64,000 bases of DNA from Verrucomicrobiota bacterium (lineage in GTDB: Bacteria; Verrucomicrobiota; Verrucomicrobiia; Opitutales; Seribacteraceae): contig JAQBYT010000016.1 of assembly GCA_027622665.1 (NCBI GenBank), forward strand, positions 1-64,000, written 5' to 3'. Below the pieces are notes generated by a model. That model was not told the origin of the DNA. It did not search any database and saw only the letters and a program-made list of their open reading frames with translations. The position numbers and the translations under genes were made by a program. Shown here in pieces: positions 1 through 64,000 of this stretch; positions within the stretch are counted from its first letter, which is position 1, and each line of letters starts with the position of its first letter.

Positions 1-159
1 TGTTACCTGTTGAGTGGCGATGTAGGTAGTGCCCTCGTGAATGACGAGACTACCGACATCGTAATCTCCAGATGCCCAGTTACTAGGAACCGCAGCAGAG
101 ACCGACAAGAAGGGTAGCAACAAGATTGAAAGGGTAAATAAAAGTGAGCGTGGATTCAT
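1..159 (-). CDS. N-terminus of a secreted protein with a CBM5/12 (ChtBD3)-like module; runs off the left edge
   Basis: Hand translation from ATG at 159: MNPRSLLFTLSILLLPFLSVSA-AVPSNWASGDYDVGSLVIHEGTTYIATQQVT; signal peptide then W-x4-Y-x2-G-x2-V-x3-G-x2-Y-x-A pattern. Not in ORF track (truncated). Confidence 0.65.
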   Translation of the reverse strand, partial: MNPRSLLFTLSILLLPFLSVSAAVPSNWASGDYDVGSLVIHEGTTYIATQQVT

Positions 160-564
160 GTGGTGATTCCGGTGGTACTTGTTTAGCAGGGTGCGTTTAG
201 TGAATATGGGGCTAAGCTGGAAAGAGTAAACATGGTAGTAGTTTTAACAATTCGGTGAGTTTTTAAGAGAAGGCAAGATTTTTTTTCCAGAATGGGTAGA
301 TCCATCAGTGAATTAATTGGCTTTGATAAATTGCTTTGGAGTGCGGTTCGTATGGGACTACTGCTGGGCAAATTAATGGAAACGAAATTATCTTCGCATG
401 AACTTGTAACGATTAAGCGACGAGAGCGCATCCATTTCGAAAAAACCCAAGCAGGGTTTATCGACCGAAGTTACCCCAGAAAGGGGCATTCGAGATAAAG
501 TGAAACGTCATCGTCATACTTGGCCAAGAAAGAGCATTTTTCTGAAATCTCTTTTTCAGGTCAA

Positions 565-1586
565 TCAATCCCCTTTGGTTCGCTTGTCGGTTCCCGTGGG
601 CGGCAGATGGTCGACGAACCCTGGCTTGGTGCGCCGCAGTTCGGTGATTGTCTGGGCATGCATCTTGGCCAAGCGGGCGCCGTGCTTCTTAAGCAAGGCC
701 AAGTTGGTCAACTCCGCGGGATCTTCCCGAAGGTCGTAGAGTTCCTCGATTTCATCTTCCTCGAAGGTGCGGATGTATTTGTCGCGACCATCATGTGGGG
801 AAGCACACCACGGCACTTGGGCCACCTTGCGCAATTCCTCCAAGTCGGTCGGTATAGCATTGGTGTCGGAGTCGTATTTGCGGCCCGTGAACACGGTGAG
901 AGCGGAGCGCTTCTTTGCCTGCTCGGGCTTCTTCAGCAAGGGGGTGAGGTCACGGCCATGCATTTCCCAGGGCAAATCGATTCCCGCAAAGGAAAAGAAG
1001 GTGGGCGCAACTTCCACTCCGCTGACTGGCGAGGCACAGGTCTTGCCACTGGGCAATTGAGCAGGCATCGACACGATGAAGGGGCAGCGTATGTTGGCGT
1101 CGTAGGCGGCCACCTTTTGGTACGAAGGCCATGCTGTCCCAAGGCAAAACCTTGGTCGAAAGTAAAGAGGATCAGCGTGTTGTCGTATTGGCCGGTTTCC
1201 TTGAGTGCGTTGATCAACTTGCCAACGCACTCGTCGAGAGCCAGGACACCTTGGTGGTATTGGCGAATCCTACTGTTCAGGTCGCTAACGTGGATGCCTC
1301 GACTGAGACTTTACTGGCCCGTGGCGCGGCGACTGACCTTGAGATGAGGCTGACCAATCCGCTCCCTTGAACCAAAGGGGATATCCTCCATATAGGCGGG
1401 CTTGCCGGACCGTGGGGGATAAACGTCGACGGGAATTGGGGTCTTGGCATCGGGACAGTCCTCTAGGTAACCGTTCACGGTGCGATGGGAATGATCATCC
1501 GTGTAGATGAACAGGATATTGGGCTTGGTCTTCGCATGGGCAATGGAAGCCAAAAGAAAGGTGAGGATGAGGAGTGGACGATTCAT
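565..1586 (-). pseudogene. Fragmented arylsulfatase-family sulfatase
   Basis: Three frames give consecutive sulfatase pieces: signal+KPNILFIYTDDH (1311-1586), LKETGQYDNTLILFTFDQGFALGQHG (933-1217), KVAAYDANIRCPFIV...ELYDLREDPAELTNLA (565-1230). CxPxR catalytic motif absent. Confidence 0.8.
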
Positions 1587-1724
1587 GGTCGGATTAGTGG
1601 AGAAGAACTTCCCATTGCTTCATCATTTGAACAAGCTACTTCCCGTAACCATGTGTTCATAAAGAAAACCAGACAAGCTAGGAGACAAACAGCGTACCTT
1701 GACCTCATCGAAAACCAAAAACCA

Positions 1725-2600
1725 TCAGGGAGACAACTTGTGGGCATTAAGGATAAAACCGGGAATATTGGGATTTTGCTCAATCCGCTTGAGGACGAAA
1801 CGGGAAGGGTTTTTGGCTATAGATAGGGTCTCTCTTCCTCCGGAAGTCATGAAGTAGTAGAAACCGGTTTTGTCTCTAGCGATACCACCGTTCCAGTTGG
1901 TACGAAAATTGTAGGAGCGCTTGCCAGGATCAAGATCCCAATGGTTAACCGAGTAGCGACCCGCGCCAAAGGGATGCCAATGCCCATTCAATTTGCGTTT
2001 CCAGCCATTGCGATGATGGCTTGTACGAGCATTCACGCCAGTCTCCAACCAGTCCTCGATGAATGCGCCTGTTCCGCCTTCGAAGTAGGCATTCTTCACC
2101 GCAACGTCCATCGTTACCAAATGAGCCCATTTTCCGGTTTTGCCAGAGCGCGACCAAAAAGCATAGTACATATGATCGGCAACAGGCCAGCAACGGGCCG
2201 CCAGTGTGTACCAAGTGTCAACATCCCAACCCAAAGTGAAATTCCATGATTTCAGACCGGTACCCTCGCCGCCAAACTTCTCAATCTCCGTACCAGGTCC
2301 CTTATGAGCAACCTTAATGGGTGCCGTATGACTTTTGTTATCCCATATCGAAAAGATGAAATTATGAGCCTTGGGATGCGCCTGTATCCCGGCGTATCCC
2401 GAGGCCTTTCCGCTCCAACCGAGAGTCTCGTAATAGGTGTACGTAGCCTCACCGGATTTTGGGACACGCACATCGTTGACTATGATATCGCCGGCGAAAT
2501 GATCATCAAACCCCAAGTGCGAAGACGGAGCGGCGTTTTCTCCCGCAAAGCCGGAAGTCTGAAATCCCGCAAGAAGCAAAAAGTGAAAACTAAATCTCAT
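1725..2600 (-). CDS. Secreted DUF3472-like domain protein
   Basis: Signal peptide from MRFSF (2600); motifs GYAGIQ, FIFSIWD, FGGEGTG, FIEDW recalled as typical of DUF3472/DUF5077 proteins. Confidence 0.65.
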   Translation of the reverse strand: MRFSFHFLLLAGFQTSGFAGENAAPSSHLGFDDHFAGDIIVNDVRVPKSGEATYTYYETLGWSGKASGYAGIQAHPKAHNFIFSIWDNKSHTAPIKVAHKGPGTEIEKFGGEGTGLKSWNFTLGWDVDTWYTLAARCWPVADHMYYAFWSRSGKTGKWAHLVTMDVAVKNAYFEGGTGAFIEDWLETGVNARTSHHRNGWKRKLNGHWHPFGAGRYSVNHWDLDPGKRSYNFRTNWNGGIARDKTGFYYFMTSGGRETLSIAKNPSRFVLKRIEQNPNIPGFILNAHKLSP

Positions 2601-2652
2601 CACGCCAAAGATTGAGGACATACGATCAAAATCCTAAGCAAAAAATCTCTCA

Positions 2653-4110
2653 TCATCGCAATCCGAGGTCGTTGTCACGCACCGCCGCCAGCTTGGCTGC
2701 CATCTTCTTCTGAAACGCCTTCACCGCGGGCTGATATTTCTTCTTTTTAGCTAAATTAACGAACTGCTTGGGATCTTTCTCAACATCAAAGAGCTCAAGA
2801 CCATTCTGGGCCTTTTCCCCGTACTGGATATAGGCCCACTTTTCCTCACGCAAAAGGAAGCCCTTTCGGGCGGGGGCCACGCAAAAGGCAGCATCGCGAA
2901 CTTTGTGGTTGGGATCATCCAGCATCATGGAAACGTCTTTTCCCTGAAGGCGTTCTTGCTCCTGCAGACCGCAAAGGCCGGACAAGGTGGGATAGAGGTC
3001 GAGCAGTTCCACGAAGGAATGGCAAACGGCGGGCTTCTTGCCAGGGGCACATATAATGAGAGGCACCTGGGAGGATTCGTCGCGCAAGCTCACCTTGGCC
3101 CAAAAGTCATGCTCGCCCAAATGGTAGCCATGGTCGCTGGTGAAAATGACGATGGTCTTGTCCCGCAAGCCTGCCTCGTCGAGAGCAGTCAACACCTTGC
3201 CCACTTGGGCGTCCATGTAGGCGACCGAGGCATAGTAACCACCGACGGATTTTTTTTGGCGGCGGATATCCATCTTCATATTGGAACTGGTGCAGTAATT
3301 GATGCCCGCCTTGGGAATATCATCCCAGTCTCCGGGTATCTTGAGGGGCAGGACCATCTTGCTGTAGGGCTTGAATGGCGAGTAATAGGATCGCGGCGCA
3401 ACAAAGGGAACGTGCGGACGCACAAAGCCAACACCCAGCCAGAATGGCTTGTCCTTGTGCCGGTGAATCAGTTCCACGGCTTTTTTCGCGGTTTTGCCGT
3501 CGGAGTGCACTAGGTCATCCCCGTCGGCTTCCACCACGACAAAGGTGTTTCCTCCCACTGCAGGTTTCTTCCCATCGGGATTGTTCTGCAGGGTTTCCCC
3601 GTCGCCCGGGGCCTTCCATTCGGGACCTTTGCTGTTGAACCTCTCCGTCCAGGAAGCCTCGTCGTCCGCCCCATGACTACCCTGCTCGATGCCGCCGGGG
3701 ACGCCCATGTGGTAAATCTTGCTGACCCGGGCACTGTAGTAGCCGTTGTTCTTGAAGTGCTGCGACCAAGTGACGCGATTCCCGATCTGCGGACGAGGGC
3801 TCTTGTAGCCCAAGGCCCCGGTCGCGTGCGGGTAATACCCCGACATGAAACTGGCTCGCGACGGCCCACAGTAGGTGCCTTGGCAATAAGCACGGGTAAA
3901 ACGCGTGCCGCGTGCCGCCAAGCTGTCGATGTTCGGAGTCTTGCAGACCGTGTTGCCGTAACAGGACAAGGCGGTCGAGGTAAGGTCGTCCGATATGATG
4001 AAAAGCACATTGAGCTTGTCCTTTGCAGTGGCGGAGTACCCAAAATTCAAAAGGACGATAAAAGCGAGACGACTATCGAGATTAAATTTCAACTTAAGTA
4101 TGGTCCTCAT
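2653..4110 (-). CDS. Sulfatase (S1, iduronate-2-sulfatase/choline-sulfatase-like)
   Basis: NVLFIISDDL, CGPSRASFMSG formylglycine motif, RPHVP, TSDHGYHLGEH. Confidence 0.92.
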   Translation of the reverse strand: MRTILKLKFNLDSRLAFIVLLNFGYSATAKDKLNVLFIISDDLTSTALSCYGNTVCKTPNIDSLAARGTRFTRAYCQGTYCGPSRASFMSGYYPHATGALGYKSPRPQIGNRVTWSQHFKNNGYYSARVSKIYHMGVPGGIEQGSHGADDEASWTERFNSKGPEWKAPGDGETLQNNPDGKKPAVGGNTFVVVEADGDDLVHSDGKTAKKAVELIHRHKDKPFWLGVGFVRPHVPFVAPRSYYSPFKPYSKMVLPLKIPGDWDDIPKAGINYCTSSNMKMDIRRQKKSVGGYYASVAYMDAQVGKVLTALDEAGLRDKTIVIFTSDHGYHLGEHDFWAKVSLRDESSQVPLIICAPGKKPAVCHSFVELLDLYPTLSGLCGLQEQERLQGKDVSMMLDDPNHKVRDAAFCVAPARKGFLLREEKWAYIQYGEKAQNGLELFDVEKDPKQFVNLAKKKKYQPAVKAFQKKMAAKLAAVRDNDLGLR

Positions 4111-4290
4111 TAGCGAATTTTTTGAACCCATAAGAGATACAATGCAACGCCAACTCGACTCCCGTACCGTTATTATGATGTGACGCGAAAGGCTCTAACA
4201 TAATAGCTCACTAGCCAAGGAGCACTTATTTGTTGAGCTGGATTGAATATGTCGATTATTAAGGAAAATAGAGAATCCGATCTCATTGCC

Positions 4291-4833
4291 ATGACTCTGG
4301 AAGACTTCTTTGCCACCGTGTACAAAGGCCTCTTGGAAAACAAGGGGTTAATTACCGTCGCCTCGGTGTCAATTCCCGTGGTGGGTACACTTGGGGCATG
4401 GATTGGGAAGAGCGGGAAAACGGAGAAGGATGGAATCTTTCTCGCCAACCTAGTAATCTGGATTGCCACCGGCGTGTTTGCCTTCGCGGTGATCGTGTCC
4501 CTCATTGGGATGTCGATGATGGGAAAAAGCCTTTTGCAAGGAGACCTTGTGCTCCTTTGCGCACCCATTTTCTGCGTAGTGGGGACCTTCTTCGGCATAA
4601 GAAAAGTTTTTCCGCTGGGAGAACTCTCCAGCACCTATACCTTGAAGGACGTAGGGATTTTCTTGATTGGTTGCTTGGTCGTCTGGTTCATCTTCAAGAC
4701 CTTTCGTGGTTGGGGTATCCTCTTCTTCGGCAGCGTGCTCCAATTGGTCGCATGGCTAGTGGCCGGCTATTGGTTGATGAGAAGATTGGCCAAGCGCGCT
4801 TTTGGCAAAACAAAAATCTATAGCAACAAGTAA
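4291..4833 (+). CDS. Hypothetical integral membrane protein (~5 TM)
   Basis: Long ORF with several hydrophobic segments; start uncertain (4243/4249/4291). Confidence 0.6.
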   Translation: MTLEDFFATVYKGLLENKGLITVASVSIPVVGTLGAWIGKSGKTEKDGIFLANLVIWIATGVFAFAVIVSLIGMSMMGKSLLQGDLVLLCAPIFCVVGTFFGIRKVFPLGELSSTYTLKDVGIFLIGCLVVWFIFKTFRGWGILFFGSVLQLVAWLVAGYWLMRRLAKRAFGKTKIYSNK

Positions 4834-4984
4834 GCTACAATCTCCGCAAACAGCTTAAAAACTGGCATTCCAGATCAAAAAGACTATCCCTTGGCTACTT
4901 CATCCCTTCAACATCATTAGAGGATGCAAACGAATGAATATGGAAACTAGACTTGATTTACTATAAAATCTCAGGAAACCTAAC

Positions 4985-5344
4985 TTGGATTATAAGAGTA
5001 AAGTGAACCCAATACCCCAAGACGACATTTCCTCAAACCGAGAGAAATCGGTTAATTCCGAAGATTTGGAGCATACCGCTCGGCGTCTTTTTCAAGGATT
5101 AGTCACGCCCAACGAACGACAAAAGCTCCAACAGCGATTAGGTCGCGACCCAAATTTTCGGCGAACTCATCACAAAGTTCGTCGCGAACGTTCCCTATTG
5201 CGAGACAGTTGGACATCCATCAAGAAAATCTCAAAGGCACCCTTCTCTCGATCGAACAAGGCATCGAAATTCCTTTCTCCACGCAGACTTAAACTTCTAT
5301 TCGGTCCCAAAAGTAAACCAAGCACCACAAGCGATAAGAGATAA
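4985..5344 (+). CDS. Small basic hypothetical protein
   Basis: 119-aa ORF in an AT-richer gap; LFQGLVTPNERQKLQQRLGRDPNFRR resembles N-termini of anti-sigma/FecR-type proteins; start uncertain. Confidence 0.35.
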   Translation: MDYKSKVNPIPQDDISSNREKSVNSEDLEHTARRLFQGLVTPNERQKLQQRLGRDPNFRRTHHKVRRERSLLRDSWTSIKKISKAPFSRSNKASKFLSPRRLKLLFGPKSKPSTTSDKR

Positions 5345-5715
5345 TCTTGATATAACTTTCAAAAAATTAACCCTTAGCTACTTCAGGCCCTAAAAACAAC
5401 GACCTTGGATGGCAGTTATGTAGAATGGCACAAGTGAATAATATGCAACCCTTTGCAGTTGCGTTTCCGAAGGGCAAGATGTCTAATATGCACAACACTT
5501 ATCCTTGATGAAAAGCCGTTTATGTAAACCGTTGGCACCTGGTATGGCCAATATACGAATTTCGTAGCCCGAAACGCAGTCGCTTCGGCGGGGTGCGTTT
5601 TGGGCAAAGTTTTCCTTACCTCGATTCAACCGCCTTTTCTATCTTCCGGCACAGTTGAGACATTTTCTTTTAGCTAAGTATTATACTCGAATACTAAAAA
5701 ATTTCCTTACATGTC

Positions 5716-7326
5716 ATGAACGACCAATCCAATTCCAAAGTACTGATATACGACACCACCTTGCGAGACGGTTCGCAGGGAGAAGGTGTTTCGTTCACCG
5801 TAACTGCAAAAATGCGGGTGGCCGAAAAGCTCGACCAGTTCGGCATCGACTATATCGAGGGTGGCTGGCCCGGGTCTAACCCGAGGGACATGGCCTTCTT
5901 CGAAAAGGCGGGTGGTCTGGATCTGAAACACGCAAAGTTGGCGTCCTTCGGTTCCACTCGCCGGGCAAACATAGCCGTAGAAGAAGATGCCCAAATTCAG
6001 CTTTTGCTTGATGCCTCCACCCCCGTAGTCACCATATTCGGGAAGAGCTGGCTTTTGCACGTAACCGAGGTGATCCGCACCACCCCGGAGGAGAACTTGG
6101 CGATGATCGAGGATTCCGTCCGCTACCTCAAGGAGCAAGGGAAGGAGGTCGTCTACGACGCCGAACACTTCTACGACGGTTATCTCGACAACCCCGAGTA
6201 CGCCCTCTCCACCTTGGAAGCGGCGGAACGAGGCGGTGCCGACTTTCTCGTGCTTTGCGAGACCAATGGCGGCAAGCTCGTGCCGCAGGTAGAGAAAATC
6301 ACGGGAACGGTGGTGGAGCGATTTCCCTCCACTCGTGTCGGCGTGCATTGCCACAACGACATTGGCGTAGGCGTGGCCGTGAGCTTGGCGGGACTGGAAG
6401 CCGGAGCCGTCATGGTGCAGGGCACGATGAACGGTTATGGCGAGCGCAATGGGAATGCCAACTTGACCACCATCATTCCCAACCTTTCCCTTAAAATGGA
6501 CAGGAGTATGAACTGCCAACCGAACTTGGCCAAATTACGAGACCTCTCCCTATTCGTGGACGACGCGACCAACCTCCGACCGGATATTCGAGCACCATAC
6601 GTTGGATCAGCCTCCTTTGCCCACAAGGGAGGCGTTCACGCCGACGCCGCCTCCAAGTCCGACCGCAGCTACGAGCACATCGACCCGGAGATGGTGGGCA
6701 ACCGTTCGCGCGTGCTCGTCTCCGACATGTCGGGACGCAGCAGCATCATGATGAAGGCAAAGGAAATGGGCGTCGACGTGGATTCTCGATCACCCGAAAT
6801 GAAGACTTTTCTCGAGGAGTTGAAGAAGCTCGAATTTCGAGGCTATGAATACGAAGCGGCCGATGCCTCCTTCGACTTGCTTCTGCGACGGTTCCTGCGC
6901 GGGGCCAATGCGCCCTTCGAAGTGATCCGCTATCACGTCGGCATAGCCCGCGACGAAGCGGACGGTGAATCCAATTCCGAAGCCACCGTAAAATTGCGGG
7001 TGGGCGACCGAGTGAATCATGCCGTGGCCGAGGGCAACGGTCCAGTCTCGGCTCTCGACCACGCCCTGCGCAAGGCTCTAGAAAAGGATTTTCCCGCCAT
7101 TGCGGAAGTTCGTCTCATCGACTTTAAGGTGCGGATACTCGAAAGCAACTTGGGAACCGATGCCATCACCCGGGTGCACATCGAATCGACGGACGGGAAA
7201 GACACCTGGGGTACGATCGGGGTAAGCGACAACGTAATCGAGGCCAGCTGGGAAGCGCTCGTCGACGCGGTCGAGTACAAACTGACCTCCGATGCGAGTG
7301 GTGATGGCTCCGAAGAGCGAGTCTAG
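5716..7326 (+). CDS. cimA: Citramalate synthase
   Basis: YDTTLRDGSQGEG, EGGWPGSNP, DAEHF, HCHND, GERNGNANL, HKGGVH, LeuA-type C-terminal regulatory domain (GNGPVSALD). Confidence 0.93.
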   Translation: MNDQSNSKVLIYDTTLRDGSQGEGVSFTVTAKMRVAEKLDQFGIDYIEGGWPGSNPRDMAFFEKAGGLDLKHAKLASFGSTRRANIAVEEDAQIQLLLDASTPVVTIFGKSWLLHVTEVIRTTPEENLAMIEDSVRYLKEQGKEVVYDAEHFYDGYLDNPEYALSTLEAAERGGADFLVLCETNGGKLVPQVEKITGTVVERFPSTRVGVHCHNDIGVGVAVSLAGLEAGAVMVQGTMNGYGERNGNANLTTIIPNLSLKMDRSMNCQPNLAKLRDLSLFVDDATNLRPDIRAPYVGSASFAHKGGVHADAASKSDRSYEHIDPEMVGNRSRVLVSDMSGRSSIMMKAKEMGVDVDSRSPEMKTFLEELKKLEFRGYEYEAADASFDLLLRRFLRGANAPFEVIRYHVGIARDEADGESNSEATVKLRVGDRVNHAVAEGNGPVSALDHALRKALEKDFPAIAEVRLIDFKVRILESNLGTDAITRVHIESTDGKDTWGTIGVSDNVIEASWEALVDAVEYKLTSDASGDGSEERV

Positions 7327-7395
7327 CTAGCCGAACTTGGTACCGAGCGACGCCCCCCACGGTTGGCCGCCACTCATTTCGTAGCGGTCGATGCG

Positions 7396-8247
7396 CTAAC
7401 CCGATAGGGAAAGGGTGGAATGGGAGACCTGAGGGCCGAGCGGATGCCAAATTTCCGGATTGGTCGTTCGAAAAAAAACATGAGTGGAAATCCCTAGGGC
7501 CGCCGCCAGATGGCCGGGACCGCTGTCGTTGCCCATGAAATGAGCCGCCTTCTCCAAGAGAAGTTCAGTCAAATCGGAGTTGCTTACCGGCTGGACGAAT
7601 TCGACTCTTTCGTGAAAGGCGAGATCGGTCGTGTAGACTTCCTCTTCAAGTTCTTCATCCGCCTCGCCGAAGGAAAAGACGACGCGACCTTGATCATCGT
7701 CGGCAAGCCAAGCCTCAGCCTGCCCGACAAAAACGCTCAGTGGTATATTTTTTTCAGTGGAACCGCTGCCGGGATGCAGCCAGAGAGAAGTGCCTGCGGG
7801 GGGGGAGCTTTCGAGCCAAGACCTCTCCAACAAGTCCTTCGGGACGGGCAGGTTCGCATCCTCGAACATTCGGGCACTGACGTGAGGAGGAGAATCAGGC
7901 CTTGACGCCAAAACCCTAACCTCGGCAGCTCCGGCCCGGCCAAGCTCATCGAGCCAATCATCATCGCTCCAAAAGGTGAAGACGGTGGCCCCTTGGACAA
8001 AGTCGGCTTTCTTTGCGTCGAAGATGTCGGCGTCACCCAGTTTCAAGGAAAAGCCAAGGGCATCGACAAAAGCAAAGTAACGGGGACGTGTAATCAGGAG
8101 AACTTCATCGAAGTGCCGGCCAATCACTCGCAACAAAGGAACGGTGAGGACAAAATCGCCCAAACCACCGGTACGGAAAAGAATGGCTTTTCGAGACTGT
8201 GAATCGGCTTTTTTCTTAGTTCCCAATATCGGCGATATATTTGGCAA
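7396..8247 (-). CDS. Glycosyltransferase family 9 (heptosyltransferase-like)
   Basis: GGLGDFVLT, LHPGSGS..K, GNDSGPGHLAAALG, W.PLG. Confidence 0.85.
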   Translation of the reverse strand: MPNISPILGTKKKADSQSRKAILFRTGGLGDFVLTVPLLRVIGRHFDEVLLITRPRYFAFVDALGFSLKLGDADIFDAKKADFVQGATVFTFWSDDDWLDELGRAGAAEVRVLASRPDSPPHVSARMFEDANLPVPKDLLERSWLESSPPAGTSLWLHPGSGSTEKNIPLSVFVGQAEAWLADDDQGRVVFSFGEADEELEEEVYTTDLAFHERVEFVQPVSNSDLTELLLEKAAHFMGNDSGPGHLAAALGISTHVFFRTTNPEIWHPLGPQVSHSTLSLSG

Positions 8248-8285
8248 AATGCTTCACGACGTCAAGGAAGGCGAATCAAACGAAC

Positions 8286-9644
8286 CTAGCCGATGTTTTC
8301 CAAAATGAAGCTCTCTATCGATTCCTTCGTCGGCTCGACGGAATACTTGACGATTTCCTTGTCCTTGAGAATTTCCAGAGACGAGACAATCGGCTCGGGT
8401 AAGCCCGCTTCTTGAATGACGGCAGGAAATTTGGCGGGGTGGGCGGTGGCAAGAACGAGGTGAGATCGGTCGGGGTCGAGATCCTTGAATGAACAAGCTG
8501 TATGAGGGTCGACCAAGTACCCGTACTTGGCATGGATAGATTTTATGATTTTAGGAATTTCGGGATCGGATACCCGAGAACTGGAAAAACCAAGATCAGA
8601 GAATTTCTCGAACCGAACGCTTCCCGTTTGACAAAAGTTCGACATAAATTGGCACACCTGTTTGGAATCGCCTTCAAGGAAATAGTAGAGAAAGCGCTCA
8701 AAATTGGAAGCGACCTGAATGTCCATCGAGGGCGCGAAACTGGGAGAAACCGGACCAAGCGCGTATTCACCGGTTTGAAAAAGACGATGCAGAACGTCGT
8801 TTCGGTTAGTCGCCACCCGAAACTCACAAATAGGGACTTCCATTCGGGAAAGAAGCCATCCCGCGAAAACGTTTCCAAAGTTGCCCGTTGGTACGACGAA
8901 GATCGTTTCTTCCCGCTTATCCTTGGGCAGGCGCAGCCAAGCGCTCAGGTAATAGACGCTCTGGGCCAAGATCCGGGCAAGGTTTATGGAGTTGACCGCG
9001 GAAAGCCCCACCCGCTCCTTGAAATCATGATCGTTGAACACTTCCTTCAGAGCGGTTTGGGCAACGTCGAAGGTTCCCTCAATCGCCAAGGGAAAAACAT
9101 TGGGGGCGCCGGTGCAAGTCATCTGCCTTTCCTGCAAAGGCGACACCCGGCCATTGGGATAAAGAATGAACACGTTTACGCCCCTTTTGCCGAGGAGACC
9201 TGAAATGGCAGCAGCTCCGGTGTCTCCCGAGGTAGCCCCTAGAACGGAAAGGTCCTGACCCGTGCGGCTAATCTGGTCTTCGTAAAGGTTGCCGAGCAAC
9301 TGTAAAGCGAAGTCCTTGAAGGCGAGGGTGGGACCGTGAAAGAGCTCAAGCACCGACAGCTTGTCGTCAAGATGGCGAATGGGAGCGATTTCGGGATGAG
9401 CGAAATCTTTGTAGGAGGCTTCCACCATTCGGGCCAGCGACGATTGCTCGAGATCGTCCGCAAATAGCTCAAAAAAGGCGAGACACAGCTCAGGGTAAGA
9501 CAGTTTTTCCCACTCGGCTAGCCATGGTCGCAAGTCCGGAAGCTCCTCCGGCAGGTAGAGTCCACCGTCGGGAGCAAGACCTTGGGCGACGGCGGCGGAA
9601 AAGGAGACCGGCGGCGCTTCGCCCCTCGTGCTGACGAATCGCAT
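8286..9644 (-). CDS. thrC: Threonine synthase
   Basis: MRFVSTRG start at 9644, GLAPDGGLY, ELFHGPTLAFKD, ATSGDTG, VPTGNFGN, TAHPAKF. Confidence 0.96.
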   Translation of the reverse strand: MRFVSTRGEAPPVSFSAAVAQGLAPDGGLYLPEELPDLRPWLAEWEKLSYPELCLAFFELFADDLEQSSLARMVEASYKDFAHPEIAPIRHLDDKLSVLELFHGPTLAFKDFALQLLGNLYEDQISRTGQDLSVLGATSGDTGAAAISGLLGKRGVNVFILYPNGRVSPLQERQMTCTGAPNVFPLAIEGTFDVAQTALKEVFNDHDFKERVGLSAVNSINLARILAQSVYYLSAWLRLPKDKREETIFVVPTGNFGNVFAGWLLSRMEVPICEFRVATNRNDVLHRLFQTGEYALGPVSPSFAPSMDIQVASNFERFLYYFLEGDSKQVCQFMSNFCQTGSVRFEKFSDLGFSSSRVSDPEIPKIIKSIHAKYGYLVDPHTACSFKDLDPDRSHLVLATAHPAKFPAVIQEAGLPEPIVSSLEILKDKEIVKYSVEPTKESIESFILENIG

Positions 9645-9660
9645 GACGCGGATTGTCGAT

Positions 9661-10875
9661 TTACTTCCCGAGGCCGAAGGCGGCATGAGCCACACGGGTG
9701 GCCATCTCACCGTCTTCGGGATTCACCGCCACCGAGATTTTAATCTCGGAAGTGCTGATCATGAGCATGTTTACGCCTACCTCGGCCAAGGCCTCGAAGA
9801 ACTTGGAAGCCACACCCGAGTGGGAACGCATACCCACGCCGACCACGGAAATTTTGGCGATCTTCGTGCTCCGACCTAGCTTGCCGCCTCCACCGGTGGC
9901 AAATTGCTCCTTGAGAGCCTTCTCTGCCCGAAAAGCGTCCTCGGACGGCACCGTGAAGGTAAGGTTGGCCTTCCCGTTCCTCGCCACGTTCTGGACGATC
10001 AGGTCGACCACGACCCCGGTCTCGGACATCACCTTGAACACTGAGGCGGCGGAACCAGGACGATCCGGGAGGTCGGTAACGCTGATGCGAACTTGATTAT
10101 TGTCTATGGCCACGCCGCTTACGAGCATGTCCTCGAGGGATTTCACTTTCTTTTTCACGGTAGTTCCCGTCTTGTTGGAAAAGGTGGAGCGCACTTCGAA
10201 GACGACGTTGTGCTTTTGCGCGAACTCAACCGCCCGCGTTTGCATAACCTTGGAGCCACTGCTCGCGAGTTCAAGCATTTCTTCGTAACTGATCTCCGGA
10301 ATCTTGCGGGCATCGGGCACGGTACGAGGATCAGCGGTATAAACTCCTTCGACGTCGGTGAAGATCTGACAGGTTTTCGCATTAAGTGCTCCCGCCATCG
10401 CAATGGCACTAAGGTCGGAGCCGCCGCGACCGAAAGTGGTCAGGTCGCCATCCTCGTCCAATCCCTGAAAACCCGCCAAGACCACGACTTTATTTTGCCG
10501 CAGATGTTTGCGAATACTCCCTCCGGTGATTTCACGAATACGGGCCCGAGCATGGTTACCGTCGGTAAGGATTCCGGCTTGCCATCCGGTCATAGAAACG
10601 GCGGGAACGCTCAAGGCGTGCAGGGCCATCGCAAGCAGGGAGATCGTTTCCTGCTCGCCGCAAGTCATGAGCATATCCATCTCCCGTTCATCGGGTTGCT
10701 TGCGAATCGCATTGGCGCGAGAGATTAAGTCATTGGTCACGCCGGCCCGGGCGGAAACCACCACCACCACCTTATTGCCTTGGCTCCATGTACGCTTCAC
10801 TCGGCGAGCGACGCGCTTGATGCAACAGACGTCGGCCACCGAGGTGCCACCGTACTTCTGGACGATTAGATTCAT
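9661..10875 (-). CDS. lysC: Aspartate kinase
   Basis: VQKYGGTSV, GRGGSD, TDVEGVYTADPR, two ACT domains (STSEIKIS). Confidence 0.96.
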   Translation of the reverse strand: MNLIVQKYGGTSVADVCCIKRVARRVKRTWSQGNKVVVVVSARAGVTNDLISRANAIRKQPDEREMDMLMTCGEQETISLLAMALHALSVPAVSMTGWQAGILTDGNHARARIREITGGSIRKHLRQNKVVVLAGFQGLDEDGDLTTFGRGGSDLSAIAMAGALNAKTCQIFTDVEGVYTADPRTVPDARKIPEISYEEMLELASSGSKVMQTRAVEFAQKHNVVFEVRSTFSNKTGTTVKKKVKSLEDMLVSGVAIDNNQVRISVTDLPDRPGSAASVFKVMSETGVVVDLIVQNVARNGKANLTFTVPSEDAFRAEKALKEQFATGGGGKLGRSTKIAKISVVGVGMRSHSGVASKFFEALAEVGVNMLMISTSEIKISVAVNPEDGEMATRVAHAAFGLGK

Positions 10876-12200
10876 TAGGAATTATCCTTACCGTTGGGAT
10901 CGAACATGCGAAAGAGTACGGGAGCTTCTAGGACTCCGGGCAATTTTTCCAGCTTTTCCATCGCCAAGGCCATGGAATGCTCGTTTGTTTTATGCGTGGT
11001 AAGGATCAAGGACGCCGCATTCCGACATTCCTTGAGAGTTTGAGAAACCGTGGCTATACTTATCTCTTGATCGGACAAGGCTTCGGCTACTTGAGCCAAC
11101 TGACCCGGGCGGTCGTCCACCGTAAGGCGGAGATAGAAGGAACCTTTCACCTCTCGAGCCGTGGCAGGAGAACATTGGTCGGGCGTGACGTGCAAAAGCT
11201 TCGGCGGCGGAGCATCACCCGTGATGGTCTTGACTATGTCGACTATGTCACCGACGACCGAACTGGCGGTCGGGTCTTGTCCCGCGCCACGACCAGTTAA
11301 CACTGTAGTGCCAACGGCCGTGCCCGTTATGCTCACGCCATTGTAGACGCCGTCGGTTCGGGCAATTATTTCATCCATCGGGACGAGTGCCGGATGAACG
11401 CCTACGGAAACGTGATTGTTGGAAAAATTTCGGCGGATCACGGCAATCAGCTTGATTTTGCCATTCAACTCGCGAGCAGCTTGCAAATCCTCGTTGGAAA
11501 TTCGGCGTATGCCCTCGATCGGCATATCTTCGATGGGATACCACATTCCATGGGCGAGATAGGCGAGGATGACCGCCTTGTGGGCAGCGTCGACCCCATC
11601 GAGGTCCAACGCTTCGTCCGCCTCGACGTAACCGAGAGAACGGGCATCATTCAGTACCTCCTCAAAAGAAGCTCCTTCCTGCTCCATACGAGTCAAGATA
11701 TAGTTGGAGGTACCGTTAAGAATACCGTAAACAAGAGGAAACTCGTTCGCGACCAGACATTCCCGGAGCACCTTTATAATAGGTATACCGCCAGCAACAC
11801 TGGCCTCGAAGGCGTAGCGGACGTTTGCCTTTTCCGCCGCTTCGAACATCTCCTGCCCGTGCTCGCAGATGAGAGCCTTGTTCGCCGTCACCACGTGCTT
11901 GCCGTTGGCGAATGCTCGAAGCGTTAGCTCGCGAGCCACCTCCACGCCGCCCATCAATTCGCAAATCACGTCGATGTCGGGGTCATCCACGATGGATTGT
12001 GCATCAGAGGTAAGCTGGTCGGTGGAAATCTCGACTTCCCGAGCCTTGGAAAGATCCCGGACGGCGGCTCTAACAGGTTCCAAGGAAACGCCCAAAATGC
12101 GGGAAAGAGAGTTTGCGTTGTCGGTCAACTGCTTCCAAGTCCCCTGCCCCACCGTGCCGAAACCGAGAATACCTATGCGAATTACTTTTTTCTCACTCAT
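10875..12200 (-). CDS. hom: Homoserine dehydrogenase with C-terminal ACT
   Basis: GFGTVG, VVTANK, EASVAGGIP, GILNGTSNYIL, GRGAG, DRPG ACT motif. Confidence 0.96.
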   Translation of the reverse strand: MSEKKVIRIGILGFGTVGQGTWKQLTDNANSLSRILGVSLEPVRAAVRDLSKAREVEISTDQLTSDAQSIVDDPDIDVICELMGGVEVARELTLRAFANGKHVVTANKALICEHGQEMFEAAEKANVRYAFEASVAGGIPIIKVLRECLVANEFPLVYGILNGTSNYILTRMEQEGASFEEVLNDARSLGYVEADEALDLDGVDAAHKAVILAYLAHGMWYPIEDMPIEGIRRISNEDLQAARELNGKIKLIAVIRRNFSNNHVSVGVHPALVPMDEIIARTDGVYNGVSITGTAVGTTVLTGRGAGQDPTASSVVGDIVDIVKTITGDAPPPKLLHVTPDQCSPATAREVKGSFYLRLTVDDRPGQLAQVAEALSDQEISIATVSQTLKECRNAASLILTTHKTNEHSMALAMEKLEKLPGVLEAPVLFRMFDPNGKDNS

Positions 12201-12201
12201 G

Positions 12202-12864
12202 TCAGGGGCGAATTATGGTATTGGAGTCCGCTCCGTCATTCTTGTCGCGGACGAATCGGCTTTCGGTGCCTTCGCGAAGACGAGTGATGTTGGAACGATG
12301 TCGCCAGCCGATCCAACCCATCACGAGCAAGGCCAAGCCCACTTCAGCCCAATGGAAACCAGCGGATCCCACCAAGGACAGCACTAGAGCGCTCACGGGC
12401 AGGCTGACCCCAAAACCGATCGAGGCCACCGCCACGTAGCGGGTGGCGTAAAAAAGAATGAGCCATGTGACCAAGCCGATCAGCAGAGAACCCGGCATCA
12501 CACCGAGTAAACCGCCCATGGTGGAGGCCACGCCCTTACCTCCCCGAAAGCGAGAGAACACCGGATAAGTGTGGCCCAACACGGCCGCGGGCAAGCCCCA
12601 CAGGCCAAGAAGCGGATCCTCCGAAAAGACAAACAGCGGAAACAAGAACCAAGTAGTGGCCACCAGCCCCTTCAGGAAATCGAGAAAGAACACCAGATAC
12701 CCCGCCGACTTGCCCACCTCGCGAAGAACGTTGGTGGCGCCCGGGTTACCGCTTCCCACACTAAAAATGTCCACGCCCGCTCGTTTCGCCACGATGACCG
12801 CAAAGGGAATCGATCCCAAGAGGTAACCGACGAGCATAACGGCTATATTCTCAACGGAGAGCAT
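12202..12864 (-). CDS. plsY: Glycerol-3-phosphate acyltransferase PlsY
   Basis: YLLGSIP, GSGNPGATN, GH.YP..F.GGKGVA, RHRSNI.RL. Confidence 0.95.
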   Translation of the reverse strand: MLSVENIAVMLVGYLLGSIPFAVIVAKRAGVDIFSVGSGNPGATNVLREVGKSAGYLVFFLDFLKGLVATTWFLFPLFVFSEDPLLGLWGLPAAVLGHTYPVFSRFRGGKGVASTMGGLLGVMPGSLLIGLVTWLILFYATRYVAVASIGFGVSLPVSALVLSLVGSAGFHWAEVGLALLVMGWIGWRHRSNITRLREGTESRFVRDKNDGADSNTIIRP

Positions 12865-12954
12865 TGTGGGTATGGTAAAAGTGGAGTGAGATCCCGAGTT
12901 AAGGGAAGTTCGGAAGCTAGGGTAGTGAAGTATTATATAAAAAGTTGTTGAAGA

Positions 12955-14550
12955 TCAGGCGAGACGAGCAATGCGGGCCTCGTGGATGTCGGGATCGGCC
13001 TCCAGCGCGGATAGGGCCCCGGCGGGAGGCTCATCGTCCAGTTCGCAAATGGTGAGGGCCAGTTCCCCGCCCTCCGCTCGGCTCAGCGACATGTTCGCGA
13101 TGTTCACCTCGTGTTGGCCGAGAATGGTGCCCAGCTTGCCCACGATGCCGGGCTTGTCGGTGTTGCGCACCACAAGAAGAACGTCCGCGGGGTGCACCTC
13201 GATGGCGATGCCGTCCACCTCCACGATACGCGGGTCGTTCGCCTTGCCGAGCAAGGTACCGCGCACGGAAGTCTTGCGACCACCCGTCTCAGTCACCTTC
13301 ACCTCGATCAATTCGTTGTAGTCGGTCTCGGAGGAGGATTTCGTGACCTCCACTTCGATCCCGAGTGCCTTCAACTTGTAGGGGGCGTTCACGTCGTTCA
13401 CGCCCTCGTCTCCCGCAATGCCATGAAGCCATCCCTTCTGCACGGCGCGAGTCAATGGCACGGCATCCAAGTCCACGATGCTCCCCCAATAGACGATGCC
13501 GATGCTCGCCACCTCCCCACACGCAGCTTGCCTGGCGAAACTGCCGAGGCGCTGGCACAGGTTGAGGTAAGGGGAAAGCGCCGCCAAGTCCTTCGGGTCC
13601 ACCGAGGGCATGTTGATCGCGTTCCGGATACGACCACCGCGCAACACCTCGGTCACGGCCTCGGCGATCTCCAGCCCCACGCTGTCCTGGGCCTCCATCG
13701 TGGAAGCCCCTAGGTGAGGCGTCAAATTCAGGTTCTCGATGGAGCGAAACTCATGGTCTTCGGGCAGGGGTTCGGTCTCGTACACGTCCAGTCCGGCCAC
13801 GGCCACCTTGCCCGAGCGCAGGGCGTCGGCCAAGGCGCTTTCCTTGATGATGCCGCCGCGGGCGCAATTGAACACGCGCACCCCGTCCTTCATTTTCGCG
13901 AAGGCCGCCTCGTCCACCATGCCGTTGGTTTCGTTCGTCTTCGGCATGTGGACCGTCAAATAGTCGGCCCGGGCGAAACCTTCGTCCAGCTCCACCTTCT
14001 CCACCTCCAGTTCCTTGGCTCGGGCCTCCGTCAGGTACGGGTCGTAGGCCAGTACGTCCATCTCGAAGGCTTTAGCCCGCTTGGCAACCTCGGCCCCGAT
14101 GCGTCCGAGACCAAGCACGACCAAGGTCTTGCCCCGCAACTCGGAACCCTTCAGTTCCTTGCGCTCCCACTTGCCTTCGCTCATCCCTACGGCGCCCCTC
14201 ACGATCGGCCGGGTTCCGCAGAGCATATGGGTAAAAGTCAGCTCGGCCGTCGCGATGGTGTTGCCACCCGGCGTATTCATCACGATCACGCCGGCCGCCG
14301 TGGCCGCATCGATATCGATGTTGTCCACGCCCACGCCTGCTCGGCCCACCACCTTCAGCTTCTTCGCCACAGCCAATACCTCGGGTGTAATCTTGGTTTC
14401 GCTCCGCACGATTATGGCGGCGGCGTCCGAGGCCAGTGCTTGGATTTGTTCGGCTGTGGAGCCATAGGCCTCCGTAACTTCGAAACCATCTTGATTGGAA
14501 AGGTATTCCACTCCGCTGGCGGAAATAGGATCTGCGACGAGAATCTTCAT
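12955..14550 (-). CDS. serA: D-3-phosphoglycerate dehydrogenase
   Basis: GRAGVGVDNID, GLGRIG, NCARGG, TPHLGAST, ASB+ACT tail (DKPGIVG). Confidence 0.96.
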   Translation of the reverse strand: MKILVADPISASGVEYLSNQDGFEVTEAYGSTAEQIQALASDAAAIIVRSETKITPEVLAVAKKLKVVGRAGVGVDNIDIDAATAAGVIVMNTPGGNTIATAELTFTHMLCGTRPIVRGAVGMSEGKWERKELKGSELRGKTLVVLGLGRIGAEVAKRAKAFEMDVLAYDPYLTEARAKELEVEKVELDEGFARADYLTVHMPKTNETNGMVDEAAFAKMKDGVRVFNCARGGIIKESALADALRSGKVAVAGLDVYETEPLPEDHEFRSIENLNLTPHLGASTMEAQDSVGLEIAEAVTEVLRGGRIRNAINMPSVDPKDLAALSPYLNLCQRLGSFARQAACGEVASIGIVYWGSIVDLDAVPLTRAVQKGWLHGIAGDEGVNDVNAPYKLKALGIEVEVTKSSSETDYNELIEVKVTETGGRKTSVRGTLLGKANDPRIVEVDGIAIEVHPADVLLVVRNTDKPGIVGKLGTILGQHEVNIANMSLSRAEGGELALTICELDDEPPAGALSALEADPDIHEARIARLA

Positions 14551-14670
14551 CGGTGTCTAAGGGAAAAGCTTAAAAAAATGGCGATTTCGCGATAAAAGGC
14601 AACGCGGAAACCAAAAAGTCGATTTTCAGTCTTCACCCTAGGCCAAACATACTGCATCCTAATTCCCCTC

Positions 14671-16083
<1,413 letters not shown>

Positions 16084-16115
16084 GACAAACCTCCCCCACA
16101 CCACTCCACAACACC

Positions 16116-16944
16116 TGTCATTGCGAGCCACGAAGTGGCGTGGCAATCCAGCCGAAACTTTGGCATCCCGGACTACGATACCCACTGGATCGCCGCGTCG
16201 GCCCTTTCGGGCCTTCCTCGCGATGACACTTTCTCTTTTTCCTGTCATTGCAGGGAGCGCAGCGACCTTGCAATCCATGCATCCCTCCCCTGTCCTTGCA
16301 GAGAGCAGTGCGATGTAACAATCCACACCCTCCCTTCACCCCTGTCATTGCGAGCCACGCAGTGGCGTGGCAATCCAGCCGAAAACTCTGGCATCCCGGA
16401 CTACGATCCCGACTGGATCGCCGCGTCGGCCCTTTCGGGCCTTCCTCGCGATGACACTTTCTTTATTTTACTGTCCTTGCGGGGAGCAGTCCGGTAAGGC
16501 AAGCCTCGCCCACGCCTCCCCTCCCTGTCATTGCGAGCCACGAAGTGGCGTGGCAATCCAGCCGGACACTTTGGCATCCCGCACTACGATACAGACTGGA
16601 TCGCCGCGTCGGCCCTTGCGGGCCTTCCTCGCGATGACACTTTCTCTTTTTACTGTCCTTGCGGGGAGCAGTCCGGTAAGGCAAGCCTCGCCCACGCCAC
16701 TCCCTCCCTGTCATTGCGAGCCACGCAGTGGCGTGGCAATCCAGCCGGACACTTTGGCATCCCGCACTACGATACAGACTGGATCGCCGCGTCGGCCATT
16801 CAGGCCTTCCTCGCGATGACAAGACTGATGTAGGGAAACTCAAAATTCAGCATGAAAACCCGAGGAACGCGCCAAAACCGGGAAAACCTCATGAGCGGCC
16901 GACTGGATTGCCGCGTCAGCCCTGCGGGCTTCCTCGCAATGACA
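16116..16944. repeat. Array of REP/MITE-like palindromic elements
   Basis: Four ~113-bp copies TGTCATTGCGAG...GCAATCCAG...CTGGATCGC...CTCGCGATGACA at 16116-16228, 16343-16456, 16526-16639, 16709-16821 (last three at 183-bp period), a half copy at 16902-16944 and shorter TGTC(A/C)TTGC units at 16243, 16291, 16472, 16654. Confidence 0.92.
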
Positions 16945-17032
16945 GGTTGGGAGTGCGGCCGATCAGACACTAGGGACTCTGACCTTCGGGACTAAGCGCA
17001 CCCCGCAAAACACAAGGCGCCGACCCCCGAGT

Positions 17033-17686
17033 TCAACCGGTCGCCAAGGCCTTGAACAAGGCCTGAATCTTTTCGGGATCCTTGATGCCTGGAGCGGACT
17101 CGACGCCGCTGTTGGCGTCTATGCGATCGGCACCCGTGGCCGCGATGGCCTCGACCACATTGTCGGGTGACAGCCCCCCCGCGAGAATCCATTTCTTTTC
17201 GGGAAAGCGTTCCTTCAAGTCGGCGAAGCGCAACCAATCCGCAGTATGCCCGGTGCCACCGTAGGCATCCTCGGCAAAGGCGTCGATAAGGAAGGCCTCG
17301 GCGAAATCCAAAAGGTTCTCGGGAAAAGGTTGATCGGGCGGCAACTTGGGAGCGAGCCAGAGGTTTTCCCGGCCCACGATTTCCGCCCATTCCGCAATTC
17401 GCTCGCGGGGAAGATCGTGCGGGAAGTGGAGCTGGTAGCGGGCGAAGCCTACCGTGGCCATGCCTGCGAGGCGTTCGGGATCGGGGTTAACTTCCACGGC
17501 CACGGGCTTTTCGACGGGTACGGGCAAGGCCGCCATTAGGGCGCCGACCTGCTCCAGAGTTATCGCTCGGGGGGATTGCTCGTAAAGGATGAACCCGATG
17601 TGGGACGCGCCCGCCTCGAGGGCAGCGGCACCGTCGCGAGCACGGGTGATTCCACACACCTTGACCAATGGGAAAGAGGAACTCAT
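17033..17686 (-). CDS. trpF: Phosphoribosylanthranilate isomerase
   Basis: VKVCGIT, SPR, QLH, GGTG...DW, ILAGGLSPDNV, SGVESAPGIKD. Confidence 0.93.
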   Translation of the reverse strand: MSSSFPLVKVCGITRARDGAAALEAGASHIGFILYEQSPRAITLEQVGALMAALPVPVEKPVAVEVNPDPERLAGMATVGFARYQLHFPHDLPRERIAEWAEIVGRENLWLAPKLPPDQPFPENLLDFAEAFLIDAFAEDAYGGTGHTADWLRFADLKERFPEKKWILAGGLSPDNVVEAIAATGADRIDANSGVESAPGIKDPEKIQALFKALATG

Positions 17687-19221
17687 GCGTCGGCAGTTCC
17701 AAGGTTCTCCACGAGGGTCTCCACCACGGACTCGAGGGAGGATTTGGGGGACTCGAGATCGACGCTCATCCCGTTATCCTTGAGGGATTCCGATGTGATG
17801 GGCCCGATGCTGCAGTGAATCGGTTTACGGGCGCCTTCTCGCAAAGTGAGAACGTCCTCCTGCTCGGCGAAGGAATCGACGGTGGAGGAGCTAGTGAAGA
17901 CGATGGCATCGGCGCCGTGGGTGCGATAGTAGTCGAGGATGGGCAGTTTCTCGACATCGGCGTAGTCGGTCTCGTAAAGGGGCATGACGTCGACGATGGC
18001 GCGACCGACCTCCTCGAGCAGCTTCACGAGGACTTCTCGGTTGCGGTTGCCCGTGACGACGAGGACGTTGGCGCTATCGAGGCTGTCGGTGTCCACGAGG
18101 GCCTTGGCCAAGTGCTCTGCGGTGGAATCCTCGGGGACGAGCTCGACCTCGAGGTTGAACTTCTCGACCTCCTTGGCGGTTGCAGCCCCAACACAAGCGA
18201 TGCGCATGGGACCGAAGCTGCGAATGTCGGAGAAGGCCCGAAAAAACAACTTGAAGAATTCGCGCACGCCGTTGGCGCTGGTGAAGAGTACCCACTCGTA
18301 GGAGGCGATGCAGGACAATACCTCGGCCACGACTTCCTTGTTGCAAGCGGGTTTCACCTCGATCAGGGGAAGTTCCAAGACCTCGGCTCCCGCCTTTTCG
18401 AGCATCCTATTGAGCTTACTCGCTTGCTCGCGGGCGCGCGTAACTACGATGCGTCGACCAAAGAGCGGACGATCGGAAAACCAATCCTGCTCACGGGCCA
18501 GACCCACGGCGTTGCCGACAAAGATTATCGCGGGCGCAGCGAGACCGGCCTTCTCGACCTCCTCGACGAGAGAGCCGAGGGTGGTGAGCACCTTTCGCTG
18601 GGCGGACAGGGTACCGTGACTGACGACAGCGGCGGGACGATCCTCGCTGAGCCCTCCGTCGAGAAGCTTGTCGGCGATCTCCCGAATTTTTCCCATTCCC
18701 ATATAGACGCAGAGGGTGCCGCCGGCGGCGGCGAACTTGGCGAAGTCGACCCGCAGGGATTCCTTCTCAACATCCTCGTGCCCGGTGAGAAAGGCGATGG
18801 AGGATCCGCAATCCCGATGGGTAAGCGGGATGCCGGCATAGGCGGCGCAGGCGAGGGCCGCGGTAATGCCGGGAACGATCTCGTAGGGAACCTCGGCCTC
18901 GTCGAGAGCCGTCATTTCCTCGGCGCAACGCCCGAAGACGAAGGGGTCCCCACCCTTCAGCCGGAGCACCCACTTGCCCTCTCGGGCTTTCTCCACGAGA
19001 AGTTTGCATATATCCTCCTGGGGCATGGTGTGACGGCCGGGTTGCTTGCCGACGTCGATTCTTTCGCAATCCTTCGAGACTTTTTCGAGCAAGAGAGGGT
19101 TGACCAAGTTGTCGTAGACCACGACCTCGCAAGTGGACACGAGCCTCATCGCCTTGACGGTGACGAGATCGAGGTCTCCGGGACCGGCCCCGACTAGAAA
19201 AACTTTTCCTGAATCACTCAT
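17683..19221 (-). CDS. cobA: Uroporphyrinogen-III C-methyltransferase / uroporphyrinogen-III synthase fusion (CobA-HemD)
   Basis: LVGAGPGD, RLKGGDPFVFGR, PGITA; then VVTRAREQA, FTSANGV, FTSSSTV, SIGPIT of HemD. Confidence 0.93.
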   Translation of the reverse strand: MSDSGKVFLVGAGPGDLDLVTVKAMRLVSTCEVVVYDNLVNPLLLEKVSKDCERIDVGKQPGRHTMPQEDICKLLVEKAREGKWVLRLKGGDPFVFGRCAEEMTALDEAEVPYEIVPGITAALACAAYAGIPLTHRDCGSSIAFLTGHEDVEKESLRVDFAKFAAAGGTLCVYMGMGKIREIADKLLDGGLSEDRPAAVVSHGTLSAQRKVLTTLGSLVEEVEKAGLAAPAIIFVGNAVGLAREQDWFSDRPLFGRRIVVTRAREQASKLNRMLEKAGAEVLELPLIEVKPACNKEVVAEVLSCIASYEWVLFTSANGVREFFKLFFRAFSDIRSFGPMRIACVGAATAKEVEKFNLEVELVPEDSTAEHLAKALVDTDSLDSANVLVVTGNRNREVLVKLLEEVGRAIVDVMPLYETDYADVEKLPILDYYRTHGADAIVFTSSSTVDSFAEQEDVLTLREGARKPIHCSIGPITSESLKDNGMSVDLESPKSSLESVVETLVENLGTADA

Positions 19222-20075
19222 GCTTCGTTCAATGCGTTAAGAGCAAGCTCGACGGCTTCGGCCACGGACAACCCGGAAACGTTGACCGAGCAACGGCCCT
19301 TGCCTCCGTGAAAGACGAAAAATTCGTCCCCCCGAAGATGAGCGCCGATGGCCACCTGGCAACCACCACCCAATGCCTCCAGCAACGAGCGCTCGAGCTC
19401 GACCTGTTCGAAAGTTGCGGGATCGCAAGCGACACGAAAGCGTTCGACGTCCTCCTCGCGGACTTGCAGGGCGATGGCAGCCTGCCCCGGGGCGGGCACC
19501 ATTTCATCGACCGAAAAAGGCCTAAAACCAAGGCCGGGGAAACTATCGATTCCTAAGCGCTTGAGCCCAGCGGCGGCCAGCACGGTGGCGTCGGCCTCGT
19601 GATCCTCCGCAATCTTGCGAAGGCGAGTCCCGACATTGCCGCGAATCTCCTTCCATTCGACCTCGGGGAAACGCTCCGAGAGCTGGGAGCGCCTACGCGG
19701 ACTGCCGGTGGCGATGACCCGAGGGATGTCGACGTCTTCGCGGAATACCAGCATGTCTCGCGGATCCTCTCGCGGGAGATAACCGGCGAGGGCAAGACCC
19801 GTCGGCATGTCGGTGGGCATGTCCTTGGCGCTGTGGACGGCGAGGTCGGCCCGGCCCTCGAGCAGGGCGGTCTCCAACTCCTTCGTAAATAAGCCCTTGC
19901 CGCCTTCCTGCTCGAGAGACCATTCCAGCTGGCGATCTCCCGTCGTGGAAAGGGGAAGCAATTCGACCTCGGCGCCCATGCTGCCCTTGAGCGCTTCGGC
20001 GGCCAACTCAGCCTGCTTCAAGGCAAGCGGACTTTTCCGCGTAGCTAGCGTGATGTGTGGGGCGGTTTCGGTCAC
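19218..20075 (-). CDS. hemC: Hydroxymethylbilane synthase
   Basis: ATRKSPLAL.Q, GKGLFTKELE, VHSAKDMP, RGNVGTRL, GGGCQ. Confidence 0.95.
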   Translation of the reverse strand: MTETAPHITLATRKSPLALKQAELAAEALKGSMGAEVELLPLSTTGDRQLEWSLEQEGGKGLFTKELETALLEGRADLAVHSAKDMPTDMPTGLALAGYLPREDPRDMLVFREDVDIPRVIATGSPRRRSQLSERFPEVEWKEIRGNVGTRLRKIAEDHEADATVLAAAGLKRLGIDSFPGLGFRPFSVDEMVPAPGQAAIALQVREEDVERFRVACDPATFEQVELERSLLEALGGGCQVAIGAHLRGDEFFVFHGGKGRCSVNVSGLSVAEAVELALNALNEA

Positions 20076-20145
20076 GGTCCGGAAACGACAACGCAGAAAA
20101 GGATGCCCTTTCCCGCGCCGCGCGAAAAGTGCTTAACGGAAGAGA

Positions 20146-21174
20146 TCAACCGTAAGCGGCTTGGGCTCCCTTGATGTTCTTCTTCGGGATCCATGGCATG
20201 AGGGAGCGAAGGTGCCGACCGGTAACCTCGATCGGGTGCTCTGCCCCCTCCTCGAGGAGCTTGTTGTAATTGGGAAGCCCGGCTTGGTATTCCTTGACCC
20301 ACTCCTTGGCGAACTTGCCGCTTTGGATTTCCTTGAGGATAGTCCTCATGGAACGCTTGACGTTCGCGTTGATAACGCGAGGGCCACGGGAAACGTCGCC
20401 GTACTTGGCTGTTTCCGAAATGGAGAAACGCATGCCTGCGATACCCGACTCTATCATGAGGTCCACGATGAGCTTCAGCTCGTGCAGACATTCGAAATAG
20501 GCCATCTCGGGAGCATAGCCGGCCTCAACCAAGGTCTCGAACCCGGCCTGTACGAGGGCCGATGCGCCTCCGCAAAGAACGGCTTGCTCGCCGAAGAGAT
20601 CGGTTTCGGTCTCTTCCTTGAAAGTAGTCTGGAGAATACCGGAGCGAGCAGCGCCTATTCCGGCCGCCCAAGCCAAGGCAATGTCCTTGGAAGCCTTGGC
20701 GGAACCCTTGAGCACAGCGATCAAGGCGGGAACGCCCTTGCCTTCCTTGTACTGGGAGCGAACGATGTGACCGGGACCCTTGGGGGCGACCATGATCACG
20801 CTGATGCTGCGCGGAGGCTTGATTAGCCCGAAGTGAATGGCGAAGCCATGCGTGAAGAGAAGGGTTTTTCCCTTGGACAAGTTGGGCTTGATCTCGTTTT
20901 CGTAGACCTCGGCCTGCTTCATGTCGGGCACCCCGATCATGATGACGTCGGCTTGGCGAGTGGCCTCGGCCACGTCGACGACCTCGAAGCCGTGCTTCTT
21001 GGCGATCTTGATGGACTTGCTGCCCTCATAGAGGCCGATGATGACCTTGCAGCCGCTTTCCTTAAGGTTTAGGGCGTGAGCATGGCCTTGGGAGCCATAG
21101 CCAATCACGGCGAGCGTTTTGTTCCTGAGAGAGGTAACTTTGGCCTCTTTTTGCGTATAGACTTTCGCGGGCAT
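20146..21174 (-). CDS. ilvC: Ketol-acid reductoisomerase
   Basis: IGYGSQGHAHA.NL, APKGPGH, ETETDLFGEQAVLCGG, YFECLHELKLIVDL. Confidence 0.97.
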   Translation of the reverse strand: MPAKVYTQKEAKVTSLRNKTLAVIGYGSQGHAHALNLKESGCKVIIGLYEGSKSIKIAKKHGFEVVDVAEATRQADVIMIGVPDMKQAEVYENEIKPNLSKGKTLLFTHGFAIHFGLIKPPRSISVIMVAPKGPGHIVRSQYKEGKGVPALIAVLKGSAKASKDIALAWAAGIGAARSGILQTTFKEETETDLFGEQAVLCGGASALVQAGFETLVEAGYAPEMAYFECLHELKLIVDLMIESGIAGMRFSISETAKYGDVSRGPRVINANVKRSMRTILKEIQSGKFAKEWVKEYQAGLPNYNKLLEEGAEHPIEVTGRHLRSLMPWIPKKNIKGAQAAYG

Positions 21175-21233
21175 GGGCTGACGTATTGGTGGTGATTAGG
21201 TTGAATAGAAAATAAAAATCTGGCGGGAAAAGA

Positions 21234-29868: not shown

Positions 29869-31290
29869 ATGATACGAATCTTGCGTCTAGCTCTCAATCT
29901 TCCGGCATTGCTCGGTCTCATGGTTCTGCCTTGCTTCTTGGGCAGTTGTTCACGCATCGACCACAAGCAATCCACCTTGGATCCAAAGGGCATCGTGGCT
30001 CAAAACATGTATGACCTGTTCATGCTATCCATCTGGATCACCATCTTCCTCTTTTGCGCCGTTGGCGGGTGCCTACTCTTCGTGCTATGGAAATATCGTG
30101 CAAAGGACGAGGAAGACGCCAAGGAAATCCCACCGCAGACCCATGGAAACCCGAAGATTGAGACTACTTTAATTCTAGTATCTTCGGTAATCTTGTTGAT
30201 CCTTGCCATCCCAACGCTTCAAGGCGTAGTTCTTTTTAACCGTGTGCCCGACCCGAACGACGCGGAAATGCTAAAGAAACTCAAACTGGAACGCTCCACG
30301 GTCGAGGACGCAATCACCGTCAACGTTACGGGAAAGAGATTCTTCTGGGTTTTCGAATATCCCGAATACGGTATAGTAACCGCCAACGAACTGGTCTTTC
30401 CAGCTAGCAAGGCCGTACGTCTCAACCTTCGCACAGAGGACGTAATCCACAGTTTTTGGCTTCCGAAACTCGCGGGCAAAATGGACCTTATACCGGGACA
30501 AGAAAATTTCATCTGGTTCGTAGCCGATCAGGAAAAACTTTTATTTCAAACGGACAAAGAGGGACTCAAGACTCCGGCAACCATCGCAGAAGCAATGCCC
30601 GCCGTGCATGACGGTTCACTGAGAGAAGCTTTGTTCAAGGATCGTTCGTTCACCGACGAGTTCGACCCCGTGGGCGGTTTGTTTTACGGGCAATGCGCCG
30701 AGTTCTGCGGCAATTCACACGCCTACATGCAATTTCGGGCCATGGCACAGACTGATGCAGACTTCGACGAATGGGTGGCACGGTTTCAGGATGCCCAAAA
30801 CCCGACAAAACAACCTCAGCCCTATAATCCCGAAAAGGAATACGCGACCGGAGACGTCGTTCTGATCGCTGACCCCGAACTGGGTGAAGGAGCGCTCCGT
30901 GAATGGGTGGCAACGGGAGACGTAGAGAAAGGTCAAGCACCGGATATAGCTAAAGATTCATGGGGCAAAAGACATGACGACGACTACGAACACGGTAAGC
31001 AACTATTCACGGTCAGTCAGTGTAGCCAGTGTCACGCCGTCAACCGCACGGGACTTGGCGAAAAAGGCCCGAACCTCACCCTCTTCGGGTTACGCACCTC
31101 ACTTGCCGCAGGCTGGATGCGCAACGATGAAGAAAGCCTCGCCAAGTGGCTAAAGAATTCCAACGAAATTAAATTCGGAAACTTGATGTGGAACGGAGAG
31201 GGCGTAAATGACGCTCACCCTGTCCGTAATCTACATAAGGACGAGAAGAAGGTGGATCAGCTAATTGCCTTCCTGCTCGGCCAAAGCTAA
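29869..31290 (+). CDS. ctaC: Cytochrome c oxidase subunit II, caa3-type (CuA + fused cytochrome c), with insertions
   Basis: Lipobox LGSC, two TMs, W.FEYP, DVIHSFW.P.L.GK.D..PG, CAEFCGNSHAYM, CSQCH heme motif, GPNLT. Confidence 0.93.
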   Translation: MIRILRLALNLPALLGLMVLPCFLGSCSRIDHKQSTLDPKGIVAQNMYDLFMLSIWITIFLFCAVGGCLLFVLWKYRAKDEEDAKEIPPQTHGNPKIETTLILVSSVILLILAIPTLQGVVLFNRVPDPNDAEMLKKLKLERSTVEDAITVNVTGKRFFWVFEYPEYGIVTANELVFPASKAVRLNLRTEDVIHSFWLPKLAGKMDLIPGQENFIWFVADQEKLLFQTDKEGLKTPATIAEAMPAVHDGSLREALFKDRSFTDEFDPVGGLFYGQCAEFCGNSHAYMQFRAMAQTDADFDEWVARFQDAQNPTKQPQPYNPEKEYATGDVVLIADPELGEGALREWVATGDVEKGQAPDIAKDSWGKRHDDDYEHGKQLFTVSQCSQCHAVNRTGLGEKGPNLTLFGLRTSLAAGWMRNDEESLAKWLKNSNEIKFGNLMWNGEGVNDAHPVRNLHKDEKKVDQLIAFLLGQS

Positions 31291-31326
31291 AACGATAAAA
31301 GAAAACCTCCAGCACCTGCGATCACC

Positions 31327-33270
31327 ATGGCTACCGAATCCGTAAAGTACGTTGCCCCGGAAACGAAAACGAAGACTCTTCTGGATGTCTTCCGTCGCCC
31401 TGACCAACACGTCACGGGCATCCGCGACTGGCTCACCACCATCGACCACAAGAAGATCGGTCTCCTGTACGGTTCGGTCGCCCTCTGCTCCCTGATCTTC
31501 GGAGGCATGCAAGCCTTGCTTATCCGCTCGCAGTTGTGGGCACCGAACCAAGAGTTGCTCACTCCTCGGGAATACAACCAACTGTTCACGATGCACGGAA
31601 CCATAATGGTGTTCCTCGTGATCATGCCCCTGAGTGCCGCCTTCTTTAATTTCGTAATGCCTTTACAGATTGGCGCCCGGGACGTTGCCTTTCCCAGACT
31701 AAATGCACTCAGCTTATGGTGCTTTGTCGCAGGTGCGATCATCCTGAACTTGAGCTGGTTCTTCACTGGCGGGGCCCCTGCTATTGGTTGGTTTGCCTAT
31801 TCTCCGCTCACGGACGTACGCTTCGAGGAAGTTGCTCGGGACATGGGGCCGGACTTCTGGGTATTCGGCATTCAAATCCTTGGTTTGGCTTCGCTCTTGG
31901 CCTCCTTTAATTTCATCGCCACCTTAGTTAACATGAGGGCTCCGGGCATGACTATGATGAGGATGCCTGTGTTTTGCTGGATGACTCTTGTTGTGAGTTT
32001 TCTCATTATTCTCGCCTTTCCCGCCATCACTATCGCTCTGGTAGAGTTGATGTTCGACCGAAACTACGATACTAATTTCTACGATTTTCTGGAAGGAGGG
32101 AAACCCCACCTCTGGCAGCACCTTTTCTGGATTTTCGGGCATCCTGAAGTGTACATCTTGATATTGCCCGCTATGGGCATCGTTTCAGAAGTAGTCCCCA
32201 CCTTTTCTCGCAAGCCACTTTTCGGCTACGGGCTGGTGGTGTTCTCGGGGGCAATCATCGGCTTCATGGGTTTCGCCGTATGGAGTCACCACATGTTCAC
32301 TACCGGTATGGGAATCGTGGCCACCTCCGCTTTCTCCATGCTGACGATGTTGATAGCCATTCCCACGGGAGTTAAGATTTTCAACTGGATTGGCACCATG
32401 TGGGGAGGCAAGATACGCTTCGACACGCCTATGTTGTTCGCCCTCGGCTTCATCACGATGTTCATGGTCGGGGGTTTCACTGGCATCATGCACTCCTCCG
32501 TGCCTGTAGACATGCAGCAACAAGACACCTACTTCGTGGTTGCACACTTCCACTATGTTTTAATCGGCGGTGCTCTCTTCGGTCTATTTTGCGGTTTCTA
32601 CTTCTGGTTGCCCAAGATAACGGGACGCATGTTAAACGAAAAAATGGGGAAGGTTGTCTTCACCCTAATGTTCATCGGTTTCAACACAACTTTCTTCCCC
32701 ATGCATTACCTTGGGATGATAGGACAACCTCGTCGTACCCATTCATACAATGCGGGACATGGCTTCGAGATGTGGAACCAGATTGCGACTGTCGGGGCAT
32801 TCATTCTTGGAATAGGAATTTTACTGGGAGTCATTCAATTCATGAGATCGTTTAGAGACAAGAGCCTCAAGCCGGCGGGCAAAAACCCTTGGGATGCCCG
32901 AAGCCTGGAGTGGACTCTTTCTTCCCCGGTGAAGGAATACAACTTCGCTCGTACTCCAATTATCAAAGCCCGTGACCAAGCTTGGGAAAACAACTATGGT
33001 CCGCGCGACCTGCACTCGGAGAAGGAACCCCTCGACCACCATGGGGTTCACATGCCGGACCACTCATGGTATCCCCTGTTCACCGCCATAGGTTTTCTAG
33101 TACTCGTCATCGGCATGCTCTTTCATTCAAGCCTAGGGACGGACGGCGAAATAATACGCAACTACACCGTTGCGATAATTGGTGGTATCATCGCCATAAC
33201 GAGCATGATCATGTGGTCACTCGAGGGACCCGGTGGCTACCATCTTTTTCCCGAGGAAGATGAGGAATAA
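31327..33270 (+). CDS. ctaD: Cytochrome c oxidase subunit I (type A1)
   Basis: DHKKIG, TMHGT.M, AFPRLN, WIFGHPEVY, VWSHHM, AHFHY. Confidence 0.97.
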   Translation: MATESVKYVAPETKTKTLLDVFRRPDQHVTGIRDWLTTIDHKKIGLLYGSVALCSLIFGGMQALLIRSQLWAPNQELLTPREYNQLFTMHGTIMVFLVIMPLSAAFFNFVMPLQIGARDVAFPRLNALSLWCFVAGAIILNLSWFFTGGAPAIGWFAYSPLTDVRFEEVARDMGPDFWVFGIQILGLASLLASFNFIATLVNMRAPGMTMMRMPVFCWMTLVVSFLIILAFPAITIALVELMFDRNYDTNFYDFLEGGKPHLWQHLFWIFGHPEVYILILPAMGIVSEVVPTFSRKPLFGYGLVVFSGAIIGFMGFAVWSHHMFTTGMGIVATSAFSMLTMLIAIPTGVKIFNWIGTMWGGKIRFDTPMLFALGFITMFMVGGFTGIMHSSVPVDMQQQDTYFVVAHFHYVLIGGALFGLFCGFYFWLPKITGRMLNEKMGKVVFTLMFIGFNTTFFPMHYLGMIGQPRRTHSYNAGHGFEMWNQIATVGAFILGIGILLGVIQFMRSFRDKSLKPAGKNPWDARSLEWTLSSPVKEYNFARTPIIKARDQAWENNYGPRDLHSEKEPLDHHGVHMPDHSWYPLFTAIGFLVLVIGMLFHSSLGTDGEIIRNYTVAIIGGIIAITSMIMWSLEGPGGYHLFPEEDEE

Positions 33271-33333
33271 ACACCAGTAATCAATCATCTCTCAACTAAC
33301 CTATATTTAGATTTCCTTACCCGACCTAAGACC

Positions 33334-33984
33334 ATGAGCGAAGCATCCGCAGCGCACGCCGGCGAACATCACGAACCCTACACCAGCACGGGCATACCGA
33401 CCAAGAAAGTGCTCATGTGGGCCTTTCTCGGATCGGACTGCATGTTTTTCGGCACCCTTATTTCCACGCACTTGATCTATCGCAAGATCTCTGCCACCGT
33501 CGGAACCAACTACCTCGACATTCGCGATATCTTCGACATTGAGCTAACTTCCTTCAGTACGTTTATCCTGCTGGCTAGCTCTTTGTTCATGGCACTAGCC
33601 GTTTCCGCCATCCACAAAGGCAACCTCAAGAGCACCCGTTGGATGCTGTTGGGAACAATTATATTCGGCGGAATTTTCCTCGCATGCCAAGTATATGAAT
33701 TTACTCACTTCGCCTATGCTCCCGGAAACGAATTGACCCTCTCCAGCTACCGAGGCGCCCCTCATGTCTTCGGATCCACCTTCTTTGTTTTGACCGGAAC
33801 CCACGGCACCCACGTCGCCATAGGTGTTTTCTGGTTGCTGGGATGGCTTGCGTACTCTTTCACCGGAAAGATGAGTACCGCCGACGCAATGGACATCGAA
33901 TGCTGCGGTCTCTACTGGCACTTCGTCGATATCGTATGGATCATCATTTTCCCAGTAGTCTATCTTATGGAATACGCCTTATAG
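33334..33984 (+). CDS. ctaE: Cytochrome c oxidase subunit III
   Basis: MWAFLGSDCMFF, TFILLASS, FFVLTGTHGTHV, GLYWHFVDIVW. Confidence 0.93.
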   Translation: MSEASAAHAGEHHEPYTSTGIPTKKVLMWAFLGSDCMFFGTLISTHLIYRKISATVGTNYLDIRDIFDIELTSFSTFILLASSLFMALAVSAIHKGNLKSTRWMLLGTIIFGGIFLACQVYEFTHFAYAPGNELTLSSYRGAPHVFGSTFFVLTGTHGTHVAIGVFWLLGWLAYSFTGKMSTADAMDIECCGLYWHFVDIVWIIIFPVVYLMEYAL

Positions 33985-34027
33985 CGGACTGCCCAAAAAT
34001 TAATTTCCTTAAGCGGAGTAAAACATC

Positions 34028-34720
34028 ATGAGCGGACACGGAGAAGACCCAGTCGAAGAGGAAAGCAAACGCTTCTTCACCTTTTTCAATCTTTCCATGG
34101 CTCTTGTAGCCATAACGGGCATCGAGATTGTCATAATCTACGTTCAAGCCTTCGAGAGCACCACGATAATCGGCGTCCTCTTCACCACCTCCATCGTTAA
34201 GTTCTTTGGCGTTGTCTATTGGTTCATGCACTTAAAATGGGACAAGGTGCTGAACACCGTGCTCTTTCTTATGGGTTTGGTAATCGCACTCGGCACCTAT
34301 TTTGCGGTCGTTAACATGGCTGACGACACGCCAATTATCGATAGCTTCAAAGTCACAGCAGTAGAAAATATTTGGAAAGCCAAAACCCACTACGAGGCCG
34401 GAGCCTATTTGAAACACGAGGACGCTTACTACAAGGCAGGTGCCGCCCACACCTCGGAAGAGGTTTTTGACGCGGATAAGTGGGGAAGGGTCGAGGGCGT
34501 TCCTCATCACATAAGCTGGAAGATAGAAAAAGCAGACACGATCGAAATCAACTCCAAGACTCCCGATAATCCATTTTACCACCGACACCAACCGGAGGAA
34601 TCCGACAATGTGGAAGGTTCGATCATCGGTATACTCGCTAAAGTTTCGACTAAGGCAGATTTCCGCATCAAGGCTCGATCCGAAGCGAATTGGAGTGAGC
34701 AAGTCAAAGAGGAAGAGTGA
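34028..34720 (+). CDS. ctaF: Cytochrome c oxidase subunit IV with ~130-aa soluble C-terminal extension
   Basis: Three TMs with T..E and K...V..WFMHLKWD motif; position after ctaE. Confidence 0.85.
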   Translation: MSGHGEDPVEEESKRFFTFFNLSMALVAITGIEIVIIYVQAFESTTIIGVLFTTSIVKFFGVVYWFMHLKWDKVLNTVLFLMGLVIALGTYFAVVNMADDTPIIDSFKVTAVENIWKAKTHYEAGAYLKHEDAYYKAGAAHTSEEVFDADKWGRVEGVPHHISWKIEKADTIEINSKTPDNPFYHRHQPEESDNVEGSIIGILAKVSTKADFRIKARSEANWSEQVKEEE

Positions 34721-34816
34721 ACGACAGGCTGAACCCTGCCAAAACCTCCACTCCGGCAAGTCAGCTCATAGACGCTCATTAGCCTTACGGGTTCTCCCAA
34801 GGGAGAGGTTCCCCAC

Positions 34817-35605
34817 ATGCTAAATTCCTCTCCTGTAACTCTTCTGCATTGGCACACCGAACCCGCCTTGGTGGGTGGTCTGCTGTTCACCGCATGGTGC
34901 TATGCTTTAATCGTAGGACCTTTCAGGGAACAAATTGCCCCCGGTATGCCTTTCCCCAAGAAGCAGGCATGGTGGTTTGCCTCCGGAATCATCAGTTTCT
35001 ATTTGGCGGTGGGTTCTCCGCTGGATCCCTTGGGCGAAAACTATCTCTTTTTCGCCCACATGATCCAGCACAACATCCTGATGTACGTAAGTCCCCTCTT
35101 CTTGCTCTTTGGCATACCTGGGCAATTATGGGACGAGCTGTTTATAAGGCGACCCGATATCAAAGCCCTTTGCCGCCTATTGTTTAATCCCATCGTAGCG
35201 GGTTTAGGCTTTACGCTCGTCTTTTCCTTTTGGCATTTCGGGACTTTCTATGAAGCCGCCATCCGGAACAAAACACTCCATATGGCGGAACACTTGTCGA
35301 TGTTCCTTACCTCATTCGCCATGTGGTGGCCTATCGCCAGTTCATCCAAGCAACTTCCACCGATCCGGTATGGTCCACAGATGCTTTTCATTCTGGCGCT
35401 GATGCTCGGACAAACCCCCATATTCGCGACACTCACCTTCTCCCAGGAAGTTCTTTACGATACCTATTTTTATGCCGAGCGCATCATCGACATAACTCCG
35501 CTCGAAGATCAGAGATCGGGTGGCGTTGTGATGAAGATTGCAAACTTGATCGTCTCCGTGAGCGTTTTGGGATCTATTTTTTACCGATGGTCAAAAGAGC
35601 GCTAA
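34817..35605 (+). CDS. ctaG: caa3-type cytochrome c oxidase assembly factor CtaG
   Basis: GSPLD.LGE.YLF.AHM.QH, FWH...YE, H..EH, MWWP, LEDQ..GG..MK. Confidence 0.88.
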   Translation: MLNSSPVTLLHWHTEPALVGGLLFTAWCYALIVGPFREQIAPGMPFPKKQAWWFASGIISFYLAVGSPLDPLGENYLFFAHMIQHNILMYVSPLFLLFGIPGQLWDELFIRRPDIKALCRLLFNPIVAGLGFTLVFSFWHFGTFYEAAIRNKTLHMAEHLSMFLTSFAMWWPIASSSKQLPPIRYGPQMLFILALMLGQTPIFATLTFSQEVLYDTYFYAERIIDITPLEDQRSGGVVMKIANLIVSVSVLGSIFYRWSKER

Positions 35606-35740
35606 AGGCTTGATGCTAGATTGCTGCGAAGAAGCCAACCGACGCACTTGGAGACCAAACACTTCAACACTCCAAGAAAGAATTCTCAAATCGGTTTGCC
35701 AGTTTGAAACCGAAAGGCTATCGAAAAGCACAACAACCGA

Positions 35741-36910
35741 ATGAAAGAAGCACAAGAAGCAGTCTTTGCCTTGGAAGATGGCAGCGTATTCCGAGGAAAA
35801 GCCTTTGGCGGCAAAACCACCGTAGTGGGCGAAGCCGTATTTAACACCAGTATGACGGGGTATCAAGAAATCCTCACAGACCCATCGTACTATGGACAAG
35901 TCGTCACGATGACGGCACCCCAGATCGGCAACTATGGCATCATCCCCGGAGACGAGGAATCAGACGGCCCAAAAGCAGCAGGCTTCGTCGTTCGTGAGTT
36001 GAGCACCATAGTGAGCAACTGGCGGGCAACCTCCAACCTGCATGATTTTCTCGCCGAGCACGGCATCCCGGGAATCGAAGGCGTGGACACTCGCGCCATT
36101 GCAAAACGCATACGAGTCAAGGGGGCACTAAAAAGTTGCCTAAGTACGGAAGGCCTTTCGGATGAGGAGGCACTCGCCAAGGCAAACGAATGGTCGGGCC
36201 TAGTGGGGATCGACTACGTCAAGGAAGTTACCTGTGCCGAAACCTACGAATGGGACCCTGAGTCCACTAAGAGCAATAGCTTTACCCTTGCGGGGACGAA
36301 CCTAAGCAAGGACATCGCGAACAATACGAAATACCGTGTGGTCGCCTTCGACTTCGGGGCAAAATGGTCTATCTTTCGCAACCTTCGAAGACATGGCTTC
36401 GAAGTTCACGTATTGCCGGCAGATTCAACGGCAAAGGAAGCCCGGGCACTTAACCCGGATGCCATTTTCCTTTCCAATGGACCGGGCGACCCTTCCGCCC
36501 TCACCTATGCCCACGATTCCGTTCGTGATCTCTTGCCCGACTTCCCCGTATTCGGGATTTGTCTAGGTCACCAAATTATTTCTCACGCTCTAGGGGCTAA
36601 TACCTACAAGTTGAAATTCGGGCACAGAGGAGGGAATCAACCCGTTCAAAATGTGGAGCAGGGTCGTGTAGCGATCACAGCTCAGAATCACGGTTTTGCA
36701 TCCAGTGCCGAGGAACTCGAAAGCTGTGGGGCAGTGGTCACGGAATACAACCTAAATGACGAAACCGTGTCCGGCCTCCGCCATAAGGATCTTCCGGTTT
36801 TTTCCGTCCAATACCATCCTGAGGGAGCTCCCGGGCCAAATGATGCGAACGCCCTTTTCCAAGCCTTTCACGACCTCATAACCGAGGCAAAGAAACGCCG
36901 GCAAGGGTAA
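35741..36910 (+). CDS. carA: Carbamoyl-phosphate synthase small chain
   Basis: LEDGS.F.G, FNTSMTGYQE.LTDPSY, SNGPGDP, FGICLGHQ, QYHPE. Confidence 0.97.
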   Translation: MKEAQEAVFALEDGSVFRGKAFGGKTTVVGEAVFNTSMTGYQEILTDPSYYGQVVTMTAPQIGNYGIIPGDEESDGPKAAGFVVRELSTIVSNWRATSNLHDFLAEHGIPGIEGVDTRAIAKRIRVKGALKSCLSTEGLSDEEALAKANEWSGLVGIDYVKEVTCAETYEWDPESTKSNSFTLAGTNLSKDIANNTKYRVVAFDFGAKWSIFRNLRRHGFEVHVLPADSTAKEARALNPDAIFLSNGPGDPSALTYAHDSVRDLLPDFPVFGICLGHQIISHALGANTYKLKFGHRGGNQPVQNVEQGRVAITAQNHGFASSAEELESCGAVVTEYNLNDETVSGLRHKDLPVFSVQYHPEGAPGPNDANALFQAFHDLITEAKKRRQG

Positions 36911-36926
36911 CGATCTTTTCTCAACC

Positions 36927-37898
36927 ATGGGAGACGCCGTAAAGATCGCACCGTCGACCTCCGTCCTTGTCTCCGACGTCGCCTTCGAAAAACACATCAC
37001 CGGATTCGGCCATCCTGAACAACCAGACCGCAATAAAGCGGTCCTCAAAGCGCTCGACAACGCCGGCATCTCCGAAAAGTTCAGCAAAGTGGACCCACGA
37101 CCCTGCGAGGATGCCGACATCCTGCGTTGCCACTCGGGGAAATACCTCAACACCGTAAAAGCCGACATCACCTCGGGAAAGAATCAGCTCAGTACAGGCG
37201 ACACCAACATTTGCCCCGCCTCTCTAGACATTGGTCGCCTCGCAGCAGGCGCAGTCCTCGCAGCGGTAGACGAAGTCCTTGCAGGCAAAGCCTCCAATGC
37301 CTTCTGCGTCGTCCGACCACCTGGACACCACGCCACTCCCGATAAAGGCATGGGCTTCTGTCTCTTCAACAACATCGCCATCGCAGCTCGTTACGCCCAA
37401 AAAAAATACGGCATAGGTAAAATTCTCATCGTTGATTGGGACGTGCATCACGGCAACGGAACCCAAGACGTATTCTACGAGGACGAAACCGTTTTTTTCT
37501 TTAGCACTCACCAATCCCCGTGGTACCCCGGCACGGGCGAACGGGAAGAAACAGGCAAGGGGAAAGGACTGGGTTCCACTCTCAACCGCCCCTGCCCCGC
37601 AGGATCAGGTCGCGACAAAATAGTGGAAAATGCTTTCGGCCAGGATCTCATAACAGTAATGAACAAGTTTCGACCCGAACTCATTCTCGTTTCAGCAGGA
37701 TTTGATTCTCGAATTGGTGACCCACTCGGACAATTCCGTCTTACCGACAAGGACTTCACCTCACTTACCGGAATCGTTCTCGATTTCGCCAAGGAATACG
37801 CCAATGATAAAATCGTCTCTGTTTTGGAAGGCGGATACGACCTCGACGGATTGGGCAAAGCCTCAGTAAGCCACGCTCGGAAGCTTTTAAACATCTAA
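36927..37898 (+). CDS. Histone deacetylase family (Zn-dependent) deacetylase
   Basis: HPE.P.R, RPPGHHA, GFCLFNN, DWDVHHGNGTQ, SAGFD, LEGGY. Confidence 0.93.
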   Translation: MGDAVKIAPSTSVLVSDVAFEKHITGFGHPEQPDRNKAVLKALDNAGISEKFSKVDPRPCEDADILRCHSGKYLNTVKADITSGKNQLSTGDTNICPASLDIGRLAAGAVLAAVDEVLAGKASNAFCVVRPPGHHATPDKGMGFCLFNNIAIAARYAQKKYGIGKILIVDWDVHHGNGTQDVFYEDETVFFFSTHQSPWYPGTGEREETGKGKGLGSTLNRPCPAGSGRDKIVENAFGQDLITVMNKFRPELILVSAGFDSRIGDPLGQFRLTDKDFTSLTGIVLDFAKEYANDKIVSVLEGGYDLDGLGKASVSHARKLLNI

Positions 37899-38008
37899 TT
37901 CAACAGGCATTATAAAATTCGCTCCAAATTATAATAGCTAAGAAAACCGTCAGGGTGTAAAATACATGGAAATTAAACATAAAATCCCACGAAGTTCTTA
38001 AGGAATCC

Positions 38009-38449
38009 ATGGAAAACATTGGCGTAAAGGCGATTGCATCCGACATGAACCTTTCCTCCTCCCTTCTCTACAAGTGGTGTCAACCCAACAACGAAGAAGA
38101 TGAAAACGGAACCACCAATCCACTCGATCGTGTTGCCAAAATCTTCGAAGCCACGGGCGATGAACACCTTTTAGCTTGGATTTGCCAACAAGCAGACGGT
38201 TTTTTCTCGCCAAATCCTAAGGTAGGCGATGCCGCCGAGAACCTTTTTGCCAACACGCATCGGCTAGTGACCGAGTTTTCCGATCTTCTTCGTGAAGTCT
38301 CCCAGAGTTATGACAAAGATGGCGATATCTGCAAAGAGGATTCGCGGCGCATACGTCGTGAATGGGAAGAACTCAAAGGTGCGGGCGAATCTTTTGTCAA
38401 GGCGTGCGAGAAAGGTTTTTTTAAGATCGAAGAAAAAAGAGTGCTGTAA
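38009..38449 (+). CDS. Phage CII-like / HTH regulatory protein
   Basis: N-terminal HTH-like KAIASDMNLSSSLLYKWC, NPLDR, helical C-terminus with DGDI...D...IR.EWEELK; no phage neighbours. Confidence 0.55.
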   Translation: MENIGVKAIASDMNLSSSLLYKWCQPNNEEDENGTTNPLDRVAKIFEATGDEHLLAWICQQADGFFSPNPKVGDAAENLFANTHRLVTEFSDLLREVSQSYDKDGDICKEDSRRIRREWEELKGAGESFVKACEKGFFKIEEKRVL

Positions 38450-38622
38450 ATTTGACGAGGATTATAATTTAGGTTAACCTATCTCATAATCCACTCGATT
38501 ATAAATGGAAAACAAGAAAGGATTTGGGAAAAAGAGTACTTGCACCTTCGACATATAAACCAGAGCAATTGCCCGTAAAGGAAGGGTAGCAGCTCTAAAT
38601 CCAATAGCCTTTAAGTTTGTCC

Positions 38623-38652
38623 AAAAAGCGCCGCTTACGCGGCGCTTTTTTT
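38623..38652. terminator. Intrinsic (probably bidirectional) terminator
   Basis: AAAAAGCGCCGC-TTAC-GCGGCGCTTTTTTT perfect stem with A and T tracts. Confidence 0.85.
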
Positions 38653-38743
38653 GTCATTAGATGAAAGGGTAACCTAACCGACCTTGACTCTTAATGTGGT
38701 GCTACATATTTTGGGCAATTCCACTACCCATTCCTTATAAGCC

Positions 38744-39196
38744 ATGTTACGAGGCATCTCACCACTTCTTAGTCCCGACCTACTCGAAACCATGTATCGC
38801 ATGGGACATCACGACGAAATCATTTTCGGTGATGCACATTTCCCAGGTGAAAGCTGCAACACGAAAATCATTAGAGCCGATGGGTTGCAAATTGACGATC
38901 TTCTCGAAGCCGTACTCCCGCTCTTCGTACTCGATCACGTCGTCGACAATCCCGTCATGATGATGGAACCTCTACCTGAAGATAAAGCCGACGCTAAAAT
39001 TTCAGCCGACTATAAAAAGGTGCACGATGGTTACCACGAAATCGTACAGAAGCATTATCCCGACACCGCTCCCATCGCACAAGTAGGGAAATGGGATTTT
39101 TACGAGCAAACCAAAAAAGCTTTCGCCGTCGTCATGACCGGCGACACACGCATTTACGCGAACCTCATTTTGGCGAAGGGCGTTACTACTTGGTAA
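38744..39196 (+). CDS. fucU: RbsD/FucU family sugar mutarotase (L-fucose mutarotase-like)
   Basis: MLRGISPLLSPDLL..MGH.DEI..GDAHFP, FYE..K.AFAVV.TG....YAN.IL.KGV. Confidence 0.88.
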   Translation: MLRGISPLLSPDLLETMYRMGHHDEIIFGDAHFPGESCNTKIIRADGLQIDDLLEAVLPLFVLDHVVDNPVMMMEPLPEDKADAKISADYKKVHDGYHEIVQKHYPDTAPIAQVGKWDFYEQTKKAFAVVMTGDTRIYANLILAKGVTTW

Positions 39197-39748
39197 ATGA
39201 AGTTTAAAGAGAAACACTTATTACTAAGTATATTTCTACTCTTTTGGTCTTTTGCTAGTTGCTTTGAACAGACAGCCGATATCTCTATCCCTAAAGGTTA
39301 TGACTCCAATCAAATATCCTTTAAATACCCGAAGAACTGGGAAATTACCCAAGATTACTATACCCCTGCGGTTCATAATCTTTTCGTAGAAACTGCTGGC
39401 GACGCATTGGTTATCTTACAATCATATCAGTCAGACCTAGCTGAAGATCTGGAATCTTTCTCAAAAAGTTTTTCAGAAAGTTCACGGACAGATACTCCGG
39501 TTGGCGAAGCTTCATTGGGTCATGAATTTGAAAATATCCCAAAGGAAGGGGGATATGAATGGATACGGGAGCAATTCGAGATTTCCTTACTTGGCGTATC
39601 CGTTCCTCATAGGAGAATTTACGGAACCAAGAAAATTGCCGATCGACAAATTTTCCTCATTTTTCAAGTTGCAACTGAGGATTACTCAAAAGCAGAGCCT
39701 GGCTTTCGTTTAATTAGGGATACCCTAAGAGAATCCAAGACGAATTAG
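39197..39748 (+). CDS. Hypothetical exported protein/lipoprotein (PsbP-like fold possible)
   Basis: Signal with FASC, ISFKYPKNW motif; AT-richer than neighbours. Confidence 0.55.
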   Translation: MKFKEKHLLLSIFLLFWSFASCFEQTADISIPKGYDSNQISFKYPKNWEITQDYYTPAVHNLFVETAGDALVILQSYQSDLAEDLESFSKSFSESSRTDTPVGEASLGHEFENIPKEGGYEWIREQFEISLLGVSVPHRRIYGTKKIADRQIFLIFQVATEDYSKAEPGFRLIRDTLRESKTN

Positions 39749-39751
39749 CGT

Positions 39752-40567
39752 CTATCCGCGGGATTTTCCTCCGGAAATATTGACCGTGGTTCCGTGCAGG
39801 TAGGAAGCACGATCGGAGGCAAGAAAAACAACTAAATCCGAAACCTCAGAAAGTTTTCCGCTTCGACCTAAGGGTATGGAAGATCCATCCTTGGAACGCA
39901 ATTCCTCCACCGAGATTCCACGTGTGTATGCAAGAGATTCCTCATAGGTATCACTTCTCATGCTCGTGGCCTCCATGATTCCCGGGGCTACTCCCACGAC
40001 TCGAATACCCTTGTTCCCTAGCTCCTTGGCCCACGAACGGGTAAGGTTTTGGTTGGCCGCCTTGGTCGCAGCATAAACGCTTTGGCCTTCACTTCCCTCC
40101 ATGCCGGATTCGGAAGACATGTTGATTAGCACTCCGCCTTTTCCATCAGCCAACATAGCTCGAGCAGCTGCTTGGGCACAGAGAAACTGCCCCTTTACGT
40201 TGACGGCGAAAACCTTGTCCCAGATTTCCTCGGTCAGTTCCTCCTTGCCGGTGGGGTCAACGAGGAGACGGGGAACGTTAATGCCGGCATTGTTTACGAG
40301 GACGTCGAGACGCCCGAAACGCTCGACTGCGGTGGCCACCATATTCTCTACGTCAGCCTTGGAAGTAACGTCGCAGCGAACGAAAACAGCTTCACCGGAG
40401 CCAAGGGAAGAAATTTCCTCGATTGCCTGAGCTCCTTGTTCCTCGGCGAAGTCAGCCAGAATAACGTTGGCCCCGACTTCGGCGAAGCCCTTGGCTACTG
40501 CAAGACCGATTCCGCAAGCGCCACCCGTGATTGCTACGTTTTTTTCAGCTAGGTTTGTCCAGTTCAT
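39752..40567 (-). CDS. SDR oxidoreductase, sorbitol-6-phosphate 2-dehydrogenase-like
   Basis: TGGACGIG, NNAGINVPRLLVDP, SSESG.EGSEGQS.YAATK, SWAKELG, YEE.LAYTRG as in Firmicute-type SrlD/GutD. Confidence 0.8.
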   Translation of the reverse strand: MNWTNLAEKNVAITGGACGIGLAVAKGFAEVGANVILADFAEEQGAQAIEEISSLGSGEAVFVRCDVTSKADVENMVATAVERFGRLDVLVNNAGINVPRLLVDPTGKEELTEEIWDKVFAVNVKGQFLCAQAAARAMLADGKGGVLINMSSESGMEGSEGQSVYAATKAANQNLTRSWAKELGNKGIRVVGVAPGIMEATSMRSDTYEESLAYTRGISVEELRSKDGSSIPLGRSGKLSEVSDLVVFLASDRASYLHGTTVNISGGKSRG

Positions 40568-40602
40568 GCTACGAAGAGAGAAGTTGTACAAGGATGGTAG
40601 GT

Positions 40603-42411
40603 TTAAGAAAGGTCAAGCGGGTAAGGTTTATCGTAGCCTGTGTAGAGAGCTTGCTCGACCTCACGCGACCAAACCTCGCCGTTAGTTCTGAGAACTTGGG
40701 CGGCTAGTTCGAGTGCGGTTCGCACAGGTTTTTCGGCATTCTCTGCAGCGGCATCAAAAGCCGCAGCGGAAACCTCAACGTAGGGAATATCGGGCAGCTC
40801 GGTGAAGGCAAAAAATGAGCCGAATGGTTGCTCGCTCTCTACTTTTTCCATCATTACGGGAACGTGACGAAGACCGCACACACCCTTGACCATCCAGTCG
40901 AAGTCCACGGGTTTCTGAGCCTGCTGAACCATATCGTCGGAATGGGGCTCCGAAGTATTGGTCATGTGCCAAGGAACGTTGGAACCGCAAATTTGATGAC
41001 GGGAAACATAATGAGCGTGCCGAGAGCCGATGGGGACGACCAGATCGCCATCTATAAAATTGACCGCTGCCGATCGCGCGAGACGCCCTTCGACTTTGCG
41101 GTAAAGGGCGGCGGCCTCTTCGCCGGTTGAAGCGATGAACACGTCGGTGTATGTGGAGGCTTCGGTCAATGAACGTAAGTTTCGATCGGATAAATCGTCT
41201 CCCGGGACATGGGCCTCCGTACCTCCCGGTAGGGCTTTCAGATAAGCGTCTACACGTTCTGGTTGCCCATCGAAGCCAAGAAGAGCGACGCGAGGTTCCT
41301 TGTCGAGACCTCGATGGCGACGAGGGTCGTTAGGACCGAGGTTGTGATGCATCGCCCCTATTTGGGCAGTGACCTCCTCGGCGATGGAAGCAAAACCGGG
41401 AGCATGCGCAACGCTCATAGGCAGAAGGAGGTCTGGGTCGGAAGCTCCTGCATAACTGTTGAGATTGCCCCCATCGGCAATGATTTCACAAGCTTGATCG
41501 TAGGTTGCCTGGGAAGCGTAATTCGTCCAGATCACCTCGGATTTACCAAATTCGGTGAGCTTGGAAATGATTTCCGGGTCGCTCCGGTCAATCAAGACGA
41601 CGCGACTACCTCGACGACGGAGGTCACGAATGAGGGCGTACTCCTCCATATCGGCAAGCTTTCCGGGAGAACCTGTAATATAAACGACGGATGGAAGTTC
41701 GTCATCGGGAACGGCAGCCACGATGGTGAGGTTTATCATCGCCATGCGGGCAGTACCCGACAGATAGGCAACTGTGGCTCGGGGGGGCACTCCATAGCGA
41801 AACTCACCGTCCGAACCGATTGTGAACACATGCTTGTTGGTACCGTAGTTGCAAGCGAATGGCTCGGCATGAGCAAGTGAAACAAGGCTTATGTCCGGAT
41901 GATGCCCAACCTTGTTGAAGAGATTCCCAAAGCCTTGTTGCTTCAAAAAGGCGGGAGCGGAACCCGGCACGGCGTTGAAAGCACGTAGGCCGCCGAGATG
42001 ACGGTAGGAGTAACCAAGTGCGGCGAGAACACCATCGGAGGCCGGAGCAAATGTTGAAGGGTCGATCGGTTCGCTCGAATGGCCGGGCGTGACGACAACG
42101 AGATCCCCGGGAACAAAACCTGAATCCTCGGGAGCTTGCAGGACAAGCTGAAGGGTCTCATGTCCAAGAGCTATTTGATTCACACCGTGCGGCACCCGGG
42201 CATGAGCGTCGAACTGGCGGATGGCCTTGGCGTCGGAAGCGCAACGACAATTACCAAAACCGGCGAGGACAAAACCGTTGCCGTCGAAAGCGGAAGCGGG
42301 AAGCTCATCGGAAAGAAGTCGTATCTCGTTGGGGCCTGTAAGAAAAATACCCTGATGTTCTAGTCGGGCGTTTTCAAGTAGATCGGCGGCTCGTTCTTGT
42401 CTGGATGGCAT
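40603..42411 (-). CDS. Divergent, extended MDR-family protein resembling L-sorbose-1-phosphate reductase (SorE)
   Basis: C.SD.K, H.RVP, LGHE, GYSY..GG, AEP.AC, NLN..AG motifs; 602 aa. Confidence 0.6.
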   Translation of the reverse strand: MPSRQERAADLLENARLEHQGIFLTGPNEIRLLSDELPASAFDGNGFVLAGFGNCRCASDAKAIRQFDAHARVPHGVNQIALGHETLQLVLQAPEDSGFVPGDLVVVTPGHSSEPIDPSTFAPASDGVLAALGYSYRHLGGLRAFNAVPGSAPAFLKQQGFGNLFNKVGHHPDISLVSLAHAEPFACNYGTNKHVFTIGSDGEFRYGVPPRATVAYLSGTARMAMINLTIVAAVPDDELPSVVYITGSPGKLADMEEYALIRDLRRRGSRVVLIDRSDPEIISKLTEFGKSEVIWTNYASQATYDQACEIIADGGNLNSYAGASDPDLLLPMSVAHAPGFASIAEEVTAQIGAMHHNLGPNDPRRHRGLDKEPRVALLGFDGQPERVDAYLKALPGGTEAHVPGDDLSDRNLRSLTEASTYTDVFIASTGEEAAALYRKVEGRLARSAAVNFIDGDLVVPIGSRHAHYVSRHQICGSNVPWHMTNTSEPHSDDMVQQAQKPVDFDWMVKGVCGLRHVPVMMEKVESEQPFGSFFAFTELPDIPYVEVSAAAFDAAAENAEKPVRTALELAAQVLRTNGEVWSREVEQALYTGYDKPYPLDLS

Positions 42412-42430
42412 TTTTATAAAAAGTTAAAAT

Positions 42431-42709
42431 TCAAACCTGAGGAGGAGCATCGGAATAGAACAAGTCATCCAGACTATCCCACGCACCCGGAGCTCCGGGA
42501 AGAGATAATCGCCGGGTAGTCATTACATTCCCCATGTCGCGAAGGTCATCGCACCCGATTCCCTTGATATTATCACCAAGGGTTCGAGCATGAATAATGT
42601 ACTTGGCGGTCATCTCGAGAAGATCCGTGCACATCTGAGCCCACTTTATATCCCATGGAGTAAGAAATACGTAACCATGATTTTCCATCAGAAAGGAATA
42701 TGACGAATC
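42431..42709 (-). pseudogene. C-terminal remnant of a class II aldolase/adducin-family gene
   Basis: SFLMENHG followed by LE.TAK....AR.LG; in-frame TGA only 7 codons upstream of the ATG, so N-terminal HxH metal motif is missing. Confidence 0.6.
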
Positions 42710-42721
42710 TCACCGGAATGG

Positions 42722-45178
42722 CTACACCCCTTCCCGGTTGCGACGCACCAGTTCCCCGTTGGTCGGGTTGGTGGTGAGTTTGTGACCATCCAGAGGGACA
42801 ATGCGTTCATGGATCGCATCAAGAATCCAGTTTGGTTGAGGGAAGAAATCTTCCTCCACCTCAGCTCCGGGAGTAATCCAGTTTCGGGACCCGACGACCA
42901 CGGGCGGAGCGTCCAAGTAATCGAATGCGAGCTGGCTCAAGTTGTTAGCAATGTCCTGCATGACTGATCCTCGCTCACAAGCGTCGGAAGATAAAACGAC
43001 CCTGCCCGTCCGCTTAACCGATTCCACCAATGGTTCGTAGTCGAGTGGATTGATGGAGCGACAATCAAAGACATCGCAACTCATGCCATAACGTTCCTGT
43101 AATTGGTCGGCGGCTTCGAGTGCTCGGTAGAGGGTGGCGCCAACGGTAATCATCGTAAGATCGGTGCCCGAACGACGCTTGGCGGGAGGCCCAATGGGTA
43201 TCTCGTAGTAATCAGCGGGCACCTCGGGTTCGAAAAGTTCGCCAATGTCGTACAGCCGCTGACTCTCGAAGAAAATAACCGGATCGCTTCCGGCCAAGGC
43301 TGTATTCAAAAGCCCCTTGGCGTCATAAGGAGTGGAAGGGAAAACAACCTTCAGACCTGGAATATGACTTACGATGGCACACCAGTCCTGCGAATGCTGG
43401 GCACCATATTTGGAACCAACCGAAACCCGCAAAACCACGGGCATCTCGAGAATCCCCGCACTCATGCTCTGCCATTTGGCAAGCTGGTTAAAAATCTCGT
43501 CGCCCGCTCGGCCAATGAAATCGCAATACATCAACTCGATCAAGGCTCGGCCACCTTCCAGGGCGTAACCGACTGCAGTTCCCACGATCGCGGCTTCCGA
43601 AATAGGAGAGTTGAAAAGGCGGTGATAGGGCAAGGACTCGGTAAGACCGCGGTAACAAGCAAAGGCGCCACCCCAGTCCCGATTCTCTTCGCCATAGGCA
43701 ATCAGAGTGGGATCATTTTCAAACCGATGAAGCACGGCCTCAAAAATGGCGTCGCGATATTGAAAGACCTTGTTTTTCGAGACAGGTTTACCGTCAACGA
43801 CTCCCGCCCGCGACTTTTTGGCGAGGGCTTGGACGCGCGGGTTTTCGTCATGGGCAAGCAGTAGCTCAGGCTTTCGCGATTCATCATAGCTCTCGCAGCG
43901 ACGATTGGAAAACATGAGCTCTCCGATTTTCTCTGATGGAATACGCGGAGACACCTCCAGATCCGTGGCAAGTCGGCAGACTTTAGCCATGGCCGTTCTC
44001 GTTTTCTCAATCAAGGCATCACGGGCCGCATCATCAAGTACGCCGACCCTTTTCAATTCGGCGGAAAAACTATCCAAAGGATCGACGGATTGCCACGCCT
44101 CGATCTCCTCCTTCATCCGGTAAGAGGATGCATCCGAGGGAGAGTGCCCGGAAAATCGATAGGTAATTGTCTCAAGGAGTACCGGACCGTCTCCCTTCTC
44201 CAACACCTCTCGCTTGCGCTTGATTGCATCGACAACCGCAAGCGGATTGTAGCCATCCACGCGCTCGGAGTGCATGGCATCCGGGTTCACACCTGCGCCC
44301 ACTCGAGAAAGCATGTCGAATGCCATGGTCTCGCCCGCAGTCTGGCCACCCATGCCATAAAAATTGTTCATGAAGTTGAAGATGATTGGCAATCCTCCGC
44401 GCAAGGATTCATCCCAAAGCTCATGAAACTGCCTCATGCCGGCAAAATTCATAGCTTCCCAAGTTGGTCCGCAACCCATGGAGGCATCACCGATATTGGC
44501 AATAACGAGACCATTCTTCCGGTTGACTTTCTTGAATAAGGCGGAACCAGTCGCTATATCGGCCGAACCGCCAACGATAGCATTGTTCGGAAAAACCCCA
44601 AAAGGAGTGAAGAAGGCATGCATGGAACCACCAAGGCCTCGATTGAACCCGGAAGCCCGAGCAAAGATTTCCGCCAAGGCTCCGTAGAGAAGAAAATCCC
44701 GGGCCAAATCCTTTACGCTCCCTCCTGAGGTTTCCTTTTCTACGACCCTTAGGCAGTCTCCACCGAGAAAGTCTTCCATCACGACCTGTAATTGAGCATC
44801 GTCGATTTTGCGAATAGCTGATGCTCCCTTGGCGAGAATCTCCCCATGCGAGCGGTGCGAGCCGAAGACATGGTCGTCCGGTCCCAGCAGAAAAGCCTGA
44901 CCGACGGCTGCGGCTTCTTGCCCGATGGATAAGTGAGCGGGGCCCTTGTGATCGTATTCGATTCCCTGATAGATTCCCTGCGTCTTTATCTCCTGCAGCA
45001 TGTTCTCAAACTCTCGAATGAGAAACATATCCTCATAAATACCAACGAGAGCTTCGGGCCCGTAGCTTTCCAGCTCATCCTCAATCGTTCCGGAATATTG
45101 GTTAAGAGGAATATCAGGGCAAGTCAGTTTCCCTGTTTTGCGTTCCTTTTGCGGTTCGATGATTTGCGACTTAGGCAT
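42722..45178 (-). CDS. TPP-dependent dehydrogenase E1, fused alpha+beta (acetoin/2-oxoacid dehydrogenase family)
   Basis: [16 protein letters not shown]...EAMN...[15 protein letters not shown]...YR; beta half [33 protein letters not shown]. Confidence 0.92.
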
Positions 45179-45237
45179 AATTCAAATGGTTGCGGTAAAA
45201 TAAAGGTAAGATGGAACAAAGAGAGGGGTACGAGGCA

Positions 45238-46584
45238 TCAGCGGACTGCCATGAACACGTCCTTGATTATTTCGGAGGCGGTCGGGTGCGGGAAAACGAT
45301 CTCTTCGATTTCTTTTTCGCGAAGCTCCGTTTCGAGCATTACGGCAGCGCCAAAAATCATTTCGGAACAAGCACCTCCAATCATATGAACACCTAGAAGG
45401 CGGCGCGTACCTTTCTCCACCACGACCTTGCACAAACCGGATTCGTCGGGATGCTCCGCCAAGTAACGGGCGTTGATGCCCATCGGGATTTTTCCCGTAG
45501 TCACTTTAAGTCCGCGTTCTTCCGCCTGCTCCTTGGTCAGTCCGACCACGGCGACTTCAGGATTGGTATAGATTACAGCCGGGATGGCGTCGTACCTCAT
45601 GCGATCTTCTCGACCCGTAAGGTTGTGGACGACCACCTCCGCCATACGACTCGCGGCATGGGCCAACCAAGCTCGTCCCGTGACGTCGCCTGCCGCCCAA
45701 ATACCCGGAACGTTCGTGGCGCCGCGATCATTTACGCGAATACCACCGCGCTCGTCGACGTCGACTCGCAAATCCTCAAGACCGAGTCCGGATACGTTGG
45801 GCTTACGCCCTGTGGCAACCAGAACAACGTCCCCGGGGACGGACTGAGTTTCTCCGTCGAGCGTAAACTTGACCTCCTTGTCCCCGATCTCATCCACTTT
45901 CGCACCCAGTCGAAAAGTAATGTTTTTCTTTTCCAGTTCCTTACGGAGGACGGAAGCCACTTCGGGATCCACTCCGGGACAAATCTCGGGAAGAGCTTCT
46001 ATAACGGTCACGGGTACACCGACCGAGCCGAACACACATGCAAATTCACAGCCAATCACGCCACCGCCAACAATCACCAACCGCTCGGGCAATTCAGGCA
46101 ATTCTAGAATGCCCGAGGAATCGACCACATGATCTGCATCAATGCCGGGAATAGGAGGTTTGGCAGGAGAAGACCCTGTACAGATCAAGACATTGTCGGC
46201 CTCGTGAGTTTCTCCATCCACCGTAACCGCAGGTCCGGCGGACAGGGTGGCTCGTCCGAAAACAACTTCCACCTTGTGCTTCTTCATAAGACCCGCAATG
46301 CCATCACGCATCCGATCCATTACCCGATTCTTATGGGCATGGGCCTTGCCCAAGTTGAAACGAACGCCATCGGCTTCCACGCCGAAGATTTCCCCATGCA
46401 AGGTATGGTGGTAGGTTTTCGCGGCCTGCAACAGGGTCTTGGATGGCACGCAACCTTCGTTCAGACAAACTCCACCGAGCTTCTTTCCTTCCACCAAGAG
46501 GACTTTCAGTCCATTCCCGGCGGCCTTTTTTGCGGCAACGTAACCGGCAGGGCCGGCGCCAATGATAGCCAAATCGTATTTCAC
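45238..46584 (-). CDS. lpdA: Dihydrolipoyl dehydrogenase (E3)
   Basis: GAGPAGY, GGVCLNEGCVPSK, GGGVIG.E, HPTASE. Confidence 0.93.
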   Translation of the reverse strand: MKYDLAIIGAGPAGYVAAKKAAGNGLKVLLVEGKKLGGVCLNEGCVPSKTLLQAAKTYHHTLHGEIFGVEADGVRFNLGKAHAHKNRVMDRMRDGIAGLMKKHKVEVVFGRATLSAGPAVTVDGETHEADNVLICTGSSPAKPPIPGIDADHVVDSSGILELPELPERLVIVGGGVIGCEFACVFGSVGVPVTVIEALPEICPGVDPEVASVLRKELEKKNITFRLGAKVDEIGDKEVKFTLDGETQSVPGDVVLVATGRKPNVSGLGLEDLRVDVDERGGIRVNDRGATNVPGIWAAGDVTGRAWLAHAASRMAEVVVHNLTGREDRMRYDAIPAVIYTNPEVAVVGLTKEQAEERGLKVTTGKIPMGINARYLAEHPDESGLCKVVVEKGTRRLLGVHMIGGACSEMIFGAAVMLETELREKEIEEIVFPHPTASEIIKDVFMAVR

Positions 46585-47930
46585 TTAGATGATTCTCCTA
46601 TTTTGTTTGCGGCGGGATCGCCGGAATAATTTTCCAAAGTCTCGACCAAGTCCTTCAGGAAGCGAGCTGCAGGAGCACCGTCTATGGCTTGGTGATCCAT
46701 GGTCAAGCTGAGGGCAATGCTGTCGACAAAATTCACTTCTCCAGTTTCTCCGCGGACAGGACGAATAGAAATGCCGCCCACGCCGAGGATCGCCACCTCG
46801 GGAATATTCAGAACGGGCGTAAAGTGCTCCACTCCCAACATCCCGAGATTGGTCAAGGTGAAGGTGCCGCCGGTCAATTGATCTGGCTGGATGGTGCCTT
46901 CCCGGCATTCCTCGGCCAAGCCACGAATACCAGCGGACAAATTGTCAAGAGACAGGCAACATGCCTTGCTCAAGACAGGAACCATCAGGCCGCGATCGGT
47001 GTCTACGGCGGTTCCTAAACTCACTTTCTCGAAACGAGCTATGCGATCACCCAGGAAATGGGCGTTAAGATCGGGATGTCGCAAAAGAGTGTGGATCAAC
47101 GCGTGAGAAATCACGTCATTGAGAGAAACCTTCGGTTCTCCCGATTCCTTGCGAGCCTTGCGAAACGCTTGGGCTGCGGTAACGTCAAAGGCTGCATGCA
47201 AAGTGAGCTGGGCAGTATTCCCCAGAGACTGCATCATACGGTCAGCAATGACCTTACGAATACCCTTCACGGGGACGACCTCGGCGCCATCGATCGATCC
47301 CGGTTCTCGCATGTCGGAAGCCAAGGCCATGCCGGACAAACCTCCTCCATGGACGGGTGGTTCCAGTCCACCTTCGCGGGCAAGCGCCGAGGCGGATGCG
47401 CTCAGTCGCGGCGTGCCCTCCAATGCTCCTTGCACGTCCCGCTCGATAACGCGTCCGCCGGGTCCTGTTCCAAGAAGAGAATCCGGATCAATACCCGATC
47501 GCATGGCAAGTTGTCGCGCCCGTGGGCTGACACCTGCAACCGACCCCTCAGCCGCCGACACGGGAGAAGCAACGGTCCCGACCGAAGCGGCGGGAACCGA
47601 GGTTTCCGAAATCGCAGGACTGGAGGTAGAATCTACCGAAGGTCCGGATGAGGCAGCTTCCGTTACAGGCCTAAAACCGGACGCATCCTCACCCTCATCT
47701 CCGATCACCGTGACGTTTGCGAGAACGGGAACGTCGTCGTCGGCTTCCCAAAACAAATCAAGAACCGTACCGGCAACAGGAGATTCCAGATCAAAACTCG
47801 CCTTGTCCGTCTCAATGACGGCGAGCACCGAGCCTTCCTCCACTTGATCACCCGGAGCGACCTTCCATTCGGTCAAGATACAACTTTCCACCGACTGACC
47901 TTGTCGAGGCATAATAACAGGAGTAGCCAT
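46581..47930 (-). CDS. Dihydrolipoamide acyltransferase (E2)
   Basis: Lipoyl domain ETDKAS, E3-binding SPRAR..GTGPGGRV, GGTFTLTNLG, DHQAIDG. Confidence 0.92.
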   Translation of the reverse strand: MATPVIMPRQGQSVESCILTEWKVAPGDQVEEGSVLAVIETDKASFDLESPVAGTVLDLFWEADDDVPVLANVTVIGDEGEDASGFRPVTEAASSGPSVDSTSSPAISETSVPAASVGTVASPVSAAEGSVAGVSPRARQLAMRSGIDPDSLLGTGPGGRVIERDVQGALEGTPRLSASASALAREGGLEPPVHGGGLSGMALASDMREPGSIDGAEVVPVKGIRKVIADRMMQSLGNTAQLTLHAAFDVTAAQAFRKARKESGEPKVSLNDVISHALIHTLLRHPDLNAHFLGDRIARFEKVSLGTAVDTDRGLMVPVLSKACCLSLDNLSAGIRGLAEECREGTIQPDQLTGGTFTLTNLGMLGVEHFTPVLNIPEVAILGVGGISIRPVRGETGEVNFVDSIALSLTMDHQAIDGAPAARFLKDLVETLENYSGDPAANKIGESSK

Positions 47931-47954
47931 ACGTTCGTTCCTTTTCGCTTTGTT

Positions 47955-48710
47955 TTAGGCCAAGCGAACCTTCAAACCCCGCTTGCGCAGAGCTCGGGCA
48001 GTCTTGGCCGGAAAATTTTTGTCACTAATCAAAATGTCAACGCTCTCCAGGTCGCTCACTCGAGCAAAGGAAATCTTTCCCGCCTTCCGAGCATCGGCCA
48101 AAAGAATCACTTGCCGGGCATGCTCTTGAACGAGGGACTTGGTAAAAGCTTCGTTGGGATCCGTCGTGGTGAGACCATCATCGATGGAAAGCCCCATCGT
48201 ACCCATGAAGGCCTTATCCAAACGCACCTGACCGAGGAGGACTCGGGTAAGCGGTCCCACCATGGTTTGACTCAACCGACGAAGTTCGCCGCCGGTAAGA
48301 ATCACCCGAGGACCGGATTCCGCCAACTCCGCCGCGGCTCGAAGAGAATTTGTAACCACCGTAAGATCGGTCCGTCCCGCAAGTAAACGGGCCAGTTCCA
48401 GAACGGTGCTGCCACCATCGAGGTAAATCGAATCACCTGTACCTATAAGCTTGAAGGCTTCCTCGGCGATTAGGCGCTTTTCCTTTAGAGCGAGGTTCGC
48501 CTTGTCGTCGAACACCTCTTCTTCCAATCGACTCTCCATGCTGACCGCTCCGCCATGCACCCGTCGGATACGCCCCTCTTCCTCCAAGGCTTCCAAATCA
48601 CGACGCACGGTTGCAACCGAAACCTTAAGGTCGGATTTCAAATCCTCGACCCGAGCAACGCCGGCCTTGCGAATGAGGTTTCTCATACGCTCACGCCTTT
48701 CGGGTGCCAA
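47955..48710 (-). CDS. DeoR/GlpR family transcriptional repressor
   Basis: LAPERR (TTG at 48710 likely start), VSVATVRRDL, RVHGGA, LDGGST, VVTNS. Confidence 0.93.
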   Translation of the reverse strand: MAPERRERMRNLIRKAGVARVEDLKSDLKVSVATVRRDLEALEEEGRIRRVHGGAVSMESRLEEEVFDDKANLALKEKRLIAEEAFKLIGTGDSIYLDGGSTVLELARLLAGRTDLTVVTNSLRAAAELAESGPRVILTGGELRRLSQTMVGPLTRVLLGQVRLDKAFMGTMGLSIDDGLTTTDPNEAFTKSLVQEHARQVILLADARKAGKISFARVSDLESVDILISDKNFPAKTARALRKRGLKVRLA

Positions 48711-48737
48711 GTCTGCTCTAACTTCAAGAATCACAAA

Positions 48738-48777
48738 TGATTGGTTTTGATCGTTTTTGATCGTTTTTGAAAGAAAA
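48738..48777. promoter_or_regulatory. Four phased 10-bp direct repeats; probable DeoR operator
   Basis: TGATTGGTTT TGATCGTTTT TGATCGTTTT TGAAAGAAAA immediately upstream of the DeoR gene; resembles the (TGAWWGWTTT)4 FruR-type operator. Confidence 0.7.
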
Positions 48778-48824
48778 GCAATCAAGAAACCGTAGTTTTT
48801 CGTTACGGAAAAAACGAAAGCCAG

Positions 48825-50033
48825 CTAAATTCGAGAAGAAAGAACCAGTTCCAAAAGTTCGGCCGCGACCTCTTCGGGAGCATCTCTCCAAAGATCGGAC
48901 AGGACGGCTTCGGGGTCATCTTGGCCTGTTTCATCACACAGGCATTGCAAAGCGATGGCTACCCCTCGAGCCAGTCGATTGGGTTTCACCCCCGCCTCCG
49001 AAGCAAGCAACATGGAGCCGACCAGACGATCCTCCCAACCAAGTTTGCGAGCCGGATCTCGAGTTACTCGGGCGACCGGATCACGAAGGAAGGGGTTGAC
49101 CATGCGAGTAACCGCATCCTTGGCATAGGCGCGAAAGCCGTCCTCGGTAAAAAGCTCGTCATCCATCTCGCCATACTTGTGCCGCAAACCGATTCCAGAT
49201 TCCTCAAGAAAAGCTTCTTGCGCAAAGGCCATGAGGTCTTCGCGCTTGCCTGCCTCGTGCATAAAACCAAGCCCTTGTTCCCGAGCCAAATAACCAAGCA
49301 AGGCATGGTTGGCGTTGTGACCGAGGAATTTAGTGATGGCAAAAGGATCGAGGTCGGGTTTTTCAATGAAGGCGGAAAGTCCGCGCTCAAAGTTCGGCAA
49401 GGTGACTTGGTCGACGAGGATTTCGCTGAAAGACTCGACGAGGAAGGCACGAGGGAAACCGGGAACAATCGGGGCGAGACCTTCGTCGGTAATGCGCACG
49501 GGGTCCGCCACCACGGAACACATCTTGGCAATAACAGTCTCCGAAAACTGGACGCTTTCTCCGAAACCTCCCGGAGCATGACCGAGACAGGCGTCTCGTA
49601 GACGTAAAGCAGCCCGAGAATCGTTTTCAGCGGCGTAGGTGACGCAGGTCGGCAAGGCAGGATCCGCCATCTTCATAGAAAAACCTTCCGCGAGAAGGGA
49701 AGCGACAGAGGCTTCGCCCACGTCGTACAACGTGAAACTCGGGAGCGCGGTCGCCAATTCGCTCGCCTCGGAAATGGCCCGCACGAGCGCTTCACGATCC
49801 TCATCCACCAATGGGTTGAGGATTTCCACACCCTCCACGCATATCGTCTCCACCGAAGAGCTCCCCGCAATATTGCAAAAGTAGGTTCCTTCGGCAGCCC
49901 GCAAGGCAGCCACGGATTCGGCATCGATTTCCGAAACGACCAGTCGGGAAAAGTTCCCCGAGCGAAAAGCTTCGGGAAGAAAGAGTCCTCCTTGAATGGC
50001 TCCGAAACCGAAGCCGACGAAAGTGCGGCTCAA
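48825..50033 (-). CDS. Mannitol-1-phosphate dehydrogenase-like (polyol-specific long-chain dehydrogenase)
   Basis: GFGFGAI.GG, AEN, K.L.HN..HA catalytic motif, NPFL.D.V.RV.RDP.RKLG..DRL. Confidence 0.78.
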   Translation of the reverse strand: MSRTFVGFGFGAIQGGLFLPEAFRSGNFSRLVVSEIDAESVAALRAAEGTYFCNIAGSSSVETICVEGVEILNPLVDEDREALVRAISEASELATALPSFTLYDVGEASVASLLAEGFSMKMADPALPTCVTYAAENDSRAALRLRDACLGHAPGGFGESVQFSETVIAKMCSVVADPVRITDEGLAPIVPGFPRAFLVESFSEILVDQVTLPNFERGLSAFIEKPDLDPFAITKFLGHNANHALLGYLAREQGLGFMHEAGKREDLMAFAQEAFLEESGIGLRHKYGEMDDELFTEDGFRAYAKDAVTRMVNPFLRDPVARVTRDPARKLGWEDRLVGSMLLASEAGVKPNRLARGVAIALQCLCDETGQDDPEAVLSDLWRDAPEEVAAELLELVLSSRI

Positions 50034-50045
50034 GACAAGACTCCC

Positions 50046-51365
50046 CTACTCCGCCGAAACGGCTTTACGAGCATGGGCAAGAACTTCCTCGGGGCCTTGA
50101 TCCACGGATAATCCTTCCCCTAGACGGTCCTCACCAAAAGGTTGAAAAGCATGACCGAACTCGGCGAAAAAATCGTTCTTGGCGAAAACGTCGGCGAAGG
50201 AGTTTTTGGCCCATTCGCTGAGGTAGCCCATGCCCATCATACCTTGCAATACGGTGTGAGCATAGAGGATGCGTCCACCTTTGAGAAAAACCGAGCGAAG
50301 GGGATCGAGGGCGGCGGAATCGAAGTCATCGACAAACTTTTGCCCGGGGCCATTCATTTCCGTTCCTCCGATAAGGGGCAACCCGCGTCTCTCGACAAGA
50401 GCGACCACTTCCTGAAGGTTGCGAAGTTTTTCATCGGGAGAACCGGGCGTGTAGTTCCGGTCGGGAATAACGTTGAAGGCAGCCACTCCCGACTCCATCC
50501 CGATGTCGATCAGCTCCTCGATGGCTTGCTCCCCGGAGGAACAACCATCCAGCCAAGCAAGAGTGGGGATTGCTCCACAAAGCAGGGAAAAACGATTCAT
50601 GTCCGACATCTTCGGGAAAGATCCCGTATCGGGCTGAACGTATCCTACGCCACCTCGCTTCATGGTCTTTCCCCGCAGCAAATCGGTCAGACCGCGACCC
50701 TCGGGAAGGTCGACAATGTCCTCGGTTGCTACGCCCAGCTTATCCCCCCAGTATCGGGCCAAGGCTTCGGCATCGGGAAATTGAGACGCGGCCTTCCGAG
50801 CGTAGGCCACGCAAAGGTGACGCTCGGTGGCATTGCCGGCAGGCGTAAGGGGCAAAACGTCGGCATCGTAGTCGAGGATAACCGGAGCGAGGTGCGCATT
50901 CACGCGATCAACGAGACCACGATTGCGATCGGCGGACGTGTTTCTCATCCCGTCGAGAAAGGTTTGAGCCTCGGCTGGAATGTCGGTCGTGGTGAACCCG
51001 GTTCCCATGTGGTAGCTAATGCCGGGTTCGCCGGGAGAATTGATTTCCCGATCGGCGAACTCAGGCACGAACACTCGAGATTCCACACCCACGGCGCCCT
51101 TCAAGTTGAGCAAGCGACCCGCAGCCAGAAATTCGTCAAGCCCATCCAAGCAATCGAATTCCACGATCCCGGAGGTTTCCAATCCGTGTCGCTTGGCTTC
51201 GAGGGCAAAGTGACTGGGAGAGTATCCCCGATAGTTGTAAGAAAAGAAAGTATGGGCGTGCAGGTTTAAGATTGGCTTCGGTTCGGGAAAGGCTTCTCCG
51301 GACAAACCTTCGAGGGTTTGGCGTCGAATGGAGGAATCGAAATCGTCGATTGGGTTTTCGGACAT
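50046..51365 (-). CDS. PHP-domain (metal-dependent phosphoesterase-like) protein
   Basis: NLHAHTFFS...SPS, G.E.RV, R..S..RN, GGTEMN. Confidence 0.65.
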   Translation of the reverse strand: MSENPIDDFDSSIRRQTLEGLSGEAFPEPKPILNLHAHTFFSYNYRGYSPSHFALEAKRHGLETSGIVEFDCLDGLDEFLAAGRLLNLKGAVGVESRVFVPEFADREINSPGEPGISYHMGTGFTTTDIPAEAQTFLDGMRNTSADRNRGLVDRVNAHLAPVILDYDADVLPLTPAGNATERHLCVAYARKAASQFPDAEALARYWGDKLGVATEDIVDLPEGRGLTDLLRGKTMKRGGVGYVQPDTGSFPKMSDMNRFSLLCGAIPTLAWLDGCSSGEQAIEELIDIGMESGVAAFNVIPDRNYTPGSPDEKLRNLQEVVALVERRGLPLIGGTEMNGPGQKFVDDFDSAALDPLRSVFLKGGRILYAHTVLQGMMGMGYLSEWAKNSFADVFAKNDFFAEFGHAFQPFGEDRLGEGLSVDQGPEEVLAHARKAVSAE

Positions 51366-51413
51366 ATAGAAAAGTGAGCTGGAAGGATTGAGGAAAAAGA
51401 AAGTGAACGAGGC

Positions 51414-52454
51414 TCAGGTCTCGTCCACACCGACACCGAATTGATCGGCGAGGGCCAAGCATTCGTCAAGACTCTTGACGCCATCGGTACAAGTCGGGTC
51501 GGACAAGGAAGCGGTCGCGGCGCAGGTACCGGCAAGGAGGGAACGATCCAGTTCCCAATCTTCGTGAATGCCGTATAGCATTCCCGCACAAAAGGCGTCG
51601 CCCGCGCCGGCTGCTCCAGCAACGTAACCTTTGGGCAAGGACAAGGAACCTTGCCATGCTGATTCACCGGAAACCGAACAAGCGTATGCGCCTTCGGGAA
51701 AGTGAATGGCCACCAGTTCGCGAGCTCCCAATTCCATAAGGCGTTCGGCTGTCTCCCTCACCGAGGATTCGTTCAGCTTGTCTCCGTCGCGAACGGAAAT
51801 GCCGGTAACCTTGCTCGCCTCGATTTCGTTGAGTATGCAATAGTCGACCTGCTTGAGGGCAGGGCTAACGATTCTCGAGAATCGATCGCTGTCCTCGCTT
51901 ACCACGTCCAAACTAGTCTTTAAACCGGCTTCTCGGGCCATTGCCAATATGCGGGCGCCACGAGTCCCATACTCGGAATCCTCCGCGTCGATGGCATCCA
52001 GCAAAAGCAAATAACCAAGGTGAAAGATCCGGGCGTTGGAAGCGGAAAAGTCGAGGTCGCTTCCAGCCCATTCGGCATTGGCTCCGCGATTATGGAAAAA
52101 CGTACGGCGTCCGCCGTTCTTCTCGGTCATCACGTCAGTGTAGGAAGTGGAGGCATTTTGGTTGACCGTGATGAATCGAGGATCGACACCGTGGCGACGG
52201 CAATCCTCGAGGATAAGCTCCCCAAAGGCGTCCTTACCCACGAAACCGGCGCCTTCGAGCGGGAATGGGGCTCCCATCTTGGCCAGGTCCAACAAGACAT
52301 TGTAGGGCGACCCCCCCGAGCCTTGCGACTGGTCGTAAATGTTGGCCAGTTGCTCGTGCTTGGGATAGACGTCGATAATCTTTACTTGGTCTATGATCCA
52401 ATTACCGCCGGCGAGAATGCCTGAGCGGGTTTCCGAAGAGGATTTCGGCTCCAT
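51414..52454 (-). CDS. PfkB family carbohydrate kinase
   Basis: GG.PYN, G.VGKD.FG, RTFF..GAN, NEIEA, GAGDAF.AG; start ATG 52454. Confidence 0.92.
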   Translation of the reverse strand: MEPKSSSETRSGILAGGNWIIDQVKIIDVYPKHEQLANIYDQSQGSGGSPYNVLLDLAKMGAPFPLEGAGFVGKDAFGELILEDCRRHGVDPRFITVNQNASTSYTDVMTEKNGGRRTFFHNRGANAEWAGSDLDFSASNARIFHLGYLLLLDAIDAEDSEYGTRGARILAMAREAGLKTSLDVVSEDSDRFSRIVSPALKQVDYCILNEIEASKVTGISVRDGDKLNESSVRETAERLMELGARELVAIHFPEGAYACSVSGESAWQGSLSLPKGYVAGAAGAGDAFCAGMLYGIHEDWELDRSLLAGTCAATASLSDPTCTDGVKSLDECLALADQFGVGVDET

Positions 52455-52577
52455 GTAGCGTGCGGGGGTTGTTTTAGGATTTGCAGGAAAAAACGATTTT
52501 CGCTTTACCTTTAAGGCGAAAAACGATTCTTCACCTGCATCCCAATTTCCTAAAACTGGCAAGAAAGAAAAGAATAT

Positions 52578-53849
52578 ATGAGCACCGAACTACCTCGTTC
52601 CATTGATGGCCTGAATACGGTCACGGAAAACGTACGCTCTCATGCGGAAGCAGCTCTGGAAGCCGGCAACGGTCTCCTGCGCCTCGCTCCATGCTGGGTG
52701 CCCCGCTCCTTTTTGCAACCGGGCAAAAGACTGAAGCTCGACCCTAATGACCTCTACGCATTCGGCCTAAATCGAGGCGGCATCGACGAGCGCTGGTTCG
52801 GTTCCACGACCGAGGCGGCCAACGAAGGGCGCGTTCACGACGAAGGCTTCAGCTACGTCGTGCACGACGGCCAACGCTTTACGTTGCGAGACACGGTTGC
52901 CGAGCTGGGAGCCGAGCTTATCGGCGAATCCATCTGGAGCAAATACGGACGCTGGCCCGTGTACTCCAAGTTCTTCGACAACATGGGGCCAATTCCTCAT
53001 CACATGCACCAAAACGCGGAGCAAGCCGCGCTCGTTGGCCAGGAAGGAAAACCCGAGTCCTATTATTTTCCGCCCCAGCACAACAACGTCGGCAATAATT
53101 TCCCCTACACGTTTTTCGGCCTTAACCCCGATACCACCAAGGATCAGGTCCGCCGATGCATCGCCGACTGGAACAAGGGCGACAACGGGATTCTCGACCT
53201 CTCCGCCGCCCAACGCCTCAAACCCGGAACCGGCTGGCTCGTGCCTCCATCCATCCTCCATGCTCCCGGCTCGCTTTGCACTTACGAACCGCAATGGGGT
53301 TCCGACGTATTCGGCATGTACCAAAACCTCGTGGAAGGTCGCGAAGTACCTTGGAGTCTCTTGGTGAAAGACATGCCCGAGGACAAGCACCAGGACATCG
53401 ACTTCATCATCGACCAACTCGACTGGGAAGGAAACGTAGACCCCGATTTCCACAAAAACCATTTCCTTCAACCTATCCCCGTGGCCGACACTTCGGCCGA
53501 GGGATACGTCGATCGCTGGATCGTGTACGGCCGTATCGAGGGCAAGCAGGACTTCAGCGCCAAGGAACTTACGGTAGACCCGGGTTCGTCCTGTACCATC
53601 AAGGACAACGGAGCCTACAGCATGATCGTGGTGCAGGGCGGCGGCAAGATGAACGAACTGGTGCTCGATTGCCCGAAGATGATCGGATTTCGGGAGCTCA
53701 CTCGCGACGAGGTTTTCTGTTCGGCGAAAGCCGCCGCGGAAGGCGTTCGCTTCGAGAATTCCTCCCCCACCGAACCTCTCGTAATCCTTCGCTACTTCGG
53801 ACCCGAAGCCAATCCCGACGCTCCCGAAATAGGCGACGCCGCGAAGTAA
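52578..53849 (+). CDS. Cupin-fold sugar-phosphate isomerase-like protein (class I mannose-6-phosphate isomerase-like)
   Basis: ERW..ST, KFFD..PIPHHMHQ, KPESYY, LHA.GS...YEPQ..SD. Confidence 0.65.
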   Translation: MSTELPRSIDGLNTVTENVRSHAEAALEAGNGLLRLAPCWVPRSFLQPGKRLKLDPNDLYAFGLNRGGIDERWFGSTTEAANEGRVHDEGFSYVVHDGQRFTLRDTVAELGAELIGESIWSKYGRWPVYSKFFDNMGPIPHHMHQNAEQAALVGQEGKPESYYFPPQHNNVGNNFPYTFFGLNPDTTKDQVRRCIADWNKGDNGILDLSAAQRLKPGTGWLVPPSILHAPGSLCTYEPQWGSDVFGMYQNLVEGREVPWSLLVKDMPEDKHQDIDFIIDQLDWEGNVDPDFHKNHFLQPIPVADTSAEGYVDRWIVYGRIEGKQDFSAKELTVDPGSSCTIKDNGAYSMIVVQGGGKMNELVLDCPKMIGFRELTRDEVFCSAKAAAEGVRFENSSPTEPLVILRYFGPEANPDAPEIGDAAK

Positions 53850-53865
53850 CAGGCTGAGATTCGGT

Positions 53866-55338
53866 CTAGTCTTCCTCAGCTATCCGCGCCTCAATGGCGG
53901 CGATCACTCCGTCGAGAGCCTTGATGCGGGCGTATCGCTTGCAGTTGCCCTCGATCACGGTCCAAGGAGCGTAGGAGGTATTGGTGCGTAGAAACATTTC
54001 TTCGGTTGCCTCCTCGTAGAGATCCCACTTTTCCCGGTTGCGCCAGTCCTCTTCGTTGAGTTTCCACTGCTTTGCGGAATCTTTCTCTCGGGCCTTGAAC
54101 CGGTTCATCTGCTCGTCCTTGTCGATCTGAAGCCAGAACTTGATCACGACGGCACCGAAATGCCAAAAATTTTCCTCCATCTCGTTTATCTCGCCATAGG
54201 CCCGATTCCAATCGGCCTCGGAGCAAAACCCTTCCACGCGCTCTACGAGCACGCGACCATACCATGAACGATCGAATATGGTAAGGTGACCCGCCTTGGG
54301 AAACTCCGTCCAGAATCGCCACAAGTAGTGGTGGACTTTCTCTACGTCGTTGGGAGCCGCAATCGGTATCACTTCGTAACCGCGGGGGTCCATCTCCTCG
54401 GTCAAGCGTCGGATATTGCCCCCCTTGCCTCCGGCGTCCCAACCCTCGTAGACGATTACCACGGGAATACGGCGATGGTAGATCTCATCGTGCAACTCGC
54501 CAATCCGCTTCTGGCGCTTCTCCAGAAGCTTGCGGTATTCATCCCTGTCCAGGCTCAGGGATAGATCCACCCTCTTCAAGCTCGGGGCAGTCGGGAACAC
54601 GGGCAAATCCTTTTTCGGGGGAGGACCCTGCTTCGGCACATCCGTCGCCAGAGCAGTCACCCGCTTTCCCAAGACCTTAACCAAACATCGAAGAATACTG
54701 GCGTTGGCGGAAGTCACGTGCTTGGCATCGATCACCTTCCAAGGAGAGGCCGGAAGATCGGTGGCCTCGATTAATCGCTTGGTCGCCTTTTTGTACTGAC
54801 CATACTTGCAATGACGCGCGAGAACTTCGTCGGACACCCGCCAAGCAGTGGCGGGATTCTTGCGAAGCTTGTTCAGACGCTCGGCTTGCTCTTCCTTAGA
54901 AATATCCAAGAAGAATTTGAAGATGACCGTCCCTCCGTCCTTAAGCTGATTCTCGAAGGCGACGACGTCGTCGAATGCCTTACTCAAGGAATCTTCATCC
55001 AATTCCTCCGCCACGTAATCGTCCAACAAGGTGCGGTACCAACTCCGATCGAATATGGCCATGCGTTCCGCCGAGGGCGTGCGCCTCCAGAACCGCCAGA
55101 GAAAGGGGCGCAACTGTTCGTCATGATTGGGGGAGGCGATGCATGAGACCTTGAAGCCCCGAGGATCCAGTGGCTGGATCACGCGGTTGATCATGGTGCC
55201 CTTGCCCGCGGCGCTCCAACCCTCGAAAACAATGAGCACGGGAATCCCCAGCTCACGACAACGGCGCTGGAGCAAAGCCAATTCCTGCTCCAGTTCCTCG
55301 ATTTCCCGCTTCAGTGCCTTTTTACCGTTCCCATCCAT
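53866..55338 (-). CDS. pap: Polyphosphate:AMP phosphotransferase (two-domain PPK2)
   Basis: Two PPK2 domains: EGWSAAGKG..DRSWY and EGWDAGGKGG..LWRFW..FDRSWYGR. Confidence 0.9.
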   Translation of the reverse strand: MDGNGKKALKREIEELEQELALLQRRCRELGIPVLIVFEGWSAAGKGTMINRVIQPLDPRGFKVSCIASPNHDEQLRPFLWRFWRRTPSAERMAIFDRSWYRTLLDDYVAEELDEDSLSKAFDDVVAFENQLKDGGTVIFKFFLDISKEEQAERLNKLRKNPATAWRVSDEVLARHCKYGQYKKATKRLIEATDLPASPWKVIDAKHVTSANASILRCLVKVLGKRVTALATDVPKQGPPPKKDLPVFPTAPSLKRVDLSLSLDRDEYRKLLEKRQKRIGELHDEIYHRRIPVVIVYEGWDAGGKGGNIRRLTEEMDPRGYEVIPIAAPNDVEKVHHYLWRFWTEFPKAGHLTIFDRSWYGRVLVERVEGFCSEADWNRAYGEINEMEENFWHFGAVVIKFWLQIDKDEQMNRFKAREKDSAKQWKLNEEDWRNREKWDLYEEATEEMFLRTNTSYAPWTVIEGNCKRYARIKALDGVIAAIEARIAEED

Positions 55339-55430
55339 AGTATGAAAAGCAGATCAACCACTTAGGACTGGCACACCGACTTTACAACCCGGAAAAAAGA
55401 AAAAAAGAAATTTGCCCAGTTCTTGGAACC

Positions 55431-55464
55431 AAAAAAAGGCCTCGCCGAAATTGGCGAGGCCTTT
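55431..55464 (-). terminator. Intrinsic terminator of the porin gene
   Basis: AAAGGCCTCGCC-GAAATT-GGCGAGGCCTTT with A7 tract (U tract on minus strand) just after the porin stop. Confidence 0.85.
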
Positions 55465-55491
55465 AGAAAAGTGAAATTTTGTTAAGAAATC

Positions 55492-56589
55492 CTAAAAGGT
55501 CATGATACCTTCAGCGTAATATTCCTCTACATCATAACTGGAGTCTACTCCTCTATCTTTAACATCAACACCCGAGTGGCTCATTTCGAGGTTTATACCG
55601 AAGTTGTCGGTAATGGAGAAACCCGCACCAATGGTTATGCGATCGGAATCTTCTTCCTTAGTTGCAGAATACTCAAAATCTTCATGACTGTAGCGTAGCG
55701 TGAGGGCAAAAAAGTTGTTGAACTGATAGCTCCCCATTAGCATGACATTCCAAGCATCGGCAGTACTAATATCCCAATCGTCGTACTCGAGGGCAAGCGT
55801 AAGCCCACCGTCGTTGTAGGCAACCCATGCGTTAAATTGCTCAATGTCATCGTCGGTAGCAGGATTTCCATCATCTTCTGAATCATGAGCATATCCCAAA
55901 CGGGCTTCAAATCCTGGCATGATCATTAGAGCCAATTGTAGATCGATACCGATGTCGCCTTTTTTAGTACTGTGTGTTTCAGAGTATAATTCATTGTGAA
56001 GACCAAGAGTGAAACCAAATCGACCGTTGTTGAAGTTGGCTCTTATGCCATCAACATAGTTGCGACGTCCGACTATTCCACCGTCAATAATGTCTCCGAG
56101 CAAATAAGCGTAAGAAACTTGATATAAATTTGGGGCCTCGTCGGCTTCAAAACCGAGTGTGGTCAATTGGCGTCCCATGCTGATGCTGAAATCGCGATTG
56201 ATACTGTAGCGGATGAAAGCTTGCTCTAATGAGGTACCAAAACTACCGCTAGTGTTATTAAGGTTCGTGTGAATTTCAGCCGTTACCGGCGAAAAATCCA
56301 AAAGAAAGTCCATATCGACAGCGGTGTTAAAACCAGCCTTGTCATTATCTCCACCAAGAGCTTTATCATTCTGACGATTGGCATACATGAAATCAACGTA
56401 GCCCCGCAGTTTGACGCGGTTGGCGAGATCTATGCCGCTGGCACCGCTAGTGAGGTTAGCCCCAAGAGTTGTACCTTGTGGTCCCGTTGAGACTGGAGCA
56501 CGGGAAAGACCCGGGATGCCGGGGACTTGGGCAAATGAGAAAGAAACGGCAAGCAGTGATGCCGAAACGAAGGACAAAAGCGTTTTCAT
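55492..56589 (-). CDS. Outer-membrane beta-barrel porin
   Basis: Signal peptide, GYVD, LEQAFI.Y, G...T.LGFE, alternating aromatic strands, C-terminal Phe. Confidence 0.8.
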   Translation of the reverse strand: MKTLLSFVSASLLAVSFSFAQVPGIPGLSRAPVSTGPQGTTLGANLTSGASGIDLANRVKLRGYVDFMYANRQNDKALGGDNDKAGFNTAVDMDFLLDFSPVTAEIHTNLNNTSGSFGTSLEQAFIRYSINRDFSISMGRQLTTLGFEADEAPNLYQVSYAYLLGDIIDGGIVGRRNYVDGIRANFNNGRFGFTLGLHNELYSETHSTKKGDIGIDLQLALMIMPGFEARLGYAHDSEDDGNPATDDDIEQFNAWVAYNDGGLTLALEYDDWDISTADAWNVMLMGSYQFNNFFALTLRYSHEDFEYSATKEEDSDRITIGAGFSITDNFGINLEMSHSGVDVKDRGVDSSYDVEEYYAEGIMTF

Positions 56590-56889
56590 GGGCAATGGTA
56601 GGATTATTAGACGGTAAGTTTAGAATTCTAAGCTAAGTGACCCATGACAGTTCTTTTTAAATCAATCGTCAAGAATGAAAATAGCCTGCCTGAAGGCCGT
56701 GAAATCATTCGTGGGTTTTCCTTGTCACCCCAGCCTATAATGGTAACGAGGAAACCGAGCGACAAGACAGTCGAAACGAAGGAACCCTGCAAATCAAAGT
56801 AAAGCGGAGGTCGACGACGGGCAATGTGGTTTTGCCATCAATCACAAAACCGGGACGCGAAGGTAACGTCGGTTCCTAGAAGAAACCTT

Positions 56890-57966
56890 TTAGAGAAGCT
56901 TGTTGTTTTTCTTTTGCCCCGGCTTTCGCTTGATTGGCCGTTTACCGCCTTGGTGGATGCGAATATTGACGTTGCCCTCGAGGGATTCGAGGCGTTTGAG
57001 CATGCCCTCGGGCAAGGCGGCCCGTTCGGCATCCGTATTGACGGGGCCATCGAAAAGCACTTCGCCATCGGGAGAGGTCGCCTTGAAGCGCTTTTTTTCG
57101 TCTTCGGAGCTATACTCAAAGGAACCTTCGTCATCGACGCTAACGACCTTTGTCTGGGCAGTCCCGGTGACGGAAGACCAAGAGGAAGAGGCGCCCCGGC
57201 GACGAGCGTCGCGAAGAATTTCATTCACGTTGGGGACAGTCCCGAAGTCTAGATCGATGTCGAAATTGAGATCGAGTTCGGGAACGGCGCCTTCGTCACG
57301 AGCTTTGTCTCGCTCCATCGGGCTGAGCTTGCCGTCGCCATCGGCATCGAATTGTTCGAGCAGTTTGGGATCGGAAAAATCAAGGTTCGGGGCAAACCCA
57401 TGGAAACCGCGGCGACCAAGCAAGTCCCGTTGCCCGGCTATCTGCTTGCGGATACGTTCGTTGAGGTCACGGGCGTCAGGGATGATGAACCCACCACCTC
57501 CTAAACCGTTGCCAAGAATTCGTGGGGCCGAAGACCCTCGAGCCTGAGCTTTCGATACCTGCTTGCTGCCGAGTTTGGCCTTAAGGACCTTCTCCTTGCC
57601 ACCACGCAGGATGGTTAAAGAAACCTGTTGATTTGCCTCGCGTGAGCGCACGAGCTCTAGAAGTTGCTCCTGATTGACGAGTATTTGGTCGTCGAGCTTC
57701 TTCAGAACGTCGTACTGCTCCAAGCCGGCTTTCTCGGCAGGGCTTCCAGGACTGACTTGTTCGACGGACAAGTAAAGGTTACCCGACAACCCAAGTTGGC
57801 GACTGACCACAGGTGAAAGTTTGGTCGCGTAAACGCCAAGGAAAGTTGCCTTGTCGGGAGAAACGTTGACGCCGCCGCGGGCCTTTGATTGGGCCTTGCT
57901 GCCCTGCTCGGCAGAGAGCCACCCGCAGGATAGGACTAGAGAGAGAAGGAACGGGAGTGTTTTCAT
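56890..57966 (-). CDS. Secreted PDZ-domain protein with EF-hand-like loop
   Basis: Signal MKTLPFLL; FLGV...V.PGSPAEKAGL..YDV...LD...ILRGG (PDZ); DADGDGKLSPME; no protease domain seen. Confidence 0.8.
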   Translation of the reverse strand: MKTLPFLLSLVLSCGWLSAEQGSKAQSKARGGVNVSPDKATFLGVYATKLSPVVSRQLGLSGNLYLSVEQVSPGSPAEKAGLEQYDVLKKLDDQILVNQEQLLELVRSREANQQVSLTILRGGKEKVLKAKLGSKQVSKAQARGSSAPRILGNGLGGGGFIIPDARDLNERIRKQIAGQRDLLGRRGFHGFAPNLDFSDPKLLEQFDADGDGKLSPMERDKARDEGAVPELDLNFDIDLDFGTVPNVNEILRDARRRGASSSWSSVTGTAQTKVVSVDDEGSFEYSSEDEKKRFKATSPDGEVLFDGPVNTDAERAALPEGMLKRLESLEGNVNIRIHQGGKRPIKRKPGQKKNNKLL

Positions 57967-57998
57967 GATGGTTGGGAGAACTGTGGTTGTTCTTTGCT

Positions 57999-58610
57999 TC
58001 AATAAAGTTCCAGTCCGATGAGGACGACTTCCTGCCGAGGAACGGAGGAACGTATGAGAGTGTTGGTTTCGGGATTTCTCCAAATGGTTTCGTCGAGGTA
58101 GCGATAACGGTACTGACGAGCGGGACTCGAGCCGGGTCGCTCGATGATTCCTTCGTCGGAAACGTCGATGAGAATTTCTTTTACCTGCGGATTACTCCAA
58201 CCTGATTCGGACATAGCGGCGAACTCGGCGGCGGAAACGCCGTGAAGTGGACTGAGGTCTTCCTCGTCCACCAACCCCGGTTTCGCCGGAAGCGATTCAG
58301 TGGAGGCGATTGAAGGAGGTACAGCCGGCGTTGTTTTTTTCTGCAACACGGGATAAGCGACGTATAGGGCGAGGACGACCAATGCGGCGACTGCGGAAAT
58401 GGGGAAGGTGAACGCACGCAAAAAGGGAACGACTTTACCTCTCTCGACAGGCGACCGGGTGCTTGCGTCCTCCTCCAATTCGGGTAAGCGCCTGACCGCA
58501 AGATTTCCCGATTCGCCCAGCGCTTTTTCTAGACGGGCCTCGAAAGCTTTCGACGGCTTGGCCGGGCGAAAGGAGCGAAGTTCCTTTTCAAGTTCTTCGA
58601 ATTCGTTCAC
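57999..58610 (-). CDS. Putative single-TM anti-sigma factor
   Basis: GTG at 58610 overlaps sigma stop (GTGA); ELEKEL..FRPA.PS N-terminus, one TM, C-terminal beta hairpin. Confidence 0.65.
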   Translation of the reverse strand: MNEFEELEKELRSFRPAKPSKAFEARLEKALGESGNLAVRRLPELEEDASTRSPVERGKVVPFLRAFTFPISAVAALVVLALYVAYPVLQKKTTPAVPPSIASTESLPAKPGLVDEEDLSPLHGVSAAEFAAMSESGWSNPQVKEILIDVSDEGIIERPGSSPARQYRYRYLDETIWRNPETNTLIRSSVPRQEVVLIGLELY

Positions 58611-59128
58611 TTCAAATCCTCCCCGCAAGGTTCCGACAACAGCTCGGGAACCGACTTTTTAAGCTTACTCATGGCATAACGATAGCGGGATGCCGCCGTG
58701 TTAAGCGAAATGCCCATCGTCTTGGCAATTTCGTCGAAGGTTTGCTCGCCCCATATCTTGAGGGTAAGCACTTCCTTCTGCTCGGCCGGCAAAAGGCGAA
58801 CTGCTTCCAATAGGGCGTCCCGCCGTTCGTTGCGTTCCATGGAGCGGTCGAACCACGCATTCTTGTCCATGCCTGCGGCCACGTTGTCCTCGCGGATGAC
58901 CCGACGATCCAGGCTACGCGCCCAGTCGATGGCTAATCGGCGAATGGCCCGATAAACCAAGCCGGGAGGAACCTCGCCCGTGTGACCGTATAGGCGCCAC
59001 ATCCGAACGAAAGCTTCCTGCAAGAGATCCTCGGCATCGGCGGAATTGCGAGCCTGTTGCCGGGCAAACATGAGGAGCTTTGCCCCGTGACGGGCAAACC
59101 AGGATTTCCATATGGGCTCGGTGTGCAT
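58607..59128 (-). CDS. ECF RNA polymerase sigma-70 factor
   Basis: DAEDLLQEAF region 2; LP.EQKEVL.LK.W...TF.EIA..MGIS.NTAASRYRYA region 4; start ATG 59128. Confidence 0.92.
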   Translation of the reverse strand: MHTEPIWKSWFARHGAKLLMFARQQARNSADAEDLLQEAFVRMWRLYGHTGEVPPGLVYRAIRRLAIDWARSLDRRVIREDNVAAGMDKNAWFDRSMERNERRDALLEAVRLLPAEQKEVLTLKIWGEQTFDEIAKTMGISLNTAASRYRYAMSKLKKSVPELLSEPCGEDLK

Positions 59129-59456
59129 GGCGTTGATCGACAAAACGATCTTCGGAAGGTTTAGCGACACGATGGTCGGCTTTTGTTTGAATGAAATATA
59201 TGAAACAGGCATCGGAGGTCAACCTGCGGATACGTGGTTTTGGGTCATCATTCAGGCTGAGGCTTTCTTAAGAAATTTAGGGGCGCCCGAACAATCCAAG
59301 CCCATCGGGACGAAGGATATGCGGGGCATTCACAATCACCTTCCTGTAAATTTTCTCGAAAACACCGAACCGACCAAGGATTCTAAAATAGAGGGGCCGC
59401 CATTAAAAGGCTTGCCCCCGACAAAGAGTAAACACAGGTTTTCCTTTACTTTTAGA

Positions 59457-59747
59457 ATGAACAATACCGAGAGCCAAACAAAAGTCGATTTCGTCGAACT
59501 CGGCTTTATGGACGCCCGATGCAAGCTGATCGAGGTAGCCGCCTTCCTCGACCGTACCCAAAGAGCCGGCCAAACGGACGATTTTCGCGTACGGGAACTG
59601 AAGAAAGCGATTACCTGCCTGGACGCTGACAATCCCGAGCGAGCCAAGCAAGTGCTCCTCAGCCTGAGCGACCCGACCGAGGAACCTATAGCCATTGCGC
59701 CAGGCAAAGGTGCCGCAGGAGCCTGGGAAGGTTCCCATTCCTCTTAA
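59457..59747 (+). CDS. Small helical hypothetical protein heading the ebo operon
   Basis: 96 aa, F..AR.KLIEVAAFLDR...D.R...L...ERA..VL..LSDP; 20 bp before eboB; upstream ORF extension to 59112 overlaps the divergent promoter and is unlikely. Confidence 0.7.
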   Translation: MNNTESQTKVDFVELGFMDARCKLIEVAAFLDRTQRAGQTDDFRVRELKKAITCLDADNPERAKQVLLSLSDPTEEPIAIAPGKGAAGAWEGSHSS

Positions 59748-59767
59748 CCTCTAATTTTGTATATCCC

Positions 59768-60568
59768 ATGCGCTACGTAGAGCCACACGCTCACATGGTC
59801 AGTCGGACGACCGACGACTATATAAAACTGGTCCAAGCAGGATGCGAAGCCGTTTGCGAACCGGCCTTTTGGGCAGGTTTCGACCGCAGTTCCGTAAAAG
59901 GGTTTTTCGATTACTTCAGCCAGTTGACGAAGTACGAACCGGCCCGAGCCGCCAAGTTCGGGTTGCCCCACTTCTGCTGGATTGGCCTGAACCCGAAAGA
60001 GTCCGAGGATATAAAGCTAGCCGAAGACGTTCTCGAGATCATGCCCGAGTTTCTCGATTCCCCCACCTGCCTCGGCGTAGGCGAAATCGGTCTCAACAAG
60101 AACAGCAAAAACGAATTGGAAATTCTTGAGCGTCACATTGAGATCGCCGCCCAACGGGACGAACTGATCTTGGTTCACACCCCTCACCTCGAAGACAAAC
60201 TGAAGGGAACCAAGCTTATCGTCGACGCCATCCTCAACCAACCTAGCATTCGGCCCGAGCGAGTGATTATCGACCATGTGGAGGAGCACACCATTTCAAT
60301 CCCCAGAGACAAAGGTTTCTGGGTGGGCATGACCTTGTATCCGGTGTCAAAATGCTCGCCACAACGAGCGGCGGACATGCTGGAAGTCTACGGCACGGAA
60401 CGAATCTGGATGAATTCGGCCTGCGACTGGGGAATAAGCAACCCCCTTGCCGTGCCCGAAGCAGCCTTTGAATTGAGACGCCGGGGACAGACCCGCGAAA
60501 TGATCGATAAGGTGATTTACCAAAATCCACGTACCTTTCTTTCGCAAAGCCCGAAATTCACGCTCTAG
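59768..60568 (+). CDS. eboB: TatD-family hydrolase EboB
   Basis: PHAHM.SRTTDDY, EPAFW.G..R, GLNPKE, GEIG, VHTPH..K..GT, IDH, NSA.DWG.S.P. Confidence 0.85.
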   Translation: MRYVEPHAHMVSRTTDDYIKLVQAGCEAVCEPAFWAGFDRSSVKGFFDYFSQLTKYEPARAAKFGLPHFCWIGLNPKESEDIKLAEDVLEIMPEFLDSPTCLGVGEIGLNKNSKNELEILERHIEIAAQRDELILVHTPHLEDKLKGTKLIVDAILNQPSIRPERVIIDHVEEHTISIPRDKGFWVGMTLYPVSKCSPQRAADMLEVYGTERIWMNSACDWGISNPLAVPEAAFELRRRGQTREMIDKVIYQNPRTFLSQSPKFTL

Positions 60569-60633
60569 AAAAAGGGTTCGCTTTCGAGTAAGCCTTCTTG
60601 CCGTACTTCTCTAGAACCTTGGATTAAACAGGC

Positions 60634-61809
60634 ATGCGCCTCGCTCACGGCATACACCTCGCTTATTGCACCAACGTTCATCGCGGGGGAAACTGGACGG
60701 AAACCTTTGCCTCCCTTGAAAACGACGTCCTGCGCGTACGCCAAGCCGTAAGCCCCGACGAACCATACGCCATCGGCCTGCGGCTCGGAGCGGATGCCGC
60801 AAAAGAGCTTTCCGATGGGGAGAACTTGTTGGAATTCCGTAAGTGGCTGGAAGCCAAAAGCTGCTACGTATTCACCATCAACGGATTTCCCTACGGTAAT
60901 TTCCATGGCACTAGGGTCAAGGAACAAGTCTACCGACCCGACTGGACCTCCCCTGAACGCCTCGCCTACACCAACTTACTCTTCGACCTGCTGGCCGAGC
61001 TTTCGGAGGAGGGCGCCGAAGGAAGCGTGAGCACCTTGCCGGGGTCCTTCAAGGAATTCATCCCCTCGGGCGAGATTCCCGCCGTCATGCTCGATCACCT
61101 CGCGAAATGCGCTCAACACATTGAGAAAGCAGCCAGGGCAAAGAATCTCGATCTTCACCTCGGTTTGGAACCGGAACCACTCGGACTCTTCGAGACAAGC
61201 AAGGAAACCGTCGCCTTTTTCGAAAAACTCCAACCATGTTTCGGCTCGGACGAAGAATGGAGGAACGTTCTCGGCGTAAACTACGACACCTGCCACCTCG
61301 GCGTGGAGTACGAGGAACCCGACGACGCCCTCGATCGCCTTGCCGACGCCGGTATCAGGATAAGCAAAATCCATCTCAGTTCCGCGCTCAAGGCCGTACC
61401 CACAACCGCTAACCTGAAACGTTTGGCGAGCTTTCAGGAAGAGGTCTACCTCCACCAAGTCGTCGAGGCGAAAGACGGCGAGGTCATCCGCCGTCACAAG
61501 GATCTCGATCTTGCTCTCGCTTTTGCCGAAACCAATCCAACCGACATCGGAGAGGAGTGGCGCATCCACTTCCACGTACCCTTGCACACTCCTCCCGGAA
61601 ATGACCTCGGCGACACCCGCGACCACGTCGAAGGCACCCTCGACTACCTCGCCAAGGACCCCTCGGCGTGTCGTCACCTGGAGATGGAAACATACACCTG
61701 GGAGGTGCTGCCGGACAACCTACGTTCAGGCGACGTGGTGGACCAAATCATTCGCGAGTACGACTGGACGCTTGCCGAGTTGGACAAGCGAGGATTGAAA
61801 ACCGGTTGA
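60634..61809 (+). CDS. eboE: EboE (xylose-isomerase-like TIM barrel)
   Basis: HLAYCTNVH, FTINGFPYGNFH..RVKE.VY.PDW, LEPEP, DTCH..VE, YLHQ, WR.HFHVP, HLE.ETYTW. Confidence 0.9.
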   Translation: MRLAHGIHLAYCTNVHRGGNWTETFASLENDVLRVRQAVSPDEPYAIGLRLGADAAKELSDGENLLEFRKWLEAKSCYVFTINGFPYGNFHGTRVKEQVYRPDWTSPERLAYTNLLFDLLAELSEEGAEGSVSTLPGSFKEFIPSGEIPAVMLDHLAKCAQHIEKAARAKNLDLHLGLEPEPLGLFETSKETVAFFEKLQPCFGSDEEWRNVLGVNYDTCHLGVEYEEPDDALDRLADAGIRISKIHLSSALKAVPTTANLKRLASFQEEVYLHQVVEAKDGEVIRRHKDLDLALAFAETNPTDIGEEWRIHFHVPLHTPPGNDLGDTRDHVEGTLDYLAKDPSACRHLEMETYTWEVLPDNLRSGDVVDQIIREYDWTLAELDKRGLKTG

Positions 61810-61813
61810 ATTC

Positions 61814-62737
61814 ATGGCCTTCCTCCGCAATTTACTGACTCTCGGACGCATCTCGAACCTGCCCACGGTCTGGACCAATTGTACGGCAGCTTGGACAGTA
61901 AACGCCTTTGCCTCCCCGATCGTGCGGGAAATGCCGAACCCCATCGAAGACTTAAGCCTGCTTGCATGGGGGCAACTCGGTTGGCTCCTAATTGGGGCTA
62001 GCCTGCTTTACGTCGCGGGCTGCACCCTAAACGACGCCTTCGATCAAGGATTCGACAAACAGTATAACCCGCAGCGACCCATTCCGAGCGGAGAGATGAA
62101 ACCGATGGCCGTTTGGCTGGCTGGTTTTGCGGAATTGATCGCAGGATCATATGTTCTGCTGGAACTTGCCGAGGTGTCCAAGATTTGGTTGGTAGCGCTG
62201 ACGGTGGCCATTTTAGCCTATGAAGCCGTCCACAAGAAATGGTCGGGAGGAGTATGGATCATGGGTTCTTGCCGTTTCTTCCTTTGGCTTGCAGCAGCTT
62301 CCGCTGCAAATGAATCTCTGGCTCCCTTGACTATTTTCTGGGCGGGGATCATGGCCTTTTACGTGGTGGGAATTAGTCTATTTGCCAGAGGTGAAGCAAC
62401 AGGTGGCTCGGGAGAAAACCGCTTGCCTATTCTCTTGTTGTTCGGTGCCCCGCTCTTTGCCTTGGCCCTACTCGTTTATTGGAATAATTTGCCGCCGACC
62501 GCTCAGTTTGCAACCAATGTCGCGGGTCTCGTTTCGGTGTGGCTTGCCTACACTGCGGTTCAACGCATGAGGACAGGCGAAAAAGGATGCATAGGTCAGG
62601 GCGTAAGTCGCTTGTTGGCTGGGATTGCAGCCTGCGACGCAACCGCCATGGGACTAGTCTCCCCTTCCCTCGCGTATGGCTGCCTTGCTTGCATACCCAT
62701 TGCCTTTTTAATGCAAAAGAAGTTTGCAGCGACCTGA
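61814..62737 (+). CDS. eboC: UbiA-family prenyltransferase (EboC-like)
   Basis: LGRISNLPTVW.N, G..LNDAFD, RPIPSG, MG.CR; ebo context. Confidence 0.8.
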   Translation: MAFLRNLLTLGRISNLPTVWTNCTAAWTVNAFASPIVREMPNPIEDLSLLAWGQLGWLLIGASLLYVAGCTLNDAFDQGFDKQYNPQRPIPSGEMKPMAVWLAGFAELIAGSYVLLELAEVSKIWLVALTVAILAYEAVHKKWSGGVWIMGSCRFFLWLAAASAANESLAPLTIFWAGIMAFYVVGISLFARGEATGGSGENRLPILLLFGAPLFALALLVYWNNLPPTAQFATNVAGLVSVWLAYTAVQRMRTGEKGCIGQGVSRLLAGIAACDATAMGLVSPSLAYGCLACIPIAFLMQKKFAAT

Positions 62738-62750
62738 GACTGCTGCCTAA

Positions 62751-63956
62751 ATGGCAAACTTCTCCCCGATGGAAAATACTCACACTATGATTCGCCGCAA
62801 CGTGCGGCTCGACCTTCAGCATTCCGTTTACTTCACGCGGGAAGCGTTCTCGACTGGCAACGAAACGCTGGCAAAGATCCTTCGACCGAATCGAGAGGGA
62901 CGTCGTTCGAAGGTCATCCTGTACGTCGATGAAGGCCTTCTCGACGGTAACCCGAATCTCCCCAAACGGATCAACCAGTATTTTCGTGCGCACGAAGAAG
63001 AAATTAACCTCGTGCACGAGCCTCTGTTCATTAAAGGTGGCGAAGCAGCCAAGAACGACTGGAGCCTCGTAGAAAAGGTCTGGAGCGACATTAACGAACA
63101 TAGCATTTGCCGGCACTCTTTCGTGGTGATCGTTGGCGGGGGCGCTGCTCTTGACCTCGTGGGATTTGCAGCAAGCACTGCTCACCGAGGCATTCGTCTC
63201 GTTCGTCTCCCCACCACCACGCTCAGTCAGGGCGATGGCGGCATCGGCGTAAAGAACGGCGTAAATTTCTTCGGCAAAAAGAACTGGGTTGGTGCCTTTG
63301 CCGTCCCCGACGCCATCGTCAATGATGCCTCTTTCCTCCGAAGTCTTCCCGAAAATCAGAAACGGGCAGGCTACGTCGAGGCAGTCAAGGTGGCTTTGAT
63401 TAGAGATCGTTCCTTCTTCGAATTCATCGAGGAGCGAGTCGATGCACTAAGCAAATTTGAGGAAATAGCGATGGAGCAAGTCGTTCGCAAAAGTGCAGCC
63501 CATCACCTCGACCACATTGCCGGCTCAGGAGATCCTTTTGAAAAAGGGTCCGCCAGGCCACTCGATTTCGGTCACTGGGTAGCCCACAAGCTGGAACAAA
63601 TCTCGGACTTTCGAATCGGACACGGTGAAGCGGTTGCAATCGGACTCGCGGTAGATCTCGTTTACTCGGCTCGCGTAGGCCTCGTTAAACCTGAAACCAC
63701 CGAACGAGTACTTCGTCTATTGGAAAGATTGGGCTTCGACCTCTACGATAAATTGCTACTGGACGAAAGCAAAGATGGGGAGCGAATCATTCTGGAAGGT
63801 CTTGAAGAATTCCGCGAGCACTTGGGTGGACAACTCACCATTACCCTCATCCAAGGAATCGGTGAGGGCATCGAGGTCAACGCCATGGATCGCGAAGAAA
63901 TCCTCGCATCGGTGGAAGACCTGCACAAACGCCACCTCGCTACACCCGTCAAATAG
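62751..63956 (+). CDS. eboD: 3-dehydroquinate-synthase-like sugar phosphate cyclase (EboD)
   Basis: GGE..KN, GGGA.LD.VGF.A..AHRG, PTT.LSQ.D.G.GVKNG, DPFE.GSARPLDFGHW.AHKLE, HGEAV, GLEEFREHLGG; start may be 62769/62787. Confidence 0.85.
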   Translation: MANFSPMENTHTMIRRNVRLDLQHSVYFTREAFSTGNETLAKILRPNREGRRSKVILYVDEGLLDGNPNLPKRINQYFRAHEEEINLVHEPLFIKGGEAAKNDWSLVEKVWSDINEHSICRHSFVVIVGGGAALDLVGFAASTAHRGIRLVRLPTTTLSQGDGGIGVKNGVNFFGKKNWVGAFAVPDAIVNDASFLRSLPENQKRAGYVEAVKVALIRDRSFFEFIEERVDALSKFEEIAMEQVVRKSAAHHLDHIAGSGDPFEKGSARPLDFGHWVAHKLEQISDFRIGHGEAVAIGLAVDLVYSARVGLVKPETTERVLRLLERLGFDLYDKLLLDESKDGERIILEGLEEFREHLGGQLTITLIQGIGEGIEVNAMDREEILASVEDLHKRHLATPVK

Positions 63957-63959
63957 TCT

Positions 63960-64000
63960 ATGACGACGTCCGGGCAGGACGGCATGGGCCGGGCGGTCAT
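63960..64000 (+). CDS. Possible start of next ebo gene (EboF-like phosphodiesterase), truncated by window end
   Basis: ATG 3 nt after eboD stop: MTTSGQDGMGRAV...; assignment rests mainly on usual ebo gene content. Confidence 0.3.
   Translation, partial: MTTSGQDGMGRAV

Follow-up and report, generated by a model that had tools for sequence, protein, structure and literature searches.

The new element described here is a superstructure with modules of predicted CBM5/12 fold, found throughout one family of marine Opitutales and kept under selection, on a known type of caa3 cytochrome c oxidase. Our preferred reading, to which we give a probability of about one half, is that the C-terminal extension of subunit IV is a lineage-specific structural cap in the periplasm, often itself likely N-glycosylated, rather than a chitin anchor. 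The window, i.e., the whole stretch of DNA that was analyzed (64,000 nucleotides), contains the following features of the oxidase locus.

25966..28618, minus strand: divergent genes upstream of the operon, for a SCO1/SenC protein, a 312-aa unannotated protein, and a DUF420 protein
28899..29837, plus strand: CtaB heme o synthase
29869..31290, plus strand: subunit II, 473 aa, with a lipobox-like signal, two transmembrane (TM) helices, a CuA cupredoxin domain, and a fused cytochrome c
30526..30672, plus strand: insertion of about 50 aa within the cupredoxin domain of subunit II, family-specific in form
30814..30975, plus strand: second predicted CBM5/12-fold module, subunit II residues 316 to 369, at the CuA/cytochrome c junction
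31327..33270, plus strand: subunit I, GHPEVY helix VI motif and His ligand motifs intact, above the TIGR02891 cut-off
33334..33984, plus strand: subunit III
33712-33765, plus strand: family-conserved loop of subunit III, candidate docking site for the subunit IV domain
34028..34720, plus strand: caa3 oxidase subunit IV (CtaF/COX4_pro) with C-terminal extension, 230 aa (ORF, Pfam, NCBIfam)
34073..34318, plus strand: three predicted TM helices of subunit IV, residues 16 to 97, likely N-in/C-out (PF03626, hydropathy, K/R bias)
34325..34363, plus strand: strand 1 of the predicted Ig-like beta-sandwich of subunit IV, residues 100 to 112 (structure model)
34364..34495, plus strand: predicted CBM5/12-fold module of subunit IV, residues 113 to 156, between strands A and B (profiles, model)
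34466-34468, plus strand: F147 of subunit IV, the site equivalent to ChBD Trp687 (alignment register)
34496..34699, plus strand: rest of the predicted Ig-like sandwich of subunit IV, residues 157 to 224, with conserved polar residues and a short last strand
34682..34696, plus strand: D/E-x-N-x-S/T sequon of subunit IV (Asn221), candidate PglB N-glycosylation site
34817..35605, plus strand: CtaG assembly factor

The locus looks intact as a caa3-type cytochrome c oxidase operon. The gene order is ctaB-II-I-III-IV-ctaG, with subunit IV as the fourth structural gene; the Bacillus-type caa3 operon has the order ctaB-C-D-E-F-G. Subunits I and II exceed the NCBIfam cut-offs, and the alignment contains the CuA, heme c CxxCH, GHPEVY, and His ligand motifs, which we take together to mark a caa3-type oxidase of the A family. 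The model of the soluble part of subunit II matches Thermus thermophilus caa3 (2YEV; Z of 23.6 over 207 residues). Residues 25 to 87 of subunit IV match Pfam COX4_pro (PF03626) above the cut-off (36.9 versus 28.9 bits), all 53 homologs match it at an E value of ≤0.1, and three hydropathy peaks are visible. Scanning the GTDB species collection yielded 60 loci out of 225 pattern matches, and in 56 of them subunit III directly precedes subunit IV, the remainder being interrupted by contig ends. In bacteria, subunit IV of the oxidase is usually no more than a membrane peptide. Compared with the caa3 oxidases of the Thermus or Bacillus type, subunit IV has here 230 aa, with a soluble extension of 130 residues, and subunit II contains two inserts of about 50 residues. 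The peptides quoted by an earlier reading made from the sequence alone (the sequence-only reading) are exact and all lie within the ORF of subunit IV, with 34373-34483 coding for its 37-residue stretch.

Two other genes of the window deserve mention. The 312-aa protein between the SCO and DUF420 genes (26599-27537, minus strand) contains a His motif, has no match in Pfam or NCBIfam, and is present in 41/60 loci; a copper-handling assembly factor would be a guess. At 38009-38449 (plus strand), there is a weak, below-cut-off match to the phage YmfL regulatory family, in surroundings that are otherwise housekeeping.

The extension of subunit IV is predicted to be an Ig-like sandwich carrying a CBM5/12-fold module. 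Residues 116 to 143 give a weak match to CBM_5_12 (PF02839), below the Pfam cut-off (17.2 versus 26.2 bits; E value, 0.0055), while the gathering score is exceeded by the orthologs of two other genomes, G001 (27.3) and G015 (26.4). As PF02839 is matched at an E value of ≤0.1 by 44 of the 53 aligned homologs (best, 6.8e-10) and a family profile detects the CBM12 domains of Vibrio chitin deacetylases (2.5e-4) and, weakly, the ChiA1 chitin-binding domain (ChBD) 1ED7 (2.2), the match is no chance hit. Core positions of CBM12 are kept in nearly all of the 119 subunit IV sequences (W116 in 118, Y122 in 117, Y/F135 in all, and W152 in 118). An AlphaFold2 model was obtained for residues 96 to 230 from the 119-sequence alignment (pLDDT of 89.9), and its module (residues 113 to 156) superposes best on the tail fiber of phage 7-7-1 (9rkv; Z of 7.4, root mean square deviation [rmsd] of 1.1 Å over 43 residues), followed by the Anabaena CIS cap 7b5i (Z of 7.1), the Pam1 tailspike 7eea (7.0), chitinase 4tx8 (6.8), and the Vibrio deacetylase 4ny2 (6.5; 1.1 Å over 42 residues). 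These Z values are middling, and the CBM12 link is independently visible in the sequence. Foldseek alone found no match at an E value of ≤0.001 in PDB or BFVD, and the ESM Atlas gave no usable match for this extension or for the subunit II module.

The rest of the extension superposes over about 80 residues on several beta-sandwiches (GH2 Ig-like, FN3, PKD 4xed, and SoxZ; Z of 6 to 7.3). In the model, the first and second strands of the sandwich flank the inserted module, and the last strand has only about 4 residues, which makes it short in comparison with those domains. The Ig-like host domain proposed by the sequence-only reading is supported by the model; it has no Pfam match, and no sandwich family, PKD and FN3 included, stands out structurally, with all Z values under 8. 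Relatives of the Ig part outside subunit IV were absent among the best 150 matches of the extension profile and, as weak evidence, among 44 candidates when residues 155 to 228 were compared with longer proteins.

Among the 40 relatives searched, 21 of the 24 marine Opitutales genomes of the same family code for the full-length subunit IV. The three family genomes that have no subunit IV match are one that is 51% complete and two from a genus with a different oxidase subunit I. In the genomes of other families, the match covers the membrane part only (9/16), and the eight outgroup Opitutales ORFs that were inspected stop 10 to 45 residues after TM3, with no extension. The 60 GTDB loci all belong to Opitutales, Opitutia/Opitutae, Puniceicoccaceae, or Verrucomicrobia and include "Candidatus Seribacter sulfatis" and "Candidatus Chordibacter forsetii" (L085 and L118). 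The family of these genomes is presumably the one called MB11C04. In the accessible text of PMC8857213, the MB11C04 family is described as recurrent in blooms, flagellated, and mostly living as free single cells.

Within these loci, the membrane part was found in 58/60 and the module of subunit IV in 59/60, all misses being located at contig ends, while of the 47 loci with a subunit II gene, 45 have the module of subunit II, the other 2 being interrupted by contig ends. The co-occurrence of both modules that had been proposed is thus family-wide. Database searches returned 175 proteins matching subunit IV, the best 120 of which each cover ≥82% of the query, so the architecture extends well beyond a single assembly; these matches and the recurrence throughout the family rule out an assembly artifact or chimera. 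The extension is under purifying selection, module included, with dN/dS values of 0.061 for the TM part, 0.085 for the Ig part, and 0.143 for the module (nine disjoint close pairs from 52 coding sequences). Mean pairwise identity decreases in the same direction (83%, 57%, and 37%), making the module the least conserved part.

The distribution of positive charges points to an N-in/C-out topology, as mean K+R counts over 53 sequences are 1.8 in the N-terminal flank and 2.0 in loop 2, versus 0.3 in loop 1 and 0.4 after TM3. A cytoplasmic C terminus is disfavored both by this bias and by an enrichment of sequons in the soluble domain. The extension is accordingly supported as periplasmic, in agreement with what the sequence-only reading had deduced from three TM helices.

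The motif D/E-x-N-x-S/T, which we take to be the PglB consensus sequon, occurs in the soluble domain of 52/119 subunit IV homologs. There are 55 such sites versus 19.4 in shuffled sequences (none of 300 shuffles reached 55) and 15 versus 5.7 after dereplication at 70%; the reversed motif was also raised before dereplication (38 versus 19.4), with 18 versus 11.3 at 80% and 8 versus 5.7 at 70%. Enrichment is about fourfold in the module itself, with 41 sequons in 119 modules versus 8.9 shuffled and 9 reversed, and 20 in 65 versus 5.2 shuffled after dereplication at 70%. As sequons are common to kin, the shuffle counts overstate the significance. The N-terminal and membrane parts contain no sequon in 118 sequences, and plain N-x-S/T is not enriched. 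Modules elsewhere have about 0.05 sequons each (763 outside repeats, 21 subunit II modules, and 39 flagellar or surface copies). Sequon sites fall in nine columns, and parsimony on a tree built without the module (118 rows, the window row left out) requires about 11 changes in the module. One group of 20 members was picked because it has the site; here, D and N never change, S and T replace each other, and the neighboring residues vary. All 18 sequences with Trp147 belong to this group and sit in one clade, and the sequon Asn immediately precedes the Trp.

An STT3/PglB-type transferase is encoded in 20/24 family genomes versus 0/16 genomes of other families of the order. The one of this genome (contig C43, 2663-5929, minus strand) has the WWDYG motif. 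A 1,652-aa surface protein on contig C42 contains 56 sequons versus 3 reversed, and five flagellar ORFs have 0 or 1 each. The presence of the PglB gene together with the sequon enrichment supports a periplasmic domain that is likely N-glycosylated in many members of the family; as 67/119 homologs have no sequon in the soluble domain, glycosylation cannot be essential. Two genomes of genus g2 (G009 and G013), the genus with a different oxidase subunit I, code for PglB and for the module in other proteins and have no match to caa3 subunit II or IV.

The module is not specific to the oxidase, an option that was rejected because it has expanded across the flagellar and surface proteins of the family. 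PF02839 matches were found in 24/24 family genomes versus 2/16 others. In this genome, FlgL matches PF02839 above the cut-off, the large surface protein matches it as well, and FlgK, FliD, and flagellin match it more weakly; reversed-ORF decoys had zero matches at the 11-bit threshold. Several of these module-bearing proteins are greatly enlarged, specifically, FlgK (1,084 aa), FlgL (1,072 aa), flagellin (939 aa), and FliD, which is apparently split over two contig ends (contig C3, 47806-54276, L158; contig C8, 4076-6892 and 9861-12773, L160; contig C15, 50915-54409, L159), and module-bearing FlgL orthologs recur throughout the family. The surface protein on contig C42 (25759-30714, plus strand) contains one CBM5/12-like module. 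Another one opens an ORF interrupted by the start of the contig (window 7-75, minus strand), and similar N-terminal modules occur in ORFs of 329 to 391 aa in L132 and L156.

The extension profile scored at an E value of ≤0.001 with 597 of 1.84 billion representatives. Among the best 150 of these 597, 8 are variants or fragments of subunit IV, and in the others, little beyond the module is matched, often in long arrays with up to 22 matched stretches per protein. All 37 outside relatives scanned against Pfam match PF02839, and all 13 scanned against PHROGs match a tail fiber family, possibly via the module itself; two fragments of the window had no PHROGs match. The profile of the subunit IV modules scores outside repeats, themselves chosen with a related profile, with up to 42.6 bits and the non-oxidase copies of the family with up to 21.9 bits.

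Given a module so promiscuous, it could be a mere passenger, i.e., a mobile module that landed in tolerant loops and is kept, with no function of its own, as its removal disturbs folding. The presence of the module in every family genome and its low identity would fit, and so would two homologs with extra inserts, P0068, with a near-identical second module copy in another loop (possibly a misassembly), and P0122, where about 85 aa are inserted in this loop. Other Opitutales families also have unrelated large loop insertions in the same subunits (subunit III in L029 and L030 and subunit II in L053, L058, and L059), which suggests repeated accretion in the order. However, no loss of the module was detected in the 59 loci spanning it, even in genomes of 1.6 to 2.3 Mb, its dN/dS is about 0.14, and sequons have been gained repeatedly, so we consider this explanation very unlikely.

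The second module of the enzyme, in subunit II, is undetected by Pfam, and its assignment comes from the model, in which residues 316 to 369 superpose on 4tx8 (Z of 6.9, rmsd of 1.5 Å over 46 residues) and on 4hmc (1.1 Å over 42 residues). The CBM5/12 fold that the sequence-only reading had assigned to both subunits is therefore backed by model superpositions for both, and by profiles for subunit IV. Its claim of two independent acquisitions did not find support; the profile of the subunit II modules ranks those of subunit IV (up to 16.1 bits) above all other copies tested (<10 bits), a weak hint of a common origin. In the 21 subunit II sequences, aromatics are kept in the core alone, the binding sites known from CBM5 and CBM12 having none, and charged residues D, R, and E are invariant in 20 or 21. 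The insertion of about 50 aa in the cupredoxin domain (30526-30672) is conserved in the family as well, and outgroup L053 has a different insertion in the same place. Subunit III of the family has a conserved longer loop (55 loci), absent from the 8 aligned outgroup sequences.

The position of the subunit II module between the CuA and cytochrome c domains, together with its invariant charged residues, could indicate that the additions of subunits II and IV serve electron supply, by docking alternative complex III (ACIII) or a periplasmic cytochrome c to form a supercomplex. The genome does contain an ACIII-type operon (contig C15, 17465-29155, minus strand), but it is joined to a cbb3-type oxidase and not to the caa3 enzyme, no CBM-like module was detected in its ACIII subunits, and in nine genomes of other families, the same oxidase occurs with no such extension. 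This adaptor role appears quite unlikely.

The module is modeled with the CBM5/12 fold, and functional CBM activity is putative. In the available part of PMC3701571, the core of ChBD-ChiA1 is given as W656, Y662, V668, Y670, Y675, C/A677, and W696, and the surface-exposed Trp687 as the main ligand residue. Gln679 is another residue that contributes to binding. In the register taken from the equal-length match to 1ED7, subunit IV retains this core except Y670, keeps His141 in 105/119, has a variable residue at the Gln679 site, and is aromatic at the Trp687 site in 112/119, with Phe in 94 and Trp in 18. Phe is usual at this site in the outside repeats too (221/250). CBM5s, according to excerpts of PMC8449059, bind through a consecutive exposed Y-W or W-W pair, and no such pair after the third strand is conserved in the subunit IV or II alignments. 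GH18 genes are present in 9/24 family genomes, plus this one, and genus g3 has the module in 7/7 genomes and GH18 in 0/7. A link to chitin catabolism as the main role was rejected, as GH18 is not codistributed with the module. Phe at the Trp687 site, the variable 679 position, the subunit II module without binding aromatics, and the patchy GH18 genes make chitin an unlikely ligand. The "glycan-tethered" oxidase of the sequence-only reading is, for these same reasons, one option among several and not supported as it was stated.

Endogenous HexNAc glycans are a possible ligand, for subunit IV only. Penicillin-binding proteins are present in 41/41 genomes, which makes an accessible HexNAc polymer likely. 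The module of subunit IV would then be a lectin on an Ig stalk, binding peptidoglycan strands or the PglB N-glycans of neighboring proteins and so positioning or clustering the oxidase. This agrees with the conserved CBM12 core and His141, with the aromatic at a site that is the main ligand residue in ChBD-ChiA1 (PMC3701571, in the part available), with the common family distribution of PglB and the module expansion, and with the location of the module, which strand order would place at the membrane-distal end of the sandwich. Several points speak against such a tether. Chitin chains are what the fold is known to bind (PMC8449059, in excerpt). Such chains would not reach the periplasm. Moreover, the site has Phe and not Trp in most sequences, Gln679 is not conserved, the sequon Asn lies right before the Trp in all 18 Trp versions, where its own glycan could cover the site, and the subunit II module lacks binding aromatics. 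The parts of PMC10811340 and PMC12506485 available contain no ligand data for the fold. We regard the tether as possible, if rather improbable. A bolder version, in which the oxidase would read glycans, with the subunit IV module binding the cell's own HexNAc glycans, glycosylation of the ligand loop switching or preoccupying the site, and a phage-derived lectin positioning the enzyme, seems unlikely.

A structural use of the module has a precedent in phages. Residues 1 to 120 of the long tail fiber of phage 7-7-1 are described as the baseplate anchor in the accessible portion of PMC12796354, and residues 75 to 117 of 9rkv, which are those matched by the subunit IV module, fall in this region (the identity of the chain is inferred from its length). 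The cap that we favor would have originated when the family's ancestor took up the module out of a pool of phage-tail-type repeats, which also spread over its own flagellar proteins. The extension is likely docked against the outer face of subunits III/I, where the conserved membrane-proximal face of the sandwich may pack on the family-conserved loop of subunit III, a contact suggested by conservation. The constraint on the Ig part, close to the level of the TM part, and its near-invariant polar residues (D99, D170, E173, N181, D211, R213, K215, R217, S218, and E219) are what one would expect an interface to show. The module would point outward, with PglB modifying exposed loops in many lineages, and the N-glycosylated cap could stabilize or shield the oxidase complex; in Campylobacter, N-glycans have a stabilizing role. 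The aromatic at the Trp687 site and His141 speak against the cap, because a binding function would also explain them.

Among known systems, the CBM12/ChtBD3 domains (ChiA1 1ED7; Vibrio 4NY2/3WX7) have the fold predicted here (rmsd of 1.1 to 1.9 Å over 42 to 46 residues) and share with the subunit IV module the core W, Y, V, Y/F, A/S, and W and His141. Unlike them, the latter is on no glycan-active enzyme, is nested in a different domain of a respiratory membrane subunit, usually has Phe at the Trp687 site, and lacks Gln679 and Tyr670. The phage virion repeats (9RKV, 7EEA, and 7B5I; PHROG 9851) are its best structural matches (Z of 7.0 to 7.4) and its nearest relatives in sequence, with the same Phe state. 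However, these relatives carry long arrays, whereas the oxidase, a cellular core enzyme, has one copy per subunit, and the subunit IV module is enriched in sequons.

Among the papers listed by literature searches, which covered few subscription papers, there was no report of a CBM module on an oxidase, of PglB in connection with an oxidase, or, judging by titles and the openings of abstracts, of a CBM on flagellin, nor a description of the present system among tail fiber or CBM12 reports; nothing useful came up on CyoD topology. If the module binds a glycan, it would represent a way of positioning respiratory complexes that these same searches did not find in print. For surveys of carbohydrate enzymes, the CBM5/12 matches in these genomes need not signal chitin use. 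The enzyme is also a candidate N-glycosylated heme-copper oxidase and a bacterial example of subunit accretion that can be traced over dozens of genomes. On a core respiratory enzyme, an entire family of marine heterotrophs carries a folded, likely periplasmic superstructure, with a module that is common to the oxidase, phage tail fibers, and the family's own flagellar proteins.

Follow-up and report, generated by a model that had tools for sequence, protein, structure and literature searches.

A DeoR-linked gene module of a marine Verrucomicrobiota bacterium (Seribacteraceae) carries its own E1/E2/E3 complex and, judging by sequence, stands about an even chance of converting a 6-deoxy-ketohexose phosphate to acetyl-CoA and a tetrose-4-phosphate without an aldolase. 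The window, meaning the whole stretch of DNA analysed, comprises positions 1 to 64,000 of the forward strand of contig JAQBYT010000016.1 (assembly GCA_027622665.1). An earlier sequence-only reading of this DNA had proposed a dedicated lipoyl-dependent complex, and the analysis supports this. The TPP/lipoyl complex is not a housekeeping one, is tied to redox enzymes acting on sugar phosphates, and is kept across phyla.

Genes of the island

All genes that the sequence-only reading had listed at 38744-53849 were found in place and on the expected strand (Table 1), and, again as claimed, no transporter was present among them; sorbose PTS genes sought in the same interval were likewise absent. The minus-strand operon has the order pfkB-PHP-mtlD-deoR-E2-E3-fused E1-aldolase remnant-SorE-like-SorD-like. 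Likely starts were revised to 52454 for pfkB, 48734 for deoR (a GTG placed by comparison with relatives) and 40567 for the SDR. An additional ORF of 183 aa at 39197-39748, absent from the earlier list, is probably a passenger. Pfam and NCBIfam profile searches gave no match for the PHP, SorE-like and cupin proteins, and FucU scored 139.3 bits against the NF011949 cut-off of 141.

Table 1. Features of the island, with the basis for each assignment.
Feature	Position	Strand	Basis
FucU/RbsD mutarotase, convergent on operon	38744..39196	+	PF05025; in 14 of 80 loci compared
183-aa ORF	39197..39748	+	without family match; in 4 of 80 loci
Sorbitol-6-phosphate 2-dehydrogenase, SorD type (SDR)	39752..40567	-	NF004817 above cut-off
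SorE/YggP-family zinc dehydrogenase, divergent, Rossmann segment duplicated	40603..42411	-	24% to YggP
Class II aldolase-fold gene, decayed 3' remnant	42431..42688	-	76% to C-terminus of intact gene in relatives
Fused E1 alpha/beta, acetoin-dehydrogenase-like	42722..45178	-	E1_dh + Transket_pyr + Transketolase_C
E3 dihydrolipoamide dehydrogenase	45238..46584	-	TIGR01350 497.5 against cut-off 408.8
E2 dihydrolipoamide acyltransferase, one lipoyl domain	46581..47930	-	PF00364, PF02817, PF00198
DeoR-family regulator, 259 aa from GTG	47955..48734	-	PF08220 + PF00455
Predicted DeoR operator	48739..48763	-	three CRATC units, 10-bp period
MtlD-like polyol-phosphate dehydrogenase	48825..50033	-	PF08125; GxGxxG + KxxxxNxxH
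PHP-fold protein, reduced metal site	50046..51365	-	fold, kept residues, co-occurrence with E1
PfkB-family sugar kinase, 346 aa from likely ATG	51414..52454	-	PF00294
Phosphomannose-isomerase-like cupin, accessory	52578..53849	+	fold

The predicted operator lies immediately upstream of deoR, where it is conserved in family relatives, and has two exact copies in the genome against none in five shuffles. The same predicted operator also precedes the membrane pyrophosphatase gene, a finding new to this analysis. RhaR operators are built of similar DeoR-type direct repeats of 10-11 bp.

PfkB, a candidate for this lineage's own entry kinase, carries a GAGDAF motif, begins at the same Met as its relatives and, in 6 of 14 family-like loci, is the first gene of the operon, most of the others being incomplete. 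The aldolase remnant (85 codons) matches the C-terminal end of a class II aldolase (244 aa) that relatives encode at the same position, and is cleanly missing from seawater contigs of three of four runs. Intact copies of this aldolase-like gene occur in 7 of 8 relatives with both E1 and FucI, against 4 of 25 with E1 and no FucI; the aldolase-fold gene of the operon is dispensable. The divergent cupin isomerase of the earlier reading is present, with the fold of type I phosphomannose isomerase (E 4e-8, at 9-14% identity; the sequence-profile match is weak, E 0.012), but is accessory rather than a fixed member of the cluster: it is missing from a 96%-identical relative and occurs in 11 of 51 E1-positive against 14 of 120 E1-negative genomes (p=0.10). 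Two family loci have a cupin paralogue (28-29%) upstream of pfkB.

The lipoyl-dependent complex and its partner enzymes

The complex is the third in its genome. Canonical PDH and OGDH are encoded elsewhere, with AceE, AceF and Lpd passing profile cut-offs on contig C44 and SucA on C64, so E1/E2/E3 is not the only complex of pyruvate type here. The window E1 itself falls below the PDH cut-offs (TIGR03182, 190.6 against 393.85; NF008854, 228 against 454), and a housekeeping PDH role in this genome was ruled out on these scores. A member of the 2-oxo-acid dehydrogenase superfamily, E1 is a single 818-aa ORF, alpha and beta fused, inside the sugar operon. The TPP motif G230-D231...N271-N272 and residues R500, R557 and K590 are invariant in 34 family members. 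Its motif SHRSHG was compared with THRGHG in an AcoA from an aco context and SYRDHG in a PdhA, one example each. A His in place of the PdhA Tyr before the conserved Arg is taken as the AcoA signature. The fused E1 is predicted to be a ketol-cleaving enzyme, and the E2 translation shows the lipoyl-Lys and catalytic DH motifs.

The AcoABCL system likewise combines a TPP E1, a lipoyl E2 and an E3, all present in the window; the His of the H-R-x-H-G motif is shared with AcoA of an acoXABC context, and ketol cleavage to acetyl-CoA is, by analogy, the chemistry proposed for the window E1. In the aco operon, however, the alpha and beta subunits are separate, with about 32% identity to E1 over the fused length, and AcoB lacks the three invariant residues R500, R557 and K590. 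Unlike the aco system, the window's sugar operon is under DeoR and has neither acoX nor acoR.

The PHP protein was modelled with a pLDDT of 93, and its best PDB folds (2yb1, 9etk and 3o0f) are all PHP enzymes (Foldseek E 1.3e-10 for the barrel of 2yb1); PF02811 is found in 12-20% of members of its Atlas clusters. Relative to 3e0f, the HxH, Glu (E95) and final acid (E/D336) of the metal site are kept, whereas the SDG Asp, DH His, AH His and final His are replaced; individual ligands were assigned to particular metals by assumption. R182 and R303 are invariant. The full three-metal ligand set of PHP phosphoesterases of the RNase AM/CV1693 type is not present, and the protein is predicted to be a sugar-phosphate epimerase.

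Among the dehydrogenases, the MtlD-like protein retains GxGxxG and the catalytic KxxxxNxxH and scores below all MtlD cut-offs (best equivalog 91.9 against 356). The SDR exceeds the NF004817 cut-off for sorbitol-6-P dehydrogenase (345.7 against 304) and shares 51% identity with the SDR in a sorbose operon of Serratia. The distal slot that it occupies holds a hexitol-phosphate dehydrogenase from one of three distinct families (NF009050, NF004817 and MtlD). BLAST of the window SorE-like protein against annotated SorE gave no direct match, and the two connect through YggP and a 420-aa family form (49% to SorE, 55% to YggP). C57, H84 and E85 are invariant, and the nucleotide loop reads SGTARM in place of GxGPMG. 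The L-sorbose pathway (sorD, sorABFM, sorE) and E. coli cmtAB-yggP share an end-swap redox logic with the proposal made here, but the island lacks a PTS and is coupled instead to E1/E2/E3 and PHP, and its reductase is only 24% identical to YggP, with the Rossmann part aligning twice.

Distribution and relation to known systems

Co-occurrence was scored in 171 Verrucomicrobiota genomes (51 E1-positive, 120 E1-negative), among which kin are not independent. PHP was present in 50/51 E1-positive and 0/120 E1-negative genomes, the SorE-like protein in 47/51 and 3/120, RhaA or FucI in 50/51 and 69/120, and an aldolase-fold protein of RhaE-like type, whose metal motifs look intact, in 47/51 and, weakly, 2/120. 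E1, PHP and the SorE-like protein form the core of one module, and the complex does co-occur with sugar genes in other taxa. In many taxa, across phyla, genes on either side of the module encode fucose/rhamnose isomerases, kinases and mutarotases. Three Bacteroidota loci combine E1 with D-lyxose/mannose isomerase and PfkB, two with MtlD and one with transaldolase. E1 orthologues (54-56% identity) in Agrobacterium and Pleomorphomonas adjoin xylulokinase, with genes for a sugar ABC transporter and a member of the mannitol-dehydrogenase family close by. Coexistence of the module with class II aldolases is common, even side by side (G107, G011); a class II aldolase match was absent from two module-bearing genomes, G128 (95% complete, with FucI and a RhaB-like protein) and G199 (96% complete).

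Within the window's family (41 genomes), E1 is found in 34, RhaA in one and FucI in 10; smaller sets gave a RhaB-like protein in 3/10 and RhaI in 0/5. The window genome gave no match to FucI, has rhaA alone on contig C65 and a frameshifted rhaB on C17, and encodes transketolase and transaldolase. The isomerase, kinase and intact aldolase of the classical fucose/rhamnose pathway are not encoded together here. The classical fucIKAU, rhaABD and RhaEW routes use C3+C3 aldolase cleavage, whereas C2+C4 cleavage is proposed for the window.

The cluster had been called uncharacterised; a matching one is listed in a C. bescii regulon paper, where its function is guessed (PMC8579813). This Caldicellulosiruptor rhamnose cluster (Athe_0695-0706/Csac_0865-0876; PMC8579813; PMC4187192) is given for C. 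bescii as fucA, rhaD1, hypothetical, srlD, sorE, lipA, E2, E3, one E1 gene, DeoR and rhaA (PMC8579813), the same order, by listed genes, as in the Bacillota loci of our survey. It keeps aldolases and RhaA in that listing, whereas in the window the aldolase is decayed and PfkB, an MtlD-like protein and an SDR of SorD type are encoded. In C. saccharolyticus the matching cluster is rhamnose-induced, the role of its other genes was called unclear, and 1,2-propanediol and acetate are formed 1:1 (PMC4187192). Rhizobium pRL80079-pRL80088 encodes a fused E1 that shares 55% identity, alongside a kinase, a sugar isomerase/epimerase and RbsD/FucU, but has a lone lipoyl domain and an alpha/beta hydrolase in place of E2/E3, and PHP, SorE and SrlD are absent from the annotated stretch; the phenotype reported for it, according to citing papers, is homoserine catabolism.

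The proposed route and its alternatives

The route would begin with a kinase (RhaB or FucK in other taxa, PfkB here) forming 6-deoxy-ketohexose-1-P from a candidate entry sugar; PHP would epimerise this phosphate, for example L-fuculose-1-P at C3 to 6-deoxy-L-sorbose-1-P. A SorE-type enzyme would reduce C2, as in sorbose catabolism, and a SorD/SrlD-type (L-series) or MtlD-type (D-series) enzyme would oxidise the old C5, together an end-for-end swap of 6-deoxy-ketohexose-1-phosphate into 1-deoxy-ketose-6-phosphate. The product, 1-deoxy-D-fructose-6-P, would be a methyl ketone with a C1 that cannot be phosphorylated. E1 would split this ketol as acetoin dehydrogenase splits acetoin, E2 would yield acetyl-CoA and E3 NADH, and erythrose-4-P would enter the pentose-phosphate pathway. 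Fischer bookkeeping reproduced the sorbose control and brought both 6-deoxy-L-sorbose (SorE + SrlD) and 6-deoxy-D-fructose (SorE + MtlD) to 1-deoxy-D-fructose-6-P. The paired redox steps of the sequence-only reading are retained, but read better as this swap than as epimerisation; gene context in other taxa favours 6-deoxyhexoses (fucose/rhamnose) over sorbose, tagatose or mannitol.

Several observations count for the deoxy-sugar route: the incomplete phosphatase ligand set of PHP with the AcoA-type His of E1, the co-occurrence of PHP, SorE-like and RhaA or FucI with E1, the module kept in G128 and G199, the decayed operon aldolase alongside transketolase and transaldolase, the xylulokinase neighbours of E1, and the Bacteroidota isomerase-PfkB loci with the three families in the distal slot. 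Against it count the coexisting aldolases (G107, G011, and fucA and rhaD1 as listed for C. bescii), the altered SorE-like nucleotide loop, the scarcity of RhaA, FucI and RhaB-like proteins in the window's family and genome and the Rhizobium cluster reported as needed for homoserine catabolism. The 1:1 product ratio would leave little flux for the route in C. saccharolyticus, and the RhaE-like protein could be a true aldolase, which would also count against it.

An unlikely alternative places the complex downstream of a normal aldolase, oxidising lactaldehyde (or acetol) to lactyl-CoA or cleaving it to acetyl-CoA. Lactaldehyde disposal was suggested, as a guess, for Athe_0702-4 of C. bescii, with no SorE or SrlD role given in the text available (PMC8579813). 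Aldolases lie inside or adjoin several clusters, the RhaE-like protein accompanies E1 in most E1-positive genomes, and lactaldehyde, being common to both sugars, would explain the dual fucose/rhamnose linkage. The SorE-, SrlD/SorD- and MtlD-type enzymes that travel with E1 would nevertheless be left without a role, G128 and G199 keep an intact module without an aldolase match, and reduction of lactaldehyde in C. saccharolyticus yields propanediol 1:1 (PMC4187192).

Rather less probable still is a non-deoxy ketose or polyol processed by PfkB and the dehydrogenases, with E1 releasing a glycolyl unit from xylulose-5-P or fructose-6-P in the manner of an oxidative phosphoketolase. In this lineage, where most of the family keeps the module without RhaA, FucI or RhaB, the rare ketose/polyol entering through PfkB of the sequence-only reading may still apply, and the alphaproteobacterial neighbourhoods also suit it; the fucose/rhamnose context in other taxa, with RhaA or FucI in nearly all E1-positive genomes of the phylum sample, and the FucU retained next to the operon speak against it. 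Ordinary ketose phosphates feed glycolysis or the pentose-phosphate pathway directly, so a special complex would be unneeded.

That E1 is a true decarboxylating dehydrogenase of a hydroxylated or phosphorylated 2-oxo acid is improbable. It would suit its superfamily and the pRL8 orthologue, which we infer to be pRL80083, cited as required for homoserine use. Across the 80 loci, however, neither dehydratase nor sugar-acid genes recur, the PdhA Tyr is replaced by the AcoA-type His, and the genes of the pRL8 cluster are themselves those of a sugar ABC system, a kinase, an isomerase and RbsD/FucU. A housekeeping pyruvate dehydrogenase with sugar genes as chance neighbours would accommodate the three relatives in which AceE is missing, but has a negligible probability given PdhA above cut-off in 5/5 relatives (lacking AceE or not checked for it) and the co-occurrence of E1 with PHP.

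The deoxy-sugar route may, tentatively, be part of an undescribed 6-deoxyhexose central route in several phyla, in which a RhaE-like 4-epimerase would turn rhamnulose-1-P into fuculose-1-P, PHP as 3-epimerase would give 6-deoxy-L-sorbose-1-P, and 1-deoxy-glucitol-6-P and 1-deoxy-fructose-6-P would lead to oxidative cleavage into acetyl-CoA and erythrose-4-P; D-series deoxy sugars would enter via MtlD, and a co-regulated, ion-pumping pyrophosphatase would balance pyrophosphate. If true, a sugar phosphate would be the substrate of a 2-oxo-acid-dehydrogenase-type complex, a PHP domain would work as an epimerase, and lactaldehyde would be avoided, bypassing the usual bacterial breakdown of fucose- and rhamnose-type sugars.

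Gene content of the island

The ORF map and family scans of the window bore out the gene layout proposed in the sequence-only reading, which had described an uncharacterized sugar/polyol catabolic island with a dedicated lipoyl-dependent complex. Intra-operon gaps range from -4 to about 90 bp, and the fused alpha/beta TPP enzyme, E1, is 818 aa long. Single-sequence PDB searches with the PHP, cupin and SorE-like proteins returned no informative match. The 439-aa orphan has a PHP barrel fold in its predicted structure (pLDDT 93; best match 2yb1, E 1.3e-10), and the 423-aa orphan a type I phosphomannose isomerase fold. The 602-aa orphan can be aligned with a family of 420-aa proteins, which share 55% identity with E. 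coli YggP and 49% with annotated SorE; the orphan retains C57, H84 and E85, its Rossmann segment is duplicated and its nucleotide loop is altered. The 85-codon remnant preserves only the tail of a gene with a class II aldolase fold, which stands intact at the same position in relatives, and it is cleanly absent from the contigs of three of the four seawater runs. Most of the region is spanned by contigs from four marine RNA-library runs, which as contigs cannot themselves show transcription.

Features of the island and of the loci compared with it (G000, the genome of the window; C, contig; L, compared locus)
Feature	Position	Orientation	Remark
PfkB, 439-aa orphan (PHP), MtlD-like, DeoR, E2, E3, E1, aldolase remnant, 602-aa orphan (SorE-like), SDR		minus strand, in this order	operon
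fucU		convergent on operon	left side
423-aa orphan (cupin)	window 52578-53849	divergent	right side of operon
Polyphosphate:AMP phosphotransferase (PPK2)	window 53866-55338	same strand as pfkB	upstream of pfkB; likewise in seven family loci
Phage CII/YmfL-like regulator gene	window 38009-38449		adjoins island; syntenic in three family loci
Predicted operator	window 48739-48763		three CRATC units, 10-bp period; directly before likely deoR start; kept in family relatives
Rhamnulokinase-like gene (rhaB)	G000:C17:16953-18394		frameshift near 5' end
Membrane ion-pumping (sodium/proton) pyrophosphatase gene	G000:C55:80143-82396 (L159:10144-12397)		second exact repeat copy just before it
Protein of ~500 aa, no Pfam match	G000:C65:190196-191769 (L166:3-1535)		preceded by one-mismatch repeat copy, exact in relative G178
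RhaE-like class II aldolase-fold protein	G000:C65:277403-278455 (L082:9403-10455)		stand-alone
Second module copy (genome G089)	L100:5517-12600		rhaA, window-type SDR (63%), PHP (40%), both aldolase-fold genes; SorE position held by conventional zinc dehydrogenase
Another sugar-linked complex, split E1/E2/E3 with AcoA-type His	L113 (NZ_CP149760.1:60710-68448)		behind GH43 glycosidase, MFS transporter and sugar-binding regulator
SrlD-type SDR	L029:14936-16924		full RhaE-like N-terminal domain
SrlD-type SDRs	L002:13753-14838; L027:14741-16042; L061:7254-8462		short N-terminal extension resembling RhaE-like remnant

A housekeeping role for E1/E2/E3 was ruled out: AceE, AceF and Lpd are encoded elsewhere (contig C44), as is SucA (C64), all above cut-offs in a genome that is 93.5% complete, and the island does not hold the only pyruvate dehydrogenase. 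PdhA was present in three relatives that lack AceE and in two further relatives tested.

Distribution of the module

In a species-level genome scan for E1, 585 of 600 scanned stretches were confirmed, and about 2,300 are estimated in all. The best 80 loci originated from Verrucomicrobiota, Bacteroidota, Bacillota, Spirochaetota, Chloroflexota, Armatimonadota and Planctomycetota. By ORF clustering of these loci, many of which end at contig ends, an SDR was found in 38, a SorE-like gene in 32, PHP in 23, MtlD and a rhamnulokinase-like gene in 11 each, and FucI in four. Whole-genome profiling covered 171 Verrucomicrobiota genomes, of which 51 encode the fused E1 (33, including a partial one, at no less than 54% identity, and 18 in a sister group at 38-41%) and 120 do not. 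The co-occurrence of E1 with sugar genes in other taxa, on which the sequence-only reading depended, was borne out: PHP was present in 50/51 E1-positive versus 0/120 E1-negative genomes and the SorE-like protein in 47/51 versus 3/120, with RhaA at 47/51 versus 47/120 and FucI at 40/51 versus 49/120; these counts are read as patterns rather than as significance tests, because related genomes are not independent. The module was absent from all 56 same-order or same-class genomes in this sample. Within the marine Opitutales family of the window, E1 was found in 34 of 41 genomes (20 of 22 high-quality ones).

The cupin, counted as an island member in the earlier reading, was rejected as a core part, as it does not track E1 across genomes and is missing from a 96%-identical relative. 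Its family, which no Pfam model describes, is very large and highly conserved (7999 of 7999 candidates scored, the top 120 at 74% or more), and its genes frequently adjoin xylose-isomerase-like barrels.

A proposed C2+C4 cleavage

SorE reduces C2 of a ketose-1-phosphate and SorD/SrlD oxidizes the far end, so that L-sorbose-1-phosphate becomes fructose-6-phosphate. The same redox swap on a 6-deoxy-ketohexose-1-phosphate would leave the ketone adjacent to the methyl group. Stereochemical bookkeeping reproduced the sorbose control and gave 1-deoxy-D-fructose-6-phosphate both from 6-deoxy-L-sorbose-1-phosphate (SorE and SrlD) and from 6-deoxy-D-fructose-1-phosphate (SorE and MtlD). E1 would then act on the 1-deoxy-ketose-6-phosphate, an acetoin analogue, to yield acetyl-CoA and a tetrose-4-phosphate. 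E1 carries the AcoA-type His instead of the PdhA Tyr (the L029 row, a wrong ORF, was left out of this motif alignment), and its family-invariant R500, R557 and K590 could bind the phosphate. Direct use of fuculose or rhamnulose would lead to threose-4-phosphate, and one epimerization is therefore needed. The PHP protein would fit this slot: of the ligands of its phosphatase relative only HxH, E95 and E/D336 are left, and R182 and R303 are invariant.

Across loci, the far-end slot is taken by members of three distinct hexitol-phosphate dehydrogenase families; in Bacteroidota loci, D-lyxose/mannose isomerase, PfkB, MtlD and, once, transaldolase are also encoded; and E1 orthologues at 54-56% in Agrobacterium and Pleomorphomonas adjoin xylulokinase. 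These contexts agree with the C2+C4 mechanism, whose outline we consider evenly balanced between right and wrong. The full enzyme-by-enzyme scheme is tentative and rather unlikely to hold throughout.

Several observations count against the C2+C4 mechanism. Of the window's family, 1/41 genomes carried RhaA, 10/41 FucI, 3/10 a RhaB-like protein and 0/5 the alternative isomerase RhaI. The window's own genome encodes RhaA and has no FucI match, and its frameshifted rhaB is a pseudogene or an assembly error. Given this scarcity and the frameshift, entry here would therefore be via PfkB, possibly with a D-series deoxy sugar or deoxy-polyol. Aldolases are also present in many module carriers, at times adjacent. 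Mutual exclusion of module and aldolase was not found; Aldolase_II matched in at least 139/171 genomes, and these matches are not separable by type because the family mixes AraD, MtnB, RhaD and FucA. On the supporting side, the module is whole in one genome (G199) with no class II aldolase match and in another (G128) with none among the matches listed, and retention of the aldolase-like gene in the operon largely goes with FucI (7/8 relatives with FucI versus 4/25 without).

The RhaE-like protein was found in 47/51 E1-positive genomes versus two weak matches in 120 E1-negative ones; its gene often adjoins rhaA and in two cases shares a stretch with a double-domain RhaD-like gene. It is a candidate 4-epimerase. 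A rhamnose-only adaptor role fits the phylum sample, where three of four E1-positive genomes without RhaA also lack it, but is contradicted by the window's family, in which 22 of 33 E1-positive relatives carry it without RhaA. The N-terminal extensions of some SrlD-type SDRs may represent a second case of aldolase-domain decay.

The module is real and widespread, and is in print as a gene cluster, not as the proposed pathway; it combines an acetoin-type complex with sorbose-type redox. One report describes a C. bescii cluster of fucA, rhaD1, a hypothetical gene, srlD, sorE, lipA, E2, E3, E1, DeoR and rhaA, and suggests, as a suggestion only, that the acetoin-dehydrogenase-like three-subunit enzyme handles lactaldehyde (PMC8579813). 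Work on C. saccharolyticus gives propanediol and acetate 1:1 from rhamnose with the matching cluster nonetheless induced (PMC4187192), which counts against C2+C4 cleavage. The Rhizobium pRL8 orthologue of E1 (55% identical) is probably pRL80083, judging from gene order with pRL80079, 81 and 85 as anchors; citing papers tie that gene to homoserine catabolism, a phenotype that C2+C4 cleavage leaves unexplained. In the literature covered, with most subscription papers outside it, no description of the proposed pathway was found, nor of 1-deoxy-fructose-6-phosphate, fucitol-1-phosphate or rhamnitol-1-phosphate as catabolic intermediates.

Candidate regulon and wider meaning

Direct repeats at 10-11 bp are described as bound by DeoR-type rhamnose regulators (PMC3870299). 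Exact copies of the three-unit repeat occur twice in the genome and in none of five shuffled versions; DeoR is predicted to bind this repeat. The copy before the pyrophosphatase gene also occurs in two relatives (G178, and G192 of another genus); the remaining eight of ten genomes searched had no exact copy there. The ~500-aa protein on C65 is a possible third regulon member by the same repeat. A generic promoter and terminator scan gave chance level only. In a Lentisphaerae/Kiritimatiellae-level genome (G011) a soluble pyrophosphatase gene closes the operon. The single PfkA-like protein found has D and K residues, which we take to be the pyrophosphate-dependent signature.

Fucose and rhamnose are major constituents of algal and plant glycans. 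To our knowledge, all known phosphorylated routes for them split the sugar C3+C3 and leave lactaldehyde to dispose of. The E1 family is large and nearly universal in the window's marine Opitutales family. Direct C2+C4 cleavage, if true, would alter the carbon and energy bookkeeping of fucose and rhamnose degraders and would assign functions to two unannotated families, those of the PHP and RhaE-like proteins.
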